NCBI RefSeq assembly: GCF_000315625.1
Contig: NW_005434673.1
Span: forward strand, 825,023 to 889,022
DNA from: Guillardia theta CCMP2712
Taxonomy: Eukaryota; Protista; Cryptophyta
Direction: 5' to 3'
DNA length: 64,000 nt
In this document: positions 1 to 64,000 of the stretch, piece after piece
Layout of the letters: each line of letters opens with the position of its first letter
Position numbering within the stretch: position 1 is the first letter of the stretch
Translations under genes and position numbers: made by a program
Notes under the pieces: generated by a model
The model's input: only the letters and a program-made list of their open reading frames with translations
Told to the model about the DNA's origin: nothing
Databases searched by the model: none

Positions 1-2177
1 GACGGCGAACTCCAATGCCTCTGCTGCTATTAAAGTCACTTCCGCCGACCCCTTCAGCTACGAGTACCCTCTTCTCGTTCGAAACTCAGCCGCCACGAAG
101 GCCACTGTTGGGCTTATGCTCAAGGTATGGATTGCTCTCACCGTCTTTCTCGCTTCCTCACCCGCAGTAGATCGTCCTGGCATGGTCTGAAAGTTCTTTC
201 AGGGAACAGTCATCGACAACATCATGATTGGCGGTCCAGGCATGAACTGCAGGAAACTTGCCATCGGCGATGAGATCCTCAAGGTTGAAGAGTCGCCTTC
301 GAAGCCTGGCAGCCGGCTGATGTCCTCCCTCAGGTCGACGGCATTGTGGCAGATGTTGACAACGTGGTGGATCTCTTGGTCGGAACAGACGTCCCCGACA
401 GTCCTGTGAACCTTCTCATTCGCAAGAAGGTGAAGCGATAGCGGCATCCACGTCCTTTAACTCATTTCCGTCAGAACGGCACGCTGGAGGATATCAGTAT
501 CATCAGGATGGCAACTTCCAGGATCGCAGACAGGAGGCAGATGTTTGAGTACTTCACTCACATCAAGGACATCGCCGTTAAGGTCAGCGACACGAGGACA
601 GCGGAGCTCGTGGATGCCACTGTGGACCTTTGGAGCAAGATGCTACTTGCGCAGGAAGATTACAACAGCACGTAAGGCGGCAGCACTCCATGACATCATG
701 ACATGCCGATGACCGCTTCATGCATGCAGGGTGGTGACGAATGTGAGACAGATGCAGCTCAACATCGAGATGCTCTTGAAAGAACTCGTCGCTGCGCTGG
801 AGGACCTGTTTGCGAAAGCGAGGGATGAGAAAGAGTATTTCTATCGGGTCTGTGCAGACCTCTTGTGGTAGATTCTCACCCGGTCGAGCAGGAGGAAACA
901 GATTTCTATCAGATGATCTCCGAGCTGAAGCAAAGAATCATCGTCGTCGAGGCCGAAAGAGACGAGGTGGAGGCGGAAACGGCAGCAGTTCTCTTATTCG
1001 TATGACGCCACGTAGGCCATCTACAAACACAAGCCTTGCGAGCTCAATATCCAGACTCTGCAACGAAGGGTTCAAGCCCTGGAGGAGCAGCTCGACAAGG
1101 TTGTGTTTGAGATGTCATCGTGGTCTGTTGGGGTAATGATCGACTCCGAAGGCAATCAAAGATCATCTGCCTTGCGATAGCAAGATCCACGACTTGAAGT
1201 CGCAGTTGATCCGTCTTGAGAGTGACTTGGACCAGGTGAAGCTGGTCCTGCAGTTTTCTCTCGTCTCGGTGTTGGATGAGGGGATGAGGATGGGAACGAG
1301 GATGCAGTATAAAGGGCATGGGCCTGTAGGTGGACGAGAGGGGGCAGTACACTTTGAGGCAGCAAGTTTGACATGCCAAGATTGACATGCGCTTGTCCTC
1401 AGGCTGTGCACGTTCATCAGCCTTGTGCTGTGACGATCGAGAATCTCAAGACTCAGCTGAAGAACACGGAGGAGGATCGAGACTTGGTACCTCCTTCCTC
1501 TCCCGTTCTAGCATGACTCACATGGAACCCAGTGGATGAGAAAGCACAGCCCCTGCGACGACCTCATCGAATCGCTCAGGAGGGAGAACAAGCGGCTCGA
1601 GATGGAGCTGCGGAGGGTCTCTGACGACCATGCGCAATGCCCGGACCAGATCAACAACCTCAACAACAAGATCATGTTGCTCACAGCTGAGAAAGCAACG
1701 TTGGAGAAGGAGTTTCGCAAGTTGCAGGAGGAGCACGCCAACTGCCTGAAGCGCCCGGTGAAGCTCGCCGCTGCTATGCCGACCATCTGCGGGGTGGGTC
1801 TTCGTGTCGCCCAGCAGGACCACGGAGAGGTCTACATCTCCGAGATCATCCTGCATGGCTCGTGCTGGTGGATGAACAACAAGGGAGGGGACGTGAAGAA
1901 CTCCTGCCAGGTGACGAGAGGGAGTAGGAAGGGAGAGGCGGAAAAGGGATTGAATGATTTCCTTGTACAACAGGAGGGTGATATTCTGCTCTCCGTCGAC
2001 GGGCAGCCAGCAACGGATGTCAAGACCGTCCCCGATCAGGTTCGCGGGCCCGAAGGCTCCAAGGTCGAGCTGGAGCTCCGCAAGCCCTGCCAGGACGACT
2101 GCTCCTGTGGGGGTTCAGGTCGGCACATCGTATCCGTCACTCGCCGCCAGCCGAGCATGCAGCCTCTTGACGTCTGA
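1..2177 (+). CDS. Multi-exon PDZ-domain / coiled-coil protein (5' end outside window)
   Basis: Spliced exons give a PDZ-like segment (ATVGLMLK|GTVIDNIMIGGPGMNCRKLAIGDEILK|VDG), a long coiled-coil, and a C-terminal PDZ (CGVGLRV..GEVYISEII..EGDILLSVDG..VRGPEGSKVELELRK). GT-AG introns, e.g. 125-202. Confidence 0.75.
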
Positions 2178-2205
2178 ACTGCTTCCTTGCCTCCTGCTGT
2201 CGCAA

Positions 2206-5200
2206 CTAGAGAGGGATGTTTCCATGCTTCTTCCATGGGTTTGACAGCTGTGAGACAAGAGTGAAAGGGCTGAAGACAACAACATCACTAGCATGCTCAG
2301 CACGCCCCCACCTGCTTGTGGAGCAGCGCGTCAAGCTCCATGCACAATCTTGTACGGGTGGTGTGAGGCTCGATGACAGCATCGATGTATCCTCTCCTCG
2401 CTGCGGTCAAGGGGTTCGCAAAAAGCCTCTCGTACTTCTCCACCTCCGCCTTCGTCCTCGAGCCATCCAACCCTCGAAAAATGATGTTCACAGCACCTGC
2501 TCCCCCTTCAGTTCTCCTCCTCCTCCTCCTCCTCCTCCTCCTCCTTCGCTCTTGTCCTCCCCGCTCACCTGCTGCTCCCATCACCGCAATCTCTGAGTTG
2601 GGCCAGGCGAGGTTGATGTCTCCACGCAGATGCTTCGATGCCATCACATCATACGCTCCACCTGAGAACCAGTCACTTGCCCTCCTCTTCTCTGCGGCCA
2701 ACTGCTTTATCTCTTGCTCCACTAGGAAATCTGATTTCTTGAGGGCTTCCCTATACTGCTCGCTTCTCTTGCCGTCCTATCTTTGCCCTTCTCCTGCAAC
2801 AGCTAACCTTGCGCAGCAAATCTTCCCACCGCCTTCTGCTACTTCTTTCCACTCCTTCCTTCCCCTCCCATCTCTCCTCTGCTCTCCATCCAACGTCTTG
2901 CCTCACCATAGGCCTTGCGTGTGATAACCGTGAGCTTCGGCACTGTCGCCTCCGCGTAGGCATAGAGCAGCTTCGCGCCATTCCTGATGATGCCTCCCTG
3001 CTCTTGAGAGAGCCCAGGAAGAAATCCAGGCACATCGACCTGCAAGTCATCAGCTCAGGAGGAGTTGGGGGGAATGGTGATGGTGTTGACGATGGTGATG
3101 GGGAGGAGGAGGAGAAACTCGTGCTACCATGGTCAGGATGGGGATATTGAAGCAGTCGCAGAACCGCACGAAGCGAGCGCCTGCATGAAGAGGATGAGAG
3201 CAAGGATGAGCAAAACTTCAATTCACCTTTGACTGAGGCGTCGATGTCCAGGCAGCCTGCAAGATGCAGCGGCTGGTTGCCGACAACTCCGACGGTTCTT
3301 CCCTCAAGGCGAGCTTGCATCAACGTCATGGTCGTCATCACCTCATACACCTTCTCCTCTATCATCTCTTCCTTTTCCTCTTGCTCTTCCCCTTTCCCAT
3401 CTCTTCGTTTCAGACCCTTCCCTCTCCCACCCATCCCACATCCTCGTCATCCTCACCGAAACCGCAGATGATGTTTTGCGCGTAAGCCGGCATGATCTCG
3501 TAGAAATCGTTGTCATCAACAATCTGACGAGAATAGTGTCACAACGTGAACGTCAAACAGCGAGGAGTCATAACCTTCTTTATGATCTCATGCATGTCGT
3601 AAGGAGTGTTGGGATCATCGGGGACAATCCGACCGAGCGACAATTCCTGCGCAGGGGACATGGTCAAGTGAGATCCTTTCCTCTTACGCTTCATCCTCTG
3701 TCTCCTTCTCTTCTTCTTTCCTCACTCATCTGTTTCTCCTTCCCGCGCTCTCTCCTCCTGATCCTTTTCATCTTGCCTGCCTGTCTCGTCGATCCTGGGT
3801 GTACCTTCTCGGCGCCTAGCGAGCAAGGTTAAAAATAGTGCATGGAGATATTGTATCGAGACGAGGAGGGGAAGGCAGCAAGGCAATTTACTCCATCACC
3901 TGCTCCTTGTTGTTCAACGGAAGAAAGTTGAAGAGTCTCCTGGTCGCTTGCAGCGCGTCGATCTCGTTCTCTGCTGAGAGGTGCGCAACTCCTGAGATCT
4001 TAGTGTGCACCGCTGCTCCTCCGAGCTCCGCTGTTGTCACATCTTCATGAGTCACTGTCTTGACAACCTACACACACGTTAAGACGTAGCAGGTGACGGA
4101 GGCAAGATAGAGGGGACGAGCGAATGGAAGGGAGGGAAGAGAAACAGAGGAGAGAAGCGGATTGAGCCAGTAATCGTCATCGACCTGAGGACCAGTAATG
4201 AACAGATGCGAAGTGTTCTCAACCTGATAAAATACGCATGAGACGTTTGCGAACAGTTCGGAATCCTGCAAATGACCATGATGATGAAGTCCGTCAACGC
4301 AGGAGAGTATACAGCCCCTCCAGCACATGGTCCCATGATCACTGAGAGCTGGGGAACGACGCCTGACGCCAGCACATTCCTCTGGAAAATTTCCGCATAT
4401 CCTCCGAGGGAGTCAACTCCTTCCTGCAATGGGATGGCATGAATACCCCTGTCATCATCTCCTCCTCCTCCATTACTACTGTCTCTTCCTCTCTGTCTCA
4501 TCCTCATCCTCATCCCCGTCCTCATCCTCCTGCTCCTGCTCCTCCTCCCTCTCCTCGTTCCTACCTGGATGCGCGCTCCTCCTGAATCGTTCAGTCCGAT
4601 CACAGGTGCACCCACTCGCATGGCCTTGTCCATGATCTTCTGAATCTTCAACGAGTGGGCCTCGGACAAGCTTCCTCCCAACACGGTGAAGTCTTGGCTG
4701 AAGACGAACACAAGCCTTCCGTTGATCGCTCCTTGCCCAGTCACCACTGAATCTCCAGGGTACTTCTGCTTCTCCATGCCGAATTCCGCGCAACGGTGCT
4801 CGAGCAGCTGGTCGTACTCGATGAATGAACCCTCGTCCAGCAGGATCTCAAGACGCTCTCTGGCTGTCAATTTCCCCTTCTCATGCTGCTTGTCTATGCG
4901 CTCCTGGCCTCCTCCCTTGTATGCCTTCGCCGTCAGGGCGGCAAGCTCCTCTTTGAACTGCGCTACTCGGGATTTCGGTTGAGCAGGCAGTGACCCTTGA
5001 CTGAACCACCGACGGTTGCATCTAATCCCTACGACGAGTGACCTGCATGAACCTATCAGACAGGAAAATACATGCAGCAATGAATGAGGTCGATTCGTGC
5101 TTCAGCGTTCAGAGGACTAAGGTTTCTGCTGCACGAGTATTGCAGTGGAGAGCGACTCAAACATGATAGGAAGCAGATGATGGTTTGAACTAGCAGCCAG

Positions 5201-5454
5201 GAGAGTGCAGAGGACAGAGCCTGGTACTTTCACAGCTGGGGATGGTACAGATCCATAGAGGGATACAACACATGCAACACGGGATGCGACGAGTTGAGAG
5301 AGCATGAGGGTGGAAGAGAAGAGAAGCAGGACAAGAGGAAGGTGGAGACTGGAGGGAGGCAACAAGGGAGGAGGAGGAGGAGGAGGCGCGAGGTCAGAGG
5401 AGCTCTCTTCCGTTACCTCATCGTCGGCAGCATCACGCGCATGCGCCCCGCCAT
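2206..5454 (-). CDS. PCCB: Propionyl-CoA carboxylase beta chain (carboxyltransferase), mitochondrial, multi-exon
   Basis: Motifs [94 protein letters not shown]. Last exon [13 protein letters not shown] with stop at 2206. First exon [13 protein letters not shown] resembles a transit peptide. Confidence 0.95.
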
Positions 5455-5485
5455 GGCTGGCACTGCAACAACCCCGGCCCCACCT

Positions 5486-5612
5486 CTCAAACTTTGAACC
5501 CTTCAAGTTTCAAAGTTTTGAACCAAAGTTTGAAACTTCAATTTGATGCCGCACCCCCGGCGCCCGCCGGGCCGGGCCGCGGGGGCCGGCCCCACAGCAG
5601 CGGCCGGGCCAC
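5486..5612. promoter_or_regulatory. Putative promoter element: TTTGAA/TTCAAA cluster next to a GC-rich GGCCC/CCGGG island
   Basis: Four TTTGAA/TTCAAA hexamers in 5493-5534, followed by cccgccgggccgggccgcgggggccggcccc, immediately upstream of the PCCB ATG. Confidence 0.4.
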
Positions 5613-5805
5613 GGCAACTTGCAAGTCGGCATTCACGTTCACCATTTACTTATTCAAATACTGTGACAGGGATTATCATGCAAACTGTGACAAAAACAAC
5701 TTAGGACTGAGCAAGCCTTGAAGGAGCTAGAATACACAGACTCAAATAGATTACATCACACGATGGGCCGCAGGCTCTTGCAGCCACTTGGACATCACAG
5801 CAACT

Positions 5806-6903
5806 TCATGATGGCGTGACCTTCTGCCTTTCTGCTGCGCTCGCACCATCTTCCGACGTCAAAGGCGGCGCTCTTCTCTTCCCTGACCGAAGGAGTCCTG
5901 CAAACTCACCGATGAACTCCTTACTGTCCCACTGAACTTTCTCAGCTTTCTTTCCATCAGCCGTAATGGTGACTGCAGAGGGCGTGGAAGAGGCGGAAGA
6001 AGCTGCAGCATCTTTGAGGGCCTGATCTGCTAGCTGCAGGAGGCAATCCAAGCCATCACCTGTCACCTCTACGTCTCCATCCACGGAAGAAACAGTACCA
6101 GCGCATGCTGCGGTACTGCCCTTGCTGCCAGAAGTGAATACGATTCCTTGCTCTCCAGTCTTGTCATTGATTGTTTGGCACCTCTTCTTGATAGATTCAG
6201 CCAGCACCCCAATCGTTGCTGTTGGACCCATATGACCTCGAAGAATGGCCTGACTCAACTTTTCACCGTTCTCGATAAGCAGTTCCCTCATCAACTTCAC
6301 GGCTCTTGTCTTTGCCTGTTTACTGTAAACAAGTCAGTATCAGAAGGATTATTGTGACATATCTCACCGAAGTCTGTCCGCAGTGCCTTGATTTGTGATG
6401 TCAACACAGGAGGAGTCATACTCCATTGCAACTGCCAGATGCGGACAAAGGATGACCAGGGGAGCTGGACATTGATTCCCATGGCCGGCAATGTAGCCTT
6501 GTACAGCCTGAGAGCTTCAATGAGACCCTCAACAGCAGAAAGGCAAGACATCATACCTTGGCGTCTTCGCTATTGGAAACAAAGACTCGAAGCTTGATTT
6601 CCTCTTCTTCGACAGCTTCTTTGTGTTTTTTGGTATCAACGTTGCTCACTTTTTGAAGGGAGATTCGGATGACCTGTGGGAGAAGCGTTCAGAGCTAAGA
6701 ATCCAAAAATCGATCGAGTAGCTGAAATTTACCTGCTCCTTTGGGACCTTCGACGAAGCGTGCTGTAAACGCTCCAAGACACGATTGGGAGTGCCGGGAT
6801 CTAAGACTCCCTCCCCCACGGCAGCCACAAAAAGTCCGACGGGAAAATATGCTGCTTCACTCTGATTCCGAGCGTGATCGGATCCTCCAGAAGGATTCTC
6901 CAA
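5806..6903 (-). CDS. Hypothetical protein, probably multi-exon
   Basis: Consecutive protein-like minus-strand ORFs 6646-6903, 6297-6554 and 5806-6300 separated by intron-sized gaps. No family recognised. Confidence 0.45.
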
Positions 6904-7150
6904 TTCGCTTTGATGTTGCCTGGCACGTTCCAGAAATGCTTTCCTGCAAGAGCGATCAATCCGAGTGCCTAAAGATTGGTTTCATACCTTAGTTCGTTCT
7001 TGGCATACAGATGAGACTGAGATGCTGATGTGACACTTTGCCACTTTTCACTGAGAGCTTTACAAGCAATCGCCAAAGATCTTGCATGTCCAAGGGGATA
7101 GAGTCCAGTGTCCGTCGAAACACTCAATTTACACAAAATTCGACCCTGAA

Positions 7151-8094
7151 CTAAAGTAAGGGGAAAGGCTCAGATGCTACAAGAAAACTTACCACACAGA
7201 AGAGGTACACTAGTTTAACGACCTGGGATGCACGCTCCACCAAAAATTTCTGCTCTTGTTCAGATTTACCGCGTGTTAGTGATTCGATCATCCTTTCCCT
7301 TGCTTCGTTTGTGGGGCCACAATAAATCTTGCAATGGGTGCCGATCATAAAGTGCTCATCCGAGCCTTCGATTCGCATCTCGACCATAGAAGGAATCATG
7401 GCATCCTCCTTGCCTTTCATGAAAAGTTCAGGGTGTGCTTTCAGCGACGCAATGTGGTAATCCGCACACTCCTTCTCCGTGGGGAAAATCAATCTCATAT
7501 CTGATACACTCAAGGAGTTGCTTTTCCAGTCGCACTTTCCTACAGCAGTTCCTCGATATGTTGTAAACAGGTTGTTCTTGTCTGATACTCTGGAGGCAAA
7601 GACAGGATGCGATTCGTGCAATTTCTGCCATGAGTTGCAACCTGTTGTGGACGAAAGATCGTGATCCTGAAGCATAAGGCCACTTATTGCCCTTCTCAGA
7701 TCCGGATGGGTCTGATTATCATGGTTGTTAGAGTTCAAATGCATCATGGTATACACCAAATTCGAATTGATGTCCTGCATTGCCAACTTCGTGCACAAAT
7801 TGTTCCAAACTTCAATCTGTTCCTAGTGGCTGATCAAACACAAAATAAAGGCGCAGTTGAATAAGGGGCGTCAAGATAGTTCGATTCCGCAAGTGATCGA
7901 AGGAATACGAGCACTGATATCGACGAATTCGTCGAAAGCGGCGCCGATTGTGTCGTATCGGCTGTTTTGCACGTGCACAGCCACCTAACAGGAACGAGGA
8001 ATGCACCAAAGTCACACTCAACAGACCACGCAGATTCTGTCAAAACAGAGAATCGTATGCCAAAAGGCCTCCAAACCGAACGAAAGCGAAACAC
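7151..8094 (-). CDS. Hypothetical protein (215-aa ORF plus probable upstream exon)
   Basis: ORF 7151-7798 has globular-protein composition. No family recognised. Confidence 0.4.
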
Positions 8095-8219
8095 GAGGTC
8101 AAAGACGACGAAACTTGGGAAAACTTGGGAAATCGAGGAGCGAGATGTTTTGAAGTTCTACAAAGTCGAAGTCGGCAGGGGTTGGCTCTGACTGAGATAT
8201 GGCAGCAAGCACAGAGATA

Positions 8220-8880
8220 GTGAGAGGGGCTATCAAGAGGGAAGATTGTGGCATGCCAGCGCAGTAGGCACGGCGCCGATGCCTGCGAGCAAGTAGTTGC
8301 GAGCCATAAACAAGAGCATGAGAAGCAGGTATGAGGGGTTGTAGGTTTTTGGTGCAAAGGGAGGGTAGTCCTAATAAGGAAAATGTTTTGAGTTGGAGGA
8401 AGGGTGGTAAGCAGCGCTACAAGGGGGGTGGGGTCGTTGAAGAACAAAGGAATAATAAGAGCAAAGTCAGATGGAGGGGTCCTACTCTGGATAATTGTGG
8501 GTAGGGGTACTGCTGTCCGGTAGTTGCAGCTGGGTCAAGAGAAAACCGAGCGACTGTAACCCACCCCTTCTAAGAGTATGAAAACGTTCAGGTAAGTAGG
8601 GGTAGTACTGTCTGGTGTGGACAGGGAAGTGTGTGAGTTCCGAATCGTGACGGTGGGTAGTGTCCGAAGGTGATCTGTAGGTGGGTGGGGTAGGAGATCT
8701 CACCATGTTAGAAGTAATTGTTGTAGGGTAAAAGGAGGTAGGGTAGTCAGAAAGAAGGTAGAAGCCTCTAGGGGCTATTGAAATGTACACCTCCTAATTC
8801 AAGGCGTGGGGTAGTGGCTAGAAGGGGTGGGTATTTATGACGATAACACAGGGGTGGTGGGGCCACTTGGCCTCCAAATA
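8220..8880. other. Strand-biased G-rich non-coding tract (GGGT/GGGGTGGGT motifs)
   Basis: Many gggt/ggggtgggta runs with no credible ORF. Similar tracts at about 23125-23330 (C-rich on +), 31540-31680 and 57080-57560. Confidence 0.4.
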
Positions 8881-8963
8881 CGTTTTGAAACGATCAAGAA
8901 AAAAGAATAAATAAGTTTTGCAGGATTGATCCGTTCAAGGATTTGGCATTACCGTACTGATTC

Positions 8964-11900
8964 TTACTCGCAGCGCAGGTTCCTGTATGAGACATACCGA
9001 CTGTGTCCCTTCCCCGACGTCGCACGCATCTTGTAGTCGCACAGCGCCAGCTGCAGCTCGCACACGTGCCCCGACACCCCGACCCTCCACGTCTCGTTCG
9101 TCACCAGGCACACGTTCAAGCACACGTCCCTGTATCCCCCTGTCTGCCGGGCATCGTGGCGGCGATCGAACCTGTTCTTGACTCGGATGACTTGGAGGTC
9201 TGGATCTTCAGCAATCATCTCCAAGCACGCATGCAGCTCCTTCAGATCCTCGAACATGATGCTCTGCCTTACGATGTCCACGAGCCTCGACACGTCCCCA
9301 GCATACGCCCTCGAGAGCTTCTCTACACATCTGTCGATGCTCTTCAGTTTGGCAAAGCGCGCTTTGCCCCTCAAAGCCTCGTCTAGCTTGCAGTCCCTCC
9401 ATCGCATCGGCTTGCACCTGGCTTCGCTCGTTTCATCCTCCACCAAGCAGAAGCCTCCCGCCCTCTCTGCGAGACTCTTGACCTTGTCTAGAAACAGCGG
9501 GTCCAGCAGGAATGCCTGCATGTAGAGCTGATCAAAGCACTGGATCCGTCTCGATCGTGCTGCCTCAGTCCATCCAAGCATACCCTTCACCCCATCAAGC
9601 AGACGCATCAGCACTCCCACAGCTGTTTGACTTCGCACTACGAACCCAGCGGAGGAATACCCGAATCGAGAGCCTCGTCGGAAGCGAGACACGGCCTGGT
9701 ACTGTGACAACTGTCGCCCTACACCCAGACACTCGGTCAGTGTTGAGATCTTTTCTATACATCGCTGGCTGTCCGGATCTCGCAACAACTTCGTCGTCAG
9801 ATCGTCATAGTGCCTGCAATCTTCTGCGACGTGCTGCCATGCTCGATACAAGACGATCCTGTTGTACAGCAACCAGGCAACAAATGTGAAGATTAGGACG
9901 GGAGCGCTGCTGGGAGCTCTGAAGCCGATGCCAAGATACAACCACGAGTAAACATTGATTGCCACAGAGCTCAGACATGCATGAAACAGCAGGTAGTGCA
10001 TGACATATCTCTCTTTGAACCAGCTCGTCAGCCCCAGTCCGAAGAGCGAGCTTCCCACGATCCACCAGTAGAAGGATGACTCTATGGTGGTACACAAGAC
10101 ATGCATCACTGCCATGCAAGTCCCTATGCTTCCCAGCACGAAGTACAGGTTTACCCAAAAGAACTTCGCCGCAATCGGTCTCCGCATCCATCCCATCACA
10201 GCAGTCATGGTATAGTGGAACGATACCAACACTCCGTACAATGGAAGCATCGTTTGAAACCATGGCGGTCGATGATCGAACGCGTGGACATGGTTGCGCA
10301 ATCTGCTTGTCTTGTACTCTCGTCGTGCTAGAGGGTGACATCTTGCCGAATACATCTTCCAGTGGCACTCCGGTCCCCCGTATACTTCCCAGGCTCTGCT
10401 TGGAAGCGTCCAGGGCGCATCGGAGGGAACCGAGGAGAAGGAAAAGACAAACAACGCAGGGTCGCTCTCCTCTGTGCCGTTCTCGACACTTGTGCGAAAG
10501 AACCATCCGTTGGCAACGACCGCCTCCTCGAAAGAAGCGTACAGGGAGTTGTTGTAGCCCCAGAGCCTTGTCTTGGAGCAGTTGAGCTCGTAGCCGTTGT
10601 GAAGCAAACCGACGCTTGCAATCCCAGGGCCTCTCGGAGATTTTCCGTCCCTGGCCATCAACGTCGTGAAGCGCAGGTGGCGACTTGTGAAAGACATCTC
10701 TGCTCGAATTGTATCAGAATCTCCGCCTGGCTTGAAGATTCTCCATATCTGCACGGCCGCCTGCAATACCAAGAAAAGCTGAAGCGCAAGCTTCTGTGAG
10801 CCTAGCTTGATCGGAGCTGTCCCGAACATCACACTGCTTATGTCAGCTCGTTCCACTCCATGGCAAACATCCGCTAAGTACCTCTCCAACAGGTCACCCG
10901 GGAAGCAGCACTTCTGCCTCATCAACGCCCGGACGCGATTCTCCTCTGCTGCCATGTCGCAGGATGCAGCGTTGACAGTCTTCTCCGTGTGACCGCATGG
11001 CTCCTCGTTCCCCCATTGCTTGTCCTGCAGCGCCATGCCGCTGACCCGTTGATATGCTGACCCGTCTCCATCTCCCAACAGCTCACAGACTTGATCATAC
11101 AACACGTACGATTCGTCCTCATCTTCTTTCCAAGCTCCCAAGAAGCTCTCAAGCGCCAGCTGCAGCTCGCACACGTGCCCCGACACCCCGACCCTCCACG
11201 TCTCGTTCGTCACCAGGCACACGTTCAAGCACACGTCCCTGTATCCCCCTGTCTGCCGGGCATCGTAGTGGCGATCGAACCTGTTCTTGACTCGGATGAC
11301 TTGGAGGTCTGGATCTTTTGCTATCACTTCAATACAAGACCGGACATCTCTCAAGTCCCTGCATACCAACCTGGCGCTCACGACGTCCACGAGCCTCGAC
11401 ACGTCACCGTCGTAAGCTACAACAGCCTTCTCTACGCACCCCTCAAAGTCCTTGAGCAAGGTTCCATCCGGGGCAAGGTCTAGCGAGACTCCGTCGAGAC
11501 CCGAGCAGATCGCCTTGACCTTGCTGAGGAACTGGTCGTGCACTACGATTGCCTGCAGGAAGAGTTGGTCGAGTGACTTGACTCGGCTGTCCCTTGACTG
11601 AGCTGCCATGTATCGTGTGAAGCGCTCGCTTCCAAGGCCGTAGGCAAAGCCCTCTTCAGCCTGCCTTGTCGAGGTATGGTGCCTGTAGGTACGCCGCTGG
11701 CTTTCAAGATTGAGCTCTGAGATCGTCCGAGAGAGAGAGTCCAAGTAGGGAAGAATCTGCTCTTTGCTCTCGTCGAAGATCGATGCATATTCCTCCACGC
11801 CTTCCATGGCTACTCGCCTCGATCTCCGCTTGGTTCCCTCCCTCAGCACTAACAACAAGACCATGAAGGTCAGAGCCAGGATGGCGCTGACACTGATCCT

Positions 11901-13190
11901 TGCGGTCAGGGCAAGGGAGCAGGCGATCATGTACAACGCGCAGACGAGCATCTGCTCAAACGCGACGGCCTCGGAGATCACCGCAGGACCTGGAAAGATC
12001 ACCATCATCTGCATCAGCTCAAATCAGCTTTCACTTCGCCTGCTCATGCACAAAGCGATTCTCACCCCCAGCGCTTGCAGTGCATACAGAGCCTCGGCCG
12101 TGCTGTAGTGACCCCACTCATACCGCCAGAACAGTCCCAGATACGTCATCGACCATAAGAGGCTTCCAAGGCCCATCGCCTGCACATCCCTGATGTCAGT
12201 CCAGCATGCATCGATCAACTCATGACTCGAATCACCTTTACCGCACCTTCGTACTTCTCTGTCCGGGACAAGACCAGCGCAAGCACGATGCAGATCACTG
12301 CTACCAGGCTCCTACATGCGTCCATGTACTCCATCCACTTGCATTCCACCCCGGATAGATGCAGCTCAATCAGCTGTCTCCTCCCCTTACCGCATGTCAA
12401 GGACCCGGATCTGTCTTGGTCCTCCCTCCCCAGTCCTCTCATCACCGCACGACCGCACGCTCCTGACCTCCTCAGGTCCTTCCAGTGATGCCCGTCGCTC
12501 GACCCTTCTATCTTCAAGTCTGCTAGCCGAGCTGCCCCCCCTCCATCGGTCAAAAGGAAGTAGATCCCGTCTGTGACTGTCGCATGACGCATCGTGATGT
12601 AGCTCGCGTCTCCGTCTGGAGAGATCCTGTGTATCTGTATCCTCGACTCCGCCCGGCACACCTCAGCTCCGTCCTCAGGGGTAGGAAACAAGTGTCCTTG
12701 AGACATGACACCCCAGTCTTCTATCTCGCTCAACGATGACTTGTTGTGCACGGTAGAGACTCGGAAGTGGGAGAAAGTCTCTTGAGCAATCAAGCTCCTG
12801 ACTTGTACGAGGAGAGAGTCATGAGGATGCAGGAAGATGAAGATGAGCATCATCAAGACGAGGCCAAGCTGCGCGTGCGCGAGAGTCAATGCTGCAGAGA
12901 GCGGCTTTCTGGACACCAGTATCCTCCAAGGTCTCTTGACGTATTGATGCGAGCTTTGAGTCCTCAGCCTGCTCTGCCAGTAGTCGCCACGGCGTCTGAT
13001 CATCTCATCCATACCAAGGTGATAGAGTCTATCAAGATAAGCATGTGACCTGTCCATCTCCTTGTGGTTATTTGTCTCCTTGCAAGGCTGCACCAGGCTT
13101 GTGCCTCCTTGTCACCTTCGGCATCCACCAATGCTTTGCGGTCTCAATGGCCAACCTGCCATGGGACAGAGGCGGTTCATTCTCAACCAT
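8964..13190 (-). CDS. Multi-pass membrane protein with two RelA/SpoT-synthetase-like nucleotidyltransferase domains, copy 1
   Basis: The 1016-aa ORF (8964-12014) joins ORFs 12024-12218 and 12215-13093 through two roughly 55-bp GT-AG introns. Domain motifs LKSIDRCVEK, LVDIVR, RVKNRF, GGYRD..LN, CELQL. A 1-bp insertion near 13110 shifts the N-terminus relative to copy 2. Confidence 0.7.
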
Positions 13191-13599
13191 CACGGCGATC
13201 CTTGTGCTTCTTGTGCTGATGCGCCTTCACAGCTCCCTCCATCTATCGTCACAAAGGTTCTCTGTATTGACTGAAAAAGAAGGGCAAACCGGAGCAAACA
13301 AAGGAGGGGGAGGATAGAGTCTACAAACCCGCCTCAATAAAATACTAGGAAAAGAAAAAGGCAGCGAAAACCGCTTTAGATGTAGTCTCAGAGGTCCATG
13401 ACTCAACAACACTTCTACTGAGTGACTCCATCTCGCTGTTTCAATGACACAGAACTGAGCAACGTCTAACGAGGTTTCACAAGATTTACCAGAGCAACTT
13501 GCGTTTATTACAACCTAGGATATCATTCACTGTGGCACTTGACCATGAATTATATGTTTTGCAAACCTTTAAACCATCCAATTCAAGTTACAGCCAAAA

Positions 13600-15250
13600 T
13601 CTAAAAGCCATCAGTCTCGTTATCATTCGCATTTCAGAACCAACACTTGATCTCATCTGAACGCGTTGCTTCTTTCTTTCGCATGTTCTTGAAGTACGTT
13701 GTCTGTGCAAACTGTCGACTCCTATCACTTGAGCTCTCTGCCCCTTCTCTCTAATTGAGCCACGAGATGAAATCCTTTAGGGAATTCAGTTCCATTCCAC
13801 TTCTCCGGATGAATTGGTCAAAGAAACAGGAGATTGCAATTATTTATTGTGAATTCTAATAGTAAAGGAAATTGACGCGAAAATGCTGTAATACTTTCCT
13901 AGCAACTTCAAGGTGATACTCCTTCTTCCCGCTCGTCATTTCAGCAACTTGAGACATGTTTCTTGCTGAAAAGATTGCTCAGGGGAGCAACCGACGATGC
14001 CGAGATGAGTATTGTGTGCTCGAGTTGAGCGGTAGCAGATATTTCTAGCATGATCCAATAGGTAATTGATTTCGTTCCTTTTCTACGTTCATCTCACTCC
14101 TGTCGAGGTCCCGTTTTCGAGACCCAGCACTTCAACAGCCCATGCAACCTGCTCCAAGTGCAGGAAATTGTGATCGGCTTGAAGCGCACGACAGGTTTGA
14201 AAGATGCCTCTGATCAAACTGCTCATCCATTTCACACCATTCATATTCATATCTCATTCCGTATGCTGCCTGCTTCGAAGGCCTCATAAGTCATCCATGT
14301 CGCCATGTTGTATACACAACCTTGCGTAAGACCTTGAGCTCAGATGATCTTAGGATCACCGTTTGATAAGCACACACACACACTCACTCATCAGATCAGC
14401 AGCATGCTGTCTGGCATCGTCATCCTATTTCCCTATGCTACGTGCAAGGGGCGTCCAGTATGAGTCCAGGATACAACGCGCCTCCAGTCTTGTCAGCCTT
14501 GAGACTCGCTCGTATTCTTCCATCAAGGATATCCTCACATTGCTCATAGATCAACCCCGCTTCGACCGTCCGAGGTCGCTGGAAAGAATTTGGTGTCCTT
14601 CACTTACTGGAAAGCCTCTGTTCATGTCCTGTCGCTGCATGCCCGAAGTGCCAAAGTAACCATACGTCACCAGTCTGCCCGTCATTGTTGCCACTACTGA
14701 AGCTGCAGACTCTGACTGAGACGCAGCTGATGGAGGGCCCCTGCTCTCACCGTAATCTCTTGCCATCGATTCCATCGTGCCCTTCCCATTCATGGCTTTA
14801 TCTGCTCCGATCTCATCCTTGTTCGAATGTTGCATCCCCTTGTTCGATCGCATCCATTCCTTGCTCCATTGCACCATCAAGTTATTGTAAAACGATCCAC
14901 TGGCGCGTCATAGAAATGCAAGATATACGTAAGTGCGGATTTGTAATGACTGCAGGTTGGAAAAGAAAGATCAGGCTTGACACTCAAATAGTGTGAAATC
15001 CAGAATATCAAGTGCTGCACAGTCAACTTGTCAAGGTCTATGGATTTCGATGCCATCATCCCGGGCTACGTCTGCCTTCATGTCAGCAGACATCAGCCCC
15101 AATCGACGTCATTCGCACATGTCCATTCAATCAATCCAACCATGTAAACTCGATACAGGCAAGGGCTACGCCGGCGAAAGCGTTAATCAAATTTGCAGCT
15201 CTATCGCCCTCCAGTGCCGCAGCGTCTTGCCTTCTTGACTATTCAGCTGA
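13600..15250 (-). CDS. Possible fragmented or multi-exon hypothetical gene between the tandem duplicates
   Basis: Short minus-strand coding-like segments (e.g. LIRGIFQTCRALQADHNFLHLEQVAWAVEVLG) flanked by splice-like sites. No coherent gene model could be built. Confidence 0.2.
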
Positions 15251-15413
15251 AGCACCTGCAGAGAGCCAAGGACAACGGCTAGAGTGATCAACGTGGGCTA
15301 GCGACAAAGGTTCAAGTGGTGGCCGAACCGCCTCCCCCCTAACCCTGGTCAAGCCAGTGTCGGGTCAGCATGATAGGTCACAAAGTTTTATCATTGTTTC
15401 AGCAAGGCTAGCA

Positions 15414-18400
15414 TTACTCGCAGCGCAGGTTCCTGTAGGAGACATACCGACTGTGTCCCTTCCCTGACGTCGCACGCATCTTGTAGTCGCACAGCGCCAG
15501 CTGCAGCTCGCACACGTGCCCCGACACCCCGACCCTCCACGTCTCGTCCGTCACCAGGCACACGTTCAAGCACACGTCCCTGTATCCCCCTGTCTGCCGG
15601 GCATCGTAGCGGCGATCGAACCTGTTCTTGACTCGGATGACTTGGAGGTCTGGATCTTCAGCAATCATCTCCAAGCACGCATGCAGCTCCTTCAGATCCT
15701 CGAACATGATGCTCTGCCTTACGATGTCCACGAGCCTCGACACGTCCCCAGCATACGCCCTCGAGAGCTTCTCTACACATCTGTCGATGCTCTTCAGTTT
15801 GGCAAAGCGCGCTTTGCCCCTCAAAGCCTCGTCTAGCTTGCAGTCCCTCCATCGCATCGGCTTGCACCTGGCTTCGCTCGTTTCATCCTCCACCAAGCAG
15901 AAGCCTCCCGCCCTCTCTGCGAGACTCTTGACCTTGTCTAGAAACAGCGGGTCCAGCAGGAATGCCTGCATGTAGAGCTGATCAAAGCACTGGATCTGTC
16001 TCGATCGTGCTGCCTCAGTCCATCCAAGCATACCCTTCACCCCATCAAGCAGACGCATCAGCACTCCCACAGCTGTTTGACTTCGCACTACGAACCCAGC
16101 GGAGGAATACCCGAATCGAGAGCCTCGTCGGAAGCGAGACACGGCCTGGTACTGTGACAACTGTCGCCCTACACCCAGACACTCGGTCAGTGTTGAGATC
16201 TTTTCTATACATCGCTGGCTGTCCGGATCTCGCAACAACTTCGTCGTCAGATCGTCATAGTGCCTGCAATCTTCTGCGACGTGCTGCCATGCTCGATACA
16301 AGACGATCCTGTTGTACAGCAACCAGGCAACAAATGTGAAGATTAGGACGGGAGCGCTGCTGGGAGCTCTGAAGCCGATGCCAAGATACAACCACGAGTA
16401 AACATTGATTGCCACAGAGCTCAGACATGCATGAAACAGCAGGTAGTGCATGACATATCTCTCTTTGAACCAGCTCGTCAGCCCCAGTCCGAAGAGCGAG
16501 CTTCCCACGATCCACCAGTAGAAGGATGACTCTATGGTGGTACACAAGACATGCATCACTGCCTTGCAAAACACCATGCTCCCCAGCACGAAGTACAGGT
16601 TTACCCAAAAGAACTTCGCCGCAATCGGTCTCCGCATCCATCCCATCACAGCAGTCATGGTATAGTGGAACGATACCAAGAAACCGTATTGTATATGCAT
16701 CGTTTGAAACCATGGCGGTCGATGATCGAACGCGTGGACATGGTTGCGCAATCTGCTTGTCTTGTACTCTCGTCGTGCTAGAGGGTGACATCTTGCCGAA
16801 TACATCTTCCAGTGGCACTCCGGTCCCCCGTATACTTCCCAGGCTCTGCTTGGAAGCGTCCAGGGCGCATCGGAGGGAACCGAGGAGAAGGAAAAGACAA
16901 ACAACGCAGGGTCGCTCTCCTCTGTGCCGTTCTCGACACTTGTGCGAAAGAACCATCCGTTGGCAACGACCGCCTCCTCGAAAGAAGCGTACAGGGAGTT
17001 GTTGTAGCCCCAGAGCCTTGTCTTGGAGCAGTTGAGCTCGTAGCCGTTGTGAAGCAAACCGACGCTTGCAATCCCAGGGCCTCTCGGAGATTTTCCGTCC
17101 CTGGCCATCAACGTCGTGAAGCGCAGGTGGCGACTTGTGAAAGACATCTCTGTACAAATAGTATCCATCACTCCACTTGGCTTGAAGATTCTCCATATCT
17201 GCACGGCCGCCTGCAATACCAAGAAAAGCTGAAGCGCAAGCTTCTGTGAGCCTAGCTTGATCGGAGCTGTCCCGAACATCACACTGCTTATGTCAGCTCG
17301 TTCCACTCCATGGCAAACATCCGCTAAGTACCTCTCCAACAGGTCACCCGGGAAGCAGCACTTCTGCCTCATCAACGCCCGGACGCGATTCTCCTCTGCT
17401 GCCATGTCGCAGGATGCAGCGTTGACAGTCTTCTCCGTGTGACCGCATGGCTCCTCGTTCCCCCATTGCTTGTCCTGCAGCGCCATGCCGCTGACCCGTT
17501 GATATGTTGACCCGTCTCCATCTCCCAACAGCTCACAGACTTGATCATACAACACGTACGATTCGTCCTCATCTTCTTTCCAAGCTCCCAAGAAGCTCTC
17601 AAGCGCCAGCTGCAGCTCGCACACGTGCCCCGACACCCCGACCCTCCACGTCTCGTCCGTCACCAGGCACACGTTCAAGCACACGTCCCTGTATCCCCCT
17701 GTCTGCCGGGCATCGTAGTGGCGATCGAACCTGTTCTTGACTCGGATGACTTGGAGGTCTGGATCTTTTGCTATCACTTCAATACAAGACCGGACATCTC
17801 TCAAGTCCCTGCATACCAACCTGGTGCTCACGACGTCCACGAGCCTCGACACGTCACCGTCGTAAGCTACAACAGCCTTCTCTACGCACCCCTCAAAGTC
17901 CTTGAGCAAGGTTCCATCCGGGGCAAGGTCTAGCGAGACTCCGTCGAGACCCGAGCAGATCGCCTTGACCTTGCTGAGGAACTGGTCGTGCACTACGATT
18001 GCCTGCAGGAAGAGTTGGTCGAGTGACTTGACTCGGCTGTCCCTTGACTGAGCTGCCATGTATCGTGTGAAGCGCTCGCTTCCAAGGCCGTAGGCAAAGC
18101 CCTCTTCAGCCTGCCTTGTCGAGGTATGGTGCCTGTAGGTACGTCGCTGGCTTTCAAGATTGAGCTCTGAGATCGTCCGCGAGAGAGAGTCCAAGTAGGG
18201 AAGAATCTGCTCTTTGCTCTCGTCGAAGATCGATGCATATTCCTCCACGCCTTCCATGGCTACTCGCCTCGATCTCCGCTTGGTTCCCTCCCTCAGCACT
18301 AACAACAAGACCATGAAGGTCAGAGCCAGGATGGCGCTGACACTGATCCTTGCGGTCAGGGCAAGGGAGCAGGCGATCATGTACAACGCGCAGACGAGCA

Positions 18401-19639
18401 TCTGCTCAAACGCGACGGCCTCGGAGATCACCGCAGGACCTGGAAAGATCACCATCACCTGCATCAGCTCAAATCAGCTTTCACTTCGCCTGCTCATGCA
18501 CAAAGCGATTCTCACCCCCAGCGCTTGCAGTGCATACAAAGCCTCGGCCGTGCTGTAGTGACCCCACTCATACCGCCAGAACAGTCCCAGATACGTCATC
18601 GACCATAAGAGGCTTCCAAGGCCCATCGCCTGCACATCCTTGATGTCAGTCCAGCATGCATCGATCAACTCATGACTCGAATCACCTTTACCGCACCTTC
18701 GTACTTCTCTGTCCGGGACAAGACCAGCGCAAGCACGATGCAGATCACTGCTACCAGGCTCCTACATGCGTCCATGTACTCCATCCACTTGCATTCCACC
18801 CCGGATAGATGCAGCTCAATCAGCTGTCTCCTCCCCTTACCGCATGTCAAGGACCCGGATCTGTCTTGGTCCTCCCTCCCCAGTCCTCTCATCACCGCAC
18901 GACCGCACGCTCCTGACCTCCTCAGGTCCTTCCAGTGATGCCCGTCGCTCGACCCTTCTATCTTCAAGTCTGCTAGCCGAGCTGGCCCCCCTCCATCGGT
19001 CAACAGGAAGTAGATCCCGTCTGTGACTGTCGCATGACGCATCGTGATGTAGCTCGCGTCTCCGTCTGGAGAGATCCTGTGTATCTGTATCCTCGACTCC
19101 GCCCGGCACACCTCAGCTCCGTCCTCAGGGGTAGGAAACAAGTGTCCTTGAGACATGACACCCCAGCCTTCTATCTCGCTCAACGATGACTTGTTGTGCA
19201 CGGTAGAGACTCGGAAGTGGGAGAAAGTCTCTTGAGCAATCAAGCTCCTGACTTGTACGAGGAGAGAGTCATGAGGATGCAGGAAGATGAAGATGAGCAT
19301 CATCAAGACGAGGCCAAGCTGCGCGTGCGCGAGAGTCAATGCTGCAGAGAGCGGCTTTCTGGACACCAGTATCCTCCAAGGTCTCTTGACGTATTGATGC
19401 GAGCTTTGAGTCCTCAGCCTGCTCTGCCAGTAGTCGCCACGGCGTCTGATCATCTCATCCACGCCAAGGTGATAGAGTCTATCAAGATAAGCATGTGACC
19501 TGTCCATCTCCTTGTGGTTATTTGTCTCCTTGCAAGGCTGCACCAGGCTTCTGCCTCCTGTCACCTTCGGCCTCCACCAATGCTTTGCGGTCTCAATGGC
19601 CAACCTCCCATGGGACAGAGGCGGTTCATTCTCAACCAT
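15414..19639 (-). CDS. Multi-pass membrane protein with two RelA/SpoT-synthetase-like domains, copy 2
   Basis: Near-identical to copy 1 at offset 6450 with the same two introns. Intact N-terminus MVENEPPLSH. Confidence 0.7.
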
Positions 19640-20104
19640 CACGGCGATCCTTGTGCTTCTTGTGCTGATGCGCCTTCACTGCTCCCTCCCTCCTTCATCA
19701 TCGCCTTCTGCATTATTTGTGGCAAATAGTTTCTAGTTTTGCTTAATTCTTACTTCGGGTCGTATCTGGTCAGCAAATCCACCTCAGAGAAATCAATACC
19801 TTAAATTGATGGCAGCAAGCAAAGATATAACCAAGTTGATCTGATGCCCGCACTGTTTAAATTTATTCTGGGCCATCCGATGCCGAATCGGGCACGAGGA
19901 GGCAAACTGACTCAGTCGAGCTTGCGGACCGTATCGTGTGGGCTAGTTTTGTGGGGCACTGGGGTATCCATTGGCCCGGTTGAATCATTGCCATGGTGAG
20001 TCACTGAGGACCGTCGGGCCTCGGCCCGGTCCGAGTCGGACTGGCAGTCGCTCGCCATTCAAAATGATTCGTGGGGTAGCAAAAACGAAATTCAAACTTT
20101 GTAA

Positions 20105-22593
20105 TCACGCGACTGAGTCTATCAAGGATCCGCCACTCCGTTCATCATGTCCCAGCCAGCAATGAGAGCGTCGCTGACAGGCTCGCCACGCGCCTGAAAG
20201 AAAGGAAAGAGAGTCAGCGAGCAGGGCAAGAGCAATACAGCCTGGAGACTGTGGGCGGAGGGGGTGGGACACCTTGCGATTGCGGAAGTCGTTCTTGTGA
20301 TGTTCCATGACAGTCTGCCACACAAAAGTCATGCCCTGCGGGGCAGGAAGAGAGAGCAGCTCACCTCTGCAGGCATCTTGTCATCCTTGAACCACTTATC
20401 TGAGCCCATGTTCCCCTGAGCTCTCGTCAGACACCAGACGGGTGTGAGGTGTCGGACAGTGACGTACATAGACAAGCTGCGACTCTTCAGGGGTAAGGTC
20501 TCCCTTAACTGCGAGTTTTTGGTTCTCTGCTCTTGCTAGTTAGCAGAGCAACACCCAATGAGATTGATTCTCCTACCCTTCAGGACCTTTCCAGCAGAGA
20601 GAGGGCGGAAGCGGTCTTGTGTGTTGAACACGCGGGGTTCAACCTTGGGATGGTACTGTTTGGAGTAGAACGGTTCATCGTAGTACCTGAAAGCACAAAG
20701 TTTCAAAAAAGATCGAATCCCGATCCTCTTCGAAGTCCCGTCCTCATCTCACTTGTCGTCTCCGAAGAGTTCATGCTGGAGATCCATGGTCCCCTTGTCC
20801 ATCGACCGGACGACGGGCTTCAAGTGCTCAAGCTGATATCGTCTGAGAGGCGAGGGAGTCAGCTAAAAGTGTTATTGGCTGGGCATGACTGACCCTGTAA
20901 GATCGGTGTCATGGAATCCGGTCACAGGCCTGAACATGACAGGCGTTCGAGTCTTGCTGGCAGAGCTGGAACAGCGCCGTGTCAGGGGACTCACTAACTT
21001 CCCTCCGGTTCACCTTCGAACAAAGGCATCGTCAAACTCTCTTGTTTCGAAGTCCCTATCACTGAGGCCAGCTGTGCTTGTGTAAGTGTCGCACAGAGGA
21101 GGATTCATAAGTCAGATGCAAACACACAGATGTAATTGTCCCCGAGATCGGATCCGTCCTTGTGAGGGTATCTTTGAGGGATCACGCGATACTTGTGGCT
21201 GGAGGATCGAAGTTACGACGATGGCACGAGACGGGAATACCACAAACCTGAATCCTGGGGTGTAGTGCCAGTCTCCAGAATACTCGTCCTCGCTGTATCT
21301 GAAAGCCACGCATTTAGAAACAATGCATTCTGTGGTTTCTAGCGCACCTGTATGGGTAATTATCCCTCAGCTGCTGCTTGTAGGTTTCGATAAGTTGCTC
21401 TCTCTTTGCCTTTTACAGCCACCAGTTCAGAGACATTGATTGGTAGCTGAACAACAAGTTGCAATTACCATCCACTCTTTGCATTGTGCACTGTTCTTGT
21501 CGGAGCAGAAAGCAGGAGGTTTCATACCTATCACCATTCGACTCAGTAGGAGCTATATAGTTGCTGCAATCACGTACTTTCAGGGTCTGAAAGACACACT
21601 CCGTCAACCAGAACTTTGGGAGGAAGGCAATCGTTCGATTTGATGTCAATCTGGAAAGAGGGAGGTCAGGTACCAAGATTGCACTTTGTGCTTTCTGTAC
21701 CAATTTGATGGCTCTTTGTGCTCCGCCGCCCTTGGGATAAACCTTCTTCCTGAGCAACTGGAAGAGTGTGAGGTCATCATCAATGGTCTAATTTCAGCTT
21801 TGAAGAATACCTGGAATTTTACTTTGTTCGCAGCGAGAGCTGGTTTTGCATGAGAGCTGCCAGATTTTGTCTTCTGTTCAAACTTGCATGAGAACAAGAA
21901 AGGGATTCAGATTTAGAACCAAGACTTGATGCTTGGAGGCCTCAACAGTGTCTGAGACAGCTGCAGTATATTCAGATATTTTAGCAAAGAGATGACCATG
22001 GCTCACCCTTGATGAGCTTAGAATCCCTCTCTAGCTTCAGCTCATCAATAGTCTTTTGCAGGTTTAGATCCGCCAATTGTTTCTCTTTGAGCTCCTGACG
22101 TCGAGATTGCGATCAGAGCAGGCTGTTGATTTCCTTGCATTACCTTCTTGAGCTGCTGGAACTCATTCTTGTCCTCTTGATGGCTTCTCATCGTGTGAGA
22201 TTTTGAAACAAACAAGCACGAAGATCTACCGTGCACTCAACTGACGCTCCTCCACCTCGAGGGATCGCTCCTTCTGGTGCAGAGCATGCTTTCGAAGAAA
22301 TGTCAGCGAAAATGAGAATGGAGGCAGGGGAAGAGATACTACGTAACTTACCAGCTCAGATTCAATCCTTGCTTTGCCTGCCGCATCTCTCTTAAGGTTT
22401 GATGCCAGGATGGTCTCGGCGCTCTTGATCTTTGCCTCTTTCACAAGCAAAATGCTGTCGTAGGGGATCTGTTGTTCGTGCGGCCAAGTTAGTCAACATG
22501 CCCATCAGCAAACACTGACATCTATACTCGGGTGATGGTTCCAACTACGAGGATGCAAGCCACAGCCGCGAAGATAGATCCCAACAAGCCCAT
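20105..22593 (-). CDS. Hypothetical multi-exon protein with N-terminal signal/anchor and coiled-coil (may be more than one gene)
   Basis: First exon MGLLGSIFAAVACILVVGTITR followed by a GT donor. Downstream coiled-coil exons such as VKEAKIKSAETILASNLKRDAAGKARIESEL. Confidence 0.4.
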
Positions 22594-23537
22594 CCCTGCA
22601 TTGGACTATCATTGAACCATCGGATTATTTAGGCTAGTGACAGGCTGGCGCTAGTGACAGGCTGAGACTCCCGCCGGGCCAAGCAGTGATGAACAGATGC
22701 TTCTAATACCCAGAGTTCGATCTAATCTCATGTTCTTATCAAGCAAGCCTTAATTTGGTGCATGAATTGTACCGATCTAACTATTAAGCACTCAACATGC
22801 CAAAGTGAACTTTTTACAGTTATTCGCAACTGATATCACTCGATTATACACGATCAATCAACACACTTCAGGCTCCTCACTGCATGCCATGTCTCTTCTC
22901 ACCCGATCTCCGCCGCCATGCCGTGCCCATCATGTTGGCTTTGACTCTTCGATCAGCTCAGTTCAGGCCAGTCTCAGGCGGTTTCGCTCATTGATATCAC
23001 AATTTCAAAACTAGAGTGAATTATTTTCATAAAAAAATCACTATGCATCAAATGTTGAAAAAGAATTAGCTTGAATATGAAACAGAAATTTTTTTCGAGC
23101 TGATTCACATACTGCTAATATTGACCTCCACCCGACCCTACCTTGATGTCACCCCCCACCCGGTTCTTGATACCCCCACCCCCCAAAATTGAATTTATAC
23201 ATCCATTTGACCCGCTATGGCCCCTCAAATCCTGTCATTCCAAGGGGTGTCAGTTTCCACAACCCCCTGCATCTCCAGACATTTGGACCCCCCATCCCAC
23301 AAAACTTACCACCCCACCGACCTGGCCCTCTCCTAGGGCAGGTGCCCTTCACATGCATGCGCGGGAGGGACCAGGAAGTGAAGCTCGAGGACGCGAGAGA
23401 GAGGAGGGAAGAATGAGGAGGAGGATGAAGGGGAGCAGGAGGAAGAGGAGGAGATAGAGAGGAAGAGGAAGCGCGTTCTCATGAGTGGGAGGAACGGGGG
23501 TGGTGAGCGACTGAGAGCAGGACGAAAAGAGGCAGCG

Positions 23538-26318
23538 ATGCGGACGGAGGGGAAGAGGTTGAGTTATACTTGAATATGGTTGAGCTCAGGTTTACTGAGT
23601 ACCTAGTCATCAGTCGATCACATAACATCAGATGTTGTTGTACCTCTTCTCCACCATCGAACCAGAGTTCGGCAGGCTAACACTGTTGCAGGGTGAGAAT
23701 AGCAAAGGTTGGACACATGGACTCGGACGACGCCTCCTTGGCAACACCGACTCTGAAGCGCAAGAGGTCAGATGACATCGAAGCCCCCAAACAAGATCAA
23801 AACCGGCGGAAGAAGGTTTGATCACCTCTAGAGATGTTGCTCTACTTGATTCGAGCGTTGCCAGTCCCGAGAAACGCTAGCGAAGGCATTTTCGCTCTCA
23901 GACTCAGGTCAAGCGCAGCAGTTCTCCACAACTGTAAGGAACTATGACTTGTTGCCTGCTCTTGCCTGCTCTTGCCTGCTCTTGCCTGCTCTTGCCTCTC
24001 CTGTCTCGATGTTGTAGCAATGGCTGCCTCATGCCCTGTTACCCAATGGCTGTATTGACGTGTGATCGCAGCTCGAGAATAGCGTGTACGAGTTCTGCAA
24101 GTCCAAGTACGGGGATGGAAGTTTTGATAAGATCAAGGCTCATTACATAGAAAGGATCAAAACCCTCAAATTTAACTTGGAGAGGAACACAGAGTTGCGG
24201 GAGAACGTGCTATCGGGGCAAATACCTCTCGATGACCTCGCAAGCATGAACTCTGCAGATCTTGCTTCCACGGATGTCAAGCAGAAGCGAGTTACAGCGG
24301 CCGAAGAGAGCTTGAAGGACAGAGTGAACAATGAGGAGGTCCAGAGGCTGAAGAATTCTGCTGAGGGTCAAACTATGAGGAAGACAGACCAGGGTTTGGT
24401 TACCGTGTCGCACGAAGCAGAGGCGGAGCAAGCTAAGAAAGAGCAGGAGGAGTACGAGAGGAAAAGGCTAGAGGAAGAGAAGAAGAAGGAGGAGGAGAGG
24501 AACAAGGCTGCATCTATCGTAGCAGCAGGGCTGAACATGGCGGAGGAGGATCAGAAGTCTTACCTCAACTCGGAGTGGAAGCCAACGTTGTCCAACATTG
24601 AGGACGACGAAGACAAGATCAAGCACAGTGTCGAGCTCTCTCCGATGCTGGAGGCCCACGTGGCGGAGCCTGTCACTCCTGACTTCGACGTGCACGCCAG
24701 TGACCCTCACAGGGAGCTAGAGATCTTCGACTTTGAGAAGGTGCCGCTGCGGCGGGTTTGGTCTGGAACGATCCGGGACACCAATCTGCACTTGAACATT
24801 GACATATCACATTATGGGGGCGTGGAGGTGCATGACTTGTTCCCGAAAGAGTTGATAGTCCGAGGGCACCTAGACCCGATCGAAGCTGAGAAGTACGTGC
24901 AGGACAAGCTTCACGATAAGAGCAAGTCTGTTGGGTTCTACAAGATCCTGATTGGTCCAGATCATGCCGGAAAAGAGTCAGTTTTGGAAAAGAAGTCATC
25001 TCTGGATAGGCAGACGAAGGCTCATGTTCTTTGTGAAATCAAGGACAAGATCATCATCTATGGCTTCTCTCAGGCAAACCACTTGTTCGACGCGATGAAC
25101 TCCGATGGCGACGAATCGATCTTGATGTTTGCAGTTGCAATTGCAACAAGACGGAAAAATCACTCGAAGAAGGTGGAGCCGATTCCGAGGCCGCCGCCTA
25201 GTCTTGACCGCAAGCTGACGAGTCCGAGGAGGGGAAACGTGTTCCAGCTCTCTTCGACCACGTTTGGAAAGATACAGACTTCCAGCTGCAGCATGCGCTT
25301 GAATCACGTCACAGGTGAGAAGAGTGTGGAGGTCATTCCCAAGGAGCTCGTGGTGTTGGAGAAGGCTGAACTTGACAGTGTGATCGAGTACCTGCTTCAG
25401 AACACGGTGACGGTGGTTGAGTTCGAGCCCGAAGGGGAGGCTGACACGGAGGCTTACTTGGACTTCTGTAAAGTTCTCCAAGAGAAGGGAAGAGCTGCAG
25501 TCGTCCTCGATACCCCATCTGTCTTGATGTACCTCATCCCTCCTGTCTCTGACGCGGGCAAGCTTCTTGATCCGCCATCCAGGAAGTGCGAATTCATGCT
25601 CGGCGTGCTGCTCTTCAGCCCTGACAGTGTAGAGCATGTCAACGAAGACGCCGGCCTTCCGAGCTCAGAGCATGCTGGTGGCCAGAGCGAGGGCTCTGCT
25701 ATGGACGTTTCGATCAAGAACGAGGGCGCGGCAGTAGCAACAATGCAAGGAGTCAACGCGCCGCAGGTGGCGTTGGGCTCTCGCTCGGGTGACATGTACA
25801 ACATGGGGTACGTGGAGGATGAGGGAGCAAGGAGGAGGTTGCCGCAGGGGAGCGACTTCGAGCCCGCTGCGTATCCTCCTCCCATGCCTCACCGTCCTCC
25901 TCAGCACTCTGAGCCCTTTAGCGAGAGCCGCTGGGACGGCATGGGAAGGAGCGAGTGGGGGCCTGCTGGGGCTGCTCCGCCTCTGTACGGGCAGGAATTG
26001 GAGCCGCGAGAGCCCTTCCGTGCTCCCCGCATGATGGAAGATCCTCTCCCCTCCTACGAGGAGCACGTGAGAATCAGACCGTCCTCCGACCCTCCCGCCC
26101 CGTACTACCGCGAGGGAGCATGGGGAGCGAGTCAGCCCCCTTATGACCAGCGGGAGCTCGCCAATCCAGGTCGGTACCCTGGTTTTCAGCCGCCTCCTGT
26201 CATGCCGCATGCTGCTGTCCCCCGGTGGAACTCGATGCCCGGGCAACCGTCATGGGACCAATACGGAGGAAGGGGAAGAGGATACCGAGGGCCCATGCGC
26301 CCCTACCCCCCGCAGTAG
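23538..26318 (+). CDS. TFIIS central domain + SPOC domain protein (PHF3/DIDO/Bye1-like)
   Basis: YIERIKTLKFNL..N.ELRENVLSGQI..DDLASMNSADLAS is TFIIS_M. VWSGTI.. and ..KGRAAVV....LMYLIPP....FMLGVLL look like two SPOC domains. Pro/Gly/Arg-rich tail. The 744-aa terminal exon is 24084-26318; the start is approximate. Confidence 0.8.
23955..23996 (+). repeat. Intronic 10-bp tandem repeat (gcctgctctt) x4
   Basis: Directly visible. Confidence 0.85.
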
Positions 26319-26494
26319 AGAGGTGAAGCAGTAAAGGTATGCAAGTCAAACCTGTACATTCATAACGATAAACCTCTAGGCTACTTCTGCCCTTCCCACT
26401 CTTCCTCCTCCCCCTGTCTATCCAACCTCTCGCACTCTCTCCCGTCTCCACATCATCACCGTCATTCATACACCAACACATACGAGACAACCTC

Positions 26495-26938
26495 TTACGC
26501 TCCAGCACCTTCATGTACGATCGTCGTCTCCTCTTGCTCATGGGCGACCTCAACTTGTTCCTCATCCTTCACTTCAGCTGCCAATGTCGTAGCAGGAGTC
26601 TCCTCTTCCTGTACTTCTTCGACTACTTCCTCCTGCTCCTTGGACTCTTCTCCCTCCCCTTGACTACCAGTGGCTGGCGCAGCCTCGGACTTCAACTGAG
26701 GAATTCCATCCGTCACCTCCTTCACGAACGTCGAAGGAAACCAGCCGCTTACGCCGGTGCTCGCACATCCTTCCCACCAGCCGGAAGGATGTTTCCTGAG
26801 GATGGAGATGACCTCCTTCTCCCTGATCGACATCTCATGCTCCGCCTGCGCGTTGTAGTCGAAGAGAGCAACGCAGGTCCCCACGCTCGCCATGTTCGAC
26901 CGGCTGAGTCTCTCCCCGTCACTCGTCGGGGCTTCGAC

Positions 26939-26973
<35 letters not shown>

Positions 26974-29900
26974 GCTGCTGCTGCTGCTGCTGCCGCTGCT
27001 GCTGCTGCTGCTGCTGGAGGGCTTGCCGCTCCTGCTCCTTCCTCTCAACATCTCTCTGCTCTTCGAGCTTTCTGAGTCGCTTCCTCTCCTCTCGCTCCAT
27101 CAGAATCTTTTTGGCAAGCAGCGCCTTTTCCGAGGACTTGCTTGGCTTTTGTTCTGGTGCAACCTTCTTCTCTGCTTCCTTGGCTTCTTCTTTCCTCCCG
27201 GACTTTTCAGCTGCGATGAGCTGACAGAACTTCTTGTGCTGAACTGGAGGAAGTTGAAGCTGAGAGACCTAGGGGAGAGAATGGGAATCAAGGAACCAAC
27301 AAAAAGGCTCATAACGAGAAAAAAGATGGAAGAGGAGACAAGGGGGGGGGGGGGGGGGAAAAAAAAAAAAAGGGTTTCTGGGGATAGACTGTAAAATAGA
27401 ATTTTCGGAAGAAAGAAAAAAAATATGAAGAATAAGGGGGGGGGGTCTGTAAAATGGACAAAAAAAAAGAGGGGCCCTGGGTGGTNNNNNNNNNNNNNNN
27501 NNNNNNNNNNNNNNNNNNNNNNNNNNNNNNNNNNNNNNNNNNNNNNNNNNNNNNNNNNNNNNNNNNNNNNNNNNNNNNNNNNNNNGGAGTAATGCACGTG
27601 CAATTCACAGCCAGATAGCACCCTTGATTCCGCAGAATTATACCCAAGCTCCTCTTGTGTTCGATTCTGTATCAGGCAGTTCTAACCAGAATGAGCATAT
27701 GGATCTCGTAACGGAGTGGTCACCTGTCCCTCCCTGTCTCAGCACTGTGGAAGGATAAAGGCAGAGAGAGGCCATGGCAGATAAACATACAAGCAGCGGA
27801 TAACGGATACTTCCCCAGGTATGGGTCAGATTAACAAGACAAAGCAATCATTGTATCTTCCAAGTTTTTAATCACCAGAAGGCCAACCATTCAGGTGACC
27901 ATCAATGGACCCCCGCCCTGAAGTTTCTGGTATTCGGATCTCGGGGAGGAGGAAGAGGGGGGGGCAGGGGGGGAGGAGGATTGGGAGGAGGAGGAGGATT
28001 GGGAGGAGGAGGAGGATTGGGAGGAGGAGAAAGATTGGGAGAAGGAGGAGGATTGGGAGGAGGAGGAGGATGGGGACAGGGATGGGGATCGAAAAGGAGA
28101 TGGTTCGGAGCGCACAAGATTCTCATCGACGAACTCATACACGTCCTCGAGGCAAGTCACTCCAAGCTCGTTCACGAGACGCGGAAGCAGAGATTCGAGA
28201 TGGTGCTTCTTGAGGAAATCTGCAAACAGACTTATTTTATGGGATCAGAGGACCAAAAGCACCTCTCAGTGGCTGAACGTCAAGGTCCTCCAGGTGGTCA
28301 CCGGTGCTGCCAGTCGCTTCATCTTCCTTCCTCCCTCCCTGCTGCTGCTGACGATCTTCAAGCAGCTTCGCATCGTCAGATTCCTTCTCATGCCTCGACG
28401 ACAAGTTCAAGTTCTCTTGTTGCAACGAAGGAGCCGCAGAAGGAGGATGCTTGTCTTCTGCTGGCTTCTCTGGCTGCTCCTGCTCCTTGCTGTTGTCCTC
28501 ATTATTATGCTGATCGGAGAAGCTGCTCCACAGCCCGGAGACTCTCTCGCCCACCGACCCCATCAGCTTCGTTCTGCTCGAAGTCAGGTTCTGCACCAGC
28601 GCAGTGTTGAAGCGAGCGAGAGTGCGAGATCCCAACAGGGTCGGCTGCTGAGGACCAGGAGGGGCTTGCTGCTTCGGCCTTGGAGGAGAAGCTGCATTGG
28701 ACAGGAGAAGGTCCTTGATGAACTTGACCGAGCATGCTGGCGGCTGGCGCTTGATATTCACCCTCCTGGATGTGCCGTCCGCTCTCTTGACCGTCACCTG
28801 CCACTTGAGGTCTCAGCGTCAAGGCAGCAGGCGCATCCTCCAACCTCCACGTATGAGTCCTGCGGGCCGCACAAGAGTTTCTGGACTTCACGGTCGGACA
28901 AGTTGGAGAAGAGAAGCCCGTTGATGCTCTCGAGCTTCTCCCTCGGGTCCTGCACAGCAGCATCAGCAGGCGAAGCCGCAGCTAGAGGGTCAGACCGGAA
29001 GCCTCAAGTTGCTGATCTGCTTGTCATCGCTGCCTGGCGAACGTCCCTCCTCCTCCTGGGGCACCGGCATGAGCAGCTCTCGTCGCAACGCCACGTCGAA
29101 GGAGCTCTGCATGTAATCCTTGATGTTCCTGCCCCTCGTCATCTTGAGAACGACGATGCTGCCGGGCGGCCCGACTATCAAGGACTTTGCGCCTTCCAGC
29201 CTGTTCGACACAGCAGTGGCAACCTGGCCAAGTCCAGCTGAGGAAGGCGAGGGAACGAATGAGGCTCTTCACCTTATCCCCGGCATTCTTCACTGAGAGC
29301 AGCACATCTCCCGGGAATATCTTGTCGCTCTTGTCCGCCGCGCTCCCGGGCACCACGGATTCAACTTCGACGACCCTACCCAGCAGTCATGAGCCAGGTT
29401 CGAGGGAGCGGCAAGAAGGCAGAACCATCTCCTGTGAGTCCTGAAAGTCCCCTGGAGGTCCCGAGAGCTGCTGCGCAGAACGATCCCAACGCCGCAGGGA
29501 GGACCGTCGTATTCCTGCGACACCGTTGAGTTCCAACAGTGACCCTCGACCTGCTCACCTCTGTCTTGTCGACTGTGCGATTGCTCGACGTCACCGGGTG
29601 GCTTACACGGAAGTTGTATTCCTCCAGTTTGAACTCTCCCGACTCCTTCCATGACCATGATAGCATCAGAAACGAAAGTTCCCCATCCTCCAAGTTCCTC
29701 ACCATGCACTCGTTGTTCCTCCTCTGCACCTCGGAGGCGGTGTTGCTCCACATGACAGGCACCTCCGGGCCGTTGCTTTCATTAGCATGGAGCTCGGAAA
29801 CGTCTGCCTCAGTCTCCTCTTGTAGCAGATCGCTCTGCCCAAGGACTCCATGGTCCTGTTGAGATTGATTCCTTACCCCAATTCATCGTTGTTCAGGACC

Positions 29901-31260
29901 TCGCTCACCTCAAGATCCCTCAGGATGTCGTCGACTGTCATATTGGTGTCTTGGAGATTCGCTTCACCTGTTCAATGGATGTTAACACTGAGTCTGGCCA
30001 GTGGCACACGATAGCCAACCGACCTGCCATCGAGTCTTGCAGATATGACAGCATTCCGTTCACATCTGCAGTGAGCGTTCACATCTATAGTGATGCCTCG
30101 CAGCAATTGTGTGCATTTTCTGCAAGGGTTCATACCATGTCCTATGAGCAAGTGCGAGTAGTCAACAAGCTCCTGTTGATCACCTCCGAGGTTCTTTGAC
30201 GAAACTGACGAAACCATCATCAGACTTCCATGCACGATTGCGAGAGTTGCGCAAGATGTGGCTCGTACATTTTGTCGTGTTTGCAGCTTTGCTTACTGGA
30301 AAACACTCCTTTTCAGGATCGTGAACGATAGAGAGACTGTCTTACTTGACTTGGAGGGACTTTCTCTCTCGTCCTTGTCTACAGCTTCTAGCTCGATCTC
30401 GCCGTTCTTCTTGAGAAACTCAATCAGCGTCTGCTTGCCTTCCGTCGCTGCATCCTTCGGCGGTGACGAGGAAGTCTCTAAGTCAACGTTCACGGTTAAC
30501 GACTCTCATACCAAAGAGCCAGTGCGCAGACCTCCCTGCGCTTCCCGCGCCTCCGGAGTTTCCGCTTTCTTGCGGCGTGCAGCAAGTTTGGACTGAGCGA
30601 AGGAGTCAGCGACGTCTCTTCCCTCGGCGAACCAACACCTCCAGTTCCGCATCAAGCTTGTTTGATTGGCTTGCTGGGATGTTGGTCGAGGTCTTTGGCT
30701 TGTTATGATCACGTTTCTTCAAGGGAAGCTTTCCCTCCTCTCTCTGCTCATGTGCTGTCTCCACCGCTGTCTCTTTCGCCTCGGCATACATGGTCGTCTT
30801 GCCGGCTTCCACCTCAGGTTGCGCTTCTTGGGCTCTTTCGTGCTCGATCTCTGCCTCAGGCTCCTCCCTGACGTCCTGTGCAGAGGAAACATCCTCCCGC
30901 GTGTCATCGACCTCGTTCGCACAAGAGCTTTGATCGCCTGCAGTTTGAGCATTTTCTGCGACTCTGTCCTTGTCGGCAGCGTTCACAGCATGATTGTCCG
31001 GCTGTACATCTCCGGCAGATTCCGACGGCGGCGCGACATTTTCGTCAACAACCTCGGGCTGAGAGACTGGTTCGTTCTCAGAGGTGATCTGTTTGTCTAC
31101 CACCTTCTCAAGGGAGCTTTCAGCATGATCGGGCTCCTTGCTGACTTGATTCTCCTGGCCCGACTTCTCAACCTTCTTCTTCCGTCGTTCGATCTTCTTC
31201 TGCAATGCTGCTTGCATGCCTCCTGTGAACCGTCCTCGTCAGAGTACCGCAGGACCTCAT
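26495..31260 (-). CDS. Multi-domain scaffold: Glu-rich/coiled-coil, PDZ x2, SAM, polyQ, SH3, spliced across the N-gap
   Basis: PDZ motifs CGVGIVL, VVPGSAADKSDKIFPGDVLLSV, LIVGPPGSIVVLKMTR and LLCGPQDSYVEV. SAM split as FLKKHHLESLLPRLVNELGVTCLEDVYEFVDENL|VSQLQLPPVQHKKFCQLI. SH3 CVALFDYNAQAEHEMSIREKEVISILRKHPSGWWEG..SGWFPSTFV. Both ends approximate. Confidence 0.75.
26940..27016 (-). repeat. CAG trinucleotide repeat encoding polyglutamine
   Basis: (ctg)n on + strand with two ccg interruptions, translating QQQQQQQRQQQQQQRQQQQQQQQQQ. Confidence 0.95.
27486..27585. other. Assembly gap (100 N) with low-quality homopolymer-rich flank
   Basis: N run. Flank 27290-27485 has long G and A homopolymers typical of read ends. 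Confidence 0.99.
27970..28072 (+). repeat. Intronic 18-bp tandem repeat (ggaggaggattgggagga) about x5
   Basis: Directly visible, inside the SAM-splitting intron. Confidence 0.85.
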
Positions 31261-31757
31261 TCGTTCTTTCCCTCCCAATCCCGCCAATCCCCTTCCAACC
31301 TTCACCCATTCGAACAGCAGCTCTCTCTCACTTCCTCACTGCCTTTCTTGCCCCTCCTCCTCCTCTCCTCTCTCCTCTCCCTCCTCTCAATCAATCTGCT
31401 CCCTCTTCTCCCGCCCTCCTCTCCCTCGTCTACGTCCCTCTTCTTCCTCCTCTCCCTCCTTTCCCTCCCTCGCTTCCTCCTCTTAGGCCAACACCGCCAT
31501 CGGCTCTTCGGACAAACTCCATACGCCTACAGTACTGACTACCCGTCAATTGACCACCCTTGATTACGATCTGAGCATATGGTAGAGAGGAGGGGTTAGA
31601 TTTAGCTTGAAAGATACCTGAAGGTACGGGTCACTTCAATACCCCTACCTACAATTTCATACTACCCCTACCATACAGCATATAACAAATCTTCCCGGCG
31701 GCTAGCTTGTTGGCCTGGATCTCACTACTTCCATGATTTATTACTGCCGGCAAGTCA

Positions 31758-31816
31758 GGCCCCGGCCCGGCCCGGCCCGGCCCGGCCCGGCCCGGCCCGG
31801 CCCGGCCCGGCCCGGG
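31758..31816. repeat. (GGCCC)n microsatellite in a divergent promoter
   Basis: About 11 GGCCC units between the scaffold gene (-) and NIT2 (+). TTTGAA follows at 31855. Confidence 0.9.
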
Positions 31817-32241
31817 CGGCAAGGCGCCGAAAAAATGCAATAGCTGATTGAGAATTTGAAACTACTGCGGCAGAGGCCTCTATTATGGCTGCCAGGGGGC
31901 TGTGAACGCGGCGGCATGCGCACGACCCTCGCAAGATCTTGCTTCCTCCCTCCTCCTGCCTTCATCAGACCCTCTGCATCACTGCTTCTCAGCGCTCCTA
32001 CGATCCATCGGTCACAACCTCTGGTCAGGCAATCGTCTTGCTCCTTCCTTCCCTCCCTCTCCTCGGGGCGAACTCTAGCCTCCCCGCCTGGCCCTCGCCC
32101 TTCTTCAAGTCCTCCTGGACCTCACGCTCCCACAAAAGCATCACACGCGTAAATTCGCTTTGAGGTGTCCGAATGATCTGCGTGCTCCCTGAGAAGAAAT
32201 GAACCTGACTCCTTTGTTGCAGGACTGCTGGCAAGTACGGA

Positions 32242-33826
32242 ATGGCGATGGAGCTCCAAACTACACTGAAGATTGCGTGAGTATTGATCTTGGGGAGCCT
32301 GTCCATCCATATCTTGTGATCAAGCTTCTTCTTGTAGTTGTCTGCAGCTTGCATGCGGTACAAACAAGAAGGCCAACATTGAGAATGCTGCGGCAAAGAT
32401 CGCTGCTGCTTCAAAGCAAGGTGCAGAGATCATCGTGCTTCCGGTAGGCGCACTTAGAACGATCTGGTCGACAAGTTGTCACTGTTGCATCTCAGGAGTG
32501 TTTCAACTCTCCGTATGGAACGAAATATTTCCCGGAATATGCAGAGAATGTCATTGAAGGTGGTGTCGCAGTCGCTGGAGCCTTTGGGAGACGACTCACA
32601 TGAGATGTTCTAGGTCAGTCAGAAACTGCTCTTATGCTATCAACAGCTGCTCGAGACAATAAGGTGTGTGTTTTGGTTGAGGTCGGCAAAGGGCAACGTG
32701 ACCGTCGTCGATAGGTCTTCATCGTCGGAGGATCTTTCCCGGAAAAGGAGGGCGAGAAGATATACAACAGGTTGTCTTTGTCTTTGTCGACAACAAACAG
32801 CACGTGTATCTCACTTTCTGAATGATTGAAAACAGTTGCTACATCTTCAACCGCGACGGCGATATGGTTGCAAGGCATCGCAAAGTAGTTTCCCCCTTGG
32901 ACATGATGTGGCTCTGTTGAGTTCGTATGACTCAGGTGCATCTCTTCGACATCGACATTCCTGGCAAGATAACTTTCAAGGAGTCTGACACCCTCTCGCC
33001 TGGAGATTGTCCTACCATTGTAGATCTCTCTGAACATGGTGAGTCTCCCCTAGCTCCTACAATTCTTTGATTTCCCATGGTTCTGTGCTGTATTAGGCGG
33101 GCCACCAGTTCGCATGGGAATCGGTAGGAGTAATTTCTTTCCTATCGATTTCTTTTGATGTAACGAGACAGGAATTTGTTATGACATTCGCTTTCCTGAG
33201 CTTGCTCTGCTATATCGGCATCTCGGTCAGGTGCTCTCTGACACACTCTGCCGTCTGAGCACTTGTTCGTCTCCAGGTTGTAGCATGCTCGTTTACCCAG
33301 GAGCATTCAACATGGTCACTGGACCCGCTCACTGGGAGCTGCTTCTGAGGGCTCGCGCTGTGGATACCCAGGTGAAGAAAGTAAGGAAGATGTCTGTCGT
33401 GAACCGAGCCATGTGCTGCAGTCTTTCGGGATTGTTTGTTCCCCAGCAAGGGACGAGTCTGCAGACTACATCGCCTGGGGACACTCGATGATTGTCGACC
33501 CATGGGGGGAAAAGGTCTTCTTCCCCTCCAGACTTTGTTCAGTGGGGTAATCCGAATGGCCAGCTCGGTGAACTGCAGGAGAAAGAAGACATCTTGATGG
33601 TAGACTTGGATCTTACGCAGGTTGATTGGGAGGGGACCATGTTGTTGCTGCGAACGTAAAGCTTGCCAAGGTGGTTTCTCGCCGCCAGAACATGCCATAT
33701 TGGTTGCAGAGGCGACAGGATATCTACAAGGTGACAAGTGCAGCTGAAGGAGGATTGATGATGATGCTTTCGCTTCAGTTGTCTTCTCCGTTTATGCCGG
33801 AAAAGAAGCCAAGCCCGGACAAGTGA
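32242..33826 (+). CDS. NIT2: Omega-amidase NIT2 (carbon-nitrogen hydrolase), multi-exon
   Basis: Spliced exons give GAEIIVLP|[21 protein letters not shown]|[65 protein letters not shown] and RRQDIY. Confidence 0.93.
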
Positions 33827-33929
33827 GCGAGTCAGGATCACAGTTGGGGATCTTCGATTTATTGATATCATCCACTGGCTCTTGAGCAAAATCTACATAA
33901 GAAAAACGAGCAACTTCCTCCATCAGACT

Positions 33930-34258
33930 CCAGGCTGCGCAGCAGCATGCCCTCCGGACCAGCGCAGCGAATGACGAGGCTGACTCATATGGTCTCCAGC
34001 TTGAAGTTGGAAGGAAGGGAGATAAACTTGTCCTGCTCCACTCTGGCATGGGCTGCCGCTTCTTCCGCGGTCCATGGATGTTGGAGGAGGTCGTCATCGT
34101 CCGAGGGGCAAGAAGCCGTGCTGAGACCGTCTGCTGACTTGAGAGACGCAGAGCTGGGGGTGTTGGGCCTTCCTTGAGGGAAGAGAACTTGCTGCCAGCT
34201 GAGAGCGTCATGGAGGTCGTCAAAGGGGACGGAGATCGGCGGCGAGATGATGGGGCAT
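33930..34258 (-). pseudogene. Small LSWQHVLFP-family gene, MPHHL subtype, pseudogene
   Basis: Inverted copy of 39183-39572 with a 5-bp net deletion near the ATG, a CGA>TGA stop at 33985 and a 3' truncation. Confidence 0.8.
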
Positions 34259-34459
34259 GGCGGCAAGGAGCGAAGGAATGAGAAGTGAGGGGGATGCTAG
34301 AAAGGTGGACCGGGGCGGGGCTGGGGAGAGAGATAGGGGTGGGGGTCACCGGGTGGGGTGGGTTGAAGGGGAGGGCATGAAGATTGGCAGGTTACCAAGA
34401 GGTCCGCGTATTGTAGCATCGAGCCTTACAGTGTGCTCCTGACCCCTTCCTCCTCCTCC

Positions 34460-34625
34460 ATGTCTGCACTCTCTCGCCCCTCCGCCGGCATTCCACAACA
34501 AGACCTCGTCTCCGATCCTGTCCCTGAGCAAGATATCGTCGACAGCCTCTCTTGGCAGCACGTCCTCTTCCCTGATGGACACCTCGCATCCCGGGCCTCC
34601 AGCTTCGCGTCACCAGGAGTTTCCG
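34460..34625 (+). pseudogene. Truncated LSWQHVLFP-family gene, MSALS subtype fragment
   Basis: Matches the first 51 codons of 37021-36542 in inverted orientation, then breaks off. Confidence 0.75.
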
Positions 34626-34747
34626 GAACTCATGGGCGCCTGCGGGCGGCCCATCGGGAAGAGCGCGGCCTCCCACGCCAGGGCCTCCTCGGGCTCCTGG
34701 CTGCCTTCCATCTTGAGCTCCAGTGCGATCTCAGTCTCGAGTGCCAT
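34609..34747 (-). pseudogene. Truncated LAWEAALFP (MALET subtype) fragment
   Basis: MALETEIALELKMEGSQEPEEALAWEAALFPMGRPQA followed by a premature end. Confidence 0.75.
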
Positions 34748-35024
34748 CGTGCGGGCTGAGATCAAGTAAACACCATTACATCTTAGCAAAGCACCTTTCG
34801 ATTCATGGATGTACTTCCAACGTCCAAAGAGACAAAACGATTTTTATCACCAGATTCGATCCTACCTTCATCCCCACTGCTCAGGATGCTGAGGACATGA
34901 TTGCGGAGTTCTACCGAAGTTCTATTGAATTACCACGTAATGTCCCAAGGCCAGACCAAGGCAGCTCAGACACAGCACACAGACAAACGATCACCATTTG
35001 ATGCAACAAACAATCATCTCATCA

Positions 35025-35339
35025 ATGGGTTTCATCAATCAGCCCCTCCCCGATCAAGACCTTGCTGATAGTCTCTCCTGGCAACACGTTCTCTTCCCCG
35101 CCCCAGGGCTCGTATCCCCCTCTCCAAGCTGCTCATCGCTCAAGTCGTTGGTCGCTAGCTCCTTGGACGAGGACGAGATCGCCGACGAGGGGAGTGAGGC
35201 TGACGGAAGCGAGAGAGGAGCGATGGCTAGGAGCACAAGAGCAAAGGTCGGCGAGCCGAGTACACCAACAGCAATATCTCATCACGTTGCACAAGAAAAT
35301 GTCAACTTGATGGGAGCAAAGTGTCAATCATTACTTTAA
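35025..35339 (+). pseudogene. Truncated LSWQHVLFP-family gene, fragment of the 37396 subtype
   Basis: 35036-35246 nearly identical to 37429-37639. Lacks the C-terminal ISLP and MLL boxes. Confidence 0.7.
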
Positions 35340-35405
35340 TTATTTTACAGAAGCAAGCCTTAAGGTATTCTTGATGTTTGATTATATATCTCTTGAAACA
35401 GCCAT

Positions 35406-35894
35406 TTACGCGTTAACTCCGACATCATTGAGATCCAAACCCTGTCGTTTTACCATGGCATGTTCTAGTGCTCTTAGGAGCATTCCCTGCTCTCCTTCAA
35501 CTTTGATCGCATATCTTGGTCTACGTTTTTCGAATTTGAAGTTCCTTGGAAGTGAGATGTACTTTTTCAGAGGCCCCTGTACTAGCCCATCCTGGCAGTC
35601 ATGCATGTAACCTGCCCGACTGCACGAAACCATGCAGCTATCTCTGACTCCATGATTACGAGCCGCTCCTTGTTCTTCACACTTGCTAGTCTCAGAGAAC
35701 TCCTGGTGCTCGTGATCGGCTTCCTCTTCCTCCGAGCTGCTCTCCACCAACGACTTGAGCGACCCGAAGCTGGAGGCCCGGGATGCGAGGTGTCCATCAG
35801 GGAAGAGGACGTGCTGCCAAGAGAGGCTGTCGGCGATATCTTGCTCAGGAACAGGATCGGTAGCGATATCGCTGGAGGTTCCGGAATGTGCCAT
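35406..35894 (-). CDS. Small intronless LSWQHVLFP-family protein (162 aa, MAHSG subtype)
   Basis: DSLSWQHVLFPDG, acidic linker, YISLPRNFKFE, GEQGMLLRALEHAM. Confidence 0.75.
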   Translation of the reverse strand: MAHSGTSSDIATDPVPEQDIADSLSWQHVLFPDGHLASRASSFGSLKSLVESSSEEEEADHEHQEFSETSKCEEQGAARNHGVRDSCMVSCSRAGYMHDCQDGLVQGPLKKYISLPRNFKFEKRRPRYAIKVEGEQGMLLRALEHAMVKRQGLDLNDVGVNA

Positions 35895-36541
35895 GGGTGG
35901 TTGACTGGAGGTGCTGGCCAAGCTCACGAGGAGGGGAGAAATAACGAGGAATTGGGGGAAGGGAATGGGGCGGAACGAAATGATTATATGAAAAATCACA
36001 TCCTTTGAAATTTGGTGGAGTCCGTGAACAGGCATAATACTGCGTTTGAAGGTATGGGGCCCATAAATAAATTCTGGATTCTTCTTCCCGCAATAAATCT
36101 TCCAAAATATTTCTTTTCAGATCTGAGCGCGTTTTTGTCGCATGACAGGCACTACTGGTCACGGAATTTTTTTGCAGTGACTCAGCGGGTTAAGAAGTCG
36201 GAATGATTTTGCTGTCCCTGGAATATCGTATATAACACTTGAGGTGGGCCTGTCTGTCCTCCTGCCTGCCTGTCGGACGAGCTCGCACGAATGGACTTTG
36301 AGTAAAGATCTGGTTGATCATGATGATTTACTAGTGAGTTCCATATTGTAGCAAAACGATTTTGAATGATTTATCTGAAGGAACGTAAAGCTAGCCAAAC
36401 CTTCTGGCAATCAAACGCAGAAAAATGGCGATGCAATGCCGCACACAGCTTGAGTTTCCTCAGAAGCATTCATTACTTCAAGTAATCTTAGTTTTGTCAT
36501 TTACAAAATCAACAAAGATGAACAAATATAGAGTCCATTTT

Positions 36542-37021
36542 TCACTCGTTCTTCAAGATAACGCCTCTTTTCTTCATGGCATCCCTCAGACTCCCCAGCA
36601 GCATCCCCTCCTTCCCTTCAGCCTTCACCACCTGGCTTCGTCGCCTTCCTTCCAACCTCACTTCCCTCGGAAGCGATATCCAGATCTCCTCGCCCCGGGC
36701 AGAGATCTCTGTCGTGCTGTCATCACAGCTGATGTCCAACATCGATTGTCCTCCTGCTCCTCTCGGGCCGCGGGATCCTCCACCCTCCGCCGCCCCTTCA
36801 TCAGCCAGATCGTCTTGACCTTGATAATCCTCCTCTTCCTCCGAGCTGCTCTCCACCAACGACTTGAGCGATGCGAAGCTGGAGGCCCGGGATGCGAGGT
36901 GTCCATCAGGGAAGAGGACGTGCTGCCAAGAGAGGCTGTCGACGATATCTTGCTCAGGAACAGGATCGGAGACGAGGTCTTGTTGTGGAATGCCGGCGGA
37001 GGGGCGAGAGAGTGCAGACAT
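36542..37021 (-). CDS. Small intronless LSWQHVLFP-family protein (159 aa, MSALS subtype)
   Basis: DSLSWQHVLFPDG, WISLPREVRLE, GKEGMLLGSLRDAM. TATAA-like motif about 45 bp upstream. Confidence 0.75.
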   Translation of the reverse strand: MSALSRPSAGIPQQDLVSDPVPEQDIVDSLSWQHVLFPDGHLASRASSFASLKSLVESSSEEEEDYQGQDDLADEGAAEGGGSRGPRGAGGQSMLDISCDDSTTEISARGEEIWISLPREVRLEGRRRSQVVKAEGKEGMLLGSLRDAMKKRGVILKNE

Positions 37022-37395
37022 GGAGGAGGAGGAAGGGGTCAGGAGCACACTGTAAGGCTCGATGTTATAGCGGGGCACGAGGGGGACAGGGGAACTGAGA
37101 TGACATCTAGACTGTTCGAATTCCCTTATTTCTCAACGTTTCGGATCTGCAAATGCGGTGACTCGTGACTTGGGGGAGAAAACTGGTCGCAAAGGAGACG
37201 GAATTCTCTTACGCGATATAATGACTGGCTTCGGCTAGCGGGACCGATTCAGTTGCAAGTATCGAGAATCTTCCATGTATCTCAACAAACAGATACGTAT
37301 CGTGGTAACCTGACCAGGATGCTGTTGATGTTCCCATATCAACAGATCCTCCCCAATCAATACGACAGCGACACTTTTCGAAAGACCTGGTCGCA

Positions 37396-37911
37396 ATGTC
37401 TTCCAACATGGTGGAAGCAGAGCTTCTGAATCAGCCCCTCCCCGATCAAGACCTTGCTGATAGTCTCTCCTGGCAACACGTTCTCTTCCCCGCCCCAGGG
37501 CTCGTATCCCCCTCTCCAAGCTGCTCATCGCTCAAGTCGTTGGTCGCTGGCTCCTTGGACGAGGACGAGATCGCCGACGAGGGGAGTGAGGCTGACGGAA
37601 GCGAGAGAGGAGCGGTGGCTAGGAGCACAAGAGCAAAGTCGAGTACACCTGCAGCAGGAATGGTTGACCTGGGCCTGGGGGGAGCACTAGATGATGAGCG
37701 TCCAGAGCTAGGAATAAGATGGATCTCCCCCCCAAGACATGTAAGATGGATCTCCCTCCCAAGACAGCCGAGGCTCAGAGCAGATGACGTCAGCAAGCAG
37801 TGGATGCTTCTCCAAAGCCTCCATCAGGCAATCGAAAAGTATCTCGCAAGAAGTGGCGCAGGTGAAGCGCCCAACTTACGGGTCAATAGCTCCATACTGC
37901 CACGTCCATGA
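37396..37911 (+). CDS. Small intronless LSWQHVLFP-family protein (171 aa, MSSNM subtype)
   Basis: DSLSWQHVLFP, duplicated RWIS(P/L)P box, WMLLQSLHQAI. Confidence 0.72.
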   Translation: MSSNMVEAELLNQPLPDQDLADSLSWQHVLFPAPGLVSPSPSCSSLKSLVAGSLDEDEIADEGSEADGSERGAVARSTRAKSSTPAAGMVDLGLGGALDDERPELGIRWISPPRHVRWISLPRQPRLRADDVSKQWMLLQSLHQAIEKYLARSGAGEAPNLRVNSSILPRP

Positions 37912-38187
37912 ATGATTCCTGAGTCACCAGCCAGCCCATGCTGCAAGGGACCTTTTCCAGTTTTGTCCCGTGTTACCTTTGCCGGATAACTGGGAAGAAG
38001 TTTTGGGCATTTTAATGCTATTTGAAATGAATTCAACATCTTTTTTAAGGAGTCGAACCCATCGAGCGGAGTGCTCGCATGTGTATACCATGTTCAATCA
38101 CACGGCATGCTCTACTCGCTGGATACTTCATGAGCATACTCTTTGCAGCGGGCGCGTTGCGAACACAACCAGGTCATGCTAGACAAT

Positions 38188-38577
38188 TCATTGCATACTC
38201 AATGACTTCAGATGACTCAACGAGGCTTTCCTCTCCCGTTCCTTCCGGGCTACATCACAAAGGCTCTGCAGAAGCAGGCCGTCGTTTCCCTTTCTTTTCT
38301 TCGCGTGGTTGTGAGCAGAGATCTCGAAACTGAAGTTCATAGGGAGGGAGATACAGGGCGGTGACGCAATGCCTTCTGACCGGCGGATTCTCTTCTGCGC
38401 TCGCTGCTCTCGATGATCTTTTGAAGCAATGCAAGGGCGTGACAAGTTGACTTGTTGGCTATCAGACAAAGAAAGAGTCGCAAGCTTGATCCCACACGTT
38501 TCTGGAGCGAAGATGAAGGCGGAGGACCTTTGGCTTTGAGGGGGCTGAACTGATGGTGCGGCAATCCCAACCGACAT
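38188..38577 (-). CDS. Divergent family member lacking the Trp box (129 aa, MSVGI subtype)
   Basis: Retains CISLPMNFSFE and GNDGLLLQSLCDVA boxes. Confidence 0.6.
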   Translation of the reverse strand: MSVGIAAPSVQPPQSQRSSAFIFAPETCGIKLATLSLSDSQQVNLSRPCIASKDHREQRAQKRIRRSEGIASPPCISLPMNFSFEISAHNHAKKRKGNDGLLLQSLCDVARKERERKASLSHLKSLSMQ

Positions 38578-39182
38578 GTCACCCAGCCGGAGGTAGCGGA
38601 ATACGAGATGAGATGCCCACAGAAAGACCCGGGGCAACAACAGAGGCCGGGAAAAGCGAGACAAGGAAGCGAAGGAGCGGAGGGAGGTATGTATGGGGCA
38701 ATGAAAGGGAGTAAAGGGGAAGGGGAAGTGGAAGGGAGAGGAAAAATTGAACAAAGGGATGAGTACAGGGGGATGAAAATGGAGGGATAAGAAGCAAGAA
38801 ACGACTACAGGGGAATGAAGGGGAGGGATGCTGGCCTTGTTGTTTCCTCTGCAGGTAGGCGAGGAACGATGCACACACAAAGCAGGCGAGGAGGCTGCCC
38901 AAGTGGAGTCCGTGATTGCCCGCTAACGAACGTTCCCAAGTTGATATCAAACGCTGCCATAACACATCGTTTGGTTTCATCATATGGCCCCTTGTGTGTT
39001 GTAATATGACCCCTTCGGGCTTCCCCCCATTCCCCCCCCTCTGTCCACCCCCTTCGATGGTTTCCTGCCCTAAGCAAGCGGGAGCATAGTCCATTGTGGT
39101 GACCGACCTCCCCCTCCCACGCGACTCTCCTCCTCTTGTCTCACCTTACCCGTCCACTCTTATTCCTTCGCTCCTTGCCGCC

Positions 39183-39572
39183 ATGCCCCATCATCTCGGT
39201 TTAGCGCCGATCTCCGTCCCTCTTGACGACCTCCATGACGCTCTCAGCTGGCAGCACGTTCTCTTCCCTCAAGGAAGGCCCAACACCCCCAGCTCTGCGT
39301 CTCTCAAGTCAGCAGACGGTCTCAGCACGGCTTCTTGCCCCTCGGACGATGACGACCTCCTCCAACATCCATGGACCGCGGAAGAAGCGGCAGTCCACGC
39401 CAGGGTGGAGCAGGACAAGTTTATCTCCCTTCCTTCCAACTTCAAGCTGGAGACCAGACGAGTCAGCCTCGTCATTCGCTGCGCTGGTCCGGAGGGCATG
39501 CTGCTGCGCAGCCTGGAGGAGGCTCTGCACAAGCATGGTGGCTCCTTCTTCGAGACGGAGGCTGGAGAGTGA
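39183..39572 (+). CDS. Small intronless LSWQHVLFP-family protein (129 aa, MPHHL subtype)
   Basis: DALSWQHVLFPQG, FISLPSNFKLE, GPEGMLLRSLEEAL. Confidence 0.75.
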   Translation: MPHHLGLAPISVPLDDLHDALSWQHVLFPQGRPNTPSSASLKSADGLSTASCPSDDDDLLQHPWTAEEAAVHARVEQDKFISLPSNFKLETRRVSLVIRCAGPEGMLLRSLEEALHKHGGSFFETEAGE

Positions 39573-39785
39573 GCCAACTGCTTGGCGACAAGTGTTTCTC
39601 AAAGCATGATATCGTAACGGTTGATCATGACAGAGATGTTTCTAAGGCTGTAGTGGATGCTGTAGAGATCCGGTGAGGATCAAGTCTGATGGAGGAAGTT
39701 GCTCGTTTTTCTTATGTAGATTTTGCTCAAGAGCCAGTGGATGATATCAATAAATCGAAGATCCCCAAATGTGATCCTGACTCGC

Positions 39786-40300
39786 TCACTTGTCCGGGCT
39801 TGGCTTCTTTTCCGGCATAAACGGAGAAGACAACTGAAGCGAAAGCATCATCATCACTCCTCCTTCAGCTGCACTTGTCACCTTGTAGATATCCTGTCGC
39901 CTCTGCAACCAATATGGCATGTTTTGGCGGCGAGAAACCACCTTGGCAAGCATAACGTTTGCAGCAACAACATGGTCCCCTCCCAATCAACCTGCGTAAG
40001 ATCCAAGTCTACCATCAAGATGTCTTCTTTCTCCTGCAGTTCACCGAGCTGGCCATTCGGATTACCCCACTGAACAAAGTCTGGAGGGGAAGAGGACCTT
40101 TTCTCCCCATAGGTCGACAATCATCGAGTGTCCCCAGGCGATGTAGTCTGCAGACTCGTCCCTTGCTGGGGAACAAACAATCCCGAAAGACTGCAGCACA
40201 TGGCTCGGTTCACGACAGACATCTTCCTTACTTTCTTCACCTGGGTATCCACAGCGCGAGCCCTCAGAAGCAGCTCCCAGTGAGCGGGTCCAGTGACCAT
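39786..40300 (-). pseudogene. Duplicated 3' fragment of NIT2 (inverted)
   Basis: 39683-40300 is the reverse complement of 33312-33929 with few substitutions and introns retained. The 5' part of the gene is missing. Confidence 0.9.
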
Positions 40301-40371
40301 TTATTTACATCTCTATATCTACATCAGTCTTACATCTCCCCCTCCCCATTCTTCTTCTCCCCCTTCCTCCT

Positions 40372-40698
40372 TCACTCTTGAGCCCCCCGGCCGCTCCTCA
40401 GCGACTGCCTCCTCATCGCCTCCTCGATCGACCTCAACAGCATCCCCTCCTTCCCCGTCCCTCTGATCGCCCGGCTCCTCTGCCTCGCCTCAAGCTTGAA
40501 GCCCGTCGGATACGAGATCCCCCACGCCTCTCCTTCCTCGTCCCTCTCCGCCAACGCCGCTGCCTCCTTTCCTGTCGCGACCTTGGACGCCTGCGGGCGG
40601 CCCCTCGGGAAGAGCGCGGCCTCCCACGCCAGGGCCTCCTCGGGCTCCTGGCTGCCTTCCGTCTTGAGCTCCAGTGCGATCTCAGTCTCGAGTGCCAT
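40372..40698 (-). CDS. Small family protein, MALET subtype (108 aa), array unit 1
   Basis: EALAWEAALFPRG, GISYPTGFKLE, GKEGMLLRSIEEAM. Confidence 0.75.
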   Translation of the reverse strand: MALETEIALELKTEGSQEPEEALAWEAALFPRGRPQASKVATGKEAAALAERDEEGEAWGISYPTGFKLEARQRSRAIRGTGKEGMLLRSIEEAMRRQSLRSGRGAQE

Positions 40699-41061
40699 CC
40701 TGCTTGCCTTGATGTGTGTGTGTGTGCGGCCGAGCACAAGGGGGCAGGAAATAAGTAAAGGGGCATGGGGAGGGGGACGGCCCAGCTTCTCCGTGACCAT
40801 GCCGAGGTATGTAGTAAAGATATCTCATGCGACCGACCCCTTATCAGCAAGTCACGCTACACCACGGCCTTCGGTCACGTCATACCAGGGCCTTGGATAC
40901 CGCGTAACAGGCAAGTGGGTCGTGAAGTGTAGGACGGCTTTGCTGCCTTGTGTTGGGTAGCTATCGCTTGACTGAGGCGAGCTGGCTTTCGACCCCCCTC
41001 CCGAATCCAAAAACCTTGCTGCCCCGGATATCCTCCCGACACTCGTTGGCCAGGGGTGAGC
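40699..41061. promoter_or_regulatory. Putative bidirectional promoter shared by the MALET/MSNIL pair, repeated in each array unit
   Basis: 363 bp between divergent ATGs. GTCACG/CGTGAC at 40792, 40851 and 40874, plus CGTGA at 40921. Confidence 0.5.
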
Positions 41062-41448
41062 ATGTCTAACATCCTTGCTCTTGCGTCCGACCCCGTTCCT
41101 TCAGACGAGCTGCAAGGCGGGCTGTCGTGGCAGCATGTGCTGTTCCCTGTCGGCCGAAGCCCATCCCCGACCTCGTCGTCCAAATCAGTAGGAGAGGGCG
41201 AGAGCGATTGCTCAACGGAATCTTCGTCGGAGGACACAGACGACGAAGACCAAGTGAGAGAGAGGGGCCGGGGGCTTGCTGATGGCATACAGCTCGACGT
41301 GATCGAGCCGAGATGGATATCGCTTCCGACTTGCTTCATCTTGGAACCGAGACCCCGGAGCCTAGCAATCCGTACCCAAGGACGAGAGGACATGCTGCTG
41401 CGGAGCTTACAGGAGGCAGTGTCGAGGTACGGGAGAGTGCGGGGTTGA
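41062..41448 (+). CDS. Small family protein, MSNIL subtype (128 aa), array unit 1
   Basis: GGLSWQHVLFPVG, SPSPTSS/acidic linker, WISLPTCFILE, GREDMLLRSLQEAV. Confidence 0.75.
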   Translation: MSNILALASDPVPSDELQGGLSWQHVLFPVGRSPSPTSSSKSVGEGESDCSTESSSEDTDDEDQVRERGRGLADGIQLDVIEPRWISLPTCFILEPRPRSLAIRTQGREDMLLRSLQEAVSRYGRVRG

Positions 41449-42106
41449 GTAGGGCGTCATCGCGAGACGACAAGAGAGCAAGGCTTGCAGCTGACATCAA
41501 GGAGGTGCCCCCCCACATGTCATTTTGCTTGTCAATACAAGAGCACGAAACCTGAGATCGACTGATTTTGTTGAGTTTGTCACGACATGAGCATAGCGCG
41601 ATGGTCTTTGTTTCGAGATAGGTATGAGATCCAAGCTTGTATCGCATCAGACCCTAGAGTCTATCTCAAGCTCATGCTACACGTGCCCGCCAATGCACCT
41701 CGCTCCAACGACCGTGGCATGCCAGCCAGAAAGAAGATGCTTCGAGCTCACGATGAAGGGAAGACTAGAGTCCCAGGAGGCCCAGGCGAGGGAGGCAACG
41801 ATGATGCGATGTGGGAGAGGTGAAGATGCACGTGCGGATGAGGGCCTCGATGTGAGTTCTACTTGCTCATCGGCGGGGAGCGTTTGTAGGAAACGTGACT
41901 TCATCGGCACTGATTGTCGTGCTACACCACCGTGCACAGCACGGGAATGATCACTTAGGGATAGCACCGTATGAATGCGGAGCGCACAAACCATGACAAG
42001 AGTCACTTCTTCTGTCTTGATGATGATCAGCCTCTTTATTTACATCTCTATATCTACATCAGTCTTACATCTCCCCCTCCCCATTCTTCTTCTCCCCCTT
42101 CCTCCT

Positions 42107-42433
42107 TCACTCTTGAGCCCCCCGGCCGCTCCTCAGCGACTGCCTCCTCATCGCCTCCTCGATCGACCTCAGCAGCATCCCCTCCTTCCCCGTCCCTCTG
42201 ATCGCCCGGCTCCTCTGCCTCGCCTCAAGCTTGAAGCCCGTCGGATACGAGATCCCCCACGCCTCTCCTTCCTCGTCCCTCTCCGCCAACGCCGCTGCCT
42301 CCTTTCCTGTCGCGACCTTGGACGCCTGCGGGCGGCCCCTCGGGAAGAGCGCGGCCTCCCACGCCAGGGCCTCCTCGGGCTCCTGGCTGCCTTCCGTCTT
42401 GAGCTCCAGTGCGATCTCAGTCTCGAGTGCCAT
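42107..42433 (-). CDS. MALET subtype, array unit 2
   Basis: Same protein sequence as 40372-40698. Confidence 0.75.
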   Translation of the reverse strand: MALETEIALELKTEGSQEPEEALAWEAALFPRGRPQASKVATGKEAAALAERDEEGEAWGISYPTGFKLEARQRSRAIRGTGKEGMLLRSIEEAMRRQSLRSGRGAQE

Positions 42434-42796
42434 CCTGCTTGCCTTGATGTGTGTGTGTGTGCGGCCGAGCACAAGGGGGCAGGAAATAAGTAAAGGGGCA
42501 TGGGGAGGGGGACGGCCCAGCTTCTCCGTGACCATGCCGAGGTATGTAGTAAAGATATCTCATGCGACCGACCCCTTATCAGCAAGTCACGCTACACCAC
42601 GGCCTTCGGTCACGTCATACCAGGGCCTTGGATACCGCGTAACAGGCAAGTGGGTCGTGAAGTGTAGGACGGCTTTGCTGCCTTGTGTTGGGTAGCTATC
42701 GCTTGACTGAGGCGAGCTGGCTTTCGACCCCCCTCCCGAATCCAAAAACCTTGCTGCCCCGGATATCCTCCCGACACTCGTTGGCCAGGGGTGAGC

Positions 42797-43183
42797 ATGT
42801 CCAACATCCTTGCTCTTGCGTCCGACCCCGTTCCTCCAGACGAGCTGCAAGGCGGGCTGTCGTGGCAGCATGTGCTGTTCCCTGTCGGCCGAAGCCCATC
42901 CCCGACCTCGTCGTCCAAATCAGTAGGAGATGGCGAGAGCGATTGCTCAACGGAATCTTCGTCGGAGGACACAGACGACGAAGACCAAGTGAGAGAGAGG
43001 GGCCGGGGGCTTGCTGATGGCATACAGCTCGACGTGATCGAGCCGAGATGGATATCGCTTCCGACTTGCTTCATCTTGGAACCGAGACCCCGGAGCCTAG
43101 CAATCCGTATCCAAGGACGAGAGGACATGCTGCTGCGGAGCTTACAGGAGGCAGTGTCGAGGTACGGGAGAGTGCGGGGTTGA
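42797..43183 (+). CDS. MSNIL subtype, array unit 2
   Basis: Three amino-acid differences from 41062-41448. Confidence 0.75.
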   Translation: MSNILALASDPVPPDELQGGLSWQHVLFPVGRSPSPTSSSKSVGDGESDCSTESSSEDTDDEDQVRERGRGLADGIQLDVIEPRWISLPTCFILEPRPRSLAIRIQGREDMLLRSLQEAVSRYGRVRG

Positions 43184-43800
43184 GTAGGGCGTCATCGCGA
43201 GACGACAAGAGAGCAAGGCTTGCAGCTGACGTCAAGGAGGTGCCCCCCCCACATGTCATTTTGCTTGTCAATACAAGAGCACGAAACCTGAGACCGACTG
43301 ATTTTGTTGAGTTTGTCACGACATGAGCATAGCGCGATGGTCTTTGTTTCGAGATAGGTATGAGATCCAAGCTTGTATCGCATCAGACCCTAGAGTCTAT
43401 CTCAAGCTCATGCTACACGTGCCCGCCAATGCACCTCGCTCCAACGACCGTGGCATGCCAGCCAGAAAGAAGATGCTTCGAGCTCACGATGGAGGGAAGA
43501 CTAGAGTCCGAGGAGGCCCAGGCGAGGGAGGCAACGATGATGCGATGTGGGAGAGGTGAAGATGCACGTGCGGATGAGGGCCTCGATGTGAGTTCTACTT
43601 GCTCATCGGCGGGGAGCGTTTGTAGGAAACGTGACTTCATCGGCACTGATTGTCACGCTACACCACCGTGCACAGCACGGGAATGATCACTTAGGGATAG
43701 CACCGTATGAATGCGGAGCGCACAAACCATGACAAGAGTCACTTCTTCTGTCTTGATGATGATCAGCCTCTTTATTTACATCTCTATATCTACATCAGTC

Positions 43801-44145
43801 TTACATCTCCCCCTCCCCATTCTTCTTCTCCCCCTTCCTCCCCCTCAGCGACTGCCTCCTCATCGCCTCCTCGATCGACCTCAGCAGCATCCCCTCCTTC
43901 CCCGTCCCTCTGATCGCCCGGCTCCTCTGCCTCGCCTCAAGCTTGAAGCCCGTCGGATACGAGATCCCCCACGCCTCTCCTTCCTCGTCCCTCTCCGCCA
44001 ACGCCGCTGCCTCCTTTCCTGTCGCGACCTTGGACGCCTGCGGGCGGCCCCTCGGGAAGAGCGCGGCCTCCCACGCCAGGGCCTCCTCGGGCTCCTGGCT
44101 GCCTTCCGTCTTGAGCTCCAGTGCGATCTCAGTCTCGAGTGCCAT
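43801..44145 (-). CDS. MALET subtype, array unit 3, altered C-terminus
   Basis: A small deletion removes the normal stop, giving the tail RGRKGEKKNGEGEM. Confidence 0.6.
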   Translation of the reverse strand: MALETEIALELKTEGSQEPEEALAWEAALFPRGRPQASKVATGKEAAALAERDEEGEAWGISYPTGFKLEARQRSRAIRGTGKEGMLLRSIEEAMRRQSLRGRKGEKKNGEGEM

Positions 44146-44366
44146 CCTGCGGTGCCTTGATGTGTGTGTGTGCGGCCGAGCACAAGGGGGCAGGAAATAA
44201 GTAAAGGGGCATGGGGAGGGGGACGGCCCAGCTTCTCCGTGACCATGCCGAGGTATGTAGTAAAGATATCTCATGCGACCGACCCCTTATCAGCAAGTCA
44301 CGCTACACCACGGCCTTCGGTCACGTCATACCAGGGCCTTGGATACCGCGTAACAGGCAAGTGGGT

Positions 44367-44702
44367 CAAGGCGGGCTGTCGTGGCAGCATGTGCTGTTCC
44401 CTGTCGGCCGAAGCCCATCCCCGACCTCGTCGTCCAAATCAGTAGGAGATGGCGAGAGCGATTGCTCAACGGAATCTTCGTCGGAGGACACAGACGACGA
44501 AGACCAAGTGAGAGAGAGGGGCCGGGGGCTTGCTGATGGCATACAGCTCGACGTGATCGAGCCGAGATGGATATCGCTTCCGACTGGCTTCATCTTGGAA
44601 CCGAGACCCCGGAGCCTAGCAATCCGTATCCAAGGACGAGAGGACATGCTGCTGCGGAGCTTACAGGAGGCAGTGTCGAGGTACGGGAGAGTGCGGGGTT
44701 GA
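44367..44702 (+). pseudogene. MSNIL subtype lacking its start (deletion junction ..aagtgggt|caaggcgggctg..)
   Basis: A deletion of about 190 bp relative to units 1 and 2 removes half the promoter and the ATG. An upstream in-frame ATG exists at 44211. Confidence 0.6.
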
Positions 44703-45469
44703 GTAGGGCGTCATCGCGAGACGACAAGAGAGCAACAATGGAAGACTGATGTAGATATAAAGATCAAAATATAGAGGCTGATAATCGTGAAGACAGAAGA
44801 AGTGGATCATGTCATGGTTTGTTTTTCCTGATGGCGACTGTGCCTCCTGATGAACTCCCGATATGATAAATTCGCCCATCCTCCAACTGTGTCCCAGGAA
44901 CAAGGCAATCCATCCAGCTTTCTGGAGGCGAGCGCTCCGCATTCATACGGTGCTATCCCTAAGTGATCATTCCCGTGCTGTGCACGGTAGTGTAGCGTGA
45001 CAATCAGTGCCGATGAAGTCACGTTTCCTACAAACGCTCCCCGCCGATGAGCAAGTAGAACTCACATCGAGGCCCTCATCCGCACGTGCATCTTCACCTC
45101 TCCCACATCGCATCATCGTTGCCTCCCTCGCCTGGGCCTCCTCGGACTCTAGTCTTCCCTCCATCGTGANNNNNNNNNNNNNNNNNNNNNNNNNNNNNNN
45201 NNNNNNNNNNNNNNNNNNNNNNNNNNNNNNNNNNNNNNNNNNNNNNNNNNNNNNNNNNNNNNNNNNNNNNNNNNNNNNNNNNNNNNNNNNNNNNNNNNNN
45301 NNNNNNNNNNNNNNNNNNNNNNNNNNNNNNNNNNNNNNNNNNNNNNNNNNNNNNNNNNNNNNNNNNNNNNNNNNNNNNNNNNNNNNNNNNNNNNNNNNNN
45401 NNNNNNNNNNNNNNNNNNNNNNNNNNNNNNNNNNNNNNNNNCTCTTGTCGTCTCGCGATGACGCCCTAC

Positions 45470-45702
45470 TCAACCCCGCACTCTCCCGTACCTCGACACT
45501 GCCTCCTGTAAGCTCCGCAGCAGCATGNNNNNNNNNNNNNNNNNNNNNNNNNNNNNNNNNNNNNNNNNNNNNNNNNNNNNNNNNNNNNNNNNNNNNNNNN
45601 NNNNNNNNNNNNNNNNNNNNNNNNNNNGCGACATCGACAGCCCCCTTTGCAGCTCGTCTGGAGGAAACGGGGTCCGGACGCAAGAGCAAGCATGTTGATC
45701 AT
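45470..45702 (-). CDS. MSNIL subtype, inverted arm, interrupted by an assembly gap
   Basis: C-terminal MLLRSLQEAVSRYGRVRG and an error-rich N-terminal read end flank the N run 45528-45627. A second gap lies at 45170-45441. Confidence 0.5.
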
Positions 45703-46066
45703 GCCTCACCCCTGGCCATCGAGTGTCGGGAGGATATCCGGGGCAGCAAGGTTTTTCGATTCGAGAGGGGGGTCGAAAGCCAGCTCGCCTCACTCAAGCG
45801 ATAGCTACCCAACACAAGGCAGCAAAGCCCGTCCTACACTTCACGACCCACTTGCCTGTTACGCGGTATCCAAGGCCCTGGTATGACGTGACCGAAGGCC
45901 GTGGTGTAGCGTGACTTGCTGATAAGGGGTCGGTCGCATGAGATATCTTTACTACATACCTCGGCATGGTCACGGAGAAGCTGGGCCGTCCCCCTCCCCA
46001 TGCCCCTTTACTTATTTCCTGCCCCCTTGTGCTCGGCCGCACACACACACATCAAGGCACCGCAGG

Positions 46067-46390
46067 ATGGCACTCGAGACTGAGATCGCACTGGAGCTCA
46101 AGACGGAAGGCAGCCAGGAGCCCGAGGAGGCCCTGGCGTGGGAGGCCGCGCTCTTCCCGAGGGGCCGCCCGCAGGCGTCCAAGGTCGCGACAGGAAAGGA
46201 GGCAGCGGCGTTGGCGGAGAGGGACGAGGAAGGAGAGGCGTGGGGGATCTCGTATCCGACGGGCTTCAAGCTTGAGGCGAGGCAGAGGAGCCGGGCGATC
46301 AGAGGGACGGGGAAGGAGGGGATGCTGCTGAGGTCGATCGAGGAGGCGATGACAGAAGAAGTGGATCATGTCATGGTTTGTTTTTCCTGA
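46067..46390 (+). CDS. MALET subtype, inverted arm, 3' end replaced by a deletion junction
   Basis: Identical up to EEAM, then TEEVDHVMVCFS from spacer sequence. Confidence 0.6.
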   Translation: MALETEIALELKTEGSQEPEEALAWEAALFPRGRPQASKVATGKEAAALAERDEEGEAWGISYPTGFKLEARQRSRAIRGTGKEGMLLRSIEEAMTEEVDHVMVCFS

Positions 46391-47028
46391 TGGCGACTGT
46401 GCCTCCTGATGAACTCCCGATATGATAAATTCGCCCATCCTCCAACTGTGTCCCAGGAACAAGGCAATCCATCCAGCTTTCTGGAGGCGAGCGCTCCGCA
46501 TTCATACGGTGCTATCCCTAAGTGATCATTCCCGTGCTGTGCACGGTAGTGTAGCGTGACAATCAGTGCCGATGAAGTCACGTTTCCTACAAACGCTCCC
46601 CGCCGATGAGCAAGTAGAACTCACATCGAGGCCCTCATCCGCACGTGCATCTTCACCTCTCCCACATCGCATCATCGTTGCCTCCCTCGCCTGGGCCTCC
46701 TCGGACTCTAGTCTTCCCTCCATCGTGAGCTCGAAGCATCTTCTTTCTGGCTGGCATGCCACGGTCGTTGGAGCGAGGTGCATTGGCGGGCACGTGTAGC
46801 ATGAGCTTGAGATAGACTCTAGGGTCTGATGCGATACAAGCTTGGATCTCATACCTATCTCGAAACAAAGACCATCGCGCTATGCTCATGTCGTGACAAA
46901 CTCAACAAAATCAGTCGGTCTCAGGTTTCGTGCTCTTGTATTGACAAGCAAAATGACATGTGGGGGGGGCACCTCCTTGACGTCAGCTGCAAGCCTTGCT
47001 CTCTTGTCGTCTCGCGATGACGCCCTAC

Positions 47029-47415
47029 TCAACCCCGCACTCTCCCGTACCTCGACACTGCCTCCTGTAAGCTCCGCAGCAGCATGTCCTCTCGTCCTTG
47101 GATACGGATTGCTAGGCTCCGGGGTCTCGGTTCCAAGATGAAGCAAGTCGGAAGCGATATCCATCTCGGCTCGATCACGTCGAGCTGTATGCCATCAGCA
47201 AGCCCCCGGCCCCTCTCTCTCACTTGGTCTTCGTCGTCTGTGTCCTCCGACGAAGATTCCGTTGAGCAATCGCTCTCGCCATCTCCTACTGATTTGGACG
47301 ACGAGGTCGGGGATGGGCTTCGGCCGACAGGGAACAGCACATGCTGCCACGACAGCCCGCCTTGCAGCTCGTCTGGAGGAACGGGGTCGGACGCAAGAGC
47401 AAGGATGTTGGACAT
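47029..47415 (-). CDS. MSNIL subtype, inverted arm
   Basis: Same protein sequence as 42797-43183. Confidence 0.75.
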   Translation of the reverse strand: MSNILALASDPVPPDELQGGLSWQHVLFPVGRSPSPTSSSKSVGDGESDCSTESSSEDTDDEDQVRERGRGLADGIQLDVIEPRWISLPTCFILEPRPRSLAIRIQGREDMLLRSLQEAVSRYGRVRG

Positions 47416-47777
47416 GCTCACCCCTGGCCAACGAGTGTCGGGAGGATATCCGGGGCAGCAAGGTTTTTGGATTCGGGAGGGGGGTCGAAAGCCAGCTCGC
47501 CTCACTCAAGCGATAGCTACCCAACACAAGGCAGCAAAGCCGTCCTACACTTCACGACCCACTTGCCTGTTACGCGGTATCCAAGGCCCTGGTATGACGT
47601 GACCGAAGGCCGTGGTGTAGCGTGACTTGCTGATAAGGGGTCGGTCGCATGAGATATCTTTACTACATACCTCGGCATGGTCACGGAGAAGCTGGGCCGT
47701 CCCCCTCCCCATGCCCCTTTACTTATTTCCTGCCCCCTTGTGCTCGGCCGCACACACACACATCAAGGCACCGCAGG

Positions 47778-48104
47778 ATGGCACTCGAGACTGAGATCGC
47801 ACTGGAGCTCAAGACGGAAGGCAGCCAGGAGCCCGAGGAGGCCCTGGCGTGGGAGGCCGCGCTCTTCCCGAGGGGCCGCCCGCAGGCGTCCAAGGTCGCG
47901 ACAGGAAAGGAGGCAGCGGCGTTGGCGGAGAGGGACGAGGAAGGAGAGGCGTGGGGGATCTCGTATCCGACGGGCTTCAAGCTTGAGGCGAGGCAGAGGA
48001 GCCGGGCGATCAGAGGGACGGGGAAGGAGGGGATGCTGCTGAGGTCGATCGAGGAGGCGATGAGGAGGCAGTCGCTGAGGGGCGGCCGGGGGGCTCAAGA
48101 GTGA
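47778..48104 (+). CDS. MALET subtype, inverted arm
   Basis: 108 aa, one substitution relative to 40372-40698. Confidence 0.75.
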   Translation: MALETEIALELKTEGSQEPEEALAWEAALFPRGRPQASKVATGKEAAALAERDEEGEAWGISYPTGFKLEARQRSRAIRGTGKEGMLLRSIEEAMRRQSLRGGRGAQE

Positions 48105-48916
48105 AGGAGGAAGGGGGAGAAGAAGAATGGGGAGGGGGAGATGTAAGACTGATGTAGATATAGAGATGTAAATAAAGAGGCTGATCATCATGAAGACTGA
48201 GATGCGAGTTCTTTCACACCCACACCATGTTGTTTCCTACCTCGTACCCTTTCTCTTTGTCCATGTGATTTTCTTCGTTGTTGTGTAAGTTTTTCCTTCT
48301 GCTAACTTTTCCTGTTTCATGTGTTTTGTATGTGAACTAGATCTTCTTACAAACGTCGGCAATTCCATCAGCGAACTGAGACGCCATCGGTGCTGTTACG
48401 GCAAGCTGACTCATACAGCACACCACAATGCGTCTTGTCTCTCAGCGGTCTTGTTTCCTTTCTGCAGTCTGCTGCGCTGCTATGCCCAGCCGCATGCCAA
48501 CCTCTTGAGAGTCAACCTACCCATCTTCGCTCTTGTTCTGGCCCTCTGCTTCCTACATCATCGTCCTGCTCCTACTCGTTCCCCTTCACAGGCTCTCACC
48601 TCGCTGCTGCTCCTTGTGCTCAATTCTTGATTTGGTTCTTCCCTTCACCCTTCTCCTCCCATCCCTTCTCATCACGAGCTCCTGACGCTTTTTGCGGAGC
48701 AGGAATCTTCCATTGCTCTCTTGGGGCTAGGAGGTTGACCAGACTCTTGGTGGAGCTAACAGCGAAGTGACAAGTGTCGACGCTGACGAAGCGCAGGAGT
48801 GATCATGCTCAACATCTACCTCGGGTCTCAACCGTGGCGATCTCTCCTCGTTCTTCTGGTACTCGGAGGGATAGAGGAGGTTGTGTTGCTGACGTGATTG
48901 TATCTCCCTGCCAAAG

Positions 48917-50450
48917 ATGGTGGAAGCTCTCAGAGCAGGTGTCGTAAGACATTGTGGTCCCTTTCTGACACCCGTGGCAGTCTTGTGCGCAAGGATCCTC
49001 GACGAGCTGTGCTTTGCTGGAGCCCTCCGGCACCCGCGAGCATGTCCAGACAGAGCCCGGGCATGCGCCATCACAGGGGGGGTGCAGCGCCGACCAAGCA
49101 GATGGCAGGCGCTAGGGATGTTGCAGCATGGAGGCAGAACTCGGAGGGTTCGAGCAACGTTGTGGAGATGTCAACAAGAAGGCTCGAGCGGTAACTCAGG
49201 GAGCGACTTTGAGATTGAGTTTGACTGATGATGATGCTTGCAAGCCGACAACTCAAAGGACACGGGCTATGACGAGCTGGATGAACTGGTGAAGAAGGAG
49301 AAACAGTCTCTCGATATCGAGGAGCGGAATCAAAGTGATGTCGTGGATGAGTAGGAAAGGATGGGTTCTGACAGTTGCTACCTGTTTCATGCCAGGACCA
49401 AGAAACTGCGTCCTCGCAATTCTGCGAGCCAAGAGGTCAGAGTCAGGGATAAGCGCAACGGAATGACACGATTTCTATGGCAGCATTTCCCCGGTGCCAG
49501 GGCTGCCGTCGGTGGACAATGGTGACGTGGCAGATCAGAAGTATGGTGCTGAAAGTCCTTCACCTCTGCAGTGTTCGAGTACTTGCTCGAGAGCCGCGAG
49601 AGCGTTGGAGAAGAGTGGAACATGGGGATGATGTTCTACCTGCCGGAGGTGCAGGGTTAGAATCTCGTGGGCCGATGTGCGATGAGATGCTGACGAATGT
49701 TGTAGTGATGGAGAATGAAAGTGTGGATGAGGCGATCGGTCGCCTTCTGAGAGAGGTAACAATATCATCACCATCACCATCACCATCACCATCACCATCA
49801 CCATCACCATCACCATCACCGTCACCATCTTAATGATCGTTATCATCATCACCACCACCATCTCCATCTCCATCTCCATGTCTATCTCCATCGTCGTCAT
49901 CATCGTTGTCGTCAGCACTACCATCGCAGTCATCACCGTCATTTTCATTCAAGATATCACCTTGAACTCAGCAAAAACTCTTTCCTTGCAGTTCGGGTTG
50001 GAAAAAGGGCAGGCGGCGATCTACCCGAACCTGTTCCAGATACCTGAATATGAGGTTGTGCAAGAGAGAAGTCCTTTGATACTTCCCGACAACGAGGTGA
50101 GTGATGTTTGATGGGCAGAACACCTTACAAGAAATAGACACGTCAGAAGTTGACTAGGCAGACCGATCCTATTTGTACATGTCTAAACACCTCGTAGTAG
50201 CACTGATTCGCACATAACGCCAACATACTGGAGATTCCCTCCCTCACGTGTCTGTACGACAAGGTGCACATGACGACCAAAATCCTGGAGTTTCTGCGAG
50301 CCGAAGCTTTCATCGTCGTGGACTACAAGACTGAGAGTGAGTTGTTGTTGGTGTGATCGAAATGTCTGCAGATGACTGCTGGCCCATAGTGTGCACAACA
50401 AGCCATGAGCTGCGATGGGTTGACACTAAAGATATTCTAGAAGGCTGGCT
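48917..50450 (+). CDS. Hypothetical multi-exon protein
   Basis: Coding-like segments joined by GT-AG introns (..DEAIGRLLRE|DITLNSAKTL..). No family recognised; ends uncertain. Confidence 0.35.
49764..49829 (+). repeat. (CACCAT)n hexanucleotide microsatellite, intronic
   Basis: About 10 units directly visible. Confidence 0.9.
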
Positions 50451-51049
50451 TGCTGTGAGGCTTTTCGTCTCCCTCCCTTCCTCTCCCTCGTCCTCCTCTC
50501 CCAGTTTTTCCTTGTTCTCTTCCTCCCTCCTCGTCTTTCTCGCCCACCTTGTTTCTCCCTGCTGCTCCTTCTCTTCTCTCCGTTTTCTTCATCCCCTCCT
50601 CTCCACCATGTTTCTCACTCCTTCCTGCCTGCCTTTCAAGATGCCTCCTGGTCGCTTTCATTCGTTCCGCTTGACTCCTTCCTCTCCTTGCCAGGCCACT
50701 GGGGGCAAACCCACGCTTAACTCAGACAACCTGGACTCCGCCTTCCTCTTGAAAGGTTCAAGTCAACCCCTGCTATCGGGCTCTGGTTGTGAGTTGAGAG
50801 CAGACGGCTCGCGGGTGCACGAAGACGTTGTTGCTGTGCTGGCTCGTGTCGAGGTTGGGCCTCTTGCTGACTTGAAGGTCCTTGTGAGCTGCGAGCAGGG
50901 GCTGCGGGAGAGGTGGCCGACCAGGGTGCTGGAGAACTTCCGAGAGATTTCAGGGGTGGGAGAGGAGGGAGGAGCGGCAGGTGGAAGGGTGACTATGGCT
51001 GCAGCAATTCGATCTGATGCGGATTATGGTCGAGATGGATCGATGGCAG

Positions 51050-51120
51050 GAGGGAGAGGAGGGAGGGGAGGGAGGGGAGGGAGGGGAGGGAGAGGAGGGA
51101 GGGGAGGGAGGGGAGGGAGA
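51050..51120 (+). repeat. 9-bp purine tandem repeat (ggagggagg-type)
   Basis: About 7 units directly visible. Confidence 0.8.
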
Positions 51121-51477
51121 CGGGCGTTGATGGCAGAGGCGAGGTTAAGAGTAGATGCATCCTTCTAACTTGCCGTGTTGAGTCCTTGTTCAGATAAGGA
51201 GTGGGGGAAACAGGAAGGGGAGAGGAACAAACACGGGGGGGGGAGGAACTGGTGCAAGCGAAGGAGGAAGAGGAGGAGAAGTTGGTGTAGCAGACGACGG
51301 AGGAGAACAAGGAGGAGAAGACAAAGAAAGAGAACCACAAGGAGATTGTGTTGATAATCGCAAAGTCAGGAAGGACGTACATCAAGAAATGAAACACTAC
51401 ACTGCTTTACTTTTACAAGAATAAAAAGAAAAATGAAGACAGGGCCAGAGCAACCCTTTGCTCGCTCCCTCTGTCGT

Positions 51478-54364
51478 CTATTTCTTGAATGCCGCCATGT
51501 TTACCCGGAGAGGTCTACCGTTGATCTTCTTCCTGCTCAAACAAATTAATGGCCATCTCCGGTTGACCCCTGCTCTCCTTTCTCCTCTTTCCCTCCCTTT
51601 TCTCACTGGTTTCCACCTTTCCTGTTCTCAGATCCCACTGACCAACTTCTCCGTCACTACAAATCCTTCCTTCCTTGTTCCGTACCCACCCGTTCAACGC
51701 CGAGCATGCATTCTGCGCTTCTTCTGAAGAGCCCAAAGTGACAAAAGCGACGCCCTGAGTATAAGTCAAGAGGAAAACGTTTAATGACTTACACAGTCGA
51801 AGAGAAAGACAGGAAGAAGAAATGCAGAGACAAGAAGGAGGGCGAGGAGGAGAAAGTGAGGAAGAAAAAGTTGGTCTACCTTGAAGGTATTTGTCTCTTG
51901 ATCGTTGAGCATCACAACTCTTTCGATCGATCCGTTGCTACTGAAAATCCTGCACAACTATCAGGTACTTCCCTTCCACCTTCTCCTCTTCCACCACCTC
52001 CGTATCATCATCTCTATCATCCTCCCCCTCCTCCTCCTCCTCCTCTCCCCCCCCTCAACCCCCTTACTCCTCCTTCTCCTTCTCCTCCTCCTCCCCATCA
52101 TCATCCCCATTTCCTTTCTCTTCTTTCATGACACTCACTCTCTAATCGCTGGCTCGTCCATGTTGAAAGACAGGCCTCCAACAAACACCTTCCTCTCGTT
52201 CTCATTGTTCCCCCGCGGCCTGCTACCATGGTCATTCTCCATCCTTCTCCCCCTCCCCCTCCCCCTCCCCTTTCTCCTCCTCCTCTCCGTACCTGCCAGG
52301 GGACTTCCCTCCACCGTCAGACCTCCTGCCCGCCGGAGACATGGACTCGCCTCCCCTTCCTCTCCCTCCTCCTCCTGCTCCGCCGAACGCCCCGTTGCGA
52401 TTCCCCTCCTGCAGCGCCGGCAAGTCCTCCAGGCTCCTGACGGGCTCGAGGACGCAGCCAGGGGGAGAGCCGGCCTGCTCGAACTCCTCCACCTTGTCCT
52501 GCGGAACGTCGAAGGCTGCGCCCATGACCGGCTGCTCCTTGAAGAGACGGATACCCTTGATGCTGGAGACGAGCTCTTGAGGGAGGACCTTGCGGAGGAG
52601 AACAAAAACCATCCTGCTCTCTGCCATGGGCTGAGTCGTCTTGATCACAAAGGTCTTGAACCCTTCGAGGGAGGACAGGAGCGAGCGGGCGGGGAGCGGC
52701 TTCGTCTGCCCAGCGATCACGGCAAGGGCAGCGCAGAGCGCCTTGGTAGCGCCCATGTCCTGTATCATCTCCTCTGCCGTCTTCTCGAAGAGCGGCAGGA
52801 CGTCGCTGTGCACCTCCTCTACAGACAGCTTGATGTCCCTCGCGTTCGCCTTCACGATCTCCTCTGGCTGCGGCGCGCTGATCTGCCGCATCTTCGTCTT
52901 GATCCTCCACTCGATAGCTCGCAGCTGGTGCATTTCCCTCGGAGTGAAGAACGTCACCGCTACCCCGCTCCTCCCCGCTCGCCCCGTCCTCCCCGACCGA
53001 TGCACGTACGTGTCTGCGTCCTTGGTGGGATGGCACATGATGACTAGGTCGACCTCAGGGATGTCCAGCCCTCGTGCCGCCACGTCAGTCGCCACCAGGC
53101 AGCGGAACTTCCCGTCCCTGAACGCCTGAAAGGTCGTCTCCCTCTGAGCCTGCGCTATGTCCCCGTGCAGCACCGCGCAGTCCTGCTTGATCGCATCGTC
53201 GAGCGCAAGCTCGTTCGCCTCCTTCTTTGTCTCCGTGAAGATGATGGTCTTCCCGTGAGACCCAGCATAGCACAGCACGATGTCTCCTATCGTCCTTGCG
53301 CGGGAGTTCCATGGGCAGGGGATACACAGGTGCTCGATCCTAGTCGCCGTCTCCTGCCCCTGCTGTCCGGACACAAGGTCGACATGGGCCGTGTTGTTCT
53401 TGTCGAAGTATTTTTCCGTCGTCTGTGCGATCCAGTCGGGGATCGTAGCAGAGAAGAGCAGGGTCTGCACATGCTCGGGCTTGCTCTCCGCCTCCTCCCC
53501 CATCACCCCCTTGAAGATCTTGTCTACCGCGTCCTTGAAGCCGATGTTCAGCATCTCGTCTGCTTCATCCAGCACGAAGTATCGCACATTGTTCAGCTTC
53601 AGCTGCCCCCTCTCCATGAAGTCGATCACTCGCCCTGGCGTGCCCACCACCCAGTCCACCCCTTTCCTCAGCGCCTGCCCTTGCTCAGCGTAAGCAACGC
53701 CTCCATACACCGTGAGGACTGAGAAGCCATCGGCTGCGACCATCTCGAGCACCTTGGCAATCTGCTTGGCGAGCTCGCGGGTTGGAGAGAGGATGAGGCA
53801 GGAGGGCGTCCTCCCGTACTTCCGCGTGTCCAGTTCCCCCTCCTCCTTGAGTCGAAGCATCTGCTCGTGAACAGGGAGGATGAAGGAGAGAGTCTTACCC
53901 GTCCCTGTCCTCGCTCTTGCAATCAGATCCTTGCCCTCCATGACGTGATTGAAAGTGGCCGACTGGATGGGGAACAAGCTCGTGATACCTCCTGCCTTGA
54001 GCTTCTCTACAGTCTGGTCCGAGATGTCAAAGTCGGTCAGGGGTCTGTTGCCAGCGTTCTCCGAGACAGTCTCGTTGATCTCAGAAGGCTCCTCAGCCTT
54101 CTTTCTCTTCTTTCCAGCCTTGTCGGTCTCCTTCGGCTCCTCCTGCTTCTTCCCTCCTTTCCCCCTCCCGCCCTTCTTGATCTGCTCACCATCGTTTCCC
54201 TTCGATTTCTTGGCTGGCGGCTCGTCATCTCCCCTCCTCCTCTTCTTCTTGTCGTCATCGACCTTGCTCATCTCCTCGTCCTCCTCCTCTCCCTTCCTCC
54301 CCCTCCTCTTCTCCTCCTTCCCTTCGCTGGATTTCCTCTGGCCATCTTTCGCCATCACCGCCAT
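51478..54364 (-). CDS. DDX21: DEAD-box RNA helicase of DDX21/DDX50 (Gu) type with GUCT domain and C-terminal RRM
   Basis: LFPIQ, ARTGTGKT, PTRELA, TPGR, DEAD, FSAT, HGDI.Q.QRE, ATDVAARGLDIP, YVHRSGRTGRAG, then GUCT (RSLLS..GF). Spliced RRM: KVFVGGL..|..FK|GVAFVT..ALNG|KKINGRPLRVNMA. Lys/Glu-rich N-terminus. Confidence 0.92.
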
Positions 54365-54698
54365 GCGCTTCACGTGCAGAGTACCCGTGGTCAGTGAGGA
54401 GATGAGGGTCCTTGTCTCCAAGAGCCTGAGAGTGCGGGCCCGTACCGTACGGACCGCGGCGATCGGATCGGACAGTGAGGCCCGGCGGGCCGGGGCCAGG
54501 CAGCTCTGCGGATCGGATCGTTGGCCGGGCCGCGAGACGCCGGACGAATCAAGGCATGAGGATGCGGGCCTCAGTAACTCAGTTGGGTACAACTTGAGAT
54601 GAAAGTTCATTCCGACTGTCAAGTTCACTGTGACAGCCGAACTTCGGAAGTTGGGCCTTGGCCCGGCGGCCTCAAGTACGGTAGCCAGAGACGGATCC

Positions 54699-56670
54699 TC
54701 AGCAGCATCCTCCTCCACTGCAGCATCCTCCACCAGAAGCATCAGCAGCAGCTTCAGCCGGCTTGATCGCAGGGGACGGCCCGCCTATTAGCAGAGAAGG
54801 TCAGATTGAAAGTTGCTGAGCTTATAGAAGTTGAGCTTACAGGGGAATTCACCGTAGTGAACTGATCTGTCCCTGTTCTCGACGCATCAGGCAACGGAGG
54901 GCTTCAAGGCGGGCATAAGTTACCCGAGAATCTCAAAGTGAGGGGCGAGCCAGCTTACTCCGTTCTCTCCTGTGGAGGCAATCTCAGTCTACCTCCTCCT
55001 TGCTCAGCTTCTCTGGCTTCACTCACCCAGCATCGCCGCAGTGTTCCCACAGACCAGGCTGAGCTTGCCCTTCTCGAAGAGGTGGTGATCGTCGAGCATG
55101 TAGGAGTGCTCCATTCCTTTGATAGTTCCCTTGTACCTCACAGCCTGCATCGGAGGAAGCTTCAACATTTGAAGGCCAGAGATCGCACTTGAGCACTCGC
55201 CTGGCCATAGTCTTCACATAGTGTCTCAAGCATCCCCTCAGGAAGCTTGAAGAGGCGGTAGGTGATTGAGAAGAACTTCGCTTCACCCAAGATGGCCTTC
55301 AGCTCGGGGTCATGAACTTCGATAGGAGCCTTGAAACCAAGATTAGCATGCGTCTGTAAAAGCATGTACCGCCACTCACAGACGAGAGAATTCTGGGGTC
55401 GCCAAATCCAGCCGCTCTGGCGTATCGAATGAAATCATTGGTGTAGAGGGCGCCTGCGATGCACTCGCCCCAGCTACATGCCAGTCAGCTGGGAGTTTCC
55501 ACATTCGCTGTGGGACATACAGGACTTCATGCTCTTGGACGTTCTTTGGAAGTCTACGATCACAGTAGACGTCGGAGAAATAAAACTCGCCTCCCGGTTT
55601 CAGGACGCGGTACACTTCCCTGAAGAAACCGCAGACACGGTCAGTCAAAGAGCAAACCAGGTATCATGGCATCACCTCAGCACTCGAGGCTTGTCAGGGG
55701 ATAGGTTGACTACACAGTTGCTGATCACAAGCTGCGCAACAACGTTCAGTGCTGATGGCACGCGGAGTTAACATTGAATACATCAAAAGTGTTGGCCTGG
55801 ATGCCAGCTTCTTCTAGACGTTCGATGTATCCTTCCACGAAGTTGAGGTTGCAACGATCATACCTGCACAGTGCAACTGGCATCAGAGTGCAAGTCTTGT
55901 TTCCAGGCGGCAGCCAAAACACAACTGGCAAAAGTTTATCACTGTACCCGAGTGACTTGCAGTACTGCTCCGCATGGGCCCTAGCCACCGAGAGCTGCTC
56001 CGCTGTCATGTCGATTCCTGCATCACAGAACTTCAGCAACCCCCAGCTTCTTGTAGACTATCGCAACTTACCAACAACAGAGCCAGTCGGTCCGACGAGA
56101 GCAGCTGCAGCATAACAATCCCTTCCTGAGCCGCTCCCTAGGTCAAGAACAGATCGCCCTTGAAATGGCACGAGCTCAACTCAGACGGGTCGCTTCTGTC
56201 ATACTGCATGTACCTTCGATGCCCAGAGGAAGAGGAGCTCCGCATCCATAGAACTTTTCACGGACCTAACAATGCTTTCACCACTAGCCATTCTCCTCTG
56301 AACAGGCTATCAACCTCCTTGGGGATTGAGCGGATAACTTTCGCCTTCAAGAAAAGATCCAAGTCAGGAGCAACTATCTCAGGCAGGAAGAGCAGCATCA
56401 CCACAACGGGATGGGGACGACCACTCGCTGTGCATGCTGAAGTCTTCAGATCCTTGCTGGTGTGGAGCACCTGCGGACGAATCAGCGATCACCCATGGAT
56501 GTTCCCATCAAAACACCTTGCCATAGTAGTCCTTCACGGACTCCAACGTCTGCAGAGCACGAAAGAGGTCAGCAGATGGAAAAACTTTCGCTCTACACGC
56601 ATGCCAGGCAGTAATCCTCACTGAATCCACTGGGACCGTTAGTCGCATCCAAGGATATCCTTCACCCATT
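54699..56670 (-). CDS. AS3MT: Arsenite S-adenosylmethionine methyltransferase, multi-exon
   Basis: VKDYYGK|[74 protein letters not shown]-terminus [11 protein letters not shown]. Start approximate. Confidence 0.92.
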
Positions 56671-57079
56671 GGCTGTCCCTAACTCTATGTAATCTGCGTC
56701 TTCAAACTTTTTTTTCATGCTATCTAGATCCATTTCATCGTATAGATCTCATCGAATCCCCGCCCGACATCATCATGTTTTCATCTTTAAGCTGCCCCAC
56801 CAGCCCCCGTCCTCCTAGTTTCTACCGCCTCACTCTCATTGTACTGGCTTTGCTTTTGCCATGCATGCTCTCTTTTCACTCTTGCAAATATCTCACTGCA
56901 GATATTCTTACAGTCACATCCTCCTCCCTCCCCGTCCTCTCTCCTCCTTCAACATCTCCACTCTCACCATCTCGTTGGTCGGCATGTTTTTGCTGGCTAT
57001 GTTTTTAGATCTTCCGCGCTTGTGTCTAGAACAAAGAGGCGGTCTTGAGATGAAGGGGTCCTTGCGACCGGATTCACAT

Positions 57080-57560
57080 GGGTAGTGAATACAAATTCAA
57101 TTACTAGGGGTGGTTTTCCCTGGATAATTGATGGTAAGGGGTAGGGGGACGAGGCGATGACAGAGAATGGGTAGGGTAGTAGAGTGCCCGTGCTCTTTCA
57201 ACAGCTCGATATGGGGGTACTCTTGCGGTTTATAACAGGGTGGGGTGACTTCTTGGAGCTGTCAGATGTCATGGGTGGGTGGGCTGTATTATGACTACCG
57301 GTGTATTTCATTGTCAAGTACCGGTACAATTTCCATATTCTCCGGTCGCACGTCGTGTGGGGACATGTGACTGGGAATAGGAGGGGTCATGTGCAGGACG
57401 AGGGGTGGGTAGGGTGGGTCAGGAATGTGCCGGGCCGGCGTGTTGTATGGCCGAAGTCCCCGGCGACAAACTGCAGAGTGAGGCTCATAACCTAAATTTA
57501 GGATACCAGGGGGGTGGGGTATTATTATAGCCTGCTAGAAGACCGTGGGGGAGGTGGGGT
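57080..57560. other. Strand-biased G-rich intergenic tract followed by an AT-rich stretch, between divergent genes
   Basis: Repeated gggt/ggggtggggt motifs, then AT-rich 57570-57750. Confidence 0.4.
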
Positions 57561-58130
57561 GGAAGTGAATAAATCTGTTTTTAAACTGTAGTGCAAATTG
57601 GTACAAATTACCAAAGAAAGTTAGAAATATGTATACTAATTTCTTAAATGTATTTTGATTTTGTACAATATTTATAAAAACAAGGCTCCGTATGTAAAAT
57701 TACTTGTAAACAAACATTTAGGTTAAACTTCTTTTTTTCCTTTCTTATTTCGGGCGGCAGCCAATGGTTCAACAGCTCGGACGGGGGTTGTGCTGCGCAT
57801 GCTGAAGGTAGGAGATTGCGTGTGGTACGAGATGAGACACGTCAGAAAATGTTCTACATGGTTGTGCTCTGATGTGCCACGCATGCCTTATCTTTCATAA
57901 GCTCTGTTGATGCAGTTTGATGTGCTTGTCACCTTTGAAAAGACTTGTGTCTGGTTGCTCAATGTGATACTGAGTTATTCTGTTTCCCTGTTGTGCTGAT
58001 AAGCTATTGCTATTGTTTTATTGTGTATTGCTCTGATTCATACTCCTGACATGTAATTTGAATTGTCATTCTTTTCTGACAATCGTCCTACAGGTTAATA
58101 TTTAAGTAGCTTCAGTCTGTTTTCCCGACC

Positions 58131-61100
58131 ATGTCTTCGACAGAGAAGGAGTACCGAAACGTTCTGGCCTTTTTTGTCTCTCTGCCAGCTGATGATCGTC
58201 TGAATCTTTTATACATCACAAAACCAAGATCTGCTGCTGTCCTTCATCGGATGTACGACATCTTGTCTCAGGCCAGCAATCAAGCATCGATCGCATTTTA
58301 TTTCGATGGGATTCAGCAAGTTAGAACCGTGAAAAACTACGGAGATTGGACTCCGAGCATGGAGCCGAGCTTGGAGAAGCTGAAGTTCTTCTCATCCTCA
58401 GTTTCCACCGCCAACTTCGAACTAGAATTCGAGCTGGAAAGGGTCTTGCGCCTGAGCGTGGTCGATGACGTGTTCGTGCCCTTCGAGTTGTTGGAGTTCA
58501 GCCAGGACGCTGAAAAGATCTTTGACATGCTCTATAACCTGGCTCCTTTCGTGACTTGCTACGATCGGCCATCTTCAAGGCTCAGGGGAACTCAGTACTT
58601 CACCCCCCTGACCTTTGTTGCTTCGTTGATGATGAAGAACATATTGGATCGCTACAGTGTGATGTCGAAAAAAGGCATCACACAACCTGCCCGATGCTCA
58701 ACGATGTCCGATGGGCCCAATGTCCGGAATATTCTTGCTCGACTCCGCCAGTTCTCAAAGGCGGAGCTCAATTCCATAGACTTTTCGTTCACTCGAGAGT
58801 TGTTACGAAGGTGCTCTCGAAGTATTTCAGGTCAGATCTCCGTTTGACATCTCAGCTGTATGCCTGATTTGGTGAAAGATTTACCAACGAGGTCTGTCGA
58901 GCAAGATACAGAAAATTTTGAAGTCGTTGCTAAGGTTCCCATTTTGGTTGCCTTGAAGTACGAGCTTACAAAAGAGCAGGGCCTCATGATGAAGGATAAG
59001 GAAAACGGGTGGGAGAAGGTGAATTCGTGGGCGAAGCAGTGGAGTGCGCTCGATCCTCGCCTGGAACAATCTCAGGTTGAGATCTGAAACCATCACTTGC
59101 TTGCCAGTGATTGTGTTCCTTCAGGTCTCGGCAGCTGCTACACCACTGGGCGTTGCGTCGCCGGTTGAAGACGAAGACGCGACACTTATTCCCAACTATC
59201 TAAGCCTTGTATTATCGACAGAAAAATTACGACTCAGCCGATCGGTGAGCTCACTTGGTTTCCTGGTTGCGGTCGTGCGTTAGTGACCTTCGATGAAACT
59301 CAGATGATTCGACGCGAAATCTTCTCAAGTTTCAAACGAGGGCCGCATGTAGAGAACTTTGCTTGTCTAGCAGATTGTTGGCATTGTGATCAGGAGCTAT
59401 ATGATGTGTCCTGCTTGACAAATCCTGGTGGAAAAGTTGCAGGCAATATCTTGAGTTCCGGGTGCAAGTATGCAGACACCTTGATGCATGCTCTTGTTTC
59501 GTTCCCATTGGCGTATTCGGCATTTTATCGCAGACATTTGCACAAGGAGACACAATTCACTTTTGCTGAAATGGCCCGGGATGTCCTAAAAACCACAAGG
59601 CCCCAGGCACTGTCGAAGGTAATCGTTGGGCTCCCCACTTCTCCAAACTGATGTTGAGATCCAGGACCTGCATCTGTCCCAAAAATCTTCCACGGAGTTT
59701 ACCAAGAGCATTCTGTGGGATACATCATCGTCCAGACTTTGCCGCGGAGACAAGGTTTCAATCGTGCACAAGGACGCAGATCGAGAAAGCCATTCAAGGA
59801 TTTGGGGGGGGGTTCGGAATGATATCTTCTCTGCCGAATCCTCAAGCGCTGGCGCTCCTTTTGACAAGGATTGGAACATCATGGACAAGATTGATGAAGT
59901 ACGTCTGCGCAGTGAAGAATGCCTGGGACAGACGGCTCAGCAGATGGATGAAGCGTCGCTAGCATACGAGAGCATGGCAAAGAAGAGCTATCTCTCTCAA
60001 CAGCCGGCCTGCCAGTCGCCTTTTGTTGAACGGAACAGTTACAAGACTCCCAGGTCTTCAAGGCGAAAGCCTGTGCATGAACAAGAGAGAGATCTTTCGG
60101 ACAGCAGCATCGATTCAATGTCCTCATCCTCCTCCTCCTCCTCCTCCTCCTCGCAGCTGTCGGAAGCTGAATCACTCAATGTTAATGGGCCAAATGGGGA
60201 TGAGGATGAACAAGTCAAGCCACAGGACACCTCGATCATGCTGAAGAGCAGAGAACTCGATGCCCCAGGTCGCGATCGCAGCACAAGCCCTCAGTCACCC
60301 AAAGGAACAGATGAACCCGTTGATTCCGACGTAGAGAATCAAGAAGTGTCGGAAACAGCGATCGGGAAGGTGAGGGAGAATGTGAGTGTAGCTTCTGAAG
60401 AGGAAAGAGATGAAGTAGCAGAAAGCATGGCTCCAAGCCTCAAGTCAGACATCTCGGCAGCAAAAGCTGCTGAAAATGCGTCAGGGATCATGTTCTCAGC
60501 AAGCAATGACACGCAACAAGGGAGCGATCTTCTTTCGAATGCTACAAAGTCAGACATCCAAGATTTTAGCAAGACGCAGTGTGAAATAAGCTCCAAGATA
60601 TCTGACAAAACCCATAAGGCTAGCTCGAAACGTCTCGCACACTACAACCCTTTGAGACCGGAGCATCACTGCTTCGCTTCGATGCCTGATGACAGGAAGT
60701 CGGTCACGAGGAGGCTGCACAGTGAGATCGTTGAGTTGCTGAACCAAGTGTACCCCACCAACTCTACGAGGACGCGGCGTCAGAGGATCGTTGACCTCGT
60801 TGACGAAGCTGTGAAATCGTGCTGGGAGGGAGCGCATGTGGAGGTGTATGGCTCCTTCTCGACTGATCTCTACCTACCTCACAGTGATGTGGACGTGCTC
60901 GTCATTGGAGCAAAAGAATGGTCGATCGAATCGAAGATGAAGCACCTGGCTTCACGTTTGAAATCCATGCCATGGTGTAGGTACATGAGGTCTATCGAGA
61001 ACACTTCAGTCCCAGTGATCAAATTGTCGGCCGACGTGTCCAAGATCTCCTTGAACGAGGGACGAGCAGGGTCCGCAGGGGAGGGCCACGAGGACTCCGA

Positions 61101-61893
61101 CATGTCTGATAGCTTACAAGATGGCGGCCATGCGCGAGGGTACTCGCCGCACAACATCTCGGTTGACATCACGTTCCACGGATGTTCGAGGATGCGATCA
61201 CCCGTGGCTTTCAGGGACTTTGTGAGGAAGGAGCTTGCGAGGTACGAGATCATCAAACCACTTGGATTCATCTTCAAGTACTTCCTGTACAAGTTGGGGC
61301 TCAACGATGCGTACACTGGAGGGCTGAGCTCGCACTCTGCCATTCTTCTCCTCATCTTCTACTTCAACCTCGAGGAAGTTTCCAAGGCCTACACTGAGTC
61401 GAAAATCCCGGGAAGCTCTCAAGAGATCCCTGCGGACTGCAAGTACGGCGAGTGGCTCCTCCGCTTCTTCCAGTGGGTTGCAGAGTTTCCGTACAAGCAC
61501 GTCGGAATCAGCTTCGGCATTGGAGATCATGGAGTGACCCCTTATTTCATTTCCGTCTCCAACTTCGGGCAGGGGCTGATCAAGCTCAGGCAGTACGATC
61601 CGTCCTTACCCGAGGATCCTGACGACAGCAAGGGGACTTTCGATAGGCTCTTCATCGGTGACCCCACTGACGTCTCGATCAATGTTGCCAACTCTTCCTT
61701 CCAGTGGTTCCTCGTTCAGTTGTCCATCCAGGGCGCCTTCAAGGTTCTATCCGACCACCAGGATACAGCTCCTCACCTGCGGATCTATGGGGGGGTCTCA
61801 GAGTCGCCTTCTCCCTTGCAGAACATCTTCGACCCGGCAGTGGTACAGGCTGCTGGCAAGTTGAGGATGGCGGCCAAGAATGCACCCAGATGA
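58131..61893 (+). CDS. Non-canonical poly(A) polymerase / terminal nucleotidyltransferase (TRF4/PAPD5/TENT4-like) with long N-terminal extension
   Basis: RLHSEI, VEVYGSFSTDLYLPHSDVDVLV (GS..DxD), VPVIKL, VDITF, LNDAYTGGLSSH, G..LLRFF, LFIGDP..N. Upstream exons at 58131-59620. Confidence 0.88.
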
Positions 61894-62049
61894 TGATGCG
61901 CCTAGCTCGAGCCCACGACGTGTAACTCAACTTACTGTACAGCTTGTGCTTGCCTCTCATGACTTGTTGTTTTCATATCTAGTAGACACTAACGTTTGAG
62001 ATGTGTAGAATAAAATGCAAAGCGTGAATTGATGGGAGTGATGGGCTCT

Positions 62050-64000
62050 TGGGCCACAAACGCTTCAAAACCTTCTCTTCCCCCTCCTGCTTCCCTCACG
62101 CGGATCCCCCTGCCCTCTCTTTGCTTCAAGATCTGCCTCCTCCTCTTTCAGCAGCATCTCTGCCATACGATCCGCACGTTGCATCTGCTCCTCGTCCTCC
62201 TTCTATCTGCCTTGTCAGTTGCAGCGCACGAAAATGTTGAAAAGACCTTCTTGTCTGCCTGCAGTGATCGGACGTCTCGACGCCTCTGCAGCTCTTGGTA
62301 CATCTTCTCGTGAAGAGGATTCCTTGAAGGGCTGGTCGGGGCTTTACTTGGTCGCGCGTTCATCTTCGATCGGATGATCGACAGCCCAAAAACAGCGTCT
62401 TCGTAGCTGGGATCCAACCTGACGGCTTTCTGCGCATATACTACTTCAGTCTCCCTGTTGAATACATTACAACTGACCTTGAGCATCTCTTCTGCTCTCT
62501 CCAGGTCCTGTGAAGATCGCGCAAGCAGGTGCCCGTAGTTACAGAGCACTGCAACGTTGCACGGATCAGCGCACAGGGCTTCCTTGTAAAGATTCTCGGC
62601 TCTTTCGTAATCCTTTCTGAAAACCTCAACAAGATGGGCGTAGTTGCATAGATTGATCGCGTCCTTGGGGTCAACCTCGTACGCTCTTCTGTACAAATCC
62701 TCAGCCCTGTTGTGGTCGCCCTTGACAGAGAGGAGGAGATGGCCTGCACAACTGTGTCAGGACCCATCCATCGGCAAGCTAGGCGCATGCCGTAGTTGCA
62801 AAGGGCAGACGAGAAGTTGGCATTGTACTTCAACGCCATACTGTAGCAGTGCTCGGCCTCTGCGTAGTCTTGGTGGACAGAATGCTTCAACAAGCCCAAG
62901 AAACTCCAGGCAGGAGAAAACATCTCGCTGATGTTCAAAACTCTCCTGTACAACATCTCTGCCTCATCAAACTTCTTGAACACAGCCTGGACGAGAAATC
63001 GATCAAAAGACGTGCGTGTGAAGGTTACAAGAGGAATTCCTGAAACAGCAAGCCATAATTGCACATGGCATGCAAGTTGATTGGATCTTTTTCCAGAGAG
63101 ATCTTATACAGATCCTCGGCAACGGTGTATTGCTTTCGAAACTGAGAAGCGAAAAAGAGTCAAAAGAAGCTTGACGCGATGATCAGAACGAAAACCTTGC
63201 CAACAAACGTGGCGTAAAAGCACAGTGCATCAGCATGGTACTTGTCTCTACTCAAAGCTTCCTGATTGTCTCATTGTCAACGTAGCAGTACCTTGATAAA
63301 AGAAGTTCTTACCAGATAGATCTTCTCAGCAGCATCATACTGGTTGCAAGTCTCTTGTACAAAGATTGCTCTGCCACAAAGAGCAGACGTATGGTTCGGT
63401 GCGATCGCTAATGCCTTTTCTATCGCTTGTTCTGCTTTCCCATAGCTGTGCAAGGCGTTTAGTCACAGAGGCGTGGCAAAGTTTCTTTACCATCGTAGGT
63501 TTTCATCAAGTAGCAAAATTCCATACTTTGCGAGCACGTCAACATTGTCTGGAGACTTCTCCAGTGCCTTCTCATAATATTCCTTGGCTTTCACAACGTT
63601 GCTGTTGTATCGATGCTCGATGAAGCCGCACATTGCAAGAGCGTCGACATTCATGCTATCAATCTTCAGAGCTGTCTGGCAAAGGAGGAGCGAAGTCTTT
63701 AGCTCGACTCTGAACAGCCGAAAGATATCTGCAAGGATACAAAACGAAATCGCATCTCCCTCAAAGAAAACGAAGTTTCCTTCTAAAATTGTTGTGAGAA
63801 CCGACAGGACATTCTGAATCCTGTCGTACCTGACAACTCGCTGAAATCGCTGGTTGCTGCATTTTGCGATTTCAGCTCGGCCTCATTCTTGCCGAGAAAT
63901 GTTTGCAAGGATGAAACTACTCAAAGTCATGTAAGAAGTGAGCTCAAGTCATCGTGGCTCACCGTAGTCTTGACCGTCGAAATTGTGGAAACACACTTTA
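62050..64000 (-). CDS. Tetratricopeptide-repeat protein, multi-exon (5' end outside window)
   Basis: Repeats such as AEDLYRRAYEVDPKDAINLCNYA, AENLYKEALCADPCNVAVLCNYG and AEHCYSMALKYNANFSSALCNYG. Confidence 0.85.

Follow-up and report, generated by a model that had tools for sequence, protein, structure and literature searches.

The analysed window, a 64,000-nt stretch of the nuclear genome of Guillardia theta, carries on its minus strand two tandem copies of a three-exon gene, at 8964-13240 (copy 1, GUITHDRAFT_160451) and 15414-19689 (copy 2, GUITHDRAFT_99165). The copies are 98.9% identical across 4280 nt, and most of their differences fall in three short patches in or close to the ectodomain. 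Each contains a large open reading frame (ORF) of 1016 aa (8964-12014 and 15414-18464) with a smaller one upstream (12215-13093 and 18665-19642), and encodes a protein of about 1,326-1,370 aa. The ORF map, in which both genes lie on the minus strand, agrees with the position that an earlier, sequence-only reading had given to them. Its claim of two short introns per gene was also confirmed, by joints in transcript contigs for copy 2 and by homology for copy 1.

In copy 2, exon 1 (18686..19639; all features given here lie on the minus strand) runs from the annotated start at 19639, with an alternative ATG, common to copy 1, at 19507. It is followed by intron 1 (18630..18685, 56 nt), exon 2 (18516..18629, represented by contig pieces 18512-18628 with an ambiguity of 1-5 nt), intron 2 (18459..18515, 57 nt) and exon 3 (15414..18458, stop codon included), which is defined by the ORF and the transcript contigs. 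Both introns are absent from contigs of three studies (runs X1, X2, X3), and their borders, CT..AC when read on the plus strand, are GT..AG in the direction of the gene. Apart from these introns, the contigs span 15629-19721 with 0-1 mismatches, the exon 3 part being 15629-18454, and RNA reads are stacked at 15378-15541. At least one of the two genes is transcribed, and the expression evidence concerns copy 2 only. Protein P0001, which has a gene model that fits copy 2, shows 98% identity to the copy-1 query.

In copy 1, exon 1 (12236..13057) begins at the first in-frame ATG not followed by an early stop (MDRSH...). The frame of an upstream ATG at 13190 is closed by a TAA at 13070-13068, owing to a single additional base of copy 1, relative to copy 2, near 13110. 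Exon 1 encodes the cytosolic N-terminus, the first transmembrane (TM) helix, ectodomain 1 (about 12326-12814) and the second TM helix. Intron 1 (12180..12235, 56 nt, GTGATT...CAG) was placed by homology to copy 2, and exon 2 (12066..12179, 38 codons) encodes the third TM helix of module 1. Intron 2 (12009..12065, 57 nt, GTGAGA...CAG) is homologous to a copy 2 intron that is spliced out in the contigs. Exon 3 (8964..12008, stop codon included) lies in the intact 1016-aa ORF, its start being set by homology with the copy 2 joints, and comprises the final TM helices and the RSH-like domain 1 of module 1, as well as the full module 2 and RSH-like domain 2. Protein P0002 is 100% identical to copy 1 across the module-2 region (ORF residues 395-750).

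The doubled module and its predicted topology

The protein is a doubled module, in which a TM helix, a beta-sandwich ectodomain, five TM helices, a helical linker and a RelA/SpoT-like domain follow one another. The twice-repeated module had been recognised in the earlier reading, which placed "several" TM helices after the ectodomain; in the AF2 model of the module (pLDDT 87) their number is exactly five, and therefore there are six per module and twelve per protein. In module 2 of copy 1, the first TM helix occupies 10734..10790 (ORF 409-427; helix 25-43 of AF2 model m062fc5776d80), ectodomain 2 occupies 10248..10733 (ORF 428-589; AF2 strands 58-196, pLDDT mostly above 90), and the five further helices occupy 9825..10247 (ORF 590-730; AF2 helices 206-225, 229-257, 261-282, 284-310 and 320-361), the last of which runs on as a long cytosolic helix. 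The loop charges of module 2 obey the positive-inside rule. Together with the AF2 model, they place the ectodomains outside and the RSH-like domains in the cytosol, a predicted topology that agrees with the extracellular position proposed earlier for the ectodomain.

The ectodomain motifs previously quoted (FSHFRVSTV, DGIYFL, IEGSSDGHHW, SRHLRFTTL and ANGWFFRT) are all present, and ectodomain 2 carries three N-x-S/T sequons and a Cys pair that is conserved across the family. The likeness of the ectodomain to discoidin/galactose-binding folds, a comparison that had been suggested earlier, is weak: ectodomain 1 matches F5_F8_type_C in Pfam at E 0.025, and ectodomain 2 resembles a carbohydrate-binding-type domain of a galactanase (VIA, Z 6.8, rmsd 2.4 over 92 aa) and an F5/8 type C cluster of the structure atlas (TM 0.47). 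No significant match of the ectodomain to a known ligand-binding domain was found in the Pfam, VIA and atlas structure searches, and the structure search with the TM bundle returned generic helical bundles only.

The RelA/SpoT-like domains and their conserved residues

RSH-like domain 2 (8967..9566 in copy 1, ORF 817-1016; 15417-16016 in copy 2, within exon 3) reaches the C-terminus of the protein and bears the complete family signature. The motifs on which the RelA/SpoT assignment was originally based (LKSIDRCVEK, RVKNRF, GGYRDVCLN and CELQL) were found again, and the assignment itself is borne out by Pfam, by profiles and by structure. The whole protein matches PF04607 (RelA_SpoT) at E 1.5e-8 and 35.4 bits, the gathering score being 27. 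A single domain alone gives 21.5 bits, which is under this score, and only 12 of 87 relatives match PF04607 at E<=0.01; the family is therefore very divergent. The profile built from the 87 relatives matches Tas1 (E 1.4e-4) and RelP. With the AF2 model of domain 2 (pLDDT 91.3), the best 50 rows in Foldseek and the best 11 rows in a VIA search of the PDB are all RSH synthetases, with RelP, RelQ, Tas1 and CapRel leading the matches (VIA Z: BsRelP 13.6, SaRelP 12.4, RelQ 12.0, Tas1 11.9, CapRel 11.8), and the first unrelated fold follows at Z 6.8. The resemblance to RelA/SpoT is far beyond chance.

Eight residues are invariant across the 87 diverse relatives (K92, R96, K100, D114, R117, R163, E187 and R212), and a further 21 are nearly invariant. 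In the C-terminal domains of these relatives (30-48% identity), K92, K100, R103, D114, Y162, E187 and Q189 are invariant or nearly so; this retention of catalytic and ATP-binding positions in the C-terminal domain supports the earlier reading. In HMM alignments the conserved residues of domain 2 map onto SaRelP K80, K88 and R91, which contact the ATP phosphates, D107 and E174, which bind Mg2+, and Y151, which contacts the acceptor base (PMC5794853). They also map onto K66, K74, R77, D90, Y128, E145 and Q147 of FaRel2, the roles of which have been published (PMC11782079). RelP and RelQ (SAS1/SAS2; PDB 6FGK, 6EWZ and 5DEC) share the synthetase fold with domain 2 (Z 12.0-13.6, 147-152 aligned residues), which has counterparts of the lysines and the arginine that they use for the ATP phosphates, of both Mg2+ carboxylates, and of their E-x-Q and G-loop G-Y-R. 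However, the sequences are 16-18% identical. Across the family, other residues stand in for the H of GYxSxH, the RT of ExQxRT and the D of RxKD, and the R of DxxGxR has moved, so that the adenine-stacking Arg stands at D+3 instead of D+5. Moreover, an Arg replaces the alpha-phosphate Ser. RelP and RelQ are free tetrameric proteins of 200 aa, whereas the G. theta domain occurs twice in a membrane protein, once at its C-terminal end.

The two RelA/SpoT-like domains are both present as had been claimed, but they are not equivalent. RSH-like domain 1 (11097..11609 in copy 1, ORF residues about 136-306, located by hmmsearch with the family profile; about 17547-18059 in copy 2, within exon 3) is partly degenerate, its signature being LKGEKVDSRRKNGYRNHEQDY- against KKREKRDRSRKNGYRNHEQHYR in the family, with R96, R103, R117, H205 and R212 lost. 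Within the family, the mean number of the 19 signature positions kept is 18.7 in C-terminal and 14.2 in N-terminal domains. Domain 1 retains the Mg2+/ATP core minus several family-conserved basic residues, and is probably a regulatory or partner domain. The second halves of domains 1 and 2 are 96-97% identical within each copy, and third codon positions are 95% identical in the second half against 37% in the first. A tract in domain 2 (9043..9224), with its partner in domain 1 at 11152-11332, shows 95.6-96.2% identity over 182 nt between domain 2 of one copy and domain 1 of the other. Gene conversion keeps this part of domain 1 identical to domain 2.

Both domains might be pseudoenzymes, which would have ATP or an alarmone-like compound as ligand and control the membrane part, perhaps a transporter or channel, with no transfer of pyrophosphate. 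The family-wide replacement of several canonical motif residues is consistent with this view, as are the residues missing from domain 1 and the resemblance, at low Z, of the six-helix bundle to small transporters and channels (TMEM45A 8.6, succinate-acetate permease 7.2, urea channel 7.2). However, the near-invariance of the Mg2+, ATP-phosphate and acceptor-stacking residues in the C-terminal domains of the 87 relatives is the pattern expected of an active site, and we regard the pseudoenzyme interpretation as distinctly improbable. The likeliest reading of the C-terminal RSH-like domain is that of an active ATP-dependent pyrophosphokinase.

A putative receptor-type synthetase and its relation to known systems

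RSH-type pyrophosphokinases move the beta-gamma pyrophosphate of ATP onto the 3'-OH of an acceptor. Starting from the structure and expression of the gene, the fold, the conserved residues and the predicted topology, we infer catalysis, product, ligand gating and cellular location, and propose with moderate confidence that the protein acts as a receptor-type synthetase of a nucleotide messenger, in which the C-terminal pyrophosphokinase would be gated by the membrane and ectodomain part upon a cue from beyond the cytosol. A purine nucleotide is the most likely acceptor, which would give a (p)ppApp- or (p)ppGpp-like product; the acceptor is not readable from the sequence, and Kurata et al. saw no clear signature that would tell tRNA-modifying from nucleotide-modifying RSHs. 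If the proposal is true, this eukaryote may convert cues from outside into a nucleotide signal of the alarmone type that acts outside the plastid.

Tas1/Apk1 (PDB 6OX6), a (p)ppApp synthetase effector of the type VI system of Pseudomonas aeruginosa, is the best profile-to-sequence match of the family and, among the structural matches, has the lowest rmsd (2.3 Å over 144 aa) and the highest identity (24%). The motif K-S-x-x-R-A-x-x-K...Y-x-G-D...D-x-x-R of the donor site is common to domain 2 and Tas1, within the shared stretch K-S-x-E-R-A-x-x-K...Y-K-G-D...D-x-x-R-x-x-I, and on sequence the donor-site motif is closest to that of Tas1, although the alignment is significant only over the first half of the G. 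theta domain. Tas1 is a toxin that bacteria secrete and that has an immunity protein, whereas the G. theta domain is fused to eukaryotic membrane modules. The RSH-like domain might be not a messenger synthetase but a toxSAS-type effector, which, once triggered by the receptor part, would stop translation or growth as a defence or cell-death switch against viruses or other attackers. The structural matches also include CapRel and FaRel2. The family is expanded to at least nine paralogues in G. theta, variable sensors with a constant effector being the pattern of immune receptor families, and most differences between the tandem copies lie in the patches at or near the ectodomain. In a eukaryote, however, a bacterial-style search for an immunity or antitoxin partner is not applicable. 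Moreover, the acceptor-site basic patch is large in alarmone synthetases and smaller in FaRel2 (PMC11782079), and basic residues near the G-loop (R145, K147, R149, R163 and R212) are conserved here; a nucleotide acceptor therefore fits better, and a toxSAS-type effector seems rather unlikely.

The family counts 2015 representatives at E<=1e-3, with members named in six cryptophyte genera, and is large and under constraint. The earlier statement that eukaryotic RSHs are plastid-targeted needs to be qualified, because divergent synthetase-only RSHs have been listed in fungi, Dictyostelium and diatoms (Atkinson, Tenson, Hauryliuk 2011, PMC3153485). Like the G. theta genes, these 'divRel' proteins are nuclear-encoded and have only a divergent synthetase domain and no hydrolase; the likeness is one of description. 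That paper is older than the G. theta genome and does not contain the word 'transmembrane'. In the literature, no description of a receptor-like layout with RSH-like domains and no paper joining Guillardia, RelA SpoT and ppGpp were found.

The plastid RSH1-4/CRSH proteins of plants and algae, which combine an HD hydrolase or its remnant with TGS/ACT or EF-hand regions and plastid targeting, belong, like the G. theta proteins, to the RSH superfamily and are encoded in the nucleus of a photosynthetic eukaryote. The plastid of G. theta is complex, with several membranes. A (p)ppGpp synthetase of the plastid or periplastid membrane, as an unusual member of the algal plastid stringent response and not a cytosolic signalling enzyme, would match the plastidial work of the characterised plant and algal RSHs (PMC10107265), and an internal signal anchor could enter the endomembrane route, which cryptophyte plastid proteins also use. 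However, no HD, TGS or ACT domain was found in the Pfam search, in agreement with the lack of an HD hydrolase motif noted before, and EF-hand and plastid-targeting regions are likewise missing (Pfam and N-terminus). The sequence of P0001 has no N-terminal hydrophobic signal peptide, as the absence of an evident plastid presequence had suggested, and its first hydrophobic stretch begins at residue 102, or at about residue 58 counting from the alternative start. A member also occurs in the non-photosynthetic Cryptomonas paramecium, which retains a plastid. An organellar synthetase is thus considered very improbable.

The layout of the proposed receptor-type synthetase parallels, by analogy only, that of animal membrane adenylyl cyclases (class III, 6TM-C1-6TM-C2), in which two six-helix cassettes are each followed by a cytosolic nucleotide-converting domain and the two domains are unequal, one being degenerate. 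The catalytic fold of the G. theta protein is RSH/nucleotidyltransferase and not cyclase, with no homology between them and no cyclase domain in the Pfam search, and in contrast to the cyclases a large ectodomain lies between its first and second TM helices.

Fold and candidate active site of the C-terminal domain

The window belongs to the nuclear genome of Guillardia theta CCMP2712, a cryptophyte alga. Its two RSH-like genes, GUITHDRAFT_160451 (copy 1, protein P0002; 8964-13240, minus strand) and GUITHDRAFT_99165 (copy 2, protein P0001; 15414-19689, minus strand), each encode two RSH-like domains. The Pfam profile RelA_SpoT (PF04607) was matched by the whole protein with 35.4 bits (gathering score 27; E 1.5e-8), a score derived from two stretches, and a single domain reached 21.5 bits, which is under the cut-off of 27. 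The same profile was matched at E<=0.01 by only 12 of 87 relatives. The AlphaFold2 model of the C-terminal domain, calculated from an alignment of the 87 relatives, had a pLDDT of 91.3 and a pTM of 0.86. The best 50 rows of the Foldseek search of the PDB were all RSH synthetases (best E 1.9e-6) and comprised RelP, RelQ, an exported synthetase, CapRel, Tas1, RelA, Rel and FaRel2. The VIA alignment gave Z scores of 8.2-13.6 for eleven RSH entries (BsRelP 13.6, SaRelP 12.4, RelQ 12.0, Tas1 11.9, Rel and CapRel 11.8), and the next fold, that of RsfS-type proteins, reached 6.8. As its model superposes on solved RSH synthetases, the C-terminal domain is predicted to have the RSH synthetase fold. The likeness to RelA/SpoT synthetases noticed in the sequence-only reading is thus borne out by Pfam at the level of the whole protein, by Foldseek and by VIA, with RelP and RelQ, which that reading had named for comparison, among the top matches (VIA Z 12.0-13.6).

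The 87 sequences share eight invariant positions and 21 that are nearly so. Their residues were mapped through HMM alignments to RelP and through the published roles of SaRelP (PMC5794853) and FaRel2 (PMC11782079) residues. In SaRelP, K80, K88 and R91 serve the ATP phosphates, D107 and E174 the Mg2+ and the G-loop Y151 the acceptor base (PMC5794853), while Q147 of FaRel2 coordinates the donor adenine (PMC11782079). In the family domain numbering, the counterparts of K80, K88 and R91 are K92, K100 and R103 (ATP phosphates), those of D107 and E174 are D114 and E187 (Mg2+), Y162 corresponds to Y151, which stacks on the acceptor base, and Q189 to FaRel2 Q147 (donor adenine); all are present in the C-terminal domain and invariant or nearly so in the 87 relatives. 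H205 is probably the counterpart of the ribose-contacting H190 of SaRelP. For the C-terminal domain, the proposed correspondence with the RelA/SpoT motifs therefore stands, since counterparts of both catalytic and substrate-binding residues are present.

The family departs from RelP in that an Arg (R96) occupies the position of the alpha-phosphate Ser and the adenine-stacking Arg lies at D+3 instead of D+5; neither the His of GYxSxH nor the Arg-Thr of ExQxRT is retained. The moved Arg and the stretch K-S-x-x-R-A-x-x-K...Y-x-G-D...D-x-x-R are common to the family and Tas1, which is a (p)ppApp synthetase. Tas1 also gave the family profile its closest match in sequence (E 1.4e-4) and was rated the best superposition, a likeness which covers the donor-side motifs and the fold, not acceptor specificity. 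Because the residues for ATP, Mg2+ and the acceptor are conserved together with the Tas1-like motif, the C-terminal domain resembles an active enzyme and, judged from its residues, looks like a putative pyrophosphokinase with a Tas1-type donor site. Kurata et al. found no clear sequence signature that sets the tRNA-modifying RSHs apart.

Membrane modules and placement within the RSH family

The architecture of the modules was derived from a hydropathy scan and from the AlphaFold2 model of module 2 (9615-10862; pLDDT 87.2, pTM 0.75). One TM helix is followed by a beta-sandwich ectodomain of about 140 residues, five TM helices, two more helices and the RSH-like domain, and in the model of module 2 the fifth of these TM helices extends as a long helix. 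Both approaches agree with the twice-repeated module of TM helix, ectodomain, TM helices and RSH-like domain described in the sequence-only reading. The positive-inside rule is obeyed: loops MRR and K share a side with the N-terminus and the enzyme domain, and loops TTI and GIGFRAPSS share one with the ectodomain. Moreover, the ectodomain carries three N-x-S/T sequons and a Cys pair conserved in the family. From the loop charges, the sequons and the Cys pair we infer that the ectodomains would face outward or into a lumen, and that both RSH-like domains would be cytosolic.

The ectodomain weakly resembles galactose-binding or discoidin-type sandwiches. For ectodomain 1, the Pfam match to F5/8 type C was weak (E 0.025-0.044; 14-15 bits, where the gathering score is 28.2). 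Ectodomain 2 matched weakly a galactanase accessory domain (VIA Z 6.8, rmsd 2.4 A over 92 aa) and an F5/8 type C cluster of the protein atlas (TM 0.47 over 91 aa), and its best Foldseek match in the PDB was a C2 domain (E 0.03). Similarity to the suggested discoidin or galactose-binding fold is weak in all of these comparisons. The helix bundle matched generic bundles only; with the module, Foldseek found no PDB match below E 0.03 and the protein atlas search returned no usable match. A homologue search with the membrane and ectodomain part alone recovered only the two proteins of the window and the Hanusia orthologue.

A cryptophyte plastid presequence consists of an N-terminal signal peptide and then a transit peptide. 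No N-terminal signal peptide was seen by eye or in the hydropathy profile, the part before the first hydrophobic segment (residues 102-125 of P0001) being hydrophilic. By the same readings, P0001 lacks the plastid-targeting presequence of long and plant RSH proteins, as had been expected from the sequence. The other expectation of this kind, that an HD hydrolase motif is absent, also held: in Pfam searches of P0001 and the window ORFs (E<=0.1 to 1), only RelA_SpoT was matched, and no HD hydrolase, TGS/ACT or EF-hand region was found. Pfam also found no extra domains in ten further family members. The reading as a canonical plastid RSH was rejected on two counts, since the Pfam searches found none of the HD, TGS and ACT domains and no presequence was seen by eye or in the hydropathy profile. 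Long RSH proteins (Rel/RelA/SpoT; plant RSH1-3 and CRSH) combine an HD hydrolase with TGS/ACT or EF-hand regions, which the G. theta proteins do not have. Small alarmone synthetases are stand-alone proteins of about 200-300 aa, whereas the G. theta domain is embedded twice in a multi-pass membrane protein of 1,326-1,370 aa. Class III membrane adenylyl cyclases are alike in layout only; the G. theta proteins contain no Pfam cyclase domains and their catalytic fold is that of RSH. The G. theta proteins are most suitably placed with the RSH synthetases, among which their architecture is new.

Tandem genes, transcripts and gene conversion

The two genes are tandem minus-strand copies of one gene, with 98.9% identity over 4280 nt, which confirms the pair of RSH-like genes spotted in the sequence. 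The 1016-aa ORF of the large exon of copy 1 (8964-12014) has 98% identity to P0001 (1370 aa), and its module-2 region (ORF residues 395-750) is 100% identical to P0002; the corresponding ORF of copy 2 spans 15414-18464. Transcript-sized intronless contigs from three runs of three studies cover 15629-19721 of copy 2 with 0-1 mismatches. Exactly two segments are absent from them, 18459-18515 (57 nt) and 18630-18685 (56 nt), both with GT..AG on the gene strand, and the two short introns predicted for each gene are thereby supported for copy 2. The contig breaks at about 15629 and at 17738-17767 fall at the internal repeat, and raw RNA reads of a 2026 run are concentrated at the 3' end (15378-15541). 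Since there is no further splicing within the large exon, both RSH-like domains are present in the mRNA of copy 2, and the GenBank model P0001 is consistent with the contigs. In one transcriptome run (X3), a minor alternative joint at 18437-18514 omits 76 nt (depth 23.6, compared with 2238.9 for the main joint).

In the GenBank annotation of copy 1 (P0002, 999 aa), RSH-like domain 1 and the C-terminus are spliced out despite an intact ORF; this model is probably a prediction error. Copy 1 also has one extra A near 13110 relative to copy 2 (about 19560), so that the annotated upstream ATG at 13190 is out of frame and meets a TAA at 13070-13068; the ATG common to both copies (13057/19507, MDRSH...) gives a protein of 1,326 aa. 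As both 1016-aa ORFs are intact, pseudogenes can be dismissed. The ORFs around the pair are ordinary eukaryotic genes, among them those for a carboxyl transferase (4079-5080), a TFIIS-M/SPOC protein (24084-26318) and a DEAD-box/GUCT helicase (52232-54742). A poly(A)-polymerase/TENT-like nucleotidyltransferase with an MTPAP-like central domain and NTP_transf_2 (59626-61893, plus strand) is separate from, and unrelated to, the RSH-like genes. Bacterial contamination or a recent unexpressed transfer is ruled out by these neighbours and by the GT..AG introns absent from the transcripts.

Homology between the copies stops right at the stop codon (8964/15414) on one side and some 50 nt before the annotated ATG (about 13240/19689) on the other; neither the 3' flanks nor the promoters are related. 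Diverged flanks next to a coding part that has stayed alike fit an older duplication followed by homogenisation of the coding part. Only 37 of 3048 nt differ, and 26 of these lie, without indels, in three short patches (ORF codons 430-438, 590-595 and 628-634) located in TM3 and along the borders of ectodomain 2; the exon as a whole has 20 non-synonymous and seven synonymous codon changes. Such clustering could reflect micro-conversion from other paralogues or local diversifying selection.

The two RSH-like domains of one protein are not equally conserved. At 19 family-conserved positions in 30 two-domain relatives, the C-terminal domains keep a mean of 18.7 and the N-terminal ones 14.2, and the N-terminal count is the lower one in 29 of these proteins; given the relatedness of the proteins and a profile derived largely from C-terminal domains, these figures are descriptive. 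Among the 30 N-terminal domains, 29-30 retain the Mg2+ Asp and Glu, eight the phosphate Arg R103, and 13 each the acceptor Tyr and the Gln. In the window genes, domain 1 is without R96, R103, R117, H205 and R212 and keeps K92, K100, D114, Y162, E187 and Q189; it may have a regulatory role or act as a partner domain.

In either copy, DNA identity between the two domains is 96% in their second halves (95% at third codon positions) and 60% in their first halves (37%), and the jump in third-position identity, between 37% and 95%, lies near ORF residue 232. The similar tracts lie at 9043-9224 and 11152-11332 in copy 1 and at 15493-15674 and 17602-17782 in copy 2. A tree built from 48 domains groups the N-terminal domain with the C-terminal one of the same protein or orthologue group; the family proteins P0004, P0016, P0017, P0178 and P0028 are examples, with SH-aLRT 97-100. 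Independent internal duplications would also bring the two domains of a protein together. However, modules 1 and 2, alignable over their full length, share only 15-17% identity, and this value, along with the jump in third-position identity, favours gene conversion. The pattern is that of apparent intragenic conversion between the two RSH-like domains. ORF residues 270 and 973 are both Asn in copy 1 and both Asp in copy 2, which indicates that conversion between the domains went on after the gene copies had diverged.

Possible role and distribution of the family

The known settings of RSH enzymes are stress regulation in bacteria, bacterial toxins, and the plastids of plants and algae. Divergent synthetase-only RSHs have been reported in fungi, Dictyostelium and diatoms, with bacterial transfer suggested as their origin (Atkinson et al., 2011; PMC3153485). 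In the literature searched, no publication treating Guillardia, RelA SpoT and ppGpp together and no description of a membrane receptor-like RSH protein were found. The receptor interpretation given in the sequence-only reading is supported in part. A tentative possibility is that these proteins are cryptophyte receptor-type alarmone synthetases, in which an extracellular sensor would gate a cytosolic RSH domain making a second messenger in the cytosol, be it (p)ppApp, (p)ppGpp or another related nucleotide pyrophosphorylated at its 3' position, with the degenerate twin domain as regulator. If so, their signalling would parallel that of receptor cyclases and use an enzyme taken from the bacterial stringent response or from a bacterial toxin, and with a cytosolic receptor-coupled eukaryotic RSH the range of alarmone-type nucleotides would come to include signal transduction or defence in eukaryotes. 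The family also bears on the source of ppGpp reported in animal cells, where the hydrolase Mesh1 is present and no synthetase is known (PMC7666150). Although algal and not animal, the G. theta proteins show that a eukaryotic membrane protein can contain a very divergent RSH synthetase domain, of a kind that Pfam mostly misses (12 of 87 matched). The compact C-terminal domain models well and has clear candidate catalytic residues, which makes the family directly testable.

When the C-terminal 217 residues were searched exhaustively with HMMER, 2015 cluster representatives were returned at E<=1e-3, including 116 at E<=1e-30, and in most representatives the RSH-like domain lies at the very C-terminus. 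The named members are all cryptophytes except one dinoflagellate transcriptome entry, and the remainder are plankton metagenome contigs. The cryptophyte members belong to Guillardia (at least nine genes), Hanusia, Rhodomonas, Hemiselmis, Chroomonas and the non-photosynthetic Cryptomonas paramecium (P0308). The dinoflagellate entry (P0260, Dinoflagellata sp. MGD) could derive from prey or contamination. Some paralogues carry the automatic UniProt label 'RelA/SpoT domain-containing protein'. On a 59-kb Tara Oceans contig (L001:3492-8885), a relative of 294 aa (P0238) directly follows a 1341-aa ORF and two small ones; this region is probably one large intron-containing gene of a marine picoeukaryote. 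The contig is clearly eukaryotic, with cNMP-binding, FKBP and ML domain genes and a 2374-aa CPSase/GATase (CAD-like) product.

What the first reader, a model, noticed from the sequence alone, without database searches (positions are those of the whole stretch)
33930..48104. Cluster of about 19 loci of an unrecognised small intronless protein family (LSWQHVLFP ... ISLP..F.LE ... EGMLLRSL)
Seen: seven distinct subtypes of 108-171 aa (starting MAHSG, MSALS, MSSNM, MSVGI, MPHHL, MALET, MSNIL) share three short boxes. Box 1 is L[SA]W[QE]x[VA]LFP (absent in MSVGI), box 2 is IS[LY]PxxFx[LF]E, and box 3 is Gx[EQD]x[ML]LLx[SA][LI]xx[AV]. The Ser/Pro-rich and acidic linkers between them are unalignable and vary in length. 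About 11 copies look intact; the rest are truncated, chimeric or pseudogenised. All lack introns, whereas every recognisable neighbouring gene is spliced. Inference: box conservation across divergent DNA indicates purifying selection on real proteins. The layout (short linear motif, phosphorylatable/acidic disordered linker, small C-terminal fold) fits rapidly induced regulatory or stress proteins evolving by birth-and-death. I cannot assign it to a known family.
Basis: partly seen in the sequence, partly recalled or inferred. Interest (0 to 1): 0.88.

Follow-up and report, generated by a model that had tools for sequence, protein, structure and literature searches.

The report
Undescribed cryptophyte small-protein gene cluster
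A 14-kb stretch of the alga Guillardia theta holds 19 copies and fragments of real, transcribed, intron-free genes for small floppy proteins with one short conserved tail; the family is undescribed and so far found only in Guillardia and its sister genus Hanusia, and its job is not yet known.

Summary
Observation confirmed. The window is Guillardia theta nuclear DNA. It holds 19 loci in seven subtypes: 11 intact, 2 with altered tails, 5 broken and 1 across a gap. Only that one copy touches the gaps, so its state is unknown.

The genes are real. Five subtypes are covered by unspliced contigs from probable RNA runs. dN/dS against a wild Guillardia lineage is 0.46 (p=0.0025), and coding indels are in frame. 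Hanusia phi has three orthologues.

The family is wider than the cluster, with at least 14 more loci on eight scaffolds. Its true core is a fixed-spacing 26-residue tail: basic-Ser, strand-like LxIxC, GPxG, amphipathic helix. Box 1 is optional. Nothing matched in Pfam, NCBIfam, PHROGs, PDB, ESM Atlas or 1.8 billion proteins outside Guillardia/Hanusia, and there is no sign of transposon or viral origin.

Best reading (0.45): intracellular regulatory adaptors whose tail folds on a partner. Birth-and-death turnover is shown; stress induction is untested. The scan reported several similar Guillardia/Hanusia microprotein families on other DNA, and one may be the same superfamily.

The parts
33930..34266 (-). 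MPHHL-type pseudogene: 5-nt deletion near the start, in-frame TGA, 3' end lost
   Evidence: 96% to the 39183 copy; boundary
34460..34612 (+). 5' fragment of MSALS type (box 1 only)
34633..34747 (-). 5' fragment of MALET type (box 1 only)
35037..35246 (+). internal fragment of MSSNM type inside a chimeric ORF 35001-35339
35406..35894 (-). MAHSG gene, 162 aa, intact; its 5' part is 98% identical to MSALS (recent conversion or shuffling, inferred)
   Evidence: probable-RNA contigs 35354-35751 and 35815-35896
36542..37021 (-). MSALS gene, 159 aa, intact; orthologue in a wild Guillardia lineage (P0003)
37022..37395 (.). divergent intergenic region shared by MSALS and MSSNM; conserved in the wild lineage
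37396..37911 (+). MSSNM gene, 171 aa, degenerate boxes 2 and 3; the wild orthologue has a premature stop
   Evidence: (contig 37262-37958)
38188..38577 (-). MSVGI gene, 129 aa, lacks box 1, two NLS-like basic patches; Hanusia phi orthologue P0010
39183..39572 (+). MPHHL gene, 129 aa, intact, head-to-head with MSVGI
39683..40300 (-). inverted duplicate of 33312-33929 (3' exons of the neighbouring nitrilase-like gene), captured in the cluster
40372..40698 (-). MALET gene, 108 aa, in 1.7-kb unit 1
   Evidence: wild orthologue P0019
41062..41448 (+). MSNIL gene, 128 aa, unit 1, head-to-head with MALET
42107..42433 (-). MALET gene, unit 2
42797..43183 (+). MSNIL gene, unit 2
43480..43532 (+). old degenerate MALET-like relic (81% over 53 nt), repeated with the unit (also about 41744-41796, 45121-45169, 46680-46732)
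43801..44145 (-). MALET copy with all boxes and a replaced tail (114 aa)
44367..44702 (+). MSNIL copy that lost its first 17 codons and proximal upstream region by deletion
45470..45700 (-). MSNIL copy interrupted by the 100-N gap; integrity unknown
46067..46390 (+). MALET copy cut after the box-3 helix, new tail (107 aa)
47029..47415 (-). MSNIL gene, inverted unit
47778..48104 (+). MALET gene, inverted unit

Best explanation
SHOWN: a local expansion of an undescribed Guillardia/Hanusia family of intronless genes for 60-210 aa soluble proteins. Each has an acidic or Ser-rich variable N-terminal part, an optional short aromatic motif (WxxxLFPxG or FFxGxD), and a basic C-terminal module of fixed spacing, [RK]-S-L-x-I-x-C-x-G-P-x-G-M-L-L-x-[NS]-[LIV]-x-x-A-x-x-[KR]. 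The genes sit in head-to-head pairs. They multiply by local tandem and inverted duplication, are homogenised within a lineage, and die as pseudogenes. INFERRED: the proteins are intracellular (some probably nuclear) disordered regulators. The extended segment and amphipathic helix fold on binding a shared protein partner, box 1 is a second optional docking site, and the Ser after basic residues is a possible site for a basophilic kinase. Paralogues would tune one target under different conditions.
For: Transcripts: unspliced contigs bounded by the genes for five subtypes; a JGI contig over MPHHL and MALET skips a 50-nt GT-AG intron in the adjacent duplicate, so it is RNA. Selection: pooled dN/dS 0.46, p=0.0025; pN 0.11-0.27 against pS 0.57-0.79 in the boxes among paralogues; coding indels 3 of 3 in frame against 3 of 23 in non-coding DNA (one 7-nt gap at a stop codon was set aside as an alignment edge). 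Module: no indel in 21 of 22 members; LL 22/22, A 20/22, K/R 22/22, G 18/22, S 16/22; mean helical moment 0.49, above all 1000 shuffles (max 0.42). AF2: extended chain at pLDDT 76-89 with no self-contacts, plus one helix. No signal or membrane segment (max 15-residue hydropathy 1.3); NLS-like patches in 5 of 21. Window and dispersed members are one family: hhalign 96.9%, E 2e-10.
Against: No partner is known, and no protein-level or condition-resolved expression data were available. The RNA label of three runs is a guess by the tool, and the one raw RNA run gave only 45 short reads. AF2 ran on 21-28 sequences, so the lack of a fold is weak evidence. Only 12 of 22 members have the Ser with a basic residue at -2 or -3. 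No catalytic, DNA-binding or structural role was excluded by experiment.
Confidence: 0.45

Rival explanations
1. Stress-protective disordered proteins that work like dehydrins or LEA proteins: the amphipathic basic helix binds membranes or client proteins non-specifically, and the Ser/acidic tract is a phosphorylation site.
For: Disordered, hydrophilic, with conserved short segments in variable linkers; SSS-EEE tracts in MAHSG, MSALS and MSNIL; amphipathic helix; contig depth differs widely between runs.
Against: No Pfam dehydrin or LEA hit even at E 1. The helix is single, not repeated. The fixed-length LxIxCxGPxG segment fits specific docking better than bulk protection (inference).
Confidence: 0.17
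2. Small nucleic-acid-binding transcription regulators that dimerise through the strand, in the manner of a beta-ribbon plus helix; the head-to-head subtypes would form heterodimers.
For: Basic module with alternating hydrophobic residues; NLS-like patches in some members; divergent pairs of different subtypes, conserved in the wild lineage.
Against: No second helix as in ribbon-helix-helix proteins; no structural match. Partners of a pair differ about 9- to 30-fold in contig depth, although that is a poor measure of expression.
Confidence: 0.15
3. Regulators of one known kinase or phosphatase, of the PKI/AKAP or RCAN type. This is a special case of the best explanation.
For: RRxS-hydrophobic sites in several members. 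ISLP and SLxIxC loosely recall the calcineurin LxVP and PxIxIT motifs, and the helix recalls AKAP helices (resemblances from memory).
Against: The calcipressin HMM does not hit these loci. The motifs are short and low in information. Ser or Asn sits where AKAP helices have a hydrophobic residue (from memory).
Confidence: 0.12
4. Relics of a transposon or an endogenous virus.
For: Intronless in an intron-rich genome; repeats in both orientations.
Against: The 1.7-kb unit occurs only at this locus. Dispersed members share no flanking DNA with the cluster. No PHROG, Pfam or viral-contig match. Orthologues in Hanusia reach about 77-80% identity.
Confidence: 0.05
5. Non-functional ORFs carried along by local duplication.
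For: Several copies are broken, recent copies are 99% identical, and the wild MSSNM has a stop.
Against: dN/dS 0.46 with p=0.0025, in-frame indels, saturated synonymous sites in conserved boxes, transcripts, and orthologues in a second genus.
Confidence: 0.03

Closest known systems
Taxonomically restricted small intronless disordered regulators, e.g. plant VQ-motif and OVATE family proteins (general knowledge)
   Same: Intronless, small, variable disordered body with one short conserved motif that docks on a partner; expanded by duplication.
   Different: No sequence homology: no Pfam hit for any member, and the OVATE HMM PF04844 finds nothing in this genome. Different motif and lineage.
Dehydrins (K-, S-, Y-segments)
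   Same: Conserved short segments, including an amphipathic basic helix and a Ser/acidic tract, in unalignable linkers.
   Different: No K-segment, no repeats of the helix, no Pfam match; a Cys/Gly/Pro strand-turn segment precedes the helix.
RCAN/calcipressin (PF04847)
   Same: Disordered protein with an ISPP/ISLP-like word followed by a xxVxxC-like word.
   Different: The HMM does not hit these loci; the spacing is about 11 residues instead of about 40 (from memory); no RRM.
Other Guillardia/Hanusia microprotein families noted by this scan (s1-435488 with motif FVLxNILxAR; s1-430517; s1-437045; s1-434712)
   Same: Small, intronless, clustered, disordered, built on a conserved helix; 7 of 22 members here fit a loose [FMLT][VL]LxN[IVL]xxA pattern.
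   Different: These are AI notes, not literature. I could not fetch their sequences, so homology is untested.

Membership tests
Any Pfam-A family | HMM match at the gathering cut-off | tested here: not met
   nothing better than E 0.025, single members only
NCBIfam / PHROGs families | HMM match | tested here: not met
OVATE (PF04844) | 58-position C-terminal OVATE domain | tested here: not met
   no match in the genome
RCAN/calcipressin (PF04847) | HMM match with FLISPP and PxIxIT motifs | tested here: not met
   only E>=0.2 hits, at other places
RCAN/calcipressin (PF04847) | binds calcineurin | not testable with these tools
   needs a binding assay
Dehydrin / LEA | K-segment or LEA repeat by Pfam | tested here: not met
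Dehydrin / LEA | induced by water, cold or salt stress | not testable with these tools
   run conditions are coded
Ribbon-helix-helix DNA-binding proteins | strand followed by two helices, dimeric | tested here: not met
   one helix only; no structural match; dimer not modelled
AKAP / PKI | amphipathic helix or RRxA/S pseudosubstrate that binds PKA | tested here: inconclusive
   helix amphipathic; basic residues at both -2 and -3 of the Ser column in 8 of 22; binding untested
Transposable element | dispersed copies with shared ends, or a transposase/RT | tested here: not met
Secreted or plastid-targeted protein | N-terminal hydrophobic signal peptide | tested here: not met
   maximum 15-residue hydropathy 1.3, at the assumed starts

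The most novel reading that the evidence does not exclude
The cluster is one branch of a very large Guillardia/Hanusia superfamily of helix-motif microproteins (joining the other families this scan has noted) that acts as a combinatorial, phosphorylation-switched set of adaptors or inhibitors for one signalling or transcription hub: a regulatory layer not described in cryptophytes.
Probability: 0.15. Interest if true: 0.7.

Novelty: new member of a known kind. Interest (0 to 1): 0.33.

Why it matters
Cryptophyte gene regulation is little studied, and two of my literature searches found no paper on these genes. A selected, transcribed family of more than 30 loci with a 26-residue module is a defined bait for finding a regulatory hub. 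It is also a clear case of concerted plus birth-and-death evolution. Lineage-restricted small disordered protein families are common, however, and without a partner or phenotype this is a new family, not a new mechanism.

Tried and rejected
Pfam, NCBIfam, PHROGs and PDB sequence searches: blank. HMMER over 1.84 billion representatives found only Guillardia and Hanusia, plus one repetitive 637-aa protein (P0011) matching only 'NEGLLLRSI', rejected as a chance match; the profile came from the seven window subtypes, so distant cryptophyte members may be missed. Three word-based homologue searches added one Hanusia orthologue. ESM Atlas by features and by structure: no usable hit. Foldseek and VIA-align: best Z 2.5 at rmsd above 10. 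JGI metagenome and IMG/VR scans: nothing. Upstream element TGCGACC-N13/14-AAGTCACG is shared by two unalignable divergent promoters, but elsewhere in the genome it has 3 hits against 3 for the control, so I did not accept it as a regulon mark. TIFY, cyclin RxL, securin and FNR 'CGP' resemblances were considered from memory and dropped for lack of any profile support. The tree of the 55-aa module is mostly unresolved. No gap was bridged with reads, because the single read-laying run went to expression of 33900-39800.
Full report
Source. The window's genome has 87.1 Mb in 669 contigs, and database records of family members are named Guillardia theta CCMP2712. The window is nuclear DNA of this cryptophyte alga.

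Observation. A six-frame scan finds box 1 17 times, box 2 13 times and box 3 14 times, all within 33930-48104; 200 shuffles give none. tblastn with the seven subtypes yields 19 loci: 11 intact, two MALET copies with all boxes but replaced tails, five broken or truncated copies, and one MSNIL copy across a gap. The subtypes align at 20-49% identity to MAHSG. Self-comparison shows how the cluster arose. A 1.7-kb MALET/MSNIL head-to-head unit is repeated in tandem from 40300 and inverted at 46491-48176, at 95-99.7% identity. The left end (33930-35246) is a patchwork of fragments copied from the genes to the right. The 3' exons of the neighbouring nitrilase-like gene were duplicated in inverted form at 39683-40300.

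Gaps. The flanks of the 272-N gap map 273 nt apart in another copy of the unit, so that estimate is consistent. The flanks of the 100-N gap map about 256 nt apart, so it is a placeholder. The sequence beside it has single-base indels, as contig ends often do. Only one MSNIL copy is affected and its state cannot be told.

Are they genes? Contigs of three probable RNA runs cover MAHSG, MSALS, MSSNM, MSVGI and MPHHL without any splice joint and fall to zero at 34885-35278 and 36067-36263. In run X2, MSVGI and MPHHL are separate contigs; in X1 they are merged across the intergenic region. The RNA label is the tool's guess, and the one raw RNA run laid only 45 short reads. An independent JGI contig over MPHHL and MALET skips a 50-nt GT-AG intron in the adjacent nitrilase duplicate, so it derives from RNA. 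MSNIL is on record from MMETSP. Metagenome contigs from a wild Guillardia lineage, 86-92% identical, keep the MSALS/MSSNM and MALET/MSNIL pairs. Against them dN/dS is 0.53 for MSALS, 0.34 for MALET, and 0.46 pooled with MSNIL (Fisher p=0.0025). The three coding indels are all 3 nt, while 20 of 23 non-coding indels are not multiples of three. Among paralogues the boxes have pN 0.11-0.27 against pS 0.57-0.79.

Mode of evolution. The wild MALET/MSNIL contig is collinear with the tandem junction and has an exact 127-nt terminal overlap, the mark of a collapsed tandem repeat. Copies within CCMP2712 are 99-100% identical but 95% identical to the wild one. The array therefore predates the split and is homogenised within each lineage (inference: concerted evolution). 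The wild MSSNM has a premature stop, and the window holds pseudogenes and an older MALET relic, which is birth-and-death turnover.

Extent. Iterated profile searches of the genome found at least 14 further loci that I read: C148, C1 at 609 kb, four on C47, three on C15, two on C82, and one each on C81, C50 and C195, plus a gap-cut near-copy of the C82 gene on C4. A profile of the dispersed members alone recognises all window subtypes (hhalign 96.9%, E 2e-10). Outside G. theta I found only three Hanusia phi proteins: P0010 (MSVGI orthologue), P0012, and P0022 (77% identical to the C195 gene). [quoted passage not shown] Absence elsewhere is not proven, because the full HMMER search used the narrow seven-sequence profile.

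Anatomy. Across the wider family box 1 appears as WxxxLFPxG or FFxGxD, or is missing, and box 2 is loose. The constant part is a module with no indel in 21 of 22 members: basic residues, Ser (16/22), L-x-I-x-C, G (18/22), P-x-G, then LL (22/22), N/S (19/22), L/I/V (22/22), A (20/22) and K/R (22/22). The helix is more amphipathic than all 1000 shuffles. N-terminal parts are mostly acidic and C-terminal parts basic; none has a signal or membrane segment; 5 of 21 have NLS-like patches. AlphaFold2 models a full-length member as disordered with one C-terminal helix (pTM 0.25). It models the MPHHL tail as an extended chain plus helix 38-51 (mean pLDDT 76, pTM 0.32). No solved or predicted structure matches.

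Mechanism. A fixed-length strand-like segment, a Gly turn and an amphipathic helix that do not fold on themselves are most simply a motif that folds on a partner. I infer intracellular adaptors or inhibitors that share a target, with box 1 as an optional second contact and the basic-Ser site as a possible switch (confidence 0.45). The rivals are dehydrin-like protection (0.17), dimeric nucleic-acid binding (0.15), a PKA or phosphatase regulator as a special case (0.12), mobile-element origin (0.05) and non-function (0.03). Contig depths differ widely between runs and between pair partners, which fits differential regulation and argues against fixed 1:1 heterodimers, but contig depth is a poor measure.

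Comparison and novelty. No Pfam, NCBIfam, PHROGs or PDB sequence match; OVATE and calcipressin were tested directly and failed; no sign of a transposon or virus. Literature searches found no paper on these genes. In layout it resembles known kinds of lineage-restricted small disordered regulators without belonging to any. Earlier notes of this scan describe several similar Guillardia/Hanusia microprotein families on other scaffolds. One has the helix motif FVLxNILxAR, which resembles the helix here, but I could not test homology. Verdict: a real, undescribed, narrowly distributed gene family of unknown function; interest 0.33.

Noticed in passing
window 32350-33929 (+): Spliced nitrilase-like (NIT1/NIT2-type, judged from its translation) gene. 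In run X3 one 1591-nt contig runs from the duplicated 3' stretch into 33930-34304. If it is the nitrilase mRNA, its 3' end is antisense to the MPHHL pseudogene and 96% complementary to MPHHL, which has no contig in that run. Strand is not shown.
   Followed up: partly
window 39683-40300 (-): The inverted duplicate of the nitrilase 3' exons lies downstream of MALET; an RNA contig splices its 50-nt intron at 40191-40240. It could be an assembly merge with the original gene's mRNA.
   Followed up: partly
window 52232-54742 (-): DDX21/DDX50-like helicase (DEAD, Helicase_C, GUCT) in one uninterrupted frame, with an RRM-like stretch in another frame just downstream.
   Followed up: partly
window 37164-37191 and 40828-40856: TGCGACC-N13/14-AAGTCACG is shared by two otherwise unalignable divergent promoters and largely kept in the wild lineage (one of its four half-sites has a substitution); at background level elsewhere in the genome.
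   Followed up: yes
window 35722-35860 vs 36831-36969: MAHSG and MSALS share a 98% identical box-1 segment but have unrelated C-terminal halves, suggesting gene conversion or module shuffling between subtypes.
   Followed up: partly
L049:4593-4901 and P0012: This orthologous pair has Asp in place of the conserved Ser (KRND-L) in both Guillardia and Hanusia, as a fixed phosphomimetic would; speculative.
   Followed up: no
L077 (G000:C4:1204700-1204900) vs L074 (C82): A 99% identical copy of the C82 member on another scaffold, ending at a gap; a recent duplicate, an allele or an assembly duplicate.
   Followed up: no
   Followed up: no
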